Source: a virus. From it: DNA of 31,192 nucleotides. The stretch lies in the UHGV virus genome UHGV-0019120. The stretch is one strand, 5' to 3'. How positions within the stretch are numbered: position 1 is the first letter of the stretch; each line of letters opens with the position of its first letter. Below are positions 1-31,192 of this stretch, piece by piece. The translations under genes and the position numbers were made by a program. The notes beneath the pieces were generated by a model that had not been told where the DNA came from, searched no databases, and worked only from the letters and a program-made list of their open reading frames with translations.

Positions 1-95
1 CAGCAACAAAGCGGTCATGAAAGCAAACCTTGAACCCGTTGCGCTTAAGGAACTTGTACGCAATCTGACAGAGTTCGCGGTGTGTTAACGCCATA

Positions 96-287
96 TCACT
101 CTCCTTTAGTACGCAAGTGGTTTTTCCAGCGGTTTTGCGCCGCGCTGCGCTTATCTTTGACTCCCTCTCTGGCAATTCCAGAAAATGAAAACAACACCAC
201 ACGGCGATTGCTAACTCTCAACCACTGGCTGGGGTAGCAAAGTCTGTATACACGGGAAATAAGCATCTTTGCTTTACGGTTTTTCAT
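96..287 (-). CDS. hypothetical small basic protein
   Basis: 63-aa ORF; AGGGGG Shine-Dalgarno about 7 nt upstream of ATG at 287; overlaps end of upstream ORF in operon-like fashion. No family recognised. Confidence 0.35.
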   Translation of the reverse strand: MKNRKAKMLISRVYRLCYPSQWLRVSNRRVVLFSFSGIAREGVKDKRSAAQNRWKNHLRTKGE

Positions 288-523
288 CGTTTGCCCCCTG
301 CTTTTCTGCCCTTAACACCATGCGAGAACCATCATCCAGCTCCCAATTGATTTCACCGCCTTCTGCCATGACAAGATGCCAAACGAGTTGTGCGGCCTCG
401 TTGGTTACATCACGACCGCGATCATTGCCTACACGGCGTTTTGTTCCGTCACCTAAATCGCGCATTTTGGCCAACACGATGGTTTTTGATAGCGGTGAAA
501 AACCAAGCTGTAGCCGTGCGGAA

Positions 524-1144
524 TTACTCACTGGTTGCCCCCTGAATACGTTTAAACTCAATTACCCATACCCACGGGTTAGATAGCCAGTTCTCTTGCC
601 CGTAAATACCGCGCCAGATATCACCAAAGCCAACGCGATAAACAGCTTCCGGCGGTGTAATCTTGTACGTCACCGGAGATGCGCCTTCTGCTTTAGCATC
701 TGCCTCGCTCATGTCATGCAGCCGCTCCACACGCACGTCGGTAATTTCCAGCAAAATACGCGAAGCCCAGCGCGGCATGTGAATCGACGGGGTCCAGCCC
801 TCAGCTGGCTTGCTACTATCTGAGTAATCAGCCTTGTAATCACACAGTTCAGAAGCCAGAGAGACACCATCTTTGATTTCCTGAATGACATCGTTATCCA
901 GCCAAAAAGCGTTGAATGTTTCACGGACCCATATGCGATCACCAACGTTACCGAACGGGCATAAACCATGTTCCAGTGCATCCATAACGTGGGTATAGAC
1001 ACCATTGCGTTTCTTTGTCGGTTTACGGATAACCAGGCAGTTATCGGCCCTGACATTTTTTACAGGTCGGCGAGTCTGCGTCTTCCTTCCTTCGAGGATG
1101 GCCCTAACCATATCGTCATTAAAAACAACACCACGTTCTTTCAT
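524..1144 (-). CDS. ASCH-domain-like phage protein
   Basis: 206-aa ORF; N-terminus MVRAILEGRKTQTRR matches my recollection of prophage ASCH-domain proteins; not verified by search. Confidence 0.55.
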   Translation of the reverse strand: MKERGVVFNDDMVRAILEGRKTQTRRPVKNVRADNCLVIRKPTKKRNGVYTHVMDALEHGLCPFGNVGDRIWVRETFNAFWLDNDVIQEIKDGVSLASELCDYKADYSDSSKPAEGWTPSIHMPRWASRILLEITDVRVERLHDMSEADAKAEGASPVTYKITPPEAVYRVGFGDIWRGIYGQENWLSNPWVWVIEFKRIQGATSE

Positions 1145-1299
1145 TTAGAAGCCACCTTGTTCAATTTCCGGCGACAAGACACGCAATCATCAGGACTCTC
1201 AAAAGTGTCTGGCTCACGGTAATCACCAAAATACATCCAACGGCCGCAAATGCTGGTTACTTCACCTTCATTAAAATAATGATGTTTATTCGCCTTCAT
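1141..1299 (-). CDS. hypothetical small Cys-containing protein (start uncertain)
   Basis: ORF track gives 1141..1395; internal Met (MKANKHH...) at 1299 avoids overlap with upstream gene; contains C..., CxxC. Weak. Confidence 0.25.
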   Translation of the reverse strand: MKANKHHYFNEGEVTSICGRWMYFGDYREPDTFESPDDCVSCRRKLNKVASK

Positions 1300-1328
1300 T
1301 GGCCTGACCCATCCGGCATTTTTCTTGC

Positions 1329-1694
1329 TCACTTCAACTCCTCCCGACGACGTTCCTGAAGCTCTAGCATTGCGGCTCGGAAATCCTGCCACCATTCCTC
1401 ATCGGCTACTGGGGTGTTCCGCTCCAGCACCTTGTCCGCATCGGCGATCAGGTTTGCCAGACTCTTGTCTGAAATCTTCGTTACCGGAGTCGTTGGTTGC
1501 TCAACCTGCCCGATAGGTTTTATCGTGCTCAAAAGGAGGCGACGGCGGGAAAGTGGTGCCCCACAACGACGGCCATCTTCCTTGCGATATGTTTCTTTCG
1601 GACCAACACACCAGGTTGTCGGCGTCTCGCGCAACTTCACTTTTTTCTCACCATCATTGGTAATGATTATTCCGGTATGGGTTTTGATGCTCAT
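1329..1694 (-). CDS. hypothetical protein
   Basis: 121-aa ORF in minus-strand gene chain; no recognisable motif. Confidence 0.45.
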   Translation of the reverse strand: MSIKTHTGIIITNDGEKKVKLRETPTTWCVGPKETYRKEDGRRCGAPLSRRRLLLSTIKPIGQVEQPTTPVTKISDKSLANLIADADKVLERNTPVADEEWWQDFRAAMLELQERRREELK

Positions 1695-1993
1695 GCCACA
1701 GCCCCTCTCAACGGCTTAACTTTGGCTAATAAGGTGTTAAACAACATGGAGTTAGGATTCATGCCAAATGGCAATTCCGGTTTAGCGGAGTAGTACAGGC
1801 AACCATTTATTTTCCTGGTTGTTATCTGTCCTTCGGCAACCATGCTTCTCAGTCTGCAACGCATAGAGTTCTGCGACACACCAATGTGCTCCGCGATTAC
1901 GTCCACTTTTGAACATGGGTGATCGGTCAGGAAATTAATCACATCTTGGGGGTTAATAATTTTGCGTTTCATTGTCGAGGCGTCCTTATACAT
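1691..1993 (-). CDS. putative winged-helix DNA-binding protein
   Basis: 100-aa ORF; central segment VDVIAEHIGVSQNSMRCRLRSMVAEGQI resembles a wHTH recognition helix and wing; AT-rich TATA-motif promoter region directly upstream (1994-2018). Start may be the internal MKRK. Confidence 0.45.
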   Translation of the reverse strand: MYKDASTMKRKIINPQDVINFLTDHPCSKVDVIAEHIGVSQNSMRCRLRSMVAEGQITTRKINGCLYYSAKPELPFGMNPNSMLFNTLLAKVKPLRGAVA

Positions 1994-2016
1994 TTGTATA
2001 AATATATAATTCTATA

Positions 2017-2040
2017 TACGGCGGGAGACGTCCCGCCGTA
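2017..2040 (-). terminator. hairpin downstream of the 2050..3117 gene
   Basis: 10-bp perfect stem TACGGCGGGA / TCCCGCCGTA with 4-nt loop right after the stop at 2050; following tract is A/T-mixed, not a clean U-run. Confidence 0.4.
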
Positions 2041-2049
2041 GGCTTACTG

Positions 2050-3117
2050 TCAGGCTTTCAATAGCGATTCTTTTAGATATCGGGCATCAGCCAGGGCGTT
2101 TGGAGTAATCTTGCGAACCCATGCATTACGGGTTGGACTCCACTTAAAGGCGCGTGATTTAAGCAGCGAACGAATGTTTGCCTCTGGTTTGCCAGGGAAA
2201 TAAAACAGGATGCGGTTATCCTCTGGATCTATCTCCATAGAAAAGCCGTCGTATTCTTCGCGCTGTGCTCCTGTTACAGACTTGACCGATTCAAGCTCCT
2301 TAATACGGCTCTGTAGTCGTTTGATTTCGGCGTTATTGTTGCTCAGTGCGTATGAAGGGAATCCGATGCGCCCACAGAAATCTCCGGCCAGTAACTCTTT
2401 GGCTTCGCTTTCTGTAAACCTGAGATCGATTAATGCAGAAAGCTGCTGTATTTGGTCTTTTTTGTATTTGCGAATGGCCTTATTTGCGGCCTTCATTTTG
2501 ACGTGTGACTTCATGCAGCCTTGCAGCTTACGAAGCAACTTAAATAGCGCATCAGGATCATCAGACGAAATTCCATTACGACCAACACCTGCGGCTTTGC
2601 TCTCGTAGTGTGATGCTTTACTTTCGCATTCAACAAACGCTTTTCTGAATAACGCATCAGCTTTAGACAAACGGCGGCGATGGCCTTTCGCGCTATAATG
2701 GTCAACTAAAATCGGCTGGCCTAACGGGATCACATCCAACAGGTCATGCGCTCGCTTATGCGCTACCGCACCTTCTTTTCTGGCTTTTTCTGCACAAGCA
2801 ATATATCGGGCAAGACGCGCGTTCTGGCGTTCCTGATAGGTGTTTACGTAATCATCTCCGCGCTGCTGCTGTTCAAGCCATGCTTTGCGCAGATCTTCTG
2901 TTACGTCCACCAGCTCCGCAGGGATACAACCAGTTTGGGCTTCATAAGAGTAACCATCCTCATAGATACGCCCATCGTCTTCAACAAAGAAAAAGGTTTC
3001 GTGCTCATCGCTTTTGACCATACGACCATTAACATGGCGTAATAGGTAGCCAGTATCAGTGCTTAACAGGCTGTTAGGGTTGTTGATCCAGTCAGAAATA
3101 ATTACTTGTTTATTCAT
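2050..3117 (-). CDS. hypothetical protein, possibly DUF3560-like
   Basis: ORF track gives 373 aa to 3171; I place the start at ATG 3117 (MNKQVI...) because a GGAG RBS lies about 6 nt upstream and the duplicated promoter block begins at 3124. C-terminal FYFPGKP...FKWSP...W motif recalls DUF3560; unverified. Confidence 0.5.
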   Translation of the reverse strand: MNKQVIISDWINNPNSLLSTDTGYLLRHVNGRMVKSDEHETFFFVEDDGRIYEDGYSYEAQTGCIPAELVDVTEDLRKAWLEQQQRGDDYVNTYQERQNARLARYIACAEKARKEGAVAHKRAHDLLDVIPLGQPILVDHYSAKGHRRRLSKADALFRKAFVECESKASHYESKAAGVGRNGISSDDPDALFKLLRKLQGCMKSHVKMKAANKAIRKYKKDQIQQLSALIDLRFTESEAKELLAGDFCGRIGFPSYALSNNNAEIKRLQSRIKELESVKSVTGAQREEYDGFSMEIDPEDNRILFYFPGKPEANIRSLLKSRAFKWSPTRNAWVRKITPNALADARYLKESLLKA

Positions 3118-3123
3118 CAGATT

Positions 3124-3225
3124 TCTCCGGTTTAACCAGGGCGGGTATCGCTCGGTTTCGGGTATAACCATAGGAAATTTTTTCCCACCTGTAAAGCACT
3201 TTTTATATAAATCTATAATTATATA
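3124..3225. repeat. 102-bp promoter/leader block, copy A
   Basis: 101/102 identical to 11972..12073. Read on the minus strand it contains an AT-rich upstream element, TTTACA-N17-TATGGT promoter, short leader and GGAG RBS. Confidence 0.9.
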
Positions 3226-3286
3226 TTTATAGATTTTCGATGTTCCCGATGTCTACACACCATCAAAACAGCTCAAAATGACACTT

Positions 3287-3664
3287 TTACTCTCTTCGCT
3301 TTTTCAAATAGTCGACAACATACGCCCTGGCTTTTGCCAGCTTCCGGCGATACTGTCTGAGGCTAAGAGAAAGGGCGTGGGCTTTATCAATATGCGGTGC
3401 ATTTATGTCGAGGCCCCGAATCTCCCACGCCCCGTATTCAATTCGGACAACCAGCGCCGCAGTCTCATCAACTACCGTGAGGGCCGTCACCGCTCCCTCT
3501 ATACTGGTTTCCAGTGAGTCATTTGGTGCGCCGCCCCCTCCGGTAAACTGGCAGCGCGTAACCATCATCATTTCTAACATCGACGCGAAACCGCTACGGG
3601 CGTTGCAGCCATTGCGCACCCACAGCGCCCATAGCTCAAACAAGCTATCCAGATCGCGTCTCAC
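3287..3664 (-). CDS. putative Q-like late antiterminator
   Basis: 125 aa; N-terminus MRRDLDSLFELWALW and basic C-terminus resemble what I recall of E. coli prophage Q homologues (Phage_antitermQ-like); last gene of the minus-strand early-type operon. Confidence 0.45.
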   Translation of the reverse strand: MRRDLDSLFELWALWVRNGCNARSGFASMLEMMMVTRCQFTGGGGAPNDSLETSIEGAVTALTVVDETAALVVRIEYGAWEIRGLDINAPHIDKAHALSLSLRQYRRKLAKARAYVVDYLKKRRE

Positions 3665-3667
3665 TGT

Positions 3668-4000
3668 TCAGATCTCCCGTATCGTGACGGGATAAAGCGC
3701 CTCTACCTGCTTTTTCTTCATGATGTAGACGTCTGTTCGCACACCTTTAGTGTCGACACAATCAATCGTCCCATCGTCATAAAACACCATGAAATCAAGT
3801 TTATAAACGACACCACCTGGCAGATGAAAAGGCACCTGCATAAGAAACGTCACAACGCGGCCAGCTTTTCTCAGTAGCTTCAGTTCGCAGTAGTAATCAG
3901 CCTCTTTTTTGCTATCAAAAGCGATATCATCGACAACCGTTTTTTTATTGCCGTATTTGCTTTTCCTTGTCGCTGGTTTGCGAAAGCCGGTATATCTCAT
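3668..4000 (-). CDS. DUF1064-like phage protein
   Basis: 110 aa; YGNKKT...FDSKKEA motif typical of DUF1064 proteins in lambdoid nin regions, as I recall; 4-bp overlap with upstream gene. Confidence 0.55.
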   Translation of the reverse strand: MRYTGFRKPATRKSKYGNKKTVVDDIAFDSKKEADYYCELKLLRKAGRVVTFLMQVPFHLPGGVVYKLDFMVFYDDGTIDCVDTKGVRTDVYIMKKKQVEALYPVTIREI

Positions 4001-4401
4001 TTGGTATCCCCTGGTACTTCACCAAGACTAAGATCAAACCCAATTTCGTCTTTAACTGACTGCGGCAACAGCTCCCACGTCTGCGCACACAAAAATTCAT
4101 CTGTGCCATAACGCTCAACAAAGCGAGCACAATTACTCAGGGGAGGGTGACGAACGGCAATATGCGGAGGCACACGCCCACCACCAGGCACAACACCGCG
4201 ATGATGTGGTGCGCACAACCCAAAGCTATGGAAGTGGCAATTCTCATCAACGCTGCCGTAATCAGGATCGTGATGTAGCTCCGTCCACAGCTCTGGATTC
4301 TCAATTTCACGGCCATCAATAATGCAAGCTATGCAACCCACGTGAGTGAGCACCGCTTGTATATAAAGTTTCTCTTTCTTCGTTGGTGTACGTCCGTTCA
4401 T
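3997..4401 (-). CDS. Cys/His-rich nin-region-like protein (possible nuclease)
   Basis: 134 aa with CxxC ... HH ... CHFH ... C..HH clusters suggesting metal binding; position matches lambdoid nin genes. Family uncertain. Confidence 0.4.
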   Translation of the reverse strand: MNGRTPTKKEKLYIQAVLTHVGCIACIIDGREIENPELWTELHHDPDYGSVDENCHFHSFGLCAPHHRGVVPGGGRVPPHIAVRHPPLSNCARFVERYGTDEFLCAQTWELLPQSVKDEIGFDLSLGEVPGDTK

Positions 4402-4634
4402 CAGCGCCCCTTACCATTGATAAAGAGGTTGAACTCGTTGATTAACTGGACATACATGCTTCTGGCCGCGTAGTTCTTTGCCAGCTCTTTACGGGATGAG
4501 ATCCCGCAAAACTCACGCAGAATCACAGAGGCCTCAGAACTGTTTGAAACGTTCTTCCCTGTTTTACTGGTCAGAAAGCGCCAGAATTGGGGATTCTGGC
4601 AATGCATCGCAGCACCGCGAACATAACTACTCAT
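4401..4634 (-). CDS. hypothetical protein
   Basis: 77-aa ORF translationally coupled to both neighbours (1- and 4-bp overlaps). Confidence 0.35.
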   Translation of the reverse strand: MSSYVRGAAMHCQNPQFWRFLTSKTGKNVSNSSEASVILREFCGISSRKELAKNYAARSMYVQLINEFNLFINGKGR

Positions 4635-5146
4635 TGATGGCCCCCGTCATTTCTGGTGCTTTTCACCGTGCGGCTTCTTAAAAACCTGCCATCACGAACA
4701 ACAGACACTTCTCGTTTACCCAACCTCATTTCACGGCGGTAACATTCAGAAAATGCCTCGTCCGGCATCATATAAATGCGACGCTTCGCCTCCGTATCCA
4801 GAAGGGAACGGCTTGGGGTTACATATAAGAACGACTCATCAATAGGGACAAAACCACGAGCAAGAATTGCTGGCAGAATACCAGGAAGAACGCAGAAAAC
4901 AGCTCCACGATGCAGCAACATCTGGTACTCCATGACCTCCGTAATCCCCGTAACGACTGTTACGGTGTCACGTCTGTTACGGCTGGCAACCAGTCGCTGC
5001 ACACCTCCAATTTTCTGCTCTACAGATAGACGTTTGCTATCGTTATCAATATGATCGATAACAAATCCTTTAATCGTTTGATCAAGGTAGTGCACCACCT
5101 GCGATTGAATCTGGTGATTATCACCAAAGAAGGCCAGAATCATCAT
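4631..5146 (-). CDS. hypothetical protein
   Basis: 171-aa ORF inside the minus-strand operon; no motif recognised. Confidence 0.45.
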   Translation of the reverse strand: MMILAFFGDNHQIQSQVVHYLDQTIKGFVIDHIDNDSKRLSVEQKIGGVQRLVASRNRRDTVTVVTGITEVMEYQMLLHRGAVFCVLPGILPAILARGFVPIDESFLYVTPSRSLLDTEAKRRIYMMPDEAFSECYRREMRLGKREVSVVRDGRFLRSRTVKSTRNDGGHQ

Positions 5147-5637
5147 TCCTCAAGCCTCCCAAGTGCTGAACGCCGGGCGTTGCTAATCTCCTTATGAATC
5201 AGCTCGATATCGCTGGAATCTTTATTCTTAAGCTCCAGCACGGTAATCGCATCACGAACCTCTGAAACGGTTACGTGTGAGTGTTTCCAGCGAGCAATGA
5301 ATCGCGGACCGCGTAGATTGCAACGCTCCGCAGGCATCCCCAGCTCAGAGAAAACCGCTTTCAGCCTTGATAAGCAGTTAACAGGGAGATTCCCTTTGAT
5401 CTTGTTCTGCCGAACCGATGTGCCATCGCTACGCTGGCGCTGACGTTCGGCAAAATCTGCCGCCCATTGCTGGACGTTAATCCGGCCTTCCGAATACGCC
5501 ACCAGCAGCGTCAGGTTATCCGCACGAGGGAATCTCTCGAAGCGATACCAGGCACCAATCAGTGATGACGTAAAGCCAAACTTTCTGGCAACACCAATTT
5601 GGCCTCCATTTTCGTCAACCCACTCCTGAAAGGTCAT
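5143..5637 (-). CDS. putative Cro/YdaS-like HTH regulator with C-terminal extension
   Basis: 164 aa; N-terminal GGQIGVARKFGFTSSLIGAW...P resembles the YdaS/Cro-type HTH; transcribed divergently from the CI-like gene with shared operators. Confidence 0.45.
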   Translation of the reverse strand: MTFQEWVDENGGQIGVARKFGFTSSLIGAWYRFERFPRADNLTLLVAYSEGRINVQQWAADFAERQRQRSDGTSVRQNKIKGNLPVNCLSRLKAVFSELGMPAERCNLRGPRFIARWKHSHVTVSEVRDAITVLELKNKDSSDIELIHKEISNARRSALGRLEE

Positions 5638-5656
5638 TTAACGAACTCCAGTTAAA

Positions 5657-5774
5657 ACCACGATACGTGGTATTAAAACCACATATCGTGAGTTTTTCAA
5701 TGGGCGAAACAAAAAATAACCTTCTATTTGTGGTCCACCTCTCGTCTTACCATGTGAAAACCACTAAATGTGGT
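5657..5774. promoter_or_regulatory. operator cluster in the divergent immunity promoter region
   Basis: ACCACGATACGTGGT (5657-5671), imperfect ACCACATATCGTG (5678-5690), half-site TTTGTGGT (about 5727-5734), ACCACTAAATGTGGT (5760-5774); all follow ACCAC-N5-GTGGT. Confidence 0.6.
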
Positions 5775-5811
5775 AATGTATAAATAACCCACCATTCACG
5801 ATTGATGAGAC

Positions 5812-6468
5812 ATGAAAAGCAACGACGAGAACATCAAGAAAGAAATAGGTCTGCGCATTCAGACTCTACGGAAACAATCCGGCATGACTGCCGGAGATCT
5901 CCAGCAAGTCACTGGAATAGGCTTAAGCACCTTGCAGAACTATGAGGCCGGATTAAGACAACCATCTATACCTGCCATCAAGAAAATCGCGCACGCCCTG
6001 AAAGCATCAGCGCCTTATATCGCGTGCTTAACAGATAACCCGTTCCCACCCCAGAATACTAACGCTCCTGTTATTCCTGGGCTTGTAGCTATAAAAAATG
6101 ACATAGCATCGCACGCCGGAGAAAAGCCAGTGCTGGCGATAGAACAGGAGATTCTACGAAGCAAGAACATCAACCCATCGTCTCTGTCAGTTCTCCAGAG
6201 CAACGATGAGTTAATGTCACCAACAATATCCCCAGGCTCCCAAGTCCTGATTAATACAGACGATACAGAGATTCATGAGGGGATCTATGCCCTTGAAGAC
6301 AGAAATGGCCTGGTTGTTTTGAGGCACTGTAGAGTCATACCGGGTGACAATGCTGTTATGCTGTCAACCGAAAGGGATGCTGAAATGAACACTAAGCATC
6401 TGAATAACGAGGAATTTAAGCGTTATAAAGTTCTTGGCCGCGTAGTTAGTGTTGTCAACTGGTTATGA
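5812..6468 (+). CDS. CI/LexA-type prophage repressor (HTH_XRE plus S24-like C-terminal domain)
   Basis: 218 aa; N-terminal HTH (LRKQSGMTAGDLQQVTGIGLSTLQNYEAG), C-terminal LMSPTISPGSQVLIN and FKRYK...GRVVSVVNWL resembling the LexA/CI Ser-Lys autocleavage domain. Confidence 0.75.
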   Translation: MKSNDENIKKEIGLRIQTLRKQSGMTAGDLQQVTGIGLSTLQNYEAGLRQPSIPAIKKIAHALKASAPYIACLTDNPFPPQNTNAPVIPGLVAIKNDIASHAGEKPVLAIEQEILRSKNINPSSLSVLQSNDELMSPTISPGSQVLINTDDTEIHEGIYALEDRNGLVVLRHCRVIPGDNAVMLSTERDAEMNTKHLNNEEFKRYKVLGRVVSVVNWL

Positions 6469-6510
6469 TACACAGCACGGCGAAAGCCGTGCATTTCTAC
6501 GCTCAAAAAA

Positions 6511-6525
6511 ACCACATTTTGTGGT
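6511..6525. promoter_or_regulatory. operator copy downstream of the repressor gene
   Basis: AAAACCACATTTTGTGGTTTT palindrome (core 6511-6525) adjacent to TTGACA at 6528. Confidence 0.5.
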
Positions 6526-6560
6526 TTTGACAACATGTAAAAGTATAAAAGAGGCTACGC

Positions 6561-6935
6561 ATGGAATTACATACAGCCAATAAAAACGAAACTCTGATCA
6601 CTGCTGGAATCGAAATCCAAGCGTTGAACATAGCGATTGAGTGTATGTTATGCCAAATCATTGATAATGAGAAAGATATCGACTGGATAGAATCTATCCT
6701 TCATCTGGCATCAGAACAAAAAGTCTGCCTCAAAACGGCCTTACAATACGATGTGCCAGCGGTATCGAAGCTGTGCCAGCCATTGATGGCATATAACAGG
6801 GCTATTATTTCTGTATGCCTCATGATTCTTGATGAAACCCCCCCTCTTAGCGACCGCTCAGAAGCTGCTCTAACCCTCTCACGTAAACAGCGACAGCTAG
6901 CAAATCAACTGATATCAACGATAGCTGACCTCTGA
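6561..6935 (+). CDS. hypothetical protein
   Basis: 124-aa ORF downstream of the repressor; AAGAGG RBS; followed by hairpin 6940-6959. Confidence 0.4.
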   Translation: MELHTANKNETLITAGIEIQALNIAIECMLCQIIDNEKDIDWIESILHLASEQKVCLKTALQYDVPAVSKLCQPLMAYNRAIISVCLMILDETPPLSDRSEAALTLSRKQRQLANQLISTIADL

Positions 6936-6939
6936 CTGC

Positions 6940-6959
6940 AAGCGGGCTAACGCCCGCTT
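6940..6959 (+). terminator. hairpin after the 124-aa ORF
   Basis: AAGCGGGC-TAAC-GCCCGCTT stem-loop; downstream tract only moderately T-rich. Confidence 0.4.
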
Positions 6960-6960
6960 A

Positions 6961-7062
6961 TATGATTATAGATTTATATAATTATATAAAACGCTTTTCA
7001 TCAGCCAAAAAGTTGGTTATGCTTACCTCGTTCTATAAATATAGATTTATAGAATTATATAA
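6961..7062. promoter_or_regulatory. centromere-like / operator repeat arrays upstream of parA
   Basis: Two AT-rich blocks (6961-6988, 7033-7062) carrying TATAGATTT / TATAGAATT 9-mers, partly as direct copies offset by 8 bp. Confidence 0.5.
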
Positions 7063-7085
7063 CCAAACACATGGAGTCTCGACAA

Positions 7086-7739
7086 ATGACTATCTCTGTA
7101 GGTATTTTCAACGGAAAAGGCGGCGTAACCAAATCAACAATTGCCCGTGCTTTAGCAGTTGCTTATGCAAAGGCTGGCTGGAATGTATGCCTGATCGATA
7201 TGGATGTGCTTAACGGAACGGTAACGCGTTGGGTACAACGCAGAATGGCCAACAATATCGAACCAGCAATCGCGGCGCAGCCGTGCGGCACACCATCACA
7301 AGTCCAGAAAATCATCGAATCAGAAGTATACGACCTGGTTATCGTCGATGGCGGTGCCTACGCATCTGAATCAGTACCGAAGCTATCTGAATTTCTGGAT
7401 ATGGTTATTTTGCCAACCCGATTCTCTACCGATGACCTGGAAACCACCGTTAACACTGCTCACGGCATCGTTAAAAAGGGTGTACCAATCAAGAAAATTT
7501 GCATGGTGTTTTCCGGCGCGGCTGAAAACGAAGCTGACTATATTGAAGCCCAAGAGTACCTGGCTAATACGCCATACTTTGTTGTCGATAAGTACATTCC
7601 CCACAAGCCAGCTCTGAGCAAAGCTCAGGATAAGGGCTTAAGCCTCATTGAGTGCTCATACGTTGCGCCACGCAAAAAGGCAGACGACGTTATTCAGGGG
7701 ATTATCAACCAGCTTGAGGCTCTGACTACTGCCGCATAA
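7086..7739 (+). CDS. parA: ParA/ParF-type partition ATPase
   Basis: Deviant Walker A FNGKGGVTKST, A-prime motif VCLIDMD, B-like DLVIVDGGA; start placed at ATG 7086 (GGAG RBS) rather than track start 7071. Confidence 0.8.
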   Translation: MTISVGIFNGKGGVTKSTIARALAVAYAKAGWNVCLIDMDVLNGTVTRWVQRRMANNIEPAIAAQPCGTPSQVQKIIESEVYDLVIVDGGAYASESVPKLSEFLDMVILPTRFSTDDLETTVNTAHGIVKKGVPIKKICMVFSGAAENEADYIEAQEYLANTPYFVVDKYIPHKPALSKAQDKGLSLIECSYVAPRKKADDVIQGIINQLEALTTAA

Positions 7740-7770
7740 TATATAATTATAGTTTTATAGATTTATATAA
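7737..7770. promoter_or_regulatory. TATAG(T/A)TTT repeat block upstream of the RHH gene
   Basis: TATAGTTTT and TATAGATTT direct copies offset 8 bp, between parA stop and the next start. Confidence 0.45.
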
Positions 7771-7782
7771 GAGGGGATACAC

Positions 7783-8031
7783 ATGGCCGCACCATCAAAA
7801 CCACCAAAGAAGAACAGCAAAGGCGTACCGCCATCGATCGAACAACCGCAGGTTTTCGACCCGACTGAAACGCCAACCAGAACCAAATCAGGTGGGGCAC
7901 AAATGGCGTTTAACGTCGACCCTGAATTTAAACGCGAGTACAAAACGTTCGCCAGCTCAATGGATATGTCATTGAAAGAAGTGCTGACAAAGTCTTTTGA
8001 GTTACTCAAGGCTCAATACAACCAGAAGTAA
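7783..8031 (+). CDS. putative ParG-like ribbon-helix-helix centromere-binding protein
   Basis: 82 aa; disordered basic N-terminal tail then MAFNVDPEFKREYKTFA...MSLKEVLTKSFELL, a beta-strand/helix/helix RHH pattern; directly downstream of parA; AGAGGGG RBS. Confidence 0.55.
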   Translation: MAAPSKPPKKNSKGVPPSIEQPQVFDPTETPTRTKSGGAQMAFNVDPEFKREYKTFASSMDMSLKEVLTKSFELLKAQYNQK

Positions 8032-8093
8032 GAGAAGGTGACGGCCTCCAGCGCCAACTGTTGGCCGTCGCGACACAACAAGGGGAATTTGTT

Positions 8094-8243
8094 ATGTCCG
8101 AGCAACAATATACACGGTTACTGAAAACTCGTCTAACCGACCTCAAACGGCTGCAAGCTGGTCGCTTATTTGCCCTGCTATCCACCAGGCCAGAATGGGT
8201 ACGTGAAGCAGTTCTGAAAGGCTTAATGCGCTCCAGCGTTTAA
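8094..8243 (+). CDS. hypothetical small protein
   Basis: About 49 aa from ATG 8094 (MSEQQYTRL...), AAGGGG RBS; track ORF 8061..8243 starts upstream. A palindrome GCCAACTGTTGGC lies just upstream. Confidence 0.3.
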   Translation: MSEQQYTRLLKTRLTDLKRLQAGRLFALLSTRPEWVREAVLKGLMRSSV

Positions 8244-8252
8244 ATTCAACCA

Positions 8253-8276
8253 TAAAAAAGGCCCCCGAAGGGGCCT
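8253..8276 (-). terminator. intrinsic terminator for the minus-strand small gene
   Basis: GGCCCC-CGAA-GGGGCC hairpin; A6 on the plus strand gives a U-run on the minus strand. Confidence 0.55.
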
Positions 8277-8281
8277 AATCG

Positions 8282-8404
8282 CTACTTGCTGCTAATGTTT
8301 ATCGTCACATTCAGAGCGTTATCAGTAATCTTCCAACCCTCCCCATGTGGCGTAAACAAAGCCCCAGTAACAACGATAAAAATACACATACAGTATTTTT
8401 TCAT
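8282..8404 (-). CDS. small hydrophobic peptide (about 40 aa)
   Basis: MKKYCMCIFIVVTGALF... with AAGGG RBS and own terminator; track ORF 8282..8464 is longer. Confidence 0.3.
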   Translation of the reverse strand: MKKYCMCIFIVVTGALFTPHGEGWKITDNALNVTINISSK

Positions 8405-8802
8405 TGTATGGCCCTTACAGGCCGTTTCACGGCATCCCCACCGACGAAAACAACGCGAGAGCAAGCACGGCTGCTTGTGCTTGCATGTACGGCAACGGAG
8501 AATCCTCCCCTAAAGTCGGTGCCCGGGTGCGAATCGGCGGGAAGGTCCACAGGTATTTTACGATTATTTTAAGATTAGTAATAGGAAAGAAATTAAACGA
8601 AAAAACTCGTTTATTTTCACAAAATCAGTAACCTACCCACAATCTGTGAGTTTGCAGGCACAACAAGAACCACAATTTTTTGAAGCATAATAGTGGACTA
8701 TTATTACCTTTTGGGTAAAATTAACTTGCTGCTTGTGCTTGCGTGGTTGTTTATACAACGACGTTATGCTGAAAGGACCGCGAATCCGATCAGCACGAAA
8801 GA

Positions 8803-8828
8803 ACCGTCCTCAATAGGGCGGTTTTTTT
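8803..8828 (+). terminator. intrinsic terminator within the non-coding region
   Basis: ACCGTCCT-CAAT-AGGGCGGT stem (one G-U wobble) followed by T7. Confidence 0.5.
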
Positions 8829-8883
8829 GTTTCTGCCTACCAATAAACCCACGCTATGTGGTTGTCTCTGTTAAAATCCCGCC

Positions 8884-8994
8884 GTATTGACATGAATGCG
8901 CCATTGGTGGACACTTTCCGAGCCGTAGCAAAATCTACGGTCGGGATTGGAACCCCGTAGACACAATGGCGCATACCGCGTTAGCGGTTTTTTT
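8884..8994 (+). ncRNA. candidate structured small RNA (c4-like antisense regulator)
   Basis: Extended -10 TGtTAAAAT near 8866-8874; 9-bp outer stem 8898-8906/8964-8972 enclosing two hairpins, one with loop ATTGGAAC; ends at short hairpin plus T7 (8975-8994). No ORF. Confidence 0.35.
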
Positions 8995-9160
8995 ATGCGT
9001 AAAGCACTGCTACACCCAAATTATGGTGGGGCGTGCGGGGGAGTCGTAAGACTCGCCGGTTCGTCATTGTGTCCGGTAGTTCCAACCCTGCACGTCTCAC
9101 CACCCAATGATTGGAACCTGACGGTGGTGAGTATCCTTAACCTTTAAGGGAATCATCACA

Positions 9161-9352
9161 ATGACAAACCTACCCCATGACTATTACGTCAACCTCGTAA
9201 AGATCCTTCTCAAGAAAGCCTCATACGCCGATAAATTCCGCCTGGCTGAAATCATCGAGCGCGAAGCTATGCGCATCGCCAGCAACGATAACGCTGTTTC
9301 TGACGCAAAAATCTCCCTCGTAACCAAAGTAGTTATGGGAGGTGCAAAATGA
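9161..9352 (+). CDS. small protein translationally coupled to the antirepressor (icd-like position)
   Basis: 63 aa; AAGGGA RBS; stop overlaps start of the next gene (ATGA-type overlap at 9349-9352). Confidence 0.4.
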   Translation: MTNLPHDYYVNLVKILLKKASYADKFRLAEIIEREAMRIASNDNAVSDAKISLVTKVVMGGAK

Positions 9353-10494
9353 AAACGCTTCCGACCGTTAACACCCTACAGCCTATCCTGCATAACCAAA
9401 TCCCTGTCATTACTACCGAGTTACTAGCACAGCTTTACGGCACTGAGCCGGTGCGTATTCGCCAGAATCATCATGAGAACAAAGCACGTTTCGTTGAAGG
9501 GAAACACTTTTTCAAAGTTGTTGGTAATGACCTTAAAGAATTGCGGGTAGCTTTAAACTACTCTCAAAATCCAGTTTCACCTAAAGTCCGCTCCCTCATC
9601 CTCTGGACAGAACGCGGGGCTGCACGTCACGCTAAAATGCTCGAAACCGATCAGGCGTGGGATGTATTCGAACGGCTGGAAGACTGCTACTTCAACCAGA
9701 ACGCGCAAACGGCCGCGACCGTAACCGTCTCACCAAACAATGCTCGTGAGGTTGTCGATACGCTCAACGCTAAACCAATGTATTACGTTAAGGTGTGCAA
9801 CAACGAGCCACTCACAACCTCAGCCGATGTTGCCCAGGCATTCAGCACCACAAACAATTCCATCGTTATGGCCATCGATGCGTTACGCATTCCTCGCACA
9901 GCTGCGGCGCGTCACTTCTTTAAAGAACAACGACCGCTGGAAGGAAGCGACCGCGAAATAACAATCTATCGCATGACAAAAGACGGATTTACCTTGCTCA
10001 TGGAAAGTATCGACGGTCCAGGCGTGAAGGATATCAAGCTGGCCTACATTGAAGCCTTTAACGCTATCAGCAGCATGTTAAAGGCAGAATACGAGCGAAT
10101 GCTATACAACCGACTGTATCAGGAAACAAAGATTATCCGAACGGCAACAGAACATCATCGGCTATTAACGGAACCAAACTACCGCAAGACACTAATCAAA
10201 GAGTTTGACAAGGCGACGGAGAAAACTAAAGCGGCACTAAATCTACCAACAATGACTAAAGATGATGTGATATCAGCCTTACTTCTTGATCTGCTCAGAA
10301 ACGTCAGAGCACTTATCAGTTTTGACGAAAACCTGAATCCTCAGCTCAAGCTACTACCACCGACAGGCAAAGTAGTCGACCAGGCTGATCACAACAGCAT
10401 ACTCAGCGTTCTGGATGCAAACCTGCCAGCCAGGACACTACAGGATCTGATAAAAACATGTGCTGATAAGCTGGCACAGAAAAGCAGACCATAA
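9349..10494 (+). CDS. phage antirepressor / regulatory protein (ORF6N-like plus Rha-like domains)
   Basis: 381 aa; N-terminal ITTELLAQLYG...EGKHFF...ILWTERGAARHAKMLETDQAWDVFERLEDCYF resembles ORF6N; central TTSADVAQAF...YRMTKDGFTLLM...IEAFN resembles Rha. Confidence 0.7.
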   Translation: MKTLPTVNTLQPILHNQIPVITTELLAQLYGTEPVRIRQNHHENKARFVEGKHFFKVVGNDLKELRVALNYSQNPVSPKVRSLILWTERGAARHAKMLETDQAWDVFERLEDCYFNQNAQTAATVTVSPNNAREVVDTLNAKPMYYVKVCNNEPLTTSADVAQAFSTTNNSIVMAIDALRIPRTAAARHFFKEQRPLEGSDREITIYRMTKDGFTLLMESIDGPGVKDIKLAYIEAFNAISSMLKAEYERMLYNRLYQETKIIRTATEHHRLLTEPNYRKTLIKEFDKATEKTKAALNLPTMTKDDVISALLLDLLRNVRALISFDENLNPQLKLLPPTGKVVDQADHNSILSVLDANLPARTLQDLIKTCADKLAQKSRP

Positions 10495-10498
10495 CTAC

Positions 10499-10524
10499 AA
10501 GGGGCTACGGCCCCTTACTCTTTT
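10499..10524 (+). terminator. intrinsic terminator after the antirepressor gene
   Basis: AAGGGGC-TACG-GCCCCTT hairpin followed by T-rich ACTCTTTTCTCTCT. Confidence 0.6.
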
Positions 10525-10693
10525 CTCTCTTATCAACACCAGAGACTTTCTGAAAATCCTTTCGAATAGCGTCAGCGTCACGCGCCAAGCCCATACTCGA
10601 ACGTGTCGCCATATGACGAAAATGATCAACTGCCGGAAACAAAGAAATAATGGACCCAATAGCTTGCAGCAAACTCGCTTTTCTACGCATCAT
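10505..10693 (-). CDS. hypothetical small protein
   Basis: About 62 aa from ATGATG at 10693 with GGTGGA RBS; track ORF extends to 10717 with a GTG start. Confidence 0.3.
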   Translation of the reverse strand: MMRRKASLLQAIGSIISLFPAVDHFRHMATRSSMGLARDADAIRKDFQKVSGVDKREKSKGP

Positions 10694-11230
10694 AATTCCA
10701 CCATAACCGATAGCCACCCTTCAGACACAACCCCCCCTCCCCCCATACAGGGTGTCCTTTACCGGAGTTCCGGCCCCTTCTCAAAAGCATCAAAAAAAGC
10801 TCGAGATCGAGTACCGGAACTCATGCCACCAGATAGCTCCACATCGTTTCCAATGCTTCGCCGCCGTGTGCGCCCTGTGGCCCACAATCATGCCATTGGT
10901 CGTCTGATATACCTTCTTCTGCTCATTGAGCACAGGCGAGTTGTCGCACTCCTGCCTTTCTCAGACTCGACTTAGTTTAGATCGCTGTTCCTGGCTTGCG
11001 TCAGCACACTTTCCCCTTGTACGCATACCCGCGCGCCACTCCGCCCAAAAACACCGAACCCAACGAAGTGGCAAAGACAACGACGCGAGCGTGAGTCTGA
11101 AACAGGCACCAGTAAAAAAGGGGTTGCAGGCGCAAAAAGATTTGATTATCTTTAGACGCAAGAAAGCCGCCCCAATCAAGAGGTGTCTTTTTAAATCCAG
11201 CCTACCAAGCAAGATTTAAATTTCAGACTG

Positions 11231-11256
11231 AAAACCGCCCGGCAAGGCGGTTTTTG
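11231..11256. terminator. bidirectional intrinsic terminator
   Basis: AAACCGCC-CGGCAA-GGCGGTTT stem flanked by A4 upstream and T5 downstream. Confidence 0.6.
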
Positions 11257-11583
11257 TCTTTCTGGCGCTTACATTACACCACCATAAAACGATCCGTAAA
11301 GGATCATTTGATCCCTTGTTCCAATTCTGACGACACTTTAACCTTTTCCCATACAAGGGTTTGCAGCCTTAACAGAATCGCATCTTTATCAAGGTGTGAA
11401 AGATCCTTAACCATATCGTCAAACGACAGAACGCGAATGGCCATCTCAATGACCCTCGGCGGCTCGCTCCTGCGTCCAGTTCATCCCACGACGCCATAAT
11501 TTCAATTCATAACCCGTCATAGCATCCTCCTCGCACAATATTAACACTCGCAAAGTGTCAAAATGACACTTTGCGTATTGTGT

Positions 11584-11964
11584 TTACTTAACGAGGAATA
11601 AAAATGGTTTATTGTTCGGCGGTGTAATCGGGGCTGGCTCGCTTTTGCTCATGCGATCAGTGTACCAGGCCAGCTCCTTGTCAAAGTAAGCCTGATTAAA
11701 ATAGGCCATGAATGTAGTTTCAAATCCATAACGACCGCTAATACGCAGCATCTGATTGCCGTTCTCTGTTTCCAGATATACCTGGGCACGTTCCTGATTC
11801 TCCTTCAGCCAGGTTAAAGCCTCATCGCACGAGGACACACGATACTCATCATCGTAGCCGTCATCGATGCGGCTTGAAGAAGAACGGCAAATCACGCCGA
11901 CAGAACCAGCCAGGATAGTTTGAATTTTAAGGAAAGCGTTTTTGCGGATTTTAATCATGCTCAT
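11584..11964 (-). CDS. hypothetical protein expressed from promoter block copy B
   Basis: 126 aa; GGAG RBS; immediately downstream of repeat copy B; followed by a 27-bp perfect palindrome (11549-11575). Confidence 0.5.
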   Translation of the reverse strand: MSMIKIRKNAFLKIQTILAGSVGVICRSSSSRIDDGYDDEYRVSSCDEALTWLKENQERAQVYLETENGNQMLRISGRYGFETTFMAYFNQAYFDKELAWYTDRMSKSEPAPITPPNNKPFLFLVK

Positions 11965-11971
11965 CGGGTTA

Positions 11972-12073
11972 TCTCCGGTTTAACCAGGGCGGGTATCGCT
12001 CGGTTTCGGGTATAACCATAGGAAATTTTTTCCTACCTGTAAAGCACTTTTTATATAAATCTATAATTATATA
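11972..12073. repeat. 102-bp promoter/leader block, copy B
   Basis: Single mismatch relative to 3124..3225 (CCTACC vs CCCACC). Confidence 0.9.
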
Positions 12074-12231
12074 AATAATAGTGACTGGTGCTTTTTTAGG
12101 CTTCACATTAAACATTTTTGTTTAGCTTATTGGCAAGGTCTTGAAAAAGACATTTCAGCAATGGTATACCATTGAACATGGTATCGGCTGAATTTTACAA
12201 TTAACACATTTTAAACAATTGGAGGTGCAAA

Positions 12232-12516
12232 ATGGCTAAACCAAAATCTGAAATTGATGCTATTCGAGCATTAACAGAAGTAACAATTAAAGGTTTTGAG
12301 CAGGTTGCTCAGGCATTAGTTGATATGAGAGAAGCTCAGGGAAAAGTCGCACGAGCAACATATAATGGATTAACCTCCTCAGGAAAATCTCGCTATGTTG
12401 CATCGCTAGTAGAGGAAGTAGGATCACAAGCTGAAGTAAGCCGCATGTTAAATATCACACCTGGGCGCGTTAGCCAGCTTATGAAGTCCGAAAAAAACCG
12501 CAAAAATGGTAAGTAA
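12232..12516 (+). CDS. putative HTH DNA-binding protein
   Basis: 94 aa; C-terminal GSQAEVSRMLNITPGRVSQLMK is HTH-like; GGAGGTG RBS; 16-bp perfect palindrome CAATGGTATACCATTG (12159-12174) in its upstream region. Confidence 0.45.
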   Translation: MAKPKSEIDAIRALTEVTIKGFEQVAQALVDMREAQGKVARATYNGLTSSGKSRYVASLVEEVGSQAEVSRMLNITPGRVSQLMKSEKNRKNGK

Positions 12517-12520
12517 ATAA

Positions 12521-12543
12521 GTAAGGCCCCAATGGGGCCTTAC
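12521..12543. terminator. hairpin between convergent genes
   Basis: GTAAGGCCCC-AAT-GGGGCCTTAC 10-bp stem; flanks only weakly U-rich. Confidence 0.45.
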
Positions 12544-12549
12544 ATTATG

Positions 12550-12849
12550 TTAGACATGGAACGCTACTCGCTTTCCTGTAGGAAGCTCAACATCCAGGCT
12601 TAATTTGCCTCCCATAGCTTCAACGTAACGCTTTAATGTCGCCAGCTTTAAATCATTTCCGCGCTGCTCCAGCTTTGTTACTGCTGGCTGGCTTATACCC
12701 ATCGCCTCAGCAACCTGTTTTTGTGATAACTGGAGTTCTTCACGCATCATCTGCAAGCCGACCTCAAGAATCATCTCATCTGCCATTTCTTTAATTCGCG
12801 CCTGGCTTTCAGGTGAACGGCAGGCAATCACCTCATCTAATGTTCTCAT
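12550..12849 (-). CDS. HigA-like XRE-family antitoxin
   Basis: 99 aa; HTH LSQKQVAEAMGISQPAVTKLE; start overlaps toxin stop (ATGA at 12846-12849), downstream of the toxin as in HigBA-type modules. Confidence 0.7.
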   Translation of the reverse strand: MRTLDEVIACRSPESQARIKEMADEMILEVGLQMMREELQLSQKQVAEAMGISQPAVTKLEQRGNDLKLATLKRYVEAMGGKLSLDVELPTGKRVAFHV

Positions 12850-13196
12850 TACTTGCTCTCCAGTGTGTTCAGATGTGCTGCAAACTCATCCTCAGCTATA
12901 CGCACCAGTTTTTTATAAAACCGCTTATCGTTACTTTTGTCTCCTGCACAAAGAACGATGGCCCGACGAATCGGATCGAACGCATAAAAGGCTCTTATCG
13001 GACGGCCAGAAAACTGAACGCGAAGCTCTTTCATATTTTTGTACCGAGAACCTTTTACGGTATCGGCATATGGCCTGGGTAACTCAGGTCCGTAAACCTG
13101 TAGATTTTTCAAATCAGCCAAAACCTTTTCCTGAAGAGCCTCTTCTTGCTCATTTAGCCAGTCGTCAAATCGCTGGCTAAAAAGTACCGTCCACAT
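12849..13196 (-). CDS. HigB/RelE-superfamily toxin (Gp49-like)
   Basis: About 116 aa from ATG 13196 (AGGA RBS); the ...YAFDPIRRAIVLCAGDKSNDKRF... C-terminus resembles phage Gp49/HigB-type toxins; track ORF 12849..13316 is longer. Confidence 0.6.
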   Translation of the reverse strand: MWTVLFSQRFDDWLNEQEEALQEKVLADLKNLQVYGPELPRPYADTVKGSRYKNMKELRVQFSGRPIRAFYAFDPIRRAIVLCAGDKSNDKRFYKKLVRIAEDEFAAHLNTLESK

Positions 13197-13440
13197 GCTC
13201 AATCCTATAACCTGTAGTTTATACCACTGACTATATAACCCGTAGGTTATAATTTCAAGAAAAACGGGGCTATTTAACATAATGGACGTTATCGGCACCA
13301 CCGGATCACCGTTCATTGTCGGATCTAAAAAATCCGCTCAAAAGATCATGTTTTCCTGGGCGTTTTCCACCGTTTTTTATGTTGCTTATTTGTTAATGAA
13401 ATCTCGTTTTCAGTTTCGCCTCATTTTCGACGCGAAAGCC

Positions 13441-13731
13441 CTATTTTTGTGACTTTACTCCTGGCATATGGACTTCCCAGCGACGAATCCCCATAGCTGC
13501 GCAAAAATCAGCCACATAATTCAATCCCGCCCATTCGCGGATACCACCACGGGCTTTTTCAATGAAAACGGCAATCCCTTTTTTATTGAGAGCAAAAAGC
13601 CGCCAGCTTTTTGTCACTTCGTCCTGGGTAGCCACAACACAAGTGAAAGCTCCCATGCGATACAGGTCCAAGAACTCTTTGCGTGTTTTGCGTACAAGTT
13701 CCATAACAAACCTCATATTTGCATGTTTCAA
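13441..13731 (-). CDS. hypothetical protein
   Basis: 96 aa; 4-bp overlap with the upstream HTH gene. Confidence 0.4.
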   Translation of the reverse strand: MKHANMRFVMELVRKTRKEFLDLYRMGAFTCVVATQDEVTKSWRLFALNKKGIAVFIEKARGGIREWAGLNYVADFCAAMGIRRWEVHMPGVKSQK

Positions 13732-14027
13732 ACATCTGTTTTGTTATCAATGAAGATTAACCCTAACCCAGCGAAGTAACACAGCAGCGCCCAGGCTGCA
13801 TACGGAATGCTGGATCTGGATGTGGACTCCTTTAACATCTGCCAGTTGCGAACATTGCGACTATCTTTTAAGCCTAGTTTTTTGGCTAACTGCGAGCCGC
13901 TCATTCCGGTCAGGCCAATGACTGCCCGAACTTCTCCACATGTAGGAGATTCCCATTCATCCGCTTTTTTTAAACAAGCCGGATTCAACATTTTTAAAAC
14001 AGTATCTTTATCCATAACCATCTCCAT
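13728..14027 (-). CDS. XRE-type HTH protein with C-terminal hydrophobic segment
   Basis: 99 aa; HTH LTGMSGSQLAKKLGLKDSRNVRNW then a roughly 20-residue hydrophobic stretch IPYAAWALLCYFAGLGLIFI. Confidence 0.45.
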   Translation of the reverse strand: MEMVMDKDTVLKMLNPACLKKADEWESPTCGEVRAVIGLTGMSGSQLAKKLGLKDSRNVRNWQMLKESTSRSSIPYAAWALLCYFAGLGLIFIDNKTDV

Positions 14028-14029
14028 TT

Positions 14030-14658
14030 ATTATATCTACGATGGTAGGAAATCTTTTCCTATGTAGCAATAGAAATTTACTACATTGCGTATAAGACAA
14101 GTTTTCTATGTCTAATAGGAAATGAGGTTTCTTACGTTTTATCGCGTTCTGATGGCTACTGTGTGCGTATTTATCGACGTTTATTGATAAGGCTCGCCCC
14201 TTCCTCCTGCAAAGCCCGGCCGTAGGCCTTATTTCGGCCTTATATAAATTGATTTTGTATAGTTCGAAACGCGCCGTTTCGAAAAGGATGATCAGGCTGC
14301 TCCATGCCTCCGGCAAGTGCCGGAGGAGGTATATTTGAGCGTAGCGACTCGAACCGGCGCGAGCTTTAGCTCGCTGCAAGGGCGAACATATTCACAGGCA
14401 AAGCCTGTGTAAGTTAAATAAAGAAAGTCTTAATAAAAGAAAGTAATTTTGCATTTATTTGTTTAGTGCATCTATTATAAAAAACCATTTGCATATACAT
14501 ATCAAAACTGTGGATAACTTTATTAGCCGATGCCTGTAAAGGCGATATTTTTGCTGTGTTCAGGTTTAGAGAAAATTAATTTAGATTGTTTTTTGAACAG
14601 ATGTTTTATTGCGACGTAGATAATCCTCCGGTAAAACCGGATTCATCATTCAGGTGGG
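14030..14658. other. candidate replication origin (oriR-like) downstream of repA
   Basis: AT-rich tract 14400-14600 with perfect DnaA box TTATCCACA (minus strand, 14509-14517) and a cluster of GC-rich perfect hairpins at 14263-14409. Confidence 0.45.
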
Positions 14659-15639
14659 TTAATGTTGGAGTGATTTCCAGGTCTTTCTTAACCTGTTATA
14701 ACGCTGCTCAACGAGGGATCGTAAATATGCAAGGTCAGCTCCAGGATACATGCCATCAGCAAATTCCTGGCTAACCTCTCTAGTGATTTGATGACGAAGT
14801 TCGGCCTCTCCCTTTTCCCGAACAAGACGCGCAGCTCTCTCCGCTGCTTTCTGTTTTGCCTTTATCTCTCTGGCCGTCTTCCTCTGACGCCATACATTCT
14901 CCATCTGCTCCTGAATAACAATACGCTTATAATCAGCCTCCGTTATCGCTTTTTTAAGCCGTTCGCTATTCCTCGCATTGAAGTAATTAAGTTTCTGGCT
15001 AACCGCACGTCTCCATGCTTGTTCAGTAATACCAACGGTTTCCAGCAGTTGATCACGAATCTCTATTTTCGCAGGCCAATACTGTTTATTCACCCGATCC
15101 CAGCGACGTTCATAATCAATAAAACCTAACGCTTTCAGTTGCGACAACGCCCTTGTACAGCGCGTTATAGACTTGTTCCCAGCTTCGGATACGGTAGACA
15201 GGCCGCAAAAATCAGACAACGCCTCAGCACTGGCCAGAACCCGCTTAGAAATGATGTTTACATGGTACAACATCGCAGCAATCAGAGCATTAAACGCCCG
15301 ACGACGATGTTCGTTTATCCGGCGTTTCCGCTCTGACGGTTGATTAACGTAGAACGCAACCTCACACGTAAGATCACGACCATTAATGCGCTGTAAAGCA
15401 TCAGATAACACCAGCGGCAGCTTGTGCGTATGGCGCTTTGGAGGCTGGAACTCCGGCGACAAATTACAAACGTAAGCTGAACGTAGAGACGGCATTGGTC
15501 TATCCATATGTTCGCTCTTGCGTCCACGGAAAACCAACGTATAATGGGAGTTGTCGAGGCGCCCATGGATTGTTGTTGTTGGTTTTCCGTGGATGTCGCA
15601 AGAAGCCCGCAGATTTATCTGCGGGCTTTTTGTTTCCAT
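14659..15639 (-). CDS. repA: IncFII-type plasmid replication initiator RepA
   Basis: Central LSTVSEAGNKSITRCTRALSQLKALGFIDY closely parallels R100/R1 RepA1 as I recall it; Arg/Lys-rich coiled C-terminus also similar. Start uncertain: ATG 15639 or internal ATG 15507. Confidence 0.75.
   Translation of the reverse strand: METKSPQINLRASCDIHGKPTTTIHGRLDNSHYTLVFRGRKSEHMDRPMPSLRSAYVCNLSPEFQPPKRHTHKLPLVLSDALQRINGRDLTCEVAFYVNQPSERKRRINEHRRRAFNALIAAMLYHVNIISKRVLASAEALSDFCGLSTVSEAGNKSITRCTRALSQLKALGFIDYERRWDRVNKQYWPAKIEIRDQLLETVGITEQAWRRAVSQKLNYFNARNSERLKKAITEADYKRIVIQEQMENVWRQRKTAREIKAKQKAAERAARLVREKGEAELRHQITREVSQEFADGMYPGADLAYLRSLVEQRYNRLRKTWKSLQH
15520..15635 (+). ncRNA. candidate antisense copy-control RNA (CopA-like) opposite the repA 5' region
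   Basis: 15-17-bp perfect inverted repeat (15524-15538 / 15578-15592) then a strong plus-strand intrinsic terminator (15603-15632); no plus-strand coding potential. Promoter not identified. Confidence 0.35.
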
Positions 15640-15675
15640 ATCTGGTCATTTTCCAACCAGACACCCACAATCATA

Positions 15676-15690
15676 ACCACGTTACGTGGT
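15676..15690. promoter_or_regulatory. CI-type operator palindrome upstream of repA
   Basis: ACCACGTTACGTGGT, same ACCAC-N5-GTGGT architecture as the immunity operators; abuts a minus-strand TATGAT -10 candidate. Confidence 0.5.
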
Positions 15691-16105
15691 TTTACGAGAA
15701 CTCTACCACAACACTTTCGGTCATGCACGAAGTCTCTCACTGATCGAACGATAATCCACCAGTAAAAGGATCTAAATTGGATCTCGTTTTGCGAGCATCA
15801 TACTACTGGCCTAACTCCAGTCAATGATTCCCAGCCAGAAACCTGCGGTAAACTCATCGTTCAGCAATATGCTGTCCGGCTTCAAAGATAAGGTGACATC
15901 ATCCCTTAACAGCGCGGCCAGTTCAGTTAAAGGGCTGTTCTGATTTAATGCTGGCCACTCATACCTGGTAATAAGTGGTCAGTCTTAACACTCACCATTT
16001 GATTGCACCCGTGTTGACGATTTGTTACTGGATATCAGACACGCTGGATAGCCAGTAGAAACATACCATTAAAATTATTACAATAATTGGTCACATGATT
16101 ATCTT

Positions 16106-16669
16106 ATGCTGAATAATAAAGATATGAATATTAATGAACTTAAAGACTGTATTCACTATGAAGTAATCGGTAGCGAGCGTCCTTTCTCCTGGCGAAAGGC
16201 AATTGTTCGCGCAATAAAACATAGAAGGGTTCGTTATTTATTTTGGTGGCGCATAGCCAAATACCTTTTTGATAAAGGCGGATACTGTCGGAAGATTGCG
16301 GGAAAAATAGAACGTTTCATTCTTGATAAATATAATGTAACAGTCCCTTTAACTGTAAATATAGGGAAAGGCTTTGATATTTCTTATCTCAACAGTGTTG
16401 TTATCGGTCACAAAGTAACAATCGGTGAAAATTGTTCAATTAAGCCCGGAGTAACTATTGGACTTCGCGGGGAATTTAATGATATGGATATTGTTATAGG
16501 GCATAATGTGACCATTGGTTGTAATGCCACCATTCTTGGTGGCAAAGTGCGTATAGGAAACAATGTCACAATAGGTGCTCATGCATTGGTATTGCATGAT
16601 ATTCCTGATGATTCAACATTCATCACTAAATTTCAGTCTGAAGTTATCTGCTCGTCCTCCCGAACATAA
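16106..16669 (+). CDS. hexapeptide-repeat (left-handed beta-helix) acyl/acetyltransferase
   Basis: 187 aa; repeated [LIV]-G-x-x-x-x-I-G hexapeptides; only plus-strand gene next to the tail module; 3' end overlaps the convergent fibre assembly gene. Confidence 0.6.
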
Positions 16670-17250
16670 CCCTGATTCATCAGCTCTGGCCATACGATAT
16701 CCGGAGCTGTACTGGTGTCAATTCTACTCACTAATACTCTGTATTTTCTCCAGGAATCCAGTTGTGAATTTTCCTCGTTTGTTGCTATTTCAAGATTAAC
16801 TGCATCCTGCAGAATTGCGATGTTATCTGTTGCTTCCTGGATCAACCTTGCCTTTTTCTCTTCCGCTTCCCGTATCCGAAACAGTTTTTCTGCTTCCTCA
16901 TCCGTCACCCAGGATACGCCGTCCCACTTCTGATACTCCCCTGCTGGCGACAACCAGGTGACATTCTCTGGTAGCGGTCCGAGTTCAGAAATAAACAATG
17001 CGTCCCCCGACGCCACGTCATAGACCGTTTTACCACGATGGTCTTCAACAATATTCCACGATTCATTTTCACTGTTAAAAACTGCCACAAAGCCAGCAGG
17101 AATTTCCGGTGGGGCGATATCTGTAGAATTAGCTGGCAGCCCTGTATGAGGTGGAATATATGCGTCACCTTCACCAATAAACTCATTAGTTCCGGCCAGC
17201 AGGTTATAAATTTTTACGGTACGTGATTGTTCACTCATTCTGAATGCCAT
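16633..17250 (-). CDS. tail fibre assembly protein (gpG/Tfa-like)
   Basis: 205 aa immediately downstream of the tail fibre; sequence style typical of Tfa chaperones. Confidence 0.8.
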
Positions 17251-20096
17251 TATGCAAGCCTCACAATATAATTAAATGCGATGTTTTTAACGGTGTTTTC
17301 CGCGTTACCAGCAGCGTTAACGGTGATGGTGTGTCCATGTGAACCAATCGCAACAGAGTGCGTATGAGCGCCAATACCAACAGTGTGTGCATGTGCCCCA
17401 GCACTTGTAGCGGTACCTGATACTGAGTGGGTATGTGCGCCAGAAGAAGGCACAGTTCCATTCCCCACCACCGTGCCACTTGATGAACCATCCAGCCAGT
17501 CGAAATTCATACCGCCACTGTTTGGTCTCCTTAATGGAACGGTATGAGTATGTGCGCCAGCACTATTTGCAGTACCAGATACATTATGGGTATGTGCACC
17601 TGTGTTATTCGTTGATTTAGTACCGTAATCAAACGACGATGTGGTTTTCGTACCCAAATCCGTATTGGATGCGCTGGCACTGTGGGTGTGCGATTTAATG
17701 CCATCCTGTTCCTGAGACAATACGGCCCGACCACTGGCGGGTTTGCCCTTGATTGTCCAGCCGCGCATATCTGGAATAACACCAGAAGGATAGGCAATAG
17801 CCAGTTTCGGATATGCTGCCTTATCAAACGTCTGCCCCTGCATGATTGCATAACCTGCAGGTGGCGTATCTGATGGCCACGGCAGCGGAACACCTGGCGG
17901 AAACGCTTCAATATTTGCCGAGCCGTCAAATTTTACGCCGTTAATTGTCCTTGCCGTTTTCAGCTTTGTTGCTGTAGCAGCATTGCCGGATAGTTCGCCT
18001 GAAAGACCACCGCTGAATGTCTGTTTCGCCATCCATGTCTGAGCTTCGTCGATAATTGGCACACGTCTTGTCGTGATCGTGCGGCTTCCCGGATTTCCTG
18101 AAATGCGAACCATAAAAAAGCGGTAGTTGGCTTTACTTACAGTGCTGCGCCATACATGCATTGAGCGTCCCGAACCAGAATCATCACTCGGACCGACTGA
18201 GATGTTTATCAGGTTGCCATCAATGACGCCCCAGTCCATACCGTCGGGAATATTGGTCATGTTATCAAGCCGAACGGTTATCAGACTGCCCGGCACAAAA
18301 TCGTAGGTCTGCCAGTCCAGGCTGGTGAGCTTTGCCACAGCACCGCCGATACCCAGATTCAGGGGAAGTGAATACGAGGTGTAGACTTCCCGCCATTCGC
18401 TCCATGAGCTGCCGGTAAAGACGCGCTCAAAGGTGCGGCCTTTAAGGGTTGTACCTGTTCCGGCAGTTGTATAACGCTGCCATACATTAACACCATCAAA
18501 CCGCCTCAACACTTCCAGAATACCGAGGACTGTCACGCCGTTTCCGTCCAGTACTGGACCGTTGGTCGCTTTACCTGTAACGCTGTAAATACCTGGTGAA
18601 GTCACATCATTCAAATCCCCGTCGTAATAACGACTCTCTGACTGATGACCGACTCTTAACCACGGTTCCCACTGCGGATTTGATGCATCCCAGCTTGCCG
18701 CAAGGCAGCGGACGTACATATTTCCACGGCGAGTGGTATAACGTTGCGTTCTTCCATAATTCCCGCCTTCGAGGATCTCAAGCGTCCCCTGAGCAAAGCC
18801 GCCTTCCTCTGGATAATTGCGTTCATATGAAGCTATAGCCGAGCTACTGTTACGCCATAAACCAAGATGCTCGGCGGCTCCAAGCGTATTCAGGTCTATA
18901 GTCGTACTCAAAGAGCGGGTAGCTGATTGAGTGTGACGCCATATGCCCCACGGACCATCAGAGCCATTCCACTTATTGGCGAGTCTGCGTATGTATACAT
19001 TGCCGTCTCTCGTGGTGAAGCGTTGCGTACCTGCAAAATTGCCGGCAGCAAAAACCTCAAGCACACCGACAGCATTATCTTCCGGGAAATTTTTCTCCAG
19101 TGTTGCGTTAGTTGAGGTAGCTTTAGACCAGATCCCCAGATAAGCCTTAACGGGACCAAATGTATTCAGATCAGCATCAAGCGGCATTTCGCCATTGTTT
19201 TTCATAAACGTCAGGCTGGTAACGCCAACATTGTCCAGAAAAGCTGATTTATCCTGGATATCTGCACCGTTCTGATTTTTCGCCAGACGTGAATTTGCGT
19301 TGTCATTTGCTGCCTTGACCGCTTTTGGCGTTGCCGCCTGCGTTTCAGACGTACTGTTAGTGGCACTACTGAGCTGAACTATCCCTTTTTGTGCCGTGGT
19401 GGCATTCTGGGCGGTATATTTTCCGTCAGCCAGGTCATATGCAGCCTTAACAGCCTTAGGCGTCGCTGCGAGCTTTTCAGACGTGCTATTGGTGGCATTA
19501 CTGAGTTGAACAATGCCTTTTGATGTTAAAGTTGCATCAGGATGATTACGTGATTGCTCATGTTTTACAATAGCTTGCTTAAGCCGCTTTGCTGAAACAG
19601 CCAGGGAATCATCTGTACCTGCATCAATTTCTTGTTCATTAGCAAATCTTGCTACTCCAACAACAGTTTCGGTTGCGGGAGGGTTAATAAACTCAACATC
19701 ACCAAATGTAATGTTTTTAGTATCAAGATTTTTAATTGCTATATCACTTGATATTAAAGCAATTGTAGAAGATGCTTTATTTATTATTACTTGTTCTTGC
19801 GAGTATACAGCAAACAATGTTCCTTTATTTGTATACAAACCTATTGTATGGACAACATACTCATCTTTACTATCATCCTTCGCAGTTACATGAATGGTAT
19901 CAGGAGAAACGACTTTGCCTCCTATTGTGGTAAGTCGCTTTATTTCATCTGTTATTTTTGTTTGTGTGGTTGATGTGGCATAATATCTACTACCTAAACC
20001 AACAGAAACGATCTCAACTTTATTTGTTCCAGTCTTGTTGGCATTAACCAGCGCCTTACGCCCGGCGTCAGTCATCGTAAATAATAATTTACTCAC
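17250..20096 (-). CDS. tail fibre protein (P2 gpH-like, His-box C-terminal domain)
   Basis: 948 aa; [16 protein letters not shown] and duplicated QLSxATNSTSE..[10 protein letters not shown] repeats match P2 gpH as I recall; C-terminal GAHTH repeats typical of receptor-binding tips. Confidence 0.85.
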
Positions 20097-20126
20097 GCTT
20101 AATTCCTTGGATTAACAAATCGCAAA

Positions 20127-20708
20127 TTAGCACTCACCAATTAATCGTACATAAGACACAGGCTGGAAAGCACCGACAATACCAACACCACCTGAAACAT
20201 TGGTTGCTTGCGAAAATGTAAATAGTGTTCTTGCCGACTTTGCACTCTTGATACTTCTTAACGTATCCTCCAACATCTCTTTCGAAGGAACAGCACCATC
20301 AAAAGAGTTAATCGAAGCAACAATTGAGGCTGTATATGGTTCGCCAGGTGGTGATGTTTCAAACCATTCTGTTATGTTTACCTCTCCACCCAAGCTATTT
20401 ACTACATCTTCAACCGCTGCCCTTGTACCCTTTATTCGCTTTGTTCGTATTATTGATTTAAAAACAGAACGCTTTAACGATACAGGCCAACTATCCCTCC
20501 ATGTATCAGCATTCCATTGCCAAGCTAAATGATCGAGAACAACTGAGTCCAGGTTATCAACAACGCTATATATTTCTGTCTTATATATTAAATTGTTAAT
20601 TGCTTGTAGTTCATCATCAATAGCTTTCGACATAGCTATCACGTTGGGATCGCTAGCTAAGTTAGGAGGTAAAACATCCAACAAGCTAACATTAAAGATA
20701 TCAGCCAT
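20127..20708 (-). CDS. baseplate protein gpI-like
   Basis: 193 aa; position between J-like and fibre genes. Confidence 0.65.
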   Translation of the reverse strand: MADIFNVSLLDVLPPNLASDPNVIAMSKAIDDELQAINNLIYKTEIYSVVDNLDSVVLDHLAWQWNADTWRDSWPVSLKRSVFKSIIRTKRIKGTRAAVEDVVNSLGGEVNITEWFETSPPGEPYTASIVASINSFDGAVPSKEMLEDTLRSIKSAKSARTLFTFSQATNVSGGVGIVGAFQPVSYVRLIGEC

Positions 20709-21825
20709 CCTCTAACCCCGCATACTGGCAATTTATATTTCTCTCTCTGGCGACCTGTGTCTCTCCAACCACAGTAAAAACAGGACTTGATATTTCTAAT
20801 CTTTTAGCCCCAGCATTTTTTAAACGTTGAATAATTTCATCTGGATTTATATCTCTTCCCATAACCGAACGTTGCCATTGTTTATACTCATCAATAGCTT
20901 TCTCAACCTCACTTTGAATTAAAGTTGTTCTGTTTTTGTCCGATGAGTTAATCCAGTATTTAATTATTATATCGTATTCAATGCTCTCTGGTTTCTTAGC
21001 AAGAACTTTATCTGTGAATGGTCGAATATTAGTTGCAGAGAGAACGCTATTTATCTGCTCTAATAGTTCATCAGAAGGTATATCTCCGTTCTCTAACAAA
21101 GAACGGATTTCTACAATTCCGGGCGATGGTGTATATACATTCACATCTTTTATATTCTGATTGGCTGTTCTTGTCCAATATTTATAAGAATCCTCCGGCC
21201 CTGCTGTAGACAGTTTTTCCGGCGACAGTTTTATTCTTTCAGCATAATTATCATCTGACTCCGTATCAGCACCAGAATTAGATGTTGTTACATTCCTTAC
21301 GCTGGAAACATACGGCAACGGAGTCACCAACTCATTTATTTGCCCTGGTAAAAAGCCATTCCCAGATAAACCAGGTATAACAGCATATCCTGAGACTGTA
21401 CCAACTGTTTTCCCAGCAGGTATTTCCAACAAAATATCTGTTTGGAAAATAACACCATTTCCAGTTGAAACTTGAGTGCCAGCAGGTATTGTATATATCC
21501 CCGATAATTTTGTTGACAGATTAAACTCAAATGTAGTCAAGGCAGATTGAGCTTCCAGCCTAGGCGTATCCGTCAGATAGCCTATATGGTCGAGATATTC
21601 ACCTTCACCATATGTAAGAAGGTTTTGTTTTGCAGAAAAATCGATAGCTTTTCTTTGCTGTATAATAATCTCACACAATGATAAGATGAATAATCTACGT
21701 GGATCAGCAGGTGCTAATGTTTCACCTGTTATACTCTCAAAAGCCCTGATTGAACGAGTTGTTATATCAGTCGGGTTAGAATCTGCGAAAGTAATATCTG
21801 GCAAACCACCACGCGGCAACGTCAT
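20701..21825 (-). CDS. baseplate protein gpJ-like
   Basis: 374 aa; size and position fit baseplate J. Confidence 0.75.
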   Translation of the reverse strand: MTLPRGGLPDITFADSNPTDITTRSIRAFESITGETLAPADPRRLFILSLCEIIIQQRKAIDFSAKQNLLTYGEGEYLDHIGYLTDTPRLEAQSALTTFEFNLSTKLSGIYTIPAGTQVSTGNGVIFQTDILLEIPAGKTVGTVSGYAVIPGLSGNGFLPGQINELVTPLPYVSSVRNVTTSNSGADTESDDNYAERIKLSPEKLSTAGPEDSYKYWTRTANQNIKDVNVYTPSPGIVEIRSLLENGDIPSDELLEQINSVLSATNIRPFTDKVLAKKPESIEYDIIIKYWINSSDKNRTTLIQSEVEKAIDEYKQWQRSVMGRDINPDEIIQRLKNAGAKRLEISSPVFTVVGETQVARERNINCQYAGLEDG

Positions 21826-22142
21826 TCTCTAACTCCTATCACAAGTTTTGGCCTAATAAAACCATCAGAAACGTCCGTTCTTTCAAAAGTAACAGAATGG
21901 ATAATCGCTCTAGGCTCAAACTCACTAATTTTTTGAATTATTTCTCGTGTTGCTGTAGCAATAAAAATTGGACTAGGGCTATCAACAAGACTTGAATTAA
22001 TTCCTAATTTTCTGGCATATGGTACAGTGCCAATTTGAGTATTAATAATAGTAGAGACATTTTGCAAAACTTCTTCTACAACTGTTTTGGGCGACCAATC
22101 AATCGAGTAAGAAGGTGATGATATGGTAAACGTATTATTCAT
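21822..22142 (-). CDS. baseplate wedge protein gpW/gp25-like
   Basis: 106 aa; conserved EPR motif region (ISEFEPRAIIHSVTF). Confidence 0.65.
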   Translation of the reverse strand: MNNTFTISSPSYSIDWSPKTVVEEVLQNVSTIINTQIGTVPYARKLGINSSLVDSPSPIFIATATREIIQKISEFEPRAIIHSVTFERTDVSDGFIRPKLVIGVRE

Positions 22143-22606
22143 AATAATTTACCTAACGCACTTCTAGTTTTTGACTCTATATTGCCAGCAATATCAACTA
22201 ATGCTTCTTTCAGAGAGGTCTGTCCGACTTCCTGTAATTTAATGCCGACGATAATCACTCGTGGATTCCCAGTTGGACCGAAATAAGTCCATGATTCCTC
22301 TATATCTGTAATTATAAAATTACCAAAATACTGAATACCAATTACAACAGGATTTACTTCCTGAATTGATTGCATTGTCCTAAGTAATGAAAGCGCAGCC
22401 AATGGAACAATGCCAAGTGTTGTATCCAACCGCATATTAAAACTAACTTCATCCAGATCTGGACCTATATCCTCCAGAACAGGTTTAAGCCCAATAACAT
22501 CATGGCGCGCTACACGACGCTTTGACGTCCTTTTAAAATTGTTGAACGTATTCACCACTATTGATGAGGCAACAAAAGGCATTGTACCAAGCATACCCAC
22601 AATCAT
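22139..22606 (-). CDS. hypothetical baseplate/tail protein
   Basis: 155 aa between V-like and W-like genes; family not recognised. Confidence 0.35.
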   Translation of the reverse strand: MIVGMLGTMPFVASSIVVNTFNNFKRTSKRRVARHDVIGLKPVLEDIGPDLDEVSFNMRLDTTLGIVPLAALSLLRTMQSIQEVNPVVIGIQYFGNFIITDIEESWTYFGPTGNPRVIIVGIKLQEVGQTSLKEALVDIAGNIESKTRSALGKLL

Positions 22607-23223
22607 GCCTGAGCCTCCGTTGTCGGAGCGTATTCCCCCTGAGCTGTGTGATGGTGGCCTTTAGATTTAATCCCATCAACATCTATATCACCACCAACAA
22701 CCTTAACATTCCCAGAAATTGTAGCTGCAACACCTCCAGCAGAAGATCCTTTCATTCCACCTTTGAAGGTTAGTAATCCTTCAACTGTAGCATTTCCGGT
22801 AATGATGGTTTCTGGAGCATCAATAGTTACGGTTCCTGTAGCCTTAATGGTTACATCTCCGACAGCATCAACAAGGAGTAAATTAGATTCTCTGTCTATC
22901 TCAATACGAGTTCCGTTATTAAATCTAATGACGCGTTTATTAACAGTATTAGATGGCGGCTTCTGTGTTTCATCATAAAAACTACCAAGAATAAAACCTT
23001 GTTGCGGCCCCGCGGGATGAAAGATACACAAAACTTGCTCACCAATATCTGGCATCCAGTAATCAGCATTCTTATCTGTATTTTTCACAATAACTGATAA
23101 CTTTGCCGAAGTGACGTTATCCTGATCATCGAAAGTAACTCTTGCTGTAACATCACCATCATCAATATCAGAAACAACGCCAACTCTTATAGTCTGACGT
23201 AATAATGTTTCTAAATCATTCAT
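22603..23223 (-). CDS. baseplate spike protein gpV-like
   Basis: 206 aa; GEQVLCIF...GSFY and Gly/Val-rich beta-helix-like C-terminus parallel P2 gpV. Confidence 0.7.
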   Translation of the reverse strand: MNDLETLLRQTIRVGVVSDIDDGDVTARVTFDDQDNVTSAKLSVIVKNTDKNADYWMPDIGEQVLCIFHPAGPQQGFILGSFYDETQKPPSNTVNKRVIRFNNGTRIEIDRESNLLLVDAVGDVTIKATGTVTIDAPETIITGNATVEGLLTFKGGMKGSSAGGVAATISGNVKVVGGDIDVDGIKSKGHHHTAQGEYAPTTEAQA

Positions 23224-23225
23224 AA

Positions 23226-24227
23226 TTAATACCCATTAATTACTCTTCGGACATCAATCGAGGTGGTATAACCACTAGTCCCAATTGAATGCACAGCTTT
23301 CGATATAAGATATTTTCCAGAAAATGAACCGAATCCCTCCAGATTTATAGTTACACCAGCTACCAATCTGGTGTCTCCAACCAATACTAAAGATCCGGTA
23401 TTTTGATATCTATTTTTAAGCCGCAAAGCAGCCTTTGCCTTACGTTTTGCTTCATCTAAATTAGCTACCAGTTTTCTTATCTTAAGATTCGACCCTTCTT
23501 CTACGGATGGATCTACCCAAGTATACGAAAGCGACTTTCTTTTTTTAGGTACGCGATATTTGCACGTGCAACTTTTATACAAATCTGTAGATTGTGTGCT
23601 AAAGCTATATCTGATTATCTCATCAATACCTAACGTAAGCGTAGCGATAGGATCTTTTTGCTCAAACATCTCTTGAGCAAATATTATTAATTGGCTATCA
23701 GTGACCTTTAACGACAACCCTTCATCCTGGCAAAGTCGATGGAGAAATTTTAAATCGCTTTCCTCCATTTGATCTTCACGCGCATAATATGGATTACTAT
23801 CACCATCAATAAGAAACAACAGTTCAAGGTTAGCTAATTTAGCTATAGAAGTTGCTATATCTTTAAGAGTTGTTTTTTCCCATGCATTACTTTTTAAATC
23901 ACGTCTAATGCCTGATGAAATAGGAACAGAAACAGCAGTTACCTCAACCACAGAAGGTGGTCCAGAGCAAGTTATGCCATCTACCTGGAATTTCCCGCAC
24001 TCAAGGACGATTTGATTTATAGGCTTAAAGCTCAAATCAATAAAATCACCCTTTTTAGGTGTCCAGTCTCCAGACCATTTCCCATCATCATTTTTTAATA
24101 TAATAGAAATATCATCGACCTGACCATCTTCATTATCTGTATAAGACATTGACAAAACATCAGGTGACATATGAGCGGTAATATTTACATTCTGATATAT
24201 AACATCAAAAAGCGTTTTACGTAACAC
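23226..24227 (-). CDS. putative gpD-like baseplate hub protein
   Basis: 333 aa after the X-like gene; assigned by position and size. Confidence 0.55.
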   Translation of the reverse strand: MLRKTLFDVIYQNVNITAHMSPDVLSMSYTDNEDGQVDDISIILKNDDGKWSGDWTPKKGDFIDLSFKPINQIVLECGKFQVDGITCSGPPSVVEVTAVSVPISSGIRRDLKSNAWEKTTLKDIATSIAKLANLELLFLIDGDSNPYYAREDQMEESDLKFLHRLCQDEGLSLKVTDSQLIIFAQEMFEQKDPIATLTLGIDEIIRYSFSTQSTDLYKSCTCKYRVPKKRKSLSYTWVDPSVEEGSNLKIRKLVANLDEAKRKAKAALRLKNRYQNTGSLVLVGDTRLVAGVTINLEGFGSFSGKYLISKAVHSIGTSGYTTSIDVRRVINGY

Positions 24228-24435
24228 TATTGCGTCTCCACGGAGGAAAATTGTTTACTGATATTGGCATAACCGGAGCATCAGGAACTTTAAGAATAAT
24301 TCCCGCAGAAAAAAGCACCGTAAAGCGGTGCTCAGTATTAGCATCAATAAGAAGATAAGACAGGTACTCATTACCATACAACTTTAAAGCGATACTATCC
24401 CATGAGTCCCCTTGAACCGTTCTATAATCATCCAA
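24217..24435 (-). CDS. tail protein X-like (LysM domain)
   Basis: 72 aa; YRTVQGDSWDSIALKLYGNEYLSYLLIDAN is a LysM-like motif. Confidence 0.65.
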   Translation of the reverse strand: MDDYRTVQGDSWDSIALKLYGNEYLSYLLIDANTEHRFTVLFSAGIILKVPDAPVMPISVNNFPPWRRNSVT

Positions 24436-27220
24436 AACTTAATCTCCGTTGTTGGAACATATGAGCACTCAATTTCTTCTCAAAATCAGAATATCCCGCA
24501 TCTAATGCTCTTTTAGCTGCCGCCTCAGTTTCCTTTGGTGAACCAGCCGGAAGATTGATTACAGGTGAATAGGTTATTCCACCAGTCACAGCGTTAACGT
24601 TCTGGCGAGGTCCAGAAGTCCCAGCGGCAGATATCCCGTGAGGTGATAAATTTGATTGCCCGAACTTGCTTGCTATTGCATTCTGTAAGCTGTTATTCCT
24701 GCTAACACCTGATGCCAGAGTAGTCATTATTGCACCACCTGACTTTGTTAGCTGTGAGAATGGACCTTTTTTCGCGTCAGAGAACGGTAAATACTCACGT
24801 ACAGAAGAAAAAACGCCTTTCACTTCATTAATTAAAGCATTTGCTTTTGATTTTATCCCAGTGATTAACGTCTCAATTATTTTTGCGCCTGACTCACTCC
24901 AGTTTATTCCAGATAAATAAGTCGTTACAGATTGGAATGCTCTTATAAAGAGTCCAACTGGTGAAAAACGCATAAAAACAGATACCAGTGTATCTATGAT
25001 TTTCTTTCCTGTTTCGCTCCAGTTAATGCCAGAAAGGTAATTTGTTGTAATTTTAAATGCTTTAATTAAGAACGGAAGCGGAGACATCCATTTAAAAGCA
25101 CTAATTAATGTACTGTAAATTCTTACTCCTGCCGAACTCCAGTTTATGTTGGAAAGATAATCCCATGCTTTACCAAACATAGATATAATCCATCCATTGA
25201 GGTCAAAGTTTAAGATAAAGTTTTTTATAGCCTCAAATGATTTAACTGTATATTCCTTAACAGAAGGCCAAACTCTGACAGCATAATCTCTGATCTTATC
25301 CCAATTCTGATAGAGCAATATTCCTGCGGCAACCAGCGCAGATATAGCCATCTGAATCCACCCGAAGGGTGTTAGCTTTGTCGCTACAGATAAAGCCAGC
25401 ATAGCTACCCTACACGCTATAACCACACTTTTCATGGTTAGAAACGCACCTGCCGCCATCACTATCTGAGACACAAAATTGGGGTTGTTAGCTACAAATT
25501 CACTAATTTTTGTAATCAGCGGAACCAAAACACTAAGCGCGGCATTCAAAGCAGGTTGCAAGGCCTGACCAAAACTTAATGATGCATTGCTAGCCTGAAT
25601 ACGTAATTGTTTCAATCGCTCCGCATTATCTTTCGTTATGTTGGCAAAATCGCGGTCAATAACAGCACTTCCAGCTCCAAGAGATGTTGCTTTGATTCTC
25701 TGGTATTCCTTCCAGTTTTGAATCATCGGACGAACAAAGTTCTGAACCTGCATATCGCCAAATAGTTCACCAAGTAACTTCTGATCTCCGTTCTTAGTCA
25801 TTTTCATGACAGAATGCATTGCAGCTTCGAATGGATTCTTCCCTTTTTTCTGCGCTGTTGTAACAATTTTATATAAATCTACACCGAAATTTTTCTTTGC
25901 TTTTTTTAGTGTTTCAGGGGAAAGTATTTTTGCCAAAAAGTTGTTCATATTATTAGCAGCCTCATCCGAAGTTGCAGCCCCCTTGCGAGCTATCTGCAAA
26001 GCTGCACCCATCGTCGCGGCTGCTTCTTTACCTCCCATTTTTAATGCCTGGAACTGAGCACCAAGCACAGGAAGATTTTTGGCCATATCTTTAAATTCAA
26101 AGTTCCCCTCTTTCCCTGCCTGAACCAGAATCCCCATTGCAGACTTCATTTGAGATGGATCAATCTTCAATGAGTCACTTAATGTAAATGATGCTTTCGA
26201 GACATCGAGGATATCAGAGCCAGTAGCTGTAGCTGTTCGCCCAATAGTTAGTAGATTCGCCTGAGCCTCTTTATAATCCTGCCCAGCAGCGACGAGAAAA
26301 CCCTGAGCGGCCTGAATATCAGATGCAAACTGGTTGGTAGCCGTTCCGGTAACAAGCATCGCCTGCCCCATCGCCTGAACTTCTTCCGGCTTCATATCTG
26401 CCGTAAGACCAATCATTTTGTTTTCACGATTGAAATTTGCTGCATTGTTAGCAGCAGCAAATGCACCAGCCGCTACAGCACCAGTTTGTAATCCTGACCT
26501 TACAAGTTGACTCTTTGCCTCACCAAGATGCTCTCGCTTCAATTCACGCTGCCTTTCCAACGCGCGGTTTAACTCCTCCTGAGCACGTTTTACTGCAAGA
26601 ACATTTTTCCGTGCTTCAGCCAACGCATTTTTATAGCTGTTAATTTTATCAATACGTTGTTTTTCTAATGCCCGGTTAAGTTCCTCCTGCTGTTTTTTCA
26701 CTTGCTGAACATTTGCTCTGGCTAAAGCCAAAGCCGTTCTGTAGCGGTTAACCTGCTCAACGCTACGGGCCTGAGCCTCACGATTACGATCAATGCTGGC
26801 TTTAAGCTCTTTCTCTCTTGAGGCCAAAGCTCTGGCAGATGTATCAGCTCCCTGATAGGCAGACTTTAAAGCGGCCAGTTCTTCACGCTGAGAACGTAGT
26901 GATGCTCGTAAATTTGATGAATGTGTTTTTGCCTTCTCAAAGTCACGAAGCATCGCTCTGGTTGGATTGGCCGTGTTTTTTATTTGCTTCTGTAACTCTT
27001 CAACGCGAGCGGCAGCTTTATGATATTCGAGGGCAGTCTGTCCAACCTTTACTTTTACAGATTGTAGCTTTTGAATTTCCCCATGTTCTTTCGTTAATCC
27101 AGCAAGCTCTGCATTTAATTTAGCAACAGCCTGATTAGCTGTAGTAAAACTTTTGGGGAGAGAGGCGGCAACTTTGCCGCCAATTTCAAAAGCCAGCTTA
27201 AAGTTCTTATTGCTGGCCAT
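24428..27220 (-). CDS. tail tape measure protein
   Basis: 930 aa; long Ala/Lys/Glu/Arg-rich helical N-terminal half, hydrophobic segments, tandem SGINWSE-containing repeats; directly after the chaperone genes. Confidence 0.8.
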   Translation of the reverse strand: MASNKNFKLAFEIGGKVAASLPKSFTTANQAVAKLNAELAGLTKEHGEIQKLQSVKVKVGQTALEYHKAAARVEELQKQIKNTANPTRAMLRDFEKAKTHSSNLRASLRSQREELAALKSAYQGADTSARALASREKELKASIDRNREAQARSVEQVNRYRTALALARANVQQVKKQQEELNRALEKQRIDKINSYKNALAEARKNVLAVKRAQEELNRALERQRELKREHLGEAKSQLVRSGLQTGAVAAGAFAAANNAANFNRENKMIGLTADMKPEEVQAMGQAMLVTGTATNQFASDIQAAQGFLVAAGQDYKEAQANLLTIGRTATATGSDILDVSKASFTLSDSLKIDPSQMKSAMGILVQAGKEGNFEFKDMAKNLPVLGAQFQALKMGGKEAAATMGAALQIARKGAATSDEAANNMNNFLAKILSPETLKKAKKNFGVDLYKIVTTAQKKGKNPFEAAMHSVMKMTKNGDQKLLGELFGDMQVQNFVRPMIQNWKEYQRIKATSLGAGSAVIDRDFANITKDNAERLKQLRIQASNASLSFGQALQPALNAALSVLVPLITKISEFVANNPNFVSQIVMAAGAFLTMKSVVIACRVAMLALSVATKLTPFGWIQMAISALVAAGILLYQNWDKIRDYAVRVWPSVKEYTVKSFEAIKNFILNFDLNGWIISMFGKAWDYLSNINWSSAGVRIYSTLISAFKWMSPLPFLIKAFKITTNYLSGINWSETGKKIIDTLVSVFMRFSPVGLFIRAFQSVTTYLSGINWSESGAKIIETLITGIKSKANALINEVKGVFSSVREYLPFSDAKKGPFSQLTKSGGAIMTTLASGVSRNNSLQNAIASKFGQSNLSPHGISAAGTSGPRQNVNAVTGGITYSPVINLPAGSPKETEAAAKRALDAGYSDFEKKLSAHMFQQRRLSFG

Positions 27221-27225
27221 TAGTA

Positions 27226-27408
27226 TTAATCCTCATTAAACACGTCAATCCATGCGACGATTCGCCTCAACCGAAGCGAAAGCCAGTAGGATATAGGTGT
27301 TGATTGAGATGATTGAGATAGAGAACTCGCGGCCCTCATTATTTGCTTATCAATAGGTTTTTGCTCATCAAAACCTACGAGAGCAAAAAATTCTGTACCT
27401 TTTGACAA
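27226..27408 (-). CDS. tail chaperone frameshift extension (E-prime-like)
   Basis: No ATG; lies in the -1 frame relative to the chaperone gene, overlapping its 3' end across slippery heptamer TTTTTTG. Confidence 0.5.
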   Translation of the reverse strand: MSKGTEFFALVGFDEQKPIDKQIMRAASSLSQSSQSTPISYWLSLRLRRIVAWIDVFNED

Positions 27409-27656
27409 ACTTTAACAAAGTCTTTCGCTGGTAATCCATTCAGATACTCTATTGGACGACCAATACAGCGAGCAGCCAAGGCTGCATGGACTTTATTATC
27501 AAGTGATGTTTGAACTGAAACATGCCCTTGAGATTGCAGTAAGTCCGATACCTCTAAAATATCACTGCCTTTTAGGTTGTCTAAATCAAGGTTGAGTTCA
27601 GTCACCGGCTCAAAGTCTTCAAAACGATATTCTTTACTTAATTTAACGGTTTCCAT
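27375..27656 (-). CDS. tail assembly chaperone (P2 gpE-like)
   Basis: 93 aa, acidic, between tube and tape measure; ends ...QNFLLS with TTTTTTG embedded in the last codons. Confidence 0.6.
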   Translation of the reverse strand: METVKLSKEYRFEDFEPVTELNLDLDNLKGSDILEVSDLLQSQGHVSVQTSLDNKVHAALAARCIGRPIEYLNGLPAKDFVKVCQKVQNFLLS

Positions 27657-27665
27657 TTTGTCACC

Positions 27666-28187
27666 TTATAAACCTAAATCATCACGAACGCTTTTTAATA
27701 TATCTTCACCATCAAAGATACAAATAAAGTTCAACTTATCAATTTCCAGGACTTCTTTTCCATCAATAAATAATTTGATATAGAGAACTTCAAATTCATT
27801 CTCTGAATCAGTAGCCTTTGCCACCTGTAGCGAACCTAAATCCAGTTTTTTAGGGTTTAGCTTCATTGAAGCCCGAATAGGAACCGTTTTATATTTTCCT
27901 GTTCCTGCATCATAAACCTGCTGGCTACCGCGAAAATCTACCTGATGCGATGAGGATAGAAATAATTTTGTACCAGCAGAGGTCAGAGTTCGCCATTTAA
28001 GAGAGACAGTCATTGGTTTGAAATGCCCCAGCGTTCCGCTCTCAAGCTCTCCAGCGATACCTGCACCACTAACAGTTTCTGTCATCATCTCAATTGATGG
28101 CAGCTTTGCGTCAGCAACACCGATAATACGGTTTCCTTCACCGTATACTGTAAAGTTAATAAGTCTCTCAGGAATTTGATTGCTCAA
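27666..28187 (-). CDS. tail tube protein (P2 FII-like)
   Basis: 173 aa; INFTVYGEGNRIIGV...LPSIE and C-terminal FIDGKEVLEIDKLNFI parallel P2 FII. Confidence 0.7.
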   Translation of the reverse strand: MSNQIPERLINFTVYGEGNRIIGVADAKLPSIEMMTETVSGAGIAGELESGTLGHFKPMTVSLKWRTLTSAGTKLFLSSSHQVDFRGSQQVYDAGTGKYKTVPIRASMKLNPKKLDLGSLQVAKATDSENEFEVLYIKLFIDGKEVLEIDKLNFICIFDGEDILKSVRDDLGL

Positions 28188-28203
28188 AGCAACCTCCTAT
28201 TAT

Positions 28204-29667
28204 TTATTCAGAAAACAAGTTCAGCAGATAATCAGGATTATATTCCATGACGAACTCTATATCTCTGGCAGGTGAGAATGGTGTCATTTTCACATGGAAT
28301 TTAACAATCCCGTCCATCAATGACGTAATCGTGTTTTCAGACTGATCAAAGGTAACAACACCACCTGCAATATCCTGATTACCAGTGAGGCCGTTAAGCC
28401 AAATATTCGCACTAGTAACAATCGATTCAATTAATCGACGGTTTGCAGGATTGTCTATTTTTGACCAATGCGAAAGAATTAACGTATTACCCACCCAGTT
28501 AAACATACGTCGGCAAACACGAAATGCGTCTTTGGGGTCTGTAGATGTTGGATAAATAGCATTACGGTTTCCCCATGATTTCCAACCATCAAAATTAAGG
28601 CTTGTTACAATCCCCTGTCCATTTAAGTAGTTTGCCTGGCTAATGTTAAGCCATACCTCACTGCCATCTTTACGTACAGCACCGTCCATCTGTAGTTTTA
28701 TATTTGACGGAGAACGTGATGGAATATCACCATACTGACTATCCAGCAAGCATGTTGCTGCCGCTAAATGGGTTGAGTGATGGTAAATATTGTCACCAAG
28801 TTTCACCATCGGCCAGCACACTGTCTGGTTAGCTGCCATATGATTATTGTTCTGCTTCCATTCAGGAACAGCAGAATAATCACTGATAGTAGATTTATCA
28901 GTCGGCGCATCGGTGATAGCTTCTGCTTTGAACAATTCACTAATCAGCGCAGCTTTAGCCGCCATTAGCTGGCCAACTTCACTATCAGAACTAAATCCAG
29001 GCGCAATCACTTGTCCTGGAACTAGTTTGAAGCGGGGATAAACATCCGACAGTAACTCAAGCCCCGTATTCGCTTTAGTGTTGGAATCCACACCACCAAT
29101 AATATCGTTTTTAGTTACAGCCCCGGGATCAAGATGCGTATAACTAACCTTAAGAGTGGCGTCTTTTTCAGTAATTTTTCCTCCGCTAATAGCGGTAATG
29201 ACCGTATAGCCATTATCATCCAGCGCCAGTACATAATCTGTATCAACCGTTAACCCTGGAGAATCACCATCTGCTTTTTTCACAACAACAGATTTATATA
29301 AGACACCATCGTTAGAGAGCGTACCTTTCCCGCCAGAAAGTTTTACTACCTCATCAGTTACGTCTTTCTTATGCTTTGCTGGATCAAGCACATTGATAAA
29401 TACAACTGGCGCAACACCATATATTCCAAATGCGACTTTAATTACTTCGCTTAAAGTATATTTCTCGAAGTTTGTGCTATATCCTATTTTAGATACGGCC
29501 TCTGCGTATGTATAAGCAATGATAGGTTTATTTACCGCTGAGGCTGGATCTTCTAACTGATTAACAGGAGCTGTACCAAATGCGACAATCAACCCAGCAC
29601 TAACTTGTACTGGAGGAGTTATAGATGTAGCCAGCTCAGATATATAAATACCGTGGCGATATCCCAT
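28204..29667 (-). CDS. contractile tail sheath protein (P2 FI-like)
   Basis: 487 aa; C-terminal WGNR...KFHVKM...Y block resembles sheath proteins. Confidence 0.8.
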   Translation of the reverse strand: MGYRHGIYISELATSITPPVQVSAGLIVAFGTAPVNQLEDPASAVNKPIIAYTYAEAVSKIGYSTNFEKYTLSEVIKVAFGIYGVAPVVFINVLDPAKHKKDVTDEVVKLSGGKGTLSNDGVLYKSVVVKKADGDSPGLTVDTDYVLALDDNGYTVITAISGGKITEKDATLKVSYTHLDPGAVTKNDIIGGVDSNTKANTGLELLSDVYPRFKLVPGQVIAPGFSSDSEVGQLMAAKAALISELFKAEAITDAPTDKSTISDYSAVPEWKQNNNHMAANQTVCWPMVKLGDNIYHHSTHLAAATCLLDSQYGDIPSRSPSNIKLQMDGAVRKDGSEVWLNISQANYLNGQGIVTSLNFDGWKSWGNRNAIYPTSTDPKDAFRVCRRMFNWVGNTLILSHWSKIDNPANRRLIESIVTSANIWLNGLTGNQDIAGGVVTFDQSENTITSLMDGIVKFHVKMTPFSPARDIEFVMEYNPDYLLNLFSE

Positions 29668-29957
29668 TATTTAATCTCCATGATAGAAGAAGAAACTCTA
29701 GAGTACATTACATACTCGACACTGGTTTTATCAGAAAGTCTTTTTTCTGCATCTGAAAAATCACTGGTTGCCACAAACAAACACTTTGCACCAGGAATAT
29801 GTGATATTAATTTTTCACACTCTGGAGATAAGCCATTCTTAAATAGTTTATGCTTCAAAATTGAGAGTTGAGGGATTGTTGGCCCTATATATACAAATAT
29901 TTGAGCAACATCTTCCTTCTTTTCTATATCTTCTTTACTACTTTTCTTATTAGCCAT
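29667..29957 (-). CDS. hypothetical protein
   Basis: 96-aa ORF upstream of sheath; AT-rich. Confidence 0.35.
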   Translation of the reverse strand: MANKKSSKEDIEKKEDVAQIFVYIGPTIPQLSILKHKLFKNGLSPECEKLISHIPGAKCLFVATSDFSDAEKRLSDKTSVEYVMYSRVSSSIMEIK

Positions 29958-30443
29958 TTAGATAAACTCCTGAGACTGAATATTCTGAGGCTTTAATACT
30001 AGCCACGTTCCAGTTGCTTCCGTTATCCAATATGGATATGGTTGATCATCAAACATTCGCCATCTGATATCACCCTGAAAGAGAAATTTCTCTTCAAGTA
30101 AAGGCTTCTCCTGAAAATGAAACATCATCCTTTCAAGAAGAGCCATTACCCATTCATATCCAGTATGGTCCTCACAAAAACCACCTAGAAGAAACTTAAC
30201 CTTAACTTCATCCGTTTCAGGCTGCATTCCTCCTTCCGTGGGCCTGATAATCACATGAGGAAATTCTGGCGGTTTATCTGGAGATGGTTGTGATTTAGGA
30301 GGCAAGTACCCTTTAAATATTGTTGGAACAAACAATTTAATATCGCTGTCTGTTTCATCATAAGGAGGCCCCTGCACTAATAAATCATGGAAAACCTCAT
30401 GTTCCAACCGATTTTTTATTGCATCTATCAAAAGATTAATCAA
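29958..30443 (-). CDS. hypothetical virion protein (possible tail completion/neck)
   Basis: 161 aa; assignment by position only. Confidence 0.4.
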   Translation of the reverse strand: MINLLIDAIKNRLEHEVFHDLLVQGPPYDETDSDIKLFVPTIFKGYLPPKSQPSPDKPPEFPHVIIRPTEGGMQPETDEVKVKFLLGGFCEDHTGYEWVMALLERMMFHFQEKPLLEEKFLFQGDIRWRMFDDQPYPYWITEATGTWLVLKPQNIQSQEFI

Positions 30444-30784
30444 ATCGGCATTCCTCTGTTAGTATTAACAGTGAGAGTTATTTCCAATACACCAACATTA
30501 TCTGATACTTCATCAACAATATAATTTTTACCGTTGATTTTCATTGACTGGTCTTTGACAGGGAGAACAGGAAAATCTTTTCTTGAAACAAATAATATTA
30601 TTTGCCCCTGATTTATTCCCTCTGCAAACTCAGCATATGAGCGTTTATTCCGCTCATGAATAAGGTCTGTATCAATAACGGCAAGGATATCCTTGCCGTC
30701 TATGTTATATGTATCGGCAAACTCTTTTTCATTGAGGAATATTGCAGAAATATCTTGCGCTATAACCTCTTTGAAGGAGTTCAT
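30440..30784 (-). CDS. hypothetical virion protein
   Basis: 114 aa; translationally coupled to neighbours. Confidence 0.4.
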   Translation of the reverse strand: MNSFKEVIAQDISAIFLNEKEFADTYNIDGKDILAVIDTDLIHERNKRSYAEFAEGINQGQIILFVSRKDFPVLPVKDQSMKINGKNYIVDEVSDNVGVLEITLTVNTNRGMPI

Positions 30785-31176
30785 TACTTCTTATTACCTT
30801 TTTTTTGCGTTGATTTTTTCGCATTACTGGTATCAGAAGTAGCTACAGATTCAGATGAATCATCAGCAACCATTTCCTCATTGCCGCCATCATCCTCAAA
30901 CTCAACCTCGAATACACAGCTACCCGCCTCCGTTCGCGTAATCAACCCCGCGTCCACAGCATCATTAACAGCAGATGCGTATCCATGCTCAAAAGCTAAC
31001 TTAGCAGCATCATAGCCCCCAGCCGATGCCAAATCACCATCCTCTTCGGTGGCAATAGCATGTCCTGACGCAATCAGTTCGGCAATTCTGGAGTTATCCA
31101 TTAGCCCATTAAGCAAACGGCCCGCTTTTAGCGAGCCGTGGCTTATCGTATCAATGTTTTTAATCAGTCTGGCCAT
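30784..31176 (-). CDS. hypothetical virion protein with acidic/basic C-terminal tail
   Basis: 130 aa; AAGGTGG RBS upstream of ATG 31176. Confidence 0.4.
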   Translation of the reverse strand: MARLIKNIDTISHGSLKAGRLLNGLMDNSRIAELIASGHAIATEEDGDLASAGGYDAAKLAFEHGYASAVNDAVDAGLITRTEAGSCVFEVEFEDDGGNEEMVADDSSESVATSDTSNAKKSTQKKGNKK

Positions 31177-31192
31177 TTAAACCACCTTAGCC

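Follow-up and report, generated by a model that had tools for sequence, protein, structure and literature searches.

[quoted passage not shown] We regard it as probable, short of firmly established, that the CI-like repressor acts in trans at a proximal repA promoter and plays there the role that CopB has in IncFII plasmids. The lysis/lysogeny switch of this phage-plasmid would then probably also set its replication. An earlier note on this DNA had proposed that an immunity-type operator in front of repA links a CI-like or Cro-like regulator to replication, and the strong comparative evidence presented below supports that proposal.

The window is part of an Escherichia coli phage-plasmid

The window represents part of a myovirus phage-plasmid of E. 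coli that is ~47 kb long. The region around the repA-proximal site is 99% identical to non-mobilizable E. coli plasmids of ~47-49 kb, such as p853EC2 (NZ_CP040921.1), and on the repA side the identity is 98% with Yersinia phages vB_YpM_39, 41 and 44, which were isolated as virions. The family yields infectious virions, as exemplified by Yersinia phage vB_YpM_44. Of 5426 complete E. coli genomes, 71 carry the control region, plasmid-borne every time; among them is the reference strain ATCC 25922. Nearly all deposited annotations of the family read 'hypothetical protein'. The name pSLy3 was considered for the family and rejected, because it belongs to a 114-kb plasmid of another family.

Exact copies of the palindrome in the window

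The motif had been reported at four places. Our scan of the whole window found five exact copies of ACCAC-N5-GTGGT, at 5657, 5760, 6511, 15676 and 23947, the last of which had been overlooked. The motif is non-random: none of 100 dinucleotide-preserving shuffles of the window contained any match, and our own chance estimate for the exact motif is ~0.03 per window (31192/4^10). When up to two mismatches were allowed, 19 matches were obtained versus 8.1 expected, including a degenerate site in the immunity region (ACCACATATCGTGAG, 5678-5692) and CCCACGCTATGTGGT (8848-8862). The four regulatory copies have A-rich 5' and T-rich 3' flanks in common (aaaACCAC...GTGGTtt), and three of them are perfect 6+3+6 palindromes. 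The copy in front of repA (ACCACGTAACGTGGT in repA orientation) differs from operator O1 of the lytic promoter (ACCACGTATCGTGGT) by a single central base.

The fifth exact match is the following:

23947-23961: inside a tail gene, within codons for GPPSVV, without the A/T flanks

Synonymous differences abolish this copy in Salmonella and Klebsiella, and it is missing from Yersinia phage vB_YpM_44. Since it consists of tail-gene codons, has no A/T flanks and is not kept in relatives, it was rejected as an operator and probably represents a coincidence outside the system.

The motif forms the operators of the immunity region

Three of the sites lie between two divergent regulatory genes:

5143-5637, minus strand: Cro-like gene, first in the leftward operon, 164 aa (PHROG 7452, function unknown)
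5657-5671: O1, directly downstream of the -10 (TTTAAT, 5672-5677, minus strand) of the leftward early promoter
5678-5692: O2, two mismatches, 21 bp from O1
5760-5774: O3, proximal to the CI gene
5812-6468, plus strand: CI-like repressor, with HTH_3 and a degenerate S24-like C-terminal domain (Pfam) and repressor PHROG matches

On the strand opposite to CI, the early promoter reads TTGAAA, aa, O2, TTTAAT, O1, 34 nt and the ATG of the Cro-like gene, with O2 occupying the 17-nt spacer between the -35 (TTGAAA, 5695-5700, minus strand) and the -10. Because this layout, with O2 in the spacer and O1 over the start region, is typical of repressor operators, the motif can be read as an immunity operator. 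Degenerate sites similar to O2 recur in relatives, and CI homologues adjoin the operators in all lineages.

The S24 match of the CI-like repressor scores 18.4 bits, under the Pfam cut-off of 23.3. Inspected by eye, its C-terminal domain contains an NDELMSP motif and is missing the LexA-type catalytic Ser/Lys; GDSMxxP is the motif of the self-cleaving repressors LexA and 434 CI. The CI-like repressor is probably not RecA-cleavable, so that induction would probably proceed through an antirepressor. The N-terminal region of the 164-aa Cro-like protein appears, by eye, to form a helix-turn-helix.

An IncFII-type replicon with a structured leader lies downstream of the repA-proximal site

The replicon and its control region comprise the following elements:

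14400-14517, minus strand: putative origin, with DnaA box TTATCCACA (14509-14517) and a stretch of 23-30% GC
14659-15507, minus strand: repA, encoding an IncFII_repA-family initiator, start corrected to 15507 (alternative 15492)
15518-15637, plus strand: predicted CopA-like antisense RNA, complementary to the repA leader (CopT-like)
15676-15690: O_rep, the repA-proximal operator, an exact match and perfect 6+3+6 palindrome
15700-15708, minus strand: candidate proximal repA promoter, extended -10 TGgTAGAGT, invariant alignment columns
15769-15783: two GATC sites at a distance of 11 bp (GATCC-N6-nGATCC), immediately downstream of P_up, read from the sequence
15797-15824, minus strand: P_up, an upstream promoter-like site, TTGACT-16-TATGAT, 10 of 12 consensus positions in a consensus scan

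RepA matched PF02387 with E = 6.1e-45 and 154 bits (cut-off 22.9), over residues 53-319 of a 326-aa ORF. The ATG of this ORF, at 15639, is missing in the Salmonella, Yokenella and Klebsiella relatives, and this loss, together with a Pfam domain that begins at residue 53, places the real repA start at ~15507 or 15492. The Salmonella RepA is annotated as 277 aa. In RefSeq and most databases the E. coli RepA has 325-326 aa, with an annotated start codon that falls within the terminator hairpin of the antisense RNA. The earlier description of the site as lying ~40 bp upstream of the repA ORF holds for the ATG at 15639, from which O_rep is 37 bp away, but this ATG is not conserved; measured from the corrected start, the distance is 170-185 bp. 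The site is thus upstream of the CopA/CopT-like leader and not directly before the repA coding start.

Inverted repeats in the leader form a long hairpin at 15523-15593 (16-bp perfect) and a terminator hairpin at 15599-15632, the latter followed on the plus strand by the T-run TTTTTGTTT. The plus strand of the leader folds with -68 kcal/mol (z = -10.2), and compensatory changes affect nine base pairs across five lineages. We predict that this structured leader, the supposed N-terminal extension of RepA, is a CopA/CopT-like antisense pair. An Rfam search of the leader returned no CopA-type family at threshold and only sub-threshold terminator-like matches. In the E. coli and Salmonella lineages, a short tap-like ORF that begins with ATG (ATGGGCGCC...) overlaps the start of repA; in the lineage of the Citrobacter freundii contig L024 this leader ORF has no ATG and carries an early stop.

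TTATCCACA is the sole perfect DnaA box in the window and is located ~145 bp downstream of repA. The RepA family, the leader and the downstream DnaA-box/AT-rich region would together correspond to the usual IncFII layout with a putative origin. A copB gene was not found, there being no ORF on the repA strand between 15797 and 15690. In the early operon no other initiator or helicase was recognisable that could form a second replication system, and the same was true of the fully annotated Salmonella relative. Since no other is recognisable, the same replicon may also serve lytic replication. The one lead in that operon was a DUF3560 protein with a partial PHROG 'primase' match.

Promoter elements around the repA-proximal operator

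The TATGAT that abuts the operator (15670-15675, minus strand) had been taken for a -10 element. The relatives have TATGAA, TAAGTA, TAAGAA, AAAACA, GAAGGC or TGCAAG in its place, so we discarded it as a conserved -10; the -35 upstream of it is poor (CTCGTA). Just upstream of the operator the relatives read TGnTAGA(G/T)T (Vibrio version TGGTAGATT), and this conservation makes TGnTAGAGT a candidate extended -10 of a proximal repA promoter. With the extended -10 at 15708-15700, the predicted transcription start would be at ~15693 and the operator at about +3 to +18. A simple sigma-70 consensus scan of the region flagged neither proximal promoter candidate.

P_up reads TTGACT-16-TATCAT in Salmonella, C. 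amalonaticus and K. aerogenes, and TTGACG..TAGAAT in L024; in the Yokenella relative L010 the -35 TTGACT is lost. It stands where plasmid R1 has PcopB, and the ~105 nt between it and the operator hold no ORF.

The repA-proximal site is conserved from Escherichia to Vibrio

The site was present at the homologous non-coding position in every examined relative with ACCAC-type immunity operators, and in the aligned repA sites of all lineages AC.AC-N5-GT.G is invariant. In Salmonella, Yokenella, K. aerogenes and C. amalonaticus relatives, with RepA identities of 79-84% and CI identities of 60-66%, the half-sites are fixed and the spacers vary (GTAAC, GTTGT, GATGT, GATGC). The Salmonella plasmids (47-49 kb; RepA 84%, CI 65-66%, upstream region ~75% identical) carry aaaACCACGTTGTGTGGT at the aligned position, and the rest of their exact copies are confined to the immunity region and the stretch behind the CI gene. 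The Yokenella (RepA 79%), K. aerogenes (80%) and C. amalonaticus relatives followed the same pattern.

The most distant cases came from Vibrio. Plasmid p1 of V. alginolyticus is a 36-kb siphovirus-type phage-plasmid whose CI and RepA are 26% and 27% identical to those of the window; it has only two exact copies of the motif in 36 kb; one lies within the immunity region, and the other, ahead of repA, comes after TGTGGTAGATT and before an antisense-type hairpin. Vibrio phage K308 (~36 kb) has two exact copies as in p1 and, in addition, a one-mismatch copy immediately past CI. In Vibrio the recognition helix of CI differs considerably from that of E. coli, whereas the operator half-site is identical. 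No clear shared operator was found in a second V. alginolyticus plasmid (L035) or in Aliivibrio phage H905, where TGTTG repeats in the rep-upstream, post-CI and immunity regions are of low information and not significant. A RepA search of genome contigs gave no confirmed relatives.

A contig of a conjugative plasmid (L026, Logan SRR15533060; RepA 62%) was set aside as evidence because its leader is dissimilar. Directly ahead of its repA, this T4SS-bearing plasmid carries a tandem pair of XRE-family HTH genes at the copB position (8968-9745), and these could be a plasmid-encoded equivalent of what is proposed for CI.

Immunity and repA sites changed together in the Citrobacter freundii lineage

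The C. freundii contig L024 (20.8 kb) has a RepA with 59% and a CI with 30% identity, a Mu-like tail and the maintenance-gene order of the window. It contains no ACCAC-type site. Instead, TTGTAGT occurs six times in its 20.8 kb, five times in the immunity region and once in the repA site, TGTAGT is also found just downstream of CI, and TTTTGTAGT is present three times versus 0.16 expected, as two immunity copies and the repA copy. At the aligned position the repA site is ACTACAAAACGTAGC (ACTAC-N5-GTAGC); compared with ACCAC...GTGGT, both half-sites differ symmetrically, at their third base. The immunity operators of the L024 type are only half-palindromic. Three metagenomic relatives have the same ACTAC-type repA site.

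Operator type therefore follows lineage at both loci, ACCAC in six lineages and ACTAC/GTAG in the L024 lineage, and the covariation amounts to one evolutionary specificity switch, seen in four near-identical control regions. In L024 the CI recognition helix has a different start (GIGLSTLQNYEAG versus GIPRSTIQNYEAG; GL versus PR). A third operator-specificity class was looked for and not found: the RepA homologues P0023 and P0024 all have ACTAC-type sites, and CI homologues of at least 60% identity are all of the ACCAC type. The early-promoter spacer of L024 (19600-19640) retains a CGTGGT half-site (cccctttCGTGGTta) among the GTAGT-type operators, which may be a relic of the ancestral specificity.

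Further operators precede the partition operon and possibly the antirepressor operon

Downstream of the repressor gene the following features were located:

6511-6525: O_par, between the CI terminator (about 6475-6492) and orf124, 35 nt ahead of the latter
8254-8550, minus strand: ryfA RNA (Rfam)
8848-8862: possible sixth operator, CCCACGCTATGTGGT, one mismatch, ~27 nt upstream of a TTGACA (8889-8894)
8922-8994, plus strand: isrK RNA (Rfam)
9019-9107, plus strand: C4 antisense RNA (Rfam)
9161-9352: 63-aa ORF after the C4 RNA
9349-10494: Ant-like protein with ORF6N and pRha domains

The 6511 site had been described as just downstream of the repressor gene. It does follow the CI terminator, and to this we add that it precedes an operon made up of orf124 (6561-6935), parA (7071-7739) and an 82-aa ORF. 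The placement of O_par is repeated in Salmonella, Yokenella, C. amalonaticus, L024 (GTAGT type) and K308.

The stretch at 8922-10494, with isrK, C4 and Ant, reads as a secondary immunity module like those of P1 and N15. The site at 8848-8862 comes after a terminator and ahead of isrK/C4/icd-like/ant. The matching region has one-mismatch sites in L028 and L029 and ACCACAATGCGTGAT in the Yokenella and C. amalonaticus relatives. This weak evidence suggests that the repressor may control the antirepressor operon as well.

A model for repression of repA by the CI-like repressor

In our preferred reading, a dimer of the CI-like repressor (5812-6468), encoded 9 kb away, would bind 15676-15690 in the lysogen. 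Bound at about +3 to +18, it would occlude the extended -10 promoter (15708-15700), and it may also partly block read-through from the upstream promoter (15824-15797). This would hold RepA at a low basal level, supplied by the upstream promoter and fine-tuned by the antisense RNA; as the sole initiator gene would be strongly repressed in the lysogen, a leak or read-through route is assumed. When CI is missing, as in a fresh infection, or inactivated, the promoter would open and RepA would rise, and the extra RepA would drive establishment or lytic-phase amplification. Because the C-terminal domain lacks the LexA-type catalytic Ser, inactivation would probably occur through the Ant antirepressor of the C4/isrK module. 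With one operator family at the lytic and CI promoters, at the partition operon and possibly at the ant operon, a single regulator could act on immunity, partition and replication.

Among the alternatives, the best surviving one, which we still consider unlikely, is that the Cro-like 164-aa protein (5143-5637), and not CI, is the main reader of the site and uses it during lytic development rather than in the lysogen, for instance for shutdown or retuning of plasmid-mode RepA. This protein is kept alongside the operators in Salmonella and L024, with a Vibrio likeness recognised by eye; its N-terminal region also diverges between the ACCAC and ACTAC lineages, and the unlike Vibrio CI helix facing the same half-site would leave room for the Cro-like protein to read it. 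However, in phiKO2 and PY54, the only tested systems, the prophage repressor occupies the repA-proximal operators and Cro does not (PMC4997575, PMC4488713). Moreover, the repA site is nearly the same as O1, which lies over the lytic promoter start and is a classic high-affinity target of a prophage repressor. Binding by CI and by the Cro-like protein would not be mutually exclusive.

A second alternative, which we judge improbable, assigns the site an architectural function, either long-range looping with the immunity operators or a roadblock, that would contribute to switch stability or homoimmune exclusion without a dedicated effect on a repA promoter. Dispersed operators do exist (5657-5774, 6511 and 15676), OR-OL cooperativity was left as an open question by the phiKO2 authors (PMC4997575), and any effect on the strong promoter-like site ~105 nt upstream of the operator would be that of a roadblock. 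Nevertheless, from Vibrio to E. coli the site stays beside an invariant -10-like element and directly upstream of the repA leader, and its distance to the immunity region varies between elements, which argues for local action on repA transcription.

Slightly less probable again is activation, in which CI bound at 15676-15690 would stimulate a weak downstream promoter from about -42, as lambda CI does at PRM, so that lysogeny would lead to RepA. A suitable geometry can be read (TTATGA at 15676-15671, 17 nt, GAAAAT at 15653-15648), and activation would resolve the paradox of a sole initiator gene repressed in the plasmid state. But such a promoter is not conserved: the stretch from the operator to the antisense terminator varies in sequence and length, L010, L024 and Vibrio lack the hexamers, and it is the element just upstream of the operator that is invariant instead.

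Finally, a chance palindrome or a hairpin unrelated to the immunity proteins, for example a backup antisense-RNA terminator, is very improbable: the plus strand (ACCACG-TTA-CGTGGT followed by TTTT) does resemble a weak terminator and similar operators were flagged as terminator-like by the scan, but the low chance expectation given above speaks against coincidence, and neither model can explain why the half-site matches the immunity operators lineage by lineage, nor the joint change of both in L024.

Relation to known phage-plasmid and plasmid systems

The RepA of N15 is described as being of the primase-helicase type and is unrelated to the IncFII RepA, and N15 is a linear lambda-like siphovirus, whereas the element studied here is a myovirus phage-plasmid with an IncFII-type replicon and an antisense RNA. 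As in N15 and phiKO2, an operator of the switch-region family is found at the rep gene promoter. In those phages the repressor CB binds three OR and two OL operators at the repA promoter, represses repA and cuts copy number, as seen in EMSA and copy-number data, and Cro does not bind OL (PMC4488713, PMC4997575); CB is non-self-cleaving in both phiKO2 and N15 (PMC4997575). N15, too, has an antirepressor locus under small-RNA control, according to the title of a reference cited in PMC4488713. The two OL sites of N15 lie between cB and repA (PMC4997575), whereas here a single operator lies 9 kb from the repressor gene. Unlike in N15, there is a further operator ahead of the partition operon.

In R1, a constitutive PcopB and a stronger PrepA both transcribe repA, CopB silences PrepA by ~90%, and establishment depends on lifting that block (PMC5717011). 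The present element shares with R1 the RepA Pfam family, tandem upstream and proximal candidate promoters with a dyad operator on the proximal one, a predicted CopA-like antisense RNA against the leader and a putative DnaA-box origin downstream of repA. It differs in having no copB; an immunity operator takes the place of the CopB operator of R1, and the repressor is presumed to be an HTH/S24-like CI with its gene elsewhere. It also differs in that no Rfam CopA match was obtained and in that the tap-like ORF is not kept in the L024 lineage.

The C1 protein of P1 is a single prophage repressor with many scattered operators, including one at a replication function and one at the c4-icd-ant locus. 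C1 controls a separate lytic replicon, and the plasmid replicon of P1 is autoregulated through iterons. The window resembles P1 in its dispersed operators and in its Rfam C4 and isrK RNAs and Ant-like protein. Unlike in P1, it is the plasmid-type replicon that carries the operator, and a second replicon was not recognisable.

The searchable literature yielded no description of this IncFII-linked arrangement of an immunity operator. The term counts of a 2026 preprint on phage-plasmid copy number did not include operator, antisense or IncFII. The principle has already been established by experiment in N15 and phiKO2, and here it would be applied to an IncFII-type replicon.

Possible consequences for copy number, immunity and exchange

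If the model is correct, one operator would turn the only replicon of a low-copy plasmid prophage into a lytic replicon. Loss of the repressor would make the copy number jump and hence change the gene dosage of any cargo, and homoimmune superinfecting genomes would be unable to replicate. In evolutionary terms, a phage regulator could replace the copy-control repressor tier of a plasmid. As an experimental handle, the system offers one site and a natural specificity variant (ACCAC versus ACTAC).

A wider reading, possible but in our view short of probable, is that these parts make up a portable immunity-plus-maintenance cassette in which a phage repressor has replaced a CopB-type regulator. 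Such a cassette would unite the CI-like and Cro-like proteins and their single operator family with the partition operon and a rep region under antisense control. The single plasmid replicon would serve in both lysogenic and lytic replication, CI occupancy of one operator would be the switch between them, and partition and antirepressor would be gated as well. It would have been exchanged, from Vibrio to Escherichia, among at least three unrelated virion modules (a P2-like myovirus, a Mu-like tail and an HK97-like siphovirus).

Additional observations on the replication regions

A third GATC is present at 15742-15745 in E. coli. The GATC pair is kept in all lineages, including Citrobacter L024, and also in a related conjugative plasmid; these sites might subject repA expression to Dam/SeqA sequestration. 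Homology to the relatives ends upstream of the repA control region, at about window position 15853; the gene found there in relatives is either a hin-type invertase or, as in the window, a hexapeptide acetyltransferase (16106-16669) by the tail-fibre genes. In L024 and L022 (9516-10004), an extra 162-aa ORF with a weak IncFII_repA match lies between the leader and the 277-aa RepA, and its stop overlaps the RepA start. K308 has a control region with the promoter-operator-hairpin order of p1, but a different Rep protein behind it. In Vibrio and Aliivibrio phage-plasmids, a conserved ORF of ~70-78 aa occupies the copB position, upstream of the promoter and operator; the coordinates noted for this ORF and for the K308 Rep are 17261-17494 and 17755-18474 in L036, about 9890-10125 in L033 and 5088-5297 in L034.

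Follow-up and report, generated by a model that had tools for sequence, protein, structure and literature searches.

A putative cargo gene of a mobile tail fibre cassette in Escherichia coli phage-plasmids encodes a serine acetyltransferase-like protein with a predicted remodelled active site

Acyltransferases of the hexapeptide-repeat superfamily are built on a left-handed parallel beta-helix (LbH), a fold in which O-acetyl transfer is normally crippled once the general base has been lost. The serine acetyltransferase (SAT) CysE uses an isoleucine-terminated C-terminal tail to bind CysK, and NeuO has a catalytic histidine and varies its phase through heptanucleotide repeats at the 5' end of its gene. 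NeuO, the polysialic-acid O-acetyltransferase of E. coli K1 encoded by prophage CUS-3 (PDB 3JQY), is described as phase-variable (PMC3046976). In CysE, His158 is the general base and is stabilised by Asp143, and Gln178, Arg192 and His193 line the serine pocket (review PMC9547175). As regards the slots in which temperate phages carry such cargo, P2 has a moron position between G and FI, located 3' of tfa and in the opposite orientation, in which strain CFT073 holds neaT, a gene that is expressed from its cloned native upstream region (PMC3573123).

The locus described here lies in a stretch of 31,192 nucleotides of the virus genome UHGV-0019120 (the window), which belongs to a ~47-kb circular phage-plasmid of E. 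coli. The region 15700-17300 (1.6 kb) is 99.8-99.9% identical to pSCU-204-5, to more than 15 further plasmids and to the partial genome of phage vB_EcoM-613R2. An earlier note, made from the letters of the window, had proposed that a hexapeptide-repeat acetyltransferase is carried there as a cargo gene beside the tail fibre module. The transferase-like gene and its neighbours are the following, with residues numbered throughout from the ATG at 16106:

14659-15639, minus strand: IncFII-type repA, left neighbour of the transferase-like gene
16106..16669, plus strand: coding sequence of a hexapeptide-repeat (LbH) protein with a predicted SAT fold; intact ORF of 187 aa from the ATG at 16106
16124..16669, plus strand: the same coding sequence from the likelier start, the ATG at 16124, in frame with 16106; 181 aa
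16633-17250, minus strand: tail fibre assembly gene tfa (Caudo_TAP, E 4.6e-40), convergent with the transferase-like gene
17250-20096, minus strand: tail fibre gene, 948 aa, with Pfam fibre repeats and a Collar domain

Thus, the arrangement that had been claimed, with an intact ORF between repA on the left and a Caudo_TAP tfa followed by the fibre gene on the right, is the one found. The gene is also the sole plus-strand gene in the tail neighbourhood, as the RefSeq annotation of a near-identical plasmid places everything from repA through the tail sheath on the opposite strand. Its 3' end overlaps the convergent tfa, as had been stated, by 37 nt (16633-16669), and a comparison of C-termini attributes this overlap to a 15-aa C-terminal extension of this tfa variant past ...WPEL. 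The overlap as a regulatory feature was set aside, the sister tfa variant showing a 10-nt gap instead. Taking into account that the RefSeq annotation of the near-identical plasmid begins at 16124, that variants at 82-86% DNA identity have no in-frame upstream extension, and that the homology of a chromosomal paralogue starts at 16122, the true conserved start of the gene is probably the ATG at 16124, which gives a protein of 181 aa. The AT-rich patch in which the gene was said to lie holds only with respect to its immediate neighbours: its GC content is 37.2% (GC3 30%), against 47.6% in repA, 46.0% in tfa and 47.3% in the fibre gene, but the tail genes farther right have 39.8%. The Rfam search returned no RNA family inside or beside the gene, its three matches falling at 8254-9107 instead.

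The protein is a homologue of the hexapeptide-repeat transferases, as had been supposed, with two stretches matching Pfam Hexapep (PF00132; E 1.1e-12, 47.5 bits against a cut-off of 27). In the AlphaFold2 model, which represents a monomer with no ligand (pLDDT 91), four N-terminal helices are followed by a beta-helix; the left-handed parallel beta-helix that characterises the hexapeptide superfamily is thus predicted, and the top matches of a fold search with this model were all SATs. On the model, the protein has a SAT-type LbH fold.

The protein falls outside the CysE, WcaB and xenobiotic acetyltransferase (XAT) families. Its best NCBIfam models are EpsC (7e-23) and WcaB (3e-17), with CysE also top-ranked, and all of them stay below their cut-offs: 81.2 bits against 150 for EpsC, 62.4 against 196 and 60.1 against 194.65 for WcaB, 71.5 against 210.65 for CysE TIGR01172, and 44.7 against 397 for NF008349. 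The possibility of a xenobiotic acetyltransferase, raised as one branch of the earlier proposal, is contradicted by the Vat and CatB models, which give 22-27 bits against cut-offs of 300-475, and by the SAT-type fold. SATase_N (PF06426) is absent from the window protein in the Pfam search; a genuine Proteus CysE, encoded beside a member of the family, matches it at 1.5e-37. The C-terminus reads ...SSSRT, without an Ile-terminated tail, and no polysaccharide biosynthesis cluster surrounds the gene, whose neighbours are repA and tail genes. The sole match in the PHROGs search was phrog_2154 (PHROG 2154), annotated as 'unknown function', and none of the 5027 PADLOC models matched the protein. GenBank and RefSeq records often carry the name 'serine acetyltransferase', a label that is probably wrong. 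In the literature no functional study was found, and the protein is mentioned only as an unexplained "serine acetyltransferase" (P1-like plasmid JL22, Citrobacter phage phiNP; PMC9603915, PMC6456863).

The register between the window protein and CysE was obtained by three methods (phmmer to four solved SATs, MAFFT with homologues, and hhalign against E. coli CysE), and it was identical in all three alignments. The sequence used in hhalign for E. coli CysE reproduces, in its numbering, the positions given in the literature. According to these alignments and to the clade comparison presented below, the following residues occupy the CysE active-site positions:

16340..16489, plus strand: remodelled active-site region
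16340-16342, plus strand: Thr79, in place of CysE Asp143
Ser93, in place of CysE Asp157
16385-16387, plus strand: Tyr94, in place of CysE His158
16442-16450, plus strand: Lys113-Pro114-Gly115, with Pro114 in place of CysE Gln178
16484-16489, plus strand: Met127-Asp128, with Met127 in place of CysE Arg192 and Asp128 in place of CysE His193

Neither His158 with Asp143, nor Arg192-His193 with Gln178, is retained in the window protein. The earlier note did not contain this result: as aligned, the protein has neither the canonical general base nor its partners, Tyr94, Thr79 and Pro114 standing in their places, and so acetyl transfer by the usual mechanism cannot be assumed. In that note, housekeeping serine or maltose acetyltransferases as closest homologues, with no surface phenotype on expression, had been taken to speak against the proposal; the nearest solved and curated relatives are indeed SATs, but the protein lacks every defining SAT feature.

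The family was sampled from 238 loci in species-representative genomes, metagenomes and viral contigs, which yielded 145 unique full-length proteins. In most of them (120/145, from other Enterobacterales; called His-type here), position 79 is Asp, Glu or Gln and position 94 is His; in the remaining 25 (Tyr-type), Thr or Lys stands at position 79 and Tyr at position 94. All collected sequences with at least 52% identity to the window protein by local alignment have Tyr, and the His-type proteins reach at most 52% by local and 49% by global alignment. A neighbour-joining tree, itself a rough one, recovers the Tyr group as monophyletic, and this group also takes in the metagenomic proteins P0007-P0014 and a protein of Hafnia phage yong2 (53% identity). 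The histidine is kept in 78 of 81 more distant homologues and in 123 of the 125 representatives of 50%-identity clusters drawn from a library of 1.84 billion proteins, the two exceptions in this last set being one Asn and one independent Tyr (P0240). As far as these comparisons go, the canonical base and partner residues have been lost in one single clade. In distant homologues position 79 is variable (D, S, Q), and given that the equivalent of Asp143 varies outside the close family, the argument rests mainly on His94 and on Gln114, the latter present in 107 of the 120 His-type members. The Arg-His pair is not kept in the His-type family, so that even the ancestors were probably not serine-specific.

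Among Tyr-clade gene pairs, dN/dS (Nei-Gojobori) is 0.07-0.14 over a dS range of 0.05-0.72, being higher only in pairs with L201, a rearranged copy, and these values indicate that the Tyr clade is under purifying selection. Eight residues (Tyr94, Val84, Lys113, Pro114, Gly115, Arg121, Met127 and Asp128) are kept in 10-11 of 11 representatives of the clade, which span 52-100% identity; all eight differ from the His-type consensus and fall on CysE active-site elements, and the structural glycines and small residues of the LbH are common to both clades. Tyr94 is invariant, though one transition would alter it. Such conservation speaks for a pocket that has stayed functional while its ligand or mechanism changed, and against decay, and is not proof of catalysis. 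Over 60 independent loci have the ORF at full length, and so do 182 of the 184 E. coli genomes that carry it. Pseudogene decay was ruled out by dN/dS and ORF integrity.

Among 5426 complete E. coli genomes, the gene is present in 184, in which it occupies 158 chromosomal and 59 plasmid places; occasional copies are truncated (L201, L206, P0004). The cassette described below is found in ~47-kb phage-plasmids, in ~94-101-kb P1-like plasmids and in P2-like prophages, L004 among them, where gpU and G flank the gene. Members of the family also occur outside phages. In 71 of the 5426 E. coli genomes, O145:H28 being an example, the chromosome has a Tyr-type paralogue (Lys79/Tyr94) of 73-76% identity, flanked by ybjL and rcdA and with no phage genes nearby; this location indicates that the function of the protein needs no tail fibre. 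His-type members adjoin tfa in at least 21 loci, Citrobacter phage phiNP included. In Proteus, other His-type members directly follow a genuine cysE, in the order secB-gpsA-cysE-X-trmL-ugd, and these Proteus relatives are the only ones that sit near an O-antigen-type region (ugd, GT2). Further members are placed among unrelated genes of the chromosome; in Rahnella, the genes on either side encode a POT transporter and a GGDEF protein.

Of the 69 Tyr-clade loci whose sequence extends 500 bp or more past the gene, 67 have a convergent tfa directly downstream of it, as detected with a home-made HMM that may miss unrelated fibre chaperones; 49 loci show a spacing of -37 nt and 18 one of +10 nt. 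The elements that delimit the unit are these:

15853..15943, plus strand: 3'-end remnant of a gpU-like tail gene (P2), ending in ...SSFSNMLSGFKDKVTSSLNSAASSVKGLF and the stop; from translation and blastn against prophage locus L004; a pseudogene in RefSeq
15919-15937: terminator-like hairpin within the gpU-like remnant
16056..16084, plus strand: promoter-like site TAGAAA-17 nt-TACAAT, from a consensus scan (9/12 positions), ~40 nt 5' of the ATG at 16124
17250..19393, minus strand: co-transferred 3' portion of the fibre gene (its distal, receptor-binding part), from the ends of homology blocks and segment-wise identities

The gpU-like remnant marks the left joint of an imported cassette, with a homology boundary at 15853 in 29 loci. 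This joint lies at 15853 in P2-like prophages, at 16036 in P1-like plasmids and at 16055 in a variant group at 82-86% identity. The right joints all lie inside the fibre gene, at 17435-17449, 17882-17903, 18404, 19228 and 19376-19393. In the variant group, divergence is similar across the cassette (88-89% for the transferase-like gene, 82-86% for tfa and 83-94% for the fibre tip), and prophage L204 has a fibre shaft that is 90% identical but a different tip and a different tfa C-terminus, together with a His-type transferase. Taking into account this parallel divergence and the swap in L204, the transferase-like gene belongs to an exchangeable host-range cassette. Judged by the homology blocks, the gene, tfa and the fibre tip are passed on together as one cassette. 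The idea of a cargo gene of the fibre module is therefore upheld by its atypical GC, its opposite strand, the promoter-like site and the co-transfer with tfa and the fibre tip. The shortest upstream stretch common to all cassette variants begins exactly at the promoter-like site, the -10 hexamer of which is TATAAT in the P1-like variant, and expression in the lysogen may proceed from the gene's own promoter.

The explanation that we tentatively prefer, and which we hold to be plausible while falling somewhat short of probable, is that of a selected, lysogen-expressed, moron-type cargo gene of a mobile fibre-tip/tfa cassette, whose product has a remodelled pocket and is likely an altered acyltransferase. 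A cassette of fibre tip, tfa and transferase would be exchanged among temperate myovirus-type elements of E. coli. The gene would most likely be expressed from its own weak sigma-70 promoter, in the resident prophage or plasmid and outside the late tail operon, which has the opposite orientation. Its product would be a cytoplasmic, probably trimeric LbH protein, with a short helical N-domain followed by the LbH domain in the architecture of SATs. Its ancestry would lie among SAT-like transferases of ~180 aa widespread in Enterobacterales, which have the CysE-type His and its Asp/Glu partner without the Arg-His pair; by analogy with WcaB and EpsC, the ancestral acceptor may have been a sugar or an envelope precursor, which seems likelier than L-serine. 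In the Tyr lineage, the pocket would have been rebuilt through the changes of His to Tyr94, of Asp/Glu to Thr79 and of Gln-Asn to Pro114-Gly115, and with a new Met127-Asp128 in the active-site loop. From the conservation pattern, the pocket presumably still binds a ligand and the protein is presumably functional, most likely as an acyl-CoA-dependent transferase with a changed acceptor or mechanism. The base might be Asp128 of the neighbouring subunit, or Tyr94; or else an amine nucleophile would need no base. Co-inheritance with the receptor-binding cassette suggests, speculatively, a fibre-specific role in which the envelope of the lysogen is modified against re-adsorption or superinfection. 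The surface branch of the earlier proposal, with polysaccharide acetylation, receptor masking or superinfection exclusion, would agree with this linkage, but it is complicated by the lost catalytic residues and by the lack of polysaccharide genes beside the gene. It has to be noted that the linkage with tfa could also reflect hitch-hiking in a hot spot for cargo insertion.

A serious alternative, and the main rival, is a non-catalytic LbH pseudoenzyme with fold and pocket kept, which would sequester a nucleotide-sugar or acyl-CoA, or would form mixed trimers that poison WcaB-like host enzymes, whose active sites are located at subunit interfaces. We consider it possible and yet doubtful, as the conservation of the replacement residues and their restriction to the clade point to a rebuilt pocket and not to a relaxed one, the filling of the same tfa-side slot by His-type relatives elsewhere (phiNP, L204) suggests one shared role, and the independent His-to-Tyr change in the distant P0240 hints that Tyr is functionally tolerated. 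A combined formulation, in which the Tyr clade is either an LbH transferase with a new mechanism (a Tyr94/Asp128' pair or an amine acceptor) or a pseudoenzyme, carried as a fibre-matched receptor editor or as a blocker of a host acetyltransferase, appears unlikely. That the gene is a decaying or neutral hitch-hiker, a broken enzyme gene passively carried with the fibre cassette, could be argued from the lost catalytic residues and the three truncated copies; the low dN/dS, the intact ORFs and the invariance of Tyr94 make it scarcely credible.

We regard as improbable a role in anti-phage defence or superinfection exclusion unrelated to the fibre receptor, comparable to those of P2 fun(Z), old and tin, for a resident of a cargo hot spot. 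The slot downstream of tfa, in opposite orientation, is that of the P2 moron position between G and FI (PMC3573123), and P2-like phages have hot spots that abound in defence systems, often without annotation (PMC9122126, PMC13586616); against this, the hot spot of these two studies adjoins cos, which is a different slot, the literature on P2/P4 hot spots describes neither a single-gene LbH defence system nor this slot or protein, the PADLOC models gave no match, and members of the family are also found at ordinary sites of the chromosome (following cysE in Proteus, between POT and GGDEF genes in Rahnella). A genuine serine O-acetyltransferase, raising cysteine synthesis in the manner of an auxiliary metabolic gene, would agree with the best curated and solved matches, which are SATs, and with the naming in GenBank and RefSeq, but the replacement of His158, Asp143, Arg192 and His193 alike, the low scores against the cysE and EpsC models, the lack of SATase_N and an end in ...SSSRT with no Ile tail leave it extremely improbable. 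The same can be said of a xenobiotic or antibiotic acetyltransferase of the Vat, CatB or Maa/LacA type: the matches to these families are weak and partial, covering one or two LbH coils with 22-33 bits against cut-offs of 300-475, and the helical N-terminal domain and the architecture are those of SATs and not of XAT or Maa proteins.

The correction of the SAT annotation matters in that hundreds of database records say "serine acetyltransferase", and authors have been puzzled as to why phage-plasmids would carry one. The Tyr clade is a natural and strongly conserved case in which an LbH acyltransferase has exchanged its general base (His to Tyr) along with the partner residues, and it offers a simple test case of an alternative mechanism in the LbH fold versus conversion to a binding protein. 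The fibre tip and its chaperone determine host range, and the gene is inherited as a unit with them in P2-like prophages, in P1-like plasmids and in a ~47-kb phage-plasmid that is common among clinical E. coli. If the envelope were indeed modified, the phage susceptibility, and perhaps the serology, of carrier strains would be affected; this would be a second case, after NeuO, of a receptor-modifying enzyme linked to its own receptor-binding protein, and the receptor-binding module with its own receptor editor would form a portable unit.

With respect to known enzymes, the window protein is ~90 residues shorter at the N-terminus than CysE, for which structures from E. coli (1T3D), Salmonella (8I04) and soybean (4N69) are solved, and, unlike it, is without SATase_N, the catalytic and serine-binding residues and the CysK-binding tail, scoring far below the cut-offs. 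WcaB, of colanic acid synthesis, and EpsC are alike in size (~160-190 aa) and fold class, and the His general base that they use is also kept by the His-type relatives of the window protein; the latter, in contrast, has Tyr for the catalytic His, scores below cut-off and is encoded outside a polysaccharide cluster. QdtC, WlbB and AntD/FdtD, which are base-independent LbH sugar N-acetyltransferases, have another N-terminal architecture and lower similarity to the protein than SATs, and nothing at the window locus indicates an amino-sugar acceptor.

As for phage-borne systems, NeuO belongs to a different LbH subfamily, and no NeuO-like tandem repeats were found in 15900-16750. The partner of NeuO is a capsule-degrading tailspike, whereas the fibre in the window is lambda-Stf/Tfa-like without a depolymerase domain; as with NeuO, the gene is one of a temperate phage lying beside that of the receptor-binding protein, as seen in 67/69 loci and in its co-transfer with the fibre tip. 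The cargo genes of P2 'moron position 2', Z/fun and neaT, occupy the same slot in the same orientation as the window gene, convergent with tfa, and neaT is likewise AT-rich. NeaT is an integral-membrane Acyl_transf_3 protein (PF01757) with a fold unrelated to that of the window protein, and Z/fun is unrelated too. The window gene has the traits of a P2-type moron, being variably present, opposite to tfa and of atypical GC, and, unlike what has been reported for Z/fun and neaT, it also moves with the fibre cassette into P1-like plasmids and the ~47-kb phage-plasmid.

The last gpU-like codons preserved near the transferase gene record where the cassette came from:

15853-15943, plus strand: remnant of a P2 gpU-like tail gene, its last ~30 codons, ending in SSFSNMLSGFKDKVTSSLNSAASSVKGLF and the stop
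15919-15937: terminator-like hairpin after the gpU-like remnant

This remnant is the scar left by import of the cassette (transferase gene, tfa and fibre tip) from a P2-like prophage. In the P2-like prophages L004 (NZ_CP028192.1 1720303-1739003), L201 and L204, the operon for sheath, tube, tape measure and gpU is convergent with the baseplate-fibre operon, whereas in P2 itself the order is collinear, and the transferase gene sits between these two operons. In L004, gpD is truncated beside ogr. At its 3' end (16633-16680), the tfa of the window encodes a C-terminal extension of 15 aa compared with a sister variant ending in VWPEL, and it is because of this extension that tfa overlaps the transferase gene by 37 nt.

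The family also has chromosomal members. Of 5426 complete E. coli genomes, 71 (O145:H28 and O157:H16 among them) carry a Tyr-type paralogue (Lys79/Tyr94; 73-76% amino acid identity) flanked by ybjL and rcdA, with no phage genes nearby:

5001-5552 in loci L111 and L114: ybjL-rcdA Tyr-type paralogue
953620-954570 in NZ_CP028379.1, an example E. coli chromosome: the same paralogue

His-type relatives in Enterobacter bugandensis and Intestinirhabdus alba follow a ybjL-type permease gene (561-563 aa; same protein cluster). In Proteus spp. (L010-L013, L017, L020, L023, L027 and L061; around 5156-6560), the gene order is secB-gpsA-cysE-X, X being a His-type member, with trmL and ugd or glycosyltransferase genes coming next. 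X directly abuts the genuine cysE, so the short SAT-like paralogue forms a tandem pair with a true SAT, at the border of an apparent polysaccharide locus. Replacement of the catalytic His is recurrent in the superfamily, at low frequency, because a distant cluster representative (P0240, 32% identity) has independently changed His to Tyr at the same position, and P0135 and three other distant homologues carry Asn there.

Elsewhere in the phage-plasmid, Rfam matches at the gathering score are found a short way upstream of a gene with an ORF6N domain, which probably encodes an antirepressor:

8254-8550, minus strand: ryfA RNA
8922-8994, plus strand: isrK
9019-9107, plus strand: C4 antisense RNA (P1/P7-type immunity I)
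about 9502-10644: ORF6N-domain gene

Given this arrangement, an immunity module of the c4/ant type seems to be used.

Probable maintenance genes and hairpins at the replication gene are also present:

12553-13199, minus strand: RelE/ParE-family toxin gene and adjacent helix-turn-helix gene (RefSeq annotation of an identical plasmid)
15523-15538/15578-15593 and 15599-15614/15617-15632: two perfect or near-perfect hairpins with 16-nt arms, 5' end of repA

The helix-turn-helix gene probably encodes the antitoxin, and the pair, ~1.5 kb from repA, probably contributes to plasmid maintenance. The hairpins (15523-15632) are similar to the region of IncFII-type replicons in which an antisense RNA controls copy number.

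Follow-up and report, generated by a model that had tools for sequence, protein, structure and literature searches.

Part-way along the tail fibre gene of the window (the whole 31,192 nucleotide stretch of DNA analysed here, UHGV virus genome UHGV-0019120) the base composition appears to change, which raises the question of whether the receptor-binding portion of the fibre has been swapped. A preliminary description, made by eye, suggested that it had been, with the first ~150 codons AT-rich like the neighbouring baseplate genes and a more GC-rich distal fibre and chaperone cassette joined to them at 19600-19650.

Measurement bears out the break in composition. The GC content in sliding 300-nt windows is 0.32-0.35 across 19500-19999 versus 0.47-0.54 across 17300-19499, and the maximum likelihood single change-point within the fibre gene is at gene nt 600 (19497 in the window), with a GC of 0.36 on its 5' side and 0.503 on its 3' side. 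Recursive segmentation places the top-ranked cut of the entire 31-kb window at 19496/19497 (lnL gain 69.9), between segments of 0.508 (17300-19496) and 0.396 (19497-31192). At third codon positions the change-point is codon 197 (2-lnL interval codons 189-207), with a GC3 of 0.208 before it and 0.459 after it; the lnL gain, 19.8, compares with a mean of 2.9 and a maximum of 8.5 in 500 codon shuffles. The presence of the break in GC3 means that amino acid composition is no explanation for it. The 5' part of the fibre gene, with a GC3 of 0.21, is similar to the adjacent gpI and gpJ, the baseplate genes having a GC of 0.34-0.40 and a GC3 of 0.20-0.29, and the Tfa gene (GC 0.46, GC3 0.42) is, like the distal fibre, more GC-rich. 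The AT-rich stretch is longer than was thought, at ~197-200 codons, and the compositional junction is at ~19497-19506, ~100-150 nt further 3' in gene orientation than had been judged by eye. It falls at the 5' edge of the first of two Phage_fiber_2 repeats (Table 1).

Table 1. Features of the fibre locus, given in window coordinates.
Feature	Position	Strand	Basis
hin-type DNA invertase 3' remnant, 32 nt, last ~10 codons and stop	15821..15852	-	contiguous nucleotide homology
3' fragment of P2-family gpU tail gene, last 30 codons and stop	15853..15943	+	tblastn, PGAP
Left-handed beta-helix (LbH, hexapeptide) acetyltransferase, moron in cassette	16106..16669	+	PF00132 at 1e-12
Tfa, tail fibre assembly chaperone, 205 aa	16633..17250	-	PF02413 Caudo_TAP 4.6e-40
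Distal fibre, codons ~253-948, shaft and receptor-binding tip	17250..19337	-	P2-like prophage homology; PF07484, PF03335
Second Phage_fiber_2 repeat, aa ~236-265, holds latest crossover	19302..19389	-	direct repeat; informative sites
First Phage_fiber_2 repeat, aa ~192-221, backbone-type	19434..19521	-	direct-repeat pair; PF03406; common to vB_YpM_39
Fibre codons 1-~200, AT-rich N-terminal baseplate-anchor domain, native to backbone	19497..20096	-	composition and homology

Judged by its sequence, the window belongs to an E. coli phage-plasmid of ~48 kb that has an IncFII-type RepA, ParA, a P2-type contractile tail, and AT-rich late genes (~38-40% GC). Positions 15700-19600 are 100% identical to the E. 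coli plasmid NZ_JBSTQL010000004.1 (47,904 bp, circular), annotated with repA, parA, holins, endolysin, P2-type tail genes, and a Ref-family recombination-enhancement nuclease. From these annotated genes it is classed as a phage-plasmid, as replication and partition genes are found with virion genes on one circular extrachromosomal record. The RepA matches PF02387 at 6e-45 and is IncFII-type, and close relatives of the element were isolated as Yersinia phages. A literature search for work naming or describing the ~48-kb family gave only a preprint listing vB_EcoM-613R2; the tyPPing preprint has nothing on the family, and the lead 'pO111' proved to be unrelated. Near-identical plasmids (~19-23) have identical junctions around the fibre and fibre N-termini 98.9-99.5% identical to that of the window, which is consistent with a single acquisition.

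The two parts of the fibre have different closest relatives, as would be expected of a swapped receptor-binding portion gained by recombination, and this together with the non-uniform composition supports the swap. The N-terminal part belongs to the phage-plasmid and Yersinia phage family: over the first 188 residues, matches of at least 91% identity are found only in 46-52-kb members of that phage-plasmid family and in Yersinia phages vB_YpM_39/41/44, followed by Salmonella plasmids (68%) and then P2-like phages of Burkholderia, Halomonas, and Zymomonas (47% at most). The anchor domain is 94.7% identical in amino acids to the fibre N-terminus of vB_YpM_41 and 95.2% to that of the K. aerogenes plasmid pC161661-2. 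Its match to the fibre N-terminal domain PF12571 is weak (16.7 bits, cut-off 23) and residues 1-170 can barely be aligned to gpH of a P2-like prophage. Within the family, the N-terminal part is joined to five different distal ends, and its variation follows that of the backbone, not that of the distal part.

The distal part has its relatives in P2 gene H (94% nucleotide identity over 17941-19393), in P1-like plasmids (94.8% over 16036-19228), and in chromosomal P2-like prophages, where 15853-19377 is found at 92-96% identity with ~2 kb at 99-100%. The whole block is present at 92-96% in more than 35 of these prophages. Similarity to the vB_YpM_39 fibre is absent past ~aa 263, and from ~aa 264 on most 100-nt windows are 93-100% identical to the prophage L011, with residues 701-948 being 100% identical to its gpH. 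The identity to L011 is 99-100% across ~16045-17945, in tfa as in the fibre tip. No sampled prophage matches the block evenly, L011 falling to 68-82% over a shaft segment at 18345-18645 and prophage L004 being 94.6% identical overall, so either the exact donor is unsampled or later exchanges followed. The distal fibre contains a Collar domain (aa 735-782) and His-x-His repeats; NCBIfam assigns no family to the fibre or to Tfa. The window's tfa is missing from the sister backbones, which have other tfa genes. The proposal that distal fibre and chaperone form one cassette holds in that Tfa moves with the distal fibre, but the block is larger and also contains the acetyltransferase gene and a gpU fragment, extending down to 15853.

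The right-hand crossover can be placed almost to the nucleotide. The Phage_fiber_2 repeats, which match PF03406 in two stretches at ~4e-41 (4.3e-41), are a direct-repeat pair with 80% identity. When the window is aligned with vB_YpM_39 and L011, all of the informative sites in the second repeat that are 5' of column 139 (gene orientation) side with vB_YpM_39 and all from column 143 on side with L011, bracketing the latest crossover to 19338-19342. P2-type homology reaches 19393 in blastn and 19377 in megablast, and backbone homology stops at 19302/3; the patch in which the crossover occurred is ~80% identical between the two parents. Elsewhere in the family there are junctions at 19429 (L007) and 19579 (L009, from Salmonella). 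These are independent and show that exchange has recurred in the stretch from codon ~172 to codon ~265. Extra junctions near 17895-17955, suggested by vB_EcoM-473R2 and NZ_CP099756.1, are record ends, not recombination points.

The composition junction was proposed as the site of the swap and, while the swap itself is supported, the latest crossover (~19340) and the break (~19500) are not in the same place: the break is ~160 nt upstream in fibre gene orientation and cannot be taken as the swap junction of the latest event. Every relative examined from E. coli, Yersinia, or Klebsiella has the break, including ones that still carry an invertible fibre switch, and it thus marks a longer-standing limit between baseplate anchor and exchangeable portion, one that predates the latest exchange.

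The left junction is at 15852/15853. Backbone homology to vB_YpM_39 and pC161661-2 is unbroken up to 15852, where it takes in the final 32 nt of the invertase gene of each, and resumes from 19302/3. In pZ0117EC0148-4 the homology also begins from 19302/3; its locus is without the repA flank and therefore its left limit is not comparable. The flanks in these three sister elements are 94-98% identical to the window. By protein search alone, the hin remnant (10 aa, E 0.4) is not significant. The gpU fragment on the other side of the junction is clear, with residues 133-162 of gpU 93% identical to the window (tblastn, E 1.6e-11), and PGAP marks it as a CDS without an N-terminus. A full-length gpU gene directly adjoins the acetyltransferase gene in prophages L004, L005, and L011, which identifies the fragment as a scar pointing to the donor context. 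There is no homology patch at 15852/15853, the shared bases being a few at most. A promoter and terminator scan of 15600-20300 gave no more sites than shuffled sequence.

Between the shared flanks, the sister elements have a fibre segment that can invert, together with a Hin invertase, situated between the fibre and repA. The locus in the sister phage-plasmids and in vB_YpM_39/41/44 consists of the fibre gene, tfa, an inverted tfa'-Sv', and the invertase, with 83-nt inverted repeats (90%). The window has no intact serine DNA invertase, tblastn with Hin giving nothing beyond the 32-nt remnant. Alternative Sv'/tfa' genes on the opposite strand are likewise absent from it, the opposite-strand ORF being the acetyltransferase. 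There are no long inverted repeats in 14000-20200, the longest flanking one being 27 nt at 78%. As the invertase gene is reduced to its final 32 nt, the fibre is fixed in one form.

It is very likely, with a probability of about nine in ten, that the fibre gene is a hybrid of the element's AT-rich front and the receptor-binding end of a P2-like prophage, which came with its chaperone and acetyltransferase in a block that replaced the Hin switch. On this view the N-terminal ~170-200 residues dock on the element's own baseplate and are not exchanged, and everything beyond them comes from a pool common to enterobacterial phages. The ancestor of this sub-lineage had a Hin-invertible fibre switch beside repA, as the sister elements still do. 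In one replacement event the switch was lost and ~3.5 kb (15853-~19340) gained from a P2-like E. coli prophage, comprising fibre codons ~253-948 with Tfa, the LbH acetyltransferase, and the gpU 3' stub. The right crossover was homologous, inside the conserved Phage_fiber_2 repeat, and the left join illegitimate, fusing the 3' end of hin to the 3' end of gpU.

The polarity could be the reverse, with the AT-rich anchor and late operon being the incoming DNA, added to an E. coli-adapted plasmid already owning the GC-rich fibre end. Composition alone cannot decide which part is native and which foreign: the plasmid/early half (1-11914) is 47% GC and repA 47.6%, like the distal fibre, and it is the late operon (~39.6%) that is the compositional outlier. 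This polarity is nevertheless very improbable, as the late operon and repA flank, AT-rich wherever their composition was measured, are kept by all family members examined, including a 70%-diverged Salmonella plasmid, yet the distal fibres vary, and the truncated hin and gpU stubs show the direction of the latest event. An older chimeric origin of the whole family, from an AT-rich tail module and a GC-normal plasmid module, could still have occurred as a separate, earlier event.

Constraints at the level of the protein or its expression, for example those on a Gly/Ala/Thr-rich shaft as opposed to an anchor, might produce a GC break without foreign origin. The distal fibre is indeed rich in Gly, Ala, Ser, and Thr, and the GC1 and GC2 of the whole fibre gene are somewhat above those of the baseplate genes. 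However, it is the synonymous third positions that shift most (GC3 0.21 versus 0.46), similarity to the sister backbones is cut off abruptly, and the same distal DNA recurs, 92-100% identical, in backbones of P2-like and P1-like type with quite different flanking GC (55-60% in the P2-like baseplate), making this explanation very improbable. It is equally hard to credit that the break is the constant/variable (Sc/Sv) boundary of an invertible segment like the Mu G or P1 C segment with the distal part in one orientation, since although the sister elements have such a switch at exactly this place, the window has lost its invertase, Sv'/tfa', and repeats, and the inverted repeat of vB_YpM_39 is at ~codons 451-479, away from codon ~200.

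If the fibre is a hybrid with a P2-like end, the swap would have given the virion the receptor specificity of the donor tip, fixed by the loss of phase-variable switching. Tfa was presumably co-transferred because the tip needs its cognate chaperone for folding.

The acetyltransferase gene has a convergent 37-nt overlap with tfa (PGAP places its start at 16124) and is AT-rich (GC 0.37) despite its position inside the acquired block. The closest NCBIfam models are EpsC, CysE, and WcaB, each below its cut-off, and the closest PDB entries are serine acetyltransferases (1e-12). In P2-like prophages and P1-like plasmids, as in this element, the gene occurs linked to this tfa and tip. It is conceivable, if unlikely, that the three are a co-selected 'adsorb-and-mask' unit, in which the enzyme O-acetylates the surface polysaccharide that the tip recognises and shields lysogens from phages with the same tip. 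If true, this would explain the linkage of the trio across backbones as unrelated as those of P2-like prophages, P1-like plasmids, and a RepA phage-plasmid, and its displacement of an invertase-driven fibre switch here and apparently also in P1-like plasmids; in the P1-like plasmid L003 there is no invertase within 13 kb of the cassette.

This locus is a near-nucleotide record, with both scars kept, of a clinically common E. coli phage-plasmid lineage trading a phase-variable host-range switch for a fixed receptor-binding module that came from a resident P2-like prophage. It may be of use in host-range prediction, in the annotation of these elements, and in choosing the splice point for fibre engineering, for which there is the Phage_fiber_2 repeat. 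It also calls for caution with composition scans, where the GC break is the long-term limit between anchor and exchangeable part, not the latest crossover.

Haggard-Ljungquist et al. in 1992 and Sandmeier in 1994 reportedly described how distal parts of fibres are passed horizontally along with the chaperone that assembles them, and the hybrid fibre is a clear but ordinary, textbook case of such mosaicism that leaves the understanding of fibre evolution unchanged. The sequence has the parts of a modular exchangeable fibre: a backbone-linked N-terminus, junction repeats, a shared distal part, and a co-inherited Tfa. Compared with P2 (Peduoviridae) gpH as a whole protein, the window fibre falls short of the P2-type N-terminal domain and only its distal ~73% is P2-type. 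As in the mosaic fibres of P2 (H/G), Mu (S/U), P1 (S/U), and lambdoid Stf/Tfa, for which distal exchange with the chaperone has been summarised (PMC8986868), the 5' end is backbone-specific, the 3' end and Caudo_TAP chaperone are common to unrelated phages, and conserved repeat motifs of the fibre (PF03406) are the sites of the junctions; StfR/TfaR-type genes share 82-87% identity with the window's tip and Tfa. Unlike in those systems, the recipient is a RepA-type phage-plasmid whose AT-rich late operon makes the junction visible in composition, and the cassette is extended by the acetyltransferase gene and a donor gpU stub. The architecture of the Mu G segment/Gin, P1 C segment/Cin, and Hin-family switches is kept in the sister elements and has been deleted and replaced in the window. 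Phage-plasmids have been presented as recombination hubs (PMC10879196). Temperate phages gain DNA from resident, often defective, prophages by relaxed homologous recombination (De Paepe et al. 2014, PMC3945230), and here too the crossover is in a patch only ~80% identical and the donor type, a chromosomal P2-like prophage, is common in E. coli, although one end of this event (15852/15853) is illegitimate. Host-recognition modules of fibre and cognate chaperone are shared across distant phage families, such as Alteromonas phages (PMC10579305). The fibre end and chaperone of the window similarly move as one unit between unrelated backbones, but belong to other fibre and chaperone families and hosts, in a module that adds a surface-modification-type enzyme gene.

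Sliding GC in the fibre gene is 0.47-0.54 over 17300-19499 against 0.32-0.35 over 19500-19999. The likelihood change-point for GC within the gene is at gene nt 600, position 19497 (0.36 upstream, 0.503 downstream), and that for GC3 is at codon 197 (2-lnL interval 189-207; 0.208 upstream, 0.459 downstream). The lnL gain at the change-point is 19.8, compared with a maximum of 8.5 among 500 codon shuffles, and in segmentation of the whole 31-kb window the single strongest cut is 19496/19497 (gain 69.9). The composition break is therefore real, well past chance and located in synonymous sites. The preliminary description, which judged composition by eye, was correct as to the break, but its junction near 19600-19650 was misplaced by ~100-150 nt. 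It was also correct that Tfa is more GC-rich than the baseplate genes, although moderately so (GC3 0.42 versus 0.20-0.29). The acetyltransferase gene beside tfa is AT-rich (GC 0.37).

Fibre genes, flanks shared with relatives and relatives' junctions, in window coordinates
Feature	Position	Strand	Identity	Remarks
Tail fibre	17250-20096	-		ORF, 948 aa
Caudo_TAP chaperone (Tfa)	16633-17250	-		205 aa; same strand, downstream of fibre
Yersinia phage vB_YpM_39	left 14112-15852, right 19303-22000		97.5% / 96.0%	
K. aerogenes plasmid pC161661-2	left to 15852, right from 19302		98.3% / 96.1%	
Plasmid pZ0117EC0148-4	right from 19303		94.3%	locus without repA flank, left end not comparable
NZ_CP070136.1 (L007)	junction 19429			codon ~222; fixed fibre set without invertase
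Salmonella relative (L009)	junction 19579		backbone 70%	codon ~172

Domain matches in the fibre comprise two Phage_fiber_2 repeats, a Collar domain and short fibre repeats, and the 5' neighbours of its gene are homologues of P2-type gpI, gpJ, gpW and gpV. Positions 15700-19600 are 100% identical to a circular E. coli plasmid (NZ_JBSTQL010000004.1, 47,904 bp) encoding repA, parA, a RelE/ParE toxin-antitoxin pair, holins, an endolysin and P2-type tail genes. RepA of the window matches PF02387 at 6e-45, there are about 19-23 near-identical, non-mobilizable plasmids of 47-50 kb, and the Yersinia phages vB_YpM_39/41/44 are related elements isolated as phages. The window is thus a piece of a phage-plasmid.

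The early/plasmid half (1-11914) has a GC content of 47% and the late structural operon (19497-31192) ~40%, locally up to 0.44-0.46 within the tape-measure gene (about 25500-27000). This two-part composition may mean that the phage-plasmid family as a whole arose earlier as a chimera. Three Rfam matches reach the gathering score, ryfA, isrK and C4 antisense RNA, at 8254-8550 (-), 8922-8994 (+) and 9019-9107 (+). The C4 match is just 5' of a 381-aa ORF (9349-10494, +), which suggests a P1/P7-type immI (c4-ant) immunity region in the phage-plasmid. On the identical plasmid, the annotation of the ORF at 3997-4401 (-) is a Ref-family recombination-enhancement nuclease like that of P1, which might favour exchanges of the fibre-swap kind.

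Between the flanks, vB_YpM_39, pC161661-2 and pZ0117EC0148-4 encode a Hin-family invertase as well as the distal fibre, tfa and a tfa'/Sv' pair in inverted orientation; inverted repeats of 83 nt enclose the invertible part. The window has no invertase, long inverted repeats or alternative Sv'/tfa' genes, so that it does not qualify as an invertible switch, although its sister elements do; the system is lost here. Instead of the sister-element type, 15853-19393 is a P2-like match, 94.6% identical to one chromosomal P2-like locus (L004), and more than 35 chromosomal prophages match 15853-19377 at 92-96%. Another such locus, L011, is 99-100% identical over about 16045-17945. The prophage order is gpT, gpU and the acetyltransferase (+), then tfa, gpH, gpI, gpJ, gpW and gpV (-), and this is the natural setting of the block. 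The 3' end of gpU adjoins the acetyltransferase gene because the FI-FII-E-E'-T-U tail block has the opposite orientation to that of P2 in donor-type prophages (L005 3506-9091, L011 516-6091, L004 545-4936). Annotated gpD in such prophages is just 262-266 aa. Although possibly defective, the prophages are widespread and act as a reservoir of fibre cassettes. Within the acquired shaft, 18345-18645 is only 68-82% identical to the best prophage match, L011, with flanks at 95-100%, a dip that indicates more fine-scale mosaicism within the cassette.

The left join retains two scars. Positions 15821-15852 are the final 32 nt of the invertase gene (~10 codons plus stop, YRRFLAGNH-stop). Abutting this is 15853-15943, the last 30 codons of P2-family gpU (93% identity, tblastn E 1.6e-11), annotated by PGAP as a CDS without its N-terminus. 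No homology patch was found at this join, where the shared sequence is at most a few bases. Since both genes are full-length in their own source contexts and cut short in the window, the window arrangement is the derived state, and the invertible switch was replaced by a P2-like prophage segment. The acetyltransferase belongs to the hexapeptide-repeat enzymes; the EpsC, CysE and WcaB polysaccharide/serine O-acetyltransferases are its closest models, each below the family cut-off. Its gene (+) and tfa (-) are convergent and their 3' ends overlap by 37 nt (16633-16669), so the two are physically linked in any transfer of intact tfa.

For the right crossover, the window was aligned with vB_YpM_39 and L011, with informative sites in the second Phage_fiber_2 repeat. 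In gene orientation, all informative sites up to 19342 are of the vB_YpM_39 type and all from 19338 onward are of the prophage type, which narrows the crossover to about 5 nt at codon ~252; the two parents share ~80% identity in this stretch. Comparison at the protein level gives the same picture. Against the vB_YpM_39 fibre, identity is about 93-95% over fibre residues 1-263, and there is no match past residue 263. Residues ~264-948 are mostly 93-100% identical to prophage gpH, lower in the part encoded by 18345-18645 and 100% over 701-948; residues 1-170 are essentially unalignable with it.

The anchor and the distal part have different closest relatives, as expected of the proposed swap. 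The N-terminal 188 residues are found at 91% or more only in the phage-plasmid family (58 Escherichia plasmids, one K. aerogenes plasmid and three Yersinia phages), followed by Salmonella plasmids at 68% and then P2-like phages of Burkholderia, Halomonas and Zymomonas at no more than 47%. Several unrelated backbones match the distal part, including P2-like prophages, P2 gene H (94% nt, 17941-19393) and P1-like plasmids (94.8%, 16036-19228), and lambdoid StfR/TfaR- and TfaQ-type genes are 82-87% identical to the tip and the N-terminal part of Tfa. In the 98.8-kb P1-like plasmid NZ_LR890336.1 (L003, 5001-8193), the acetyltransferase-tfa-distal-fibre block, 94.8% identical to 16036-19228, is joined to a fibre N-terminus of P1 type. 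The whole 13-kb locus contains no invertase homologue, and the P1 C-segment/cin switch may have been replaced here in parallel. Group II intron D1-D4 fragments (RF02001, RF01998) are present at L003 4255-4518, in an unannotated gap beside the cassette.

The swap interpretation is supported but needs refining, and the latest crossover, ~19340, does not coincide with the GC break. The GC3 step near codon 200, at the 5' edge of the first Phage_fiber_2 repeat, is also present in vB_YpM_39, L007, pC161661-2 and pZ0117EC0148-4, including elements that retain the invertible switch. Because relatives share this step but diverge at different junctions, the AT-rich segment is an anchor that never gets exchanged, codons ~172-265 are a zone of repeated exchange, and the break marks the proximal end of that zone, not the most recent event. 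The P2-like donor fibre has no GC step (N-terminal GC3 0.56-0.62, baseplate genes 55-60% GC); the distal module is ~50% GC in both backbones, retaining its own composition. L007 (7001-11236) has also lost the invertase and has a different fixed set made up of a 792-aa fibre, a 92-aa ORF, a 346-aa tail protein and tfa. With junctions equivalent to 15828 and 19429, it therefore records a separate replacement event at this locus.

The mosaic structure, with its boundaries, scars and polarity, is directly observed, as is the loss of the invertase system. By analogy with P2 H/G, Mu S/U and lambda Stf/Tfa, the anchor would bind the baseplate and the distal part the receptor. Folding of the tip would require Tfa, which would explain its co-inheritance, and the swap may have both altered and fixed the host range. 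Mosaicism of enterobacterial tail-fibre genes was reportedly described by Haggard-Ljungquist in 1992 and Sandmeier in 1994. The present case is of the same kind, with a 5' end that stays with the backbone and a 3' end and chaperone that are traded among unrelated phages (PMC8986868). It is also consistent with the gain of DNA by temperate phages from resident prophages (PMC3945230). The kind of event is well known; the new details are the recipient family, the replacement of a hin switch and the fact that both scars survive.

Follow-up and report, generated by a model that had tools for sequence, protein, structure and literature searches.

A probable programmed −1 ribosomal frameshift at the end of the tail assembly chaperone gene in an Escherichia coli phage-plasmid

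The window, that is, the whole stretch of 31,192 nucleotides of DNA that was analysed, carries on its minus strand a contractile-tail operon in the order sheath, tube, chaperone, tape measure, gpX and gpD. Two codons before the stop of the chaperone gene lies the heptamer U UUU UUG, and behind it the −1 frame stays open until just before the tape measure gene. The genes and features of this region are as follows.

28204..29667, minus strand: tail sheath gene, 487 aa (phrog_23, E 7.6e-96)
27666..28187, minus strand: tail tube gene, directly upstream of the chaperone gene (PF04985 Phage_tube, E 3.5e-44)
27375..27656, minus strand: tail assembly chaperone gene, the analogue of lambda G and P2 E, 93 codons plus UAG (ORF list, PF10109, phrog_3140)
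27384..27390, minus strand: U UUU UUG, the putative slippery heptamer; it is in zero-frame register, and two codons separate it from the UAG
27226..27384, minus strand: −1 frame extension, the analogue of lambda T and P2 E', 52 codons plus TAA at 27228..27226 (open −1 frame)
24428..27220, minus strand: tape measure protein gene, 930 codons (PF10145, E 1e-20; phrog_28, E 9.4e-109)
24217..24435, minus strand: gpX-like gene, 72 aa (PF05489, phrog_46)
23226..24227, minus strand: gpD-like gene (PF05954, phrog_52)

Judged from its gene content and sequence matches, the element from which the window comes is a myovirus-type phage-plasmid of about 48 kb from E. coli, because the chaperone region always lies on plasmids and because the window encodes RepA, ParA and a CI-like repressor. 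Of 5426 complete E. coli genomes, 71 carry the region; in each it resides on a plasmid (~46-50 kb) rather than on the chromosome, and several E. coli plasmids match it at 100% identity. Yersinia phage vB_YpM_39 matches it at 99.5% identity, and Escherichia phages vB_EcoM-613R2 and 473R2 do so at 98.4%. An initial guess that the element belongs to the pSLy3 phage-plasmid group was dropped, since that group is part of the SSU5 supergroup. The genes of the window that bear on its plasmid or phage lifestyle, together with a toxin gene, are the following.

14659..15639, minus strand: IncFII-type RepA
7071..7739, plus strand: ParA
5812..6468, plus strand: CI-like HTH repressor
12849..13316, minus strand: Gp49/HigB-like toxin

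The chaperone gene opens with ATG, and its product of 93 aa ends in ...KVQNFLLS*. This protein matches phrog_3140, 'tail assembly chaperone', with an E-value of 8.7e-43, and over residues 3-91 it matches the Pfam family PF10109 (Phage_TAC_7, 'Phage tail assembly chaperone proteins, E, or 41 or 14', which comprises P2 gpE, Mu gp41 and similar proteins) with 25.4 bits, a borderline pass of the gathering threshold of 25 bits. Its relatives score 29-36 bits against the same family, and homologues carry precomputed PF10109 matches. The AF2 model of the chaperone (pLDDT 76.5) shows a beta-hairpin followed by four helices, and a Foldseek search of BFVD with this model returned a 147-aa protein at 44% identity as well as annotated tail assembly or tape measure chaperones, while a Foldseek search of the PDB gave no match below E 1 and a sequence-profile search of the PDB gave chance matches only. 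Neither the conceptual fusion of chaperone and extension nor P2 E+E' has a match in NCBIfam.

Read on the minus strand, the 3' end of the chaperone gene is GUA CAG AAU UUU UUG CUC UCG UAG. Direct reading places the heptamer at 27384-27390 in the register X XXY YYZ, as the sequence-only reading had claimed: the first U, at 27390, closes the codon AAU, and the zero-frame codons UUU (27389-27387) and UUG (27386-27384) follow. The run consists of exactly six Ts (T6), with A before it and G behind it. The motif as such is not enriched, with 12 copies of TTTTTTG on both strands of the window against 13.9 +/- 3.7 expected from shuffles, and the frequency of the heptamer was dropped as an argument because it is at chance level. 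The case therefore rests on context, namely gene order, homology and conservation. An open −1 frame of at least 52 codons occurs at only 2.6% of the 9371 codon positions in 50 genes of the window, and among 47 in-register X XXY YYZ heptamers the one at 27384..27390 alone lies at the 3' end of a gene and is followed by a long −1 ORF. Of the window's other in-register heptamers, just one has a long open −1 frame, TTTAAAA at 11189 (62 codons); it lies within a short minus-strand ORF at 10961..11212, which is overlapped by a plus-strand ORF at 10926..11219 and is probably not a real gene.

The −1 ORF of the program-made list runs from 27408 to 27226 and would encode 60 aa from a TTG start; where it overlaps the heptamer its codons are TTT (27390-88), TTT (27387-85) and GCT (27384-82). 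The extension proper begins with GCU at 27384, so that G27384 would be read twice, and its TAA lies 5 nt before the ATG of the tape measure gene (27220); the −1 ORF thereby fills a gap of 154 nt between the chaperone and tape measure genes that is otherwise unassigned. The sequence-only reading had described this ORF as a −1 frame without an ATG. Its frame and coordinates are correct and no ATG occurs at or near its start, but there is an internal in-frame ATG at 27339..27337 (Met24). The extension matches phrog_30074 with an E-value of 2e-37. A conceptual fusion of the two frames is 143 aa long, with residues 1-91 shared with the chaperone and then ALVGFDEQ...VFNED; its junction reads ...KVQNFL-ALVGFDEQ..., and the predicted junction peptide is VQNFLALVGFDEQK. 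This fusion aligns with phrog_3140 over residues 1-137, continuously across the junction, and scores 162.4 bits compared with 147.7 for the chaperone alone. Therefore, phrog_3140 already contains joined products.

The extension is coding, as seen from the bias of its substitutions towards third codon positions and from its conserved peptide motif. Compared with the related locus L016 (69% identical), the extension of the window shows 37 substitutions, of which 9, 6 and 22 hit the first, second and third positions of the −1 frame codons; the corresponding figures for the chaperone proper are 24, 11 and 40. Only ungapped −1 frame counts were used, and the distribution in the extension departs from evenness with a chi-square of 11.7 (2 df, p ~0.003, calculated by hand).

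Conservation was assessed in 44 IMG/VR loci collected with a profile of the chaperone and in three phage records, and five contigs with 72-77% identical proteins, including ones from Hafnia, Salmonella, Enterobacter and Symbiopectobacterium, were added; a profile search of genome contigs with the chaperone alignment gave no confirmed locus. Among the 47 loci, which represent ~20 distinct lineages and range from 100% down to 32% identity, no intact homologue lacks T TTT TTN in the zero-frame register; the motif precedes the chaperone stop by 6-45 nt, and N is mostly G but T, C or A in some lineages. Each intact homologue also has a −1 extension of 52-68 codons, and in most loci with a located tape measure start the extension ends within +/-14 nt of that start (overall range -25 to +50 nt). 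From the junction onwards the extension peptides can be aligned with one another, showing G-L/F at 3-5 residues and then TPIxYWLSxPLxEL..W. Since the sequence-only reading had made its claim depend on conservation of the downstream ORF in related elements, it is of note that the heptamer and the extension are both retained in all intact relatives, the most distant included. Exceptions are confined to damaged loci. L036 and L038 (2480..3000) have many frame breaks at homopolymers that look like assembly errors, and in L036 the chaperone and the extension appear joined in one frame. L015 (2767..2830) retains the heptamer, but its extension breaks off after 16 codons, with no tape measure gene behind it, as in a degraded copy.

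One may argue that no recoding takes place at all, and that the gap is non-coding with a −1 frame open by chance, or that the layout reflects an assembly error or a pseudogene at a homopolymer. The chance frequency of the motif, the empty gap in the RefSeq and GenBank records of the closest relatives, and the error-laden homopolymers in IMG/VR copies such as L036 and L038 would all fit. However, the same T6 and two-frame layout is present in the 71 independently assembled complete E. coli plasmids, in isolated phages and in the relatives down to the lowest identity, the extension has the third-position bias and peptide motif described above, and so long an open −1 frame is rare among the window's genes. 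We therefore find this explanation hardly credible.

Alternatively, the −1 ORF might be a small gene of its own, translated from TTG at 27408 or ATG at 27339 into a protein of 60 or 37 aa. Gene callers have called such ORFs in relatives, KLER1-1 has its own annotated ORF of 41 aa in the gap, phrog_30074 (62 positions) matches the whole listed ORF, and the in-frame ATG at 27339 offers a start. Against this, neither a start nor a Met is conserved in the extension among relatives, the Met being absent in X29 and KLER1-1; no Shine-Dalgarno sequence is seen by eye before TTG 27408 or ATG 27339; and the conserved peptide starts at the junction, upstream of the ATG. In addition, six lineages have a stop in the −1 frame 0-1 codon before the heptamer, thus the extension can be entered only at the heptamer in those lineages, and the continuous alignment of the fusion with phrog_3140 also speaks for one joined product. 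An independent gene is thus very improbable.

The best-known counterpart of this arrangement is in phage P2, and the sequence-only reading had named its E/E' site as having the same slippery sequence. This parallel holds: gene E in NC_001895 reads GGT TTT TTG in register, and the record places an annotated 'site of -1 translational frameshift' immediately behind the final G of the heptamer. The passage on this pair in PMC3091744, which cites Christie 2002 and Xu 2004, gives lengths of 91 aa for P2 E and 142 aa for E+E', made from TTTTTTG. Not only the heptamer and its register but also the product sizes (93 and 143 aa here) are alike, and in both proteins the PF10109 match stops at the Leu that UUG, the last codon of the heptamer, specifies (residues 3-91 in the window, 7-85 in P2). 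Each pair belongs to a contractile-tail operon, where it is placed between the tube and tape measure genes, and each has an extension that ends at the tape measure start; in NC_001895 the E+E' CDS ends inside the start of gene T. P2 E' also fits the extension pattern TPIxYWLSxPLxEL..W.

Nevertheless, the two systems are far apart in sequence. A pairwise BLAST comparison of the fusion with P2 E gave no similarity (E 20); it is through profiles alone that the two are linked, and hhalign of the family against P2 E+E' gave a colinear but weak alignment (E 0.016, probability 2.9%). P2 E+E' scores 47.8 bits with PF10109 and 76.3 bits with PF06528 (P2 GpE), while PF06528 does not match the extension of the window even at E 10. 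As far as its sequence allows it to be classed, the extension is a segment that would work like P2 E' yet is no member of PF06528. Further differences are that the distance from the heptamer to the chaperone stop is 6 nt here and 18 nt in P2, that the operon goes on with gpX-gpD here and with U-D in P2, that the sheath is larger here (487 aa), and that the host element is a phage-plasmid.

The closest annotated case is that of Vibrio phage X29 / phi 2 (NC_024369), a true homologue whose chaperone is 45% identical and whose genes follow the same order. It has the same AAT TTT TTG, a UAG 6 nt downstream and an extension of 57 codons, and its RefSeq record annotates 'gpG' together with a CDS joined from two pieces on AAT TTT TTG, a 'lambda gpGT analog'. 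It differs in its Vibrio host, in an extension whose sequence is alike in the motif only, and in having no hairpin at the place of the possible hairpin of the window described below.

A third explanation keeps the fusion but moves the slip from the ribosome to RNA polymerase, which would occasionally add an extra U on the T6 run, so that a minority of mRNAs would have the chaperone and the extension in one frame and give the same product. The site is indeed a homopolymer at which one inserted base leads into the −1 frame, and some distant relatives (L041, L047, L051, L053) have T7. Appreciable slippage by bacterial RNA polymerase generally needs ~8-9 or more A/T, so the run of exactly six here and in most relatives is short for the polymerase. 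Moreover, the run always stands in the X XXY YYZ register, which is relevant to the ribosome only, although that register is also fixed by conserved xFL residues, and the homologous P2 site is annotated and cited as translational. Transcriptional slippage is accordingly improbable in our judgement.

G/GT-type pairs (Xu, Hendrix & Duda 2004) are recognised by the position of the ORF pair, the heptamer, the lack of a start of its own in the second ORF, and conservation. Each of these features is found here, and at the level of sequence the earlier claim of a canonical programmed −1 frameshift in the tail chaperone pair holds. We consider that the site very probably represents a programmed −1 ribosomal frameshift of the type of lambda G/GT and P2 E/E+E'. 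On this mechanism, most ribosomes would read the chaperone gene to the UAG and release the 93-aa protein. A minority would slip when the P site contains tRNA-Phe on UUU and the A site tRNA-Leu on UUG; the two tRNAs would shift back by one base and re-pair with UUU UUU, and the next codon would be GCU (27384..27382). Reading 52 further codons in the −1 frame would then yield the 143-aa fusion and end 5 nt before the tape measure start. By analogy with lambda, the shared N-terminal part may coat the tape measure protein, the rare C-terminal extension may bring in the tube protein and so let the tail tube grow to its correct length, and a fixed slip frequency may set the ratio of the two products. 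We infer the slippage itself, its frequency and the role in assembly.

The presumed role, a fixed G:GT ratio for tail assembly, is what the proposed system would share with lambda, and the lambda pair differs in its heptamer (G GGA AAG) and in belonging to a non-contractile tail; the analysis detected no resemblance to lambda G in sequence. For lambda and P2 the literature describes both a short and a frameshifted long protein, made in a fixed low ratio and both required to assemble the tail. In the summary that PMC5009743 gives of the work on lambda G/GT (Levin, Hendrix & Casjens 1993; Xu, Hendrix & Duda 2004, 2013, 2014), G and GT are made in a ratio of 30:1 and neither is present in mature virions, and P2 frameshifts two- to three-fold more than lambda. 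Reporter assays in E. coli show U_UU.G to be a weak A-site tetramer and do not place U_UU.U_UU.G in the top class for this host (PMC4066793), so either a low slip frequency or help from the context is to be expected.

Candidate stimulators were sought on both sides of the heptamer. An upstream Shine-Dalgarno-like (SD-like) element, AAGG, lies 7 nt upstream in the window; it was rejected, as its pairing energy of -4.0 kcal/mol is equalled or bettered by 34% of background windows. Such an element is significant only in P2, L037 and X29 (L002). In P2 (L054, 1665..1678) it is UAAGGUGGU, with -8.6 kcal/mol and a background fraction of 0.04; in L037 it is AGGUGG, 4-5 nt upstream of the heptamer (-12.2 kcal/mol, background fraction 0.009); and in X29 it is AGGCGG, likewise 4-5 nt upstream (-7.0 kcal/mol, background fraction 0.05). 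These sequences may be a lineage-specific stimulator or a by-product of conserved K/R-V codons.

Downstream of the heptamer there is one candidate structure.

27354..27377, minus strand: possible hairpin of 8 bp, formed by UAGGUUUU (27377..27370), an 8-nt loop and AAAACCUA (27361..27354)

It begins 6 nt after the heptamer, with the UAG stop within its 5' arm, and the 96-nt stretch has a minimum free energy of -21.8 kcal/mol (z -1.98). Across 8 enterobacterial relatives, which represent few lineages, 75% of the hairpin cells are paired compared with at most 58% when the hairpin is slid. Two pairs show compensatory changes (U-A to G-C and U-A to C-G), and the observed covariation score was reached by 1 of 500 shuffles; the invariant G-G/C-C pairs of the stem coincide with a Gly codon and a Pro codon. 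Distant relatives have no structure at this place, and the hairpins predicted across the family vary in position and stability (z -4.0 to +1.1). An Rfam scan of 27150..27700 at E 10 returned sub-threshold chance matches to eukaryotic miRNAs and snoRNAs only and no frameshift element, a promoter and terminator scan of 26900..28300 gave counts at chance level, and a tRNA scan gave nothing relevant.

The combination of an X XXY YYZ heptamer with a possible hairpin 6 nt downstream, at the canonical spacing, recalls the −1 frameshift signals of E. coli dnaX and the IS3 family, in which the heptamer is joined by an SD-like element upstream and/or a conserved structure 5-9 nt downstream, and from which the window differs in having no significant upstream SD element and in that its hairpin is short (8 bp), A-U rich and weakly supported. 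It also sets the window apart from the P2-like phages, for which no downstream hairpin is reported (PMC3091744). Sequence and covariation make it possible that a stimulatory hairpin is present here. The stronger proposal, that in this enterobacterial phage-plasmid lineage the 8-bp hairpin at 27377..27354 is a selected stimulator that raises slippage on U UUU UUG, is tentative and in our view rather unlikely; if it is true, the chaperone ratio would be tuned differently here from the P2-like phages with the same heptamer.

This type of frameshift is well known and widely conserved, and what is new is an unannotated case in an E. coli phage-plasmid lineage. The chaperone is annotated as 'hypothetical' in vB_YpM_39 and as 'phage tail assembly protein' in RefSeq NZ_CP032259, and both records leave the gap to the tape measure gene empty. 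On the reading as a programmed frameshift, the 154-nt 'gap' of the two records is coding sequence, and an essential tail-assembly product is probably missing from them; similar feature names suggest that the omission is general among the 71 plasmid-borne copies. The window adds one more lineage in which T TTT TTN stands at the end of a PF10109 chaperone, thus the heptamer is a reliable annotation rule for the family. The value of the case is mainly for annotation, and it raises no new biological question.

The same operon probably holds a second annotation gap, the gpX-like ORF, which shares bases with the 3' end of the tape measure gene and with the beginning of the gpD-like gene. Its match to PF05489 (21.1 bits) is slightly below the cut-off of 22, and it matches phrog_46 with an E-value of 4.8e-17; it is annotated in vB_YpM_39, while PGAP left 9556-9757 empty in NZ_CP032259. 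Elsewhere in the window, part of the minus-strand tail fibre gene at 17250..20096, from 17941 to 19377, is ~94% identical to the tail fibre gene of P2-type phages, although the DNA of the element is otherwise unrelated to that of P2; from this pattern of identity the segment looks like a mosaic host-range module. A tail-fibre assembly gene at 16633..17250 (minus strand) is adjoined by a gene for a hexapeptide-repeat acyltransferase at 16106..16669 (plus strand), and in relatives a hin-type invertase is present somewhere within the matched region.
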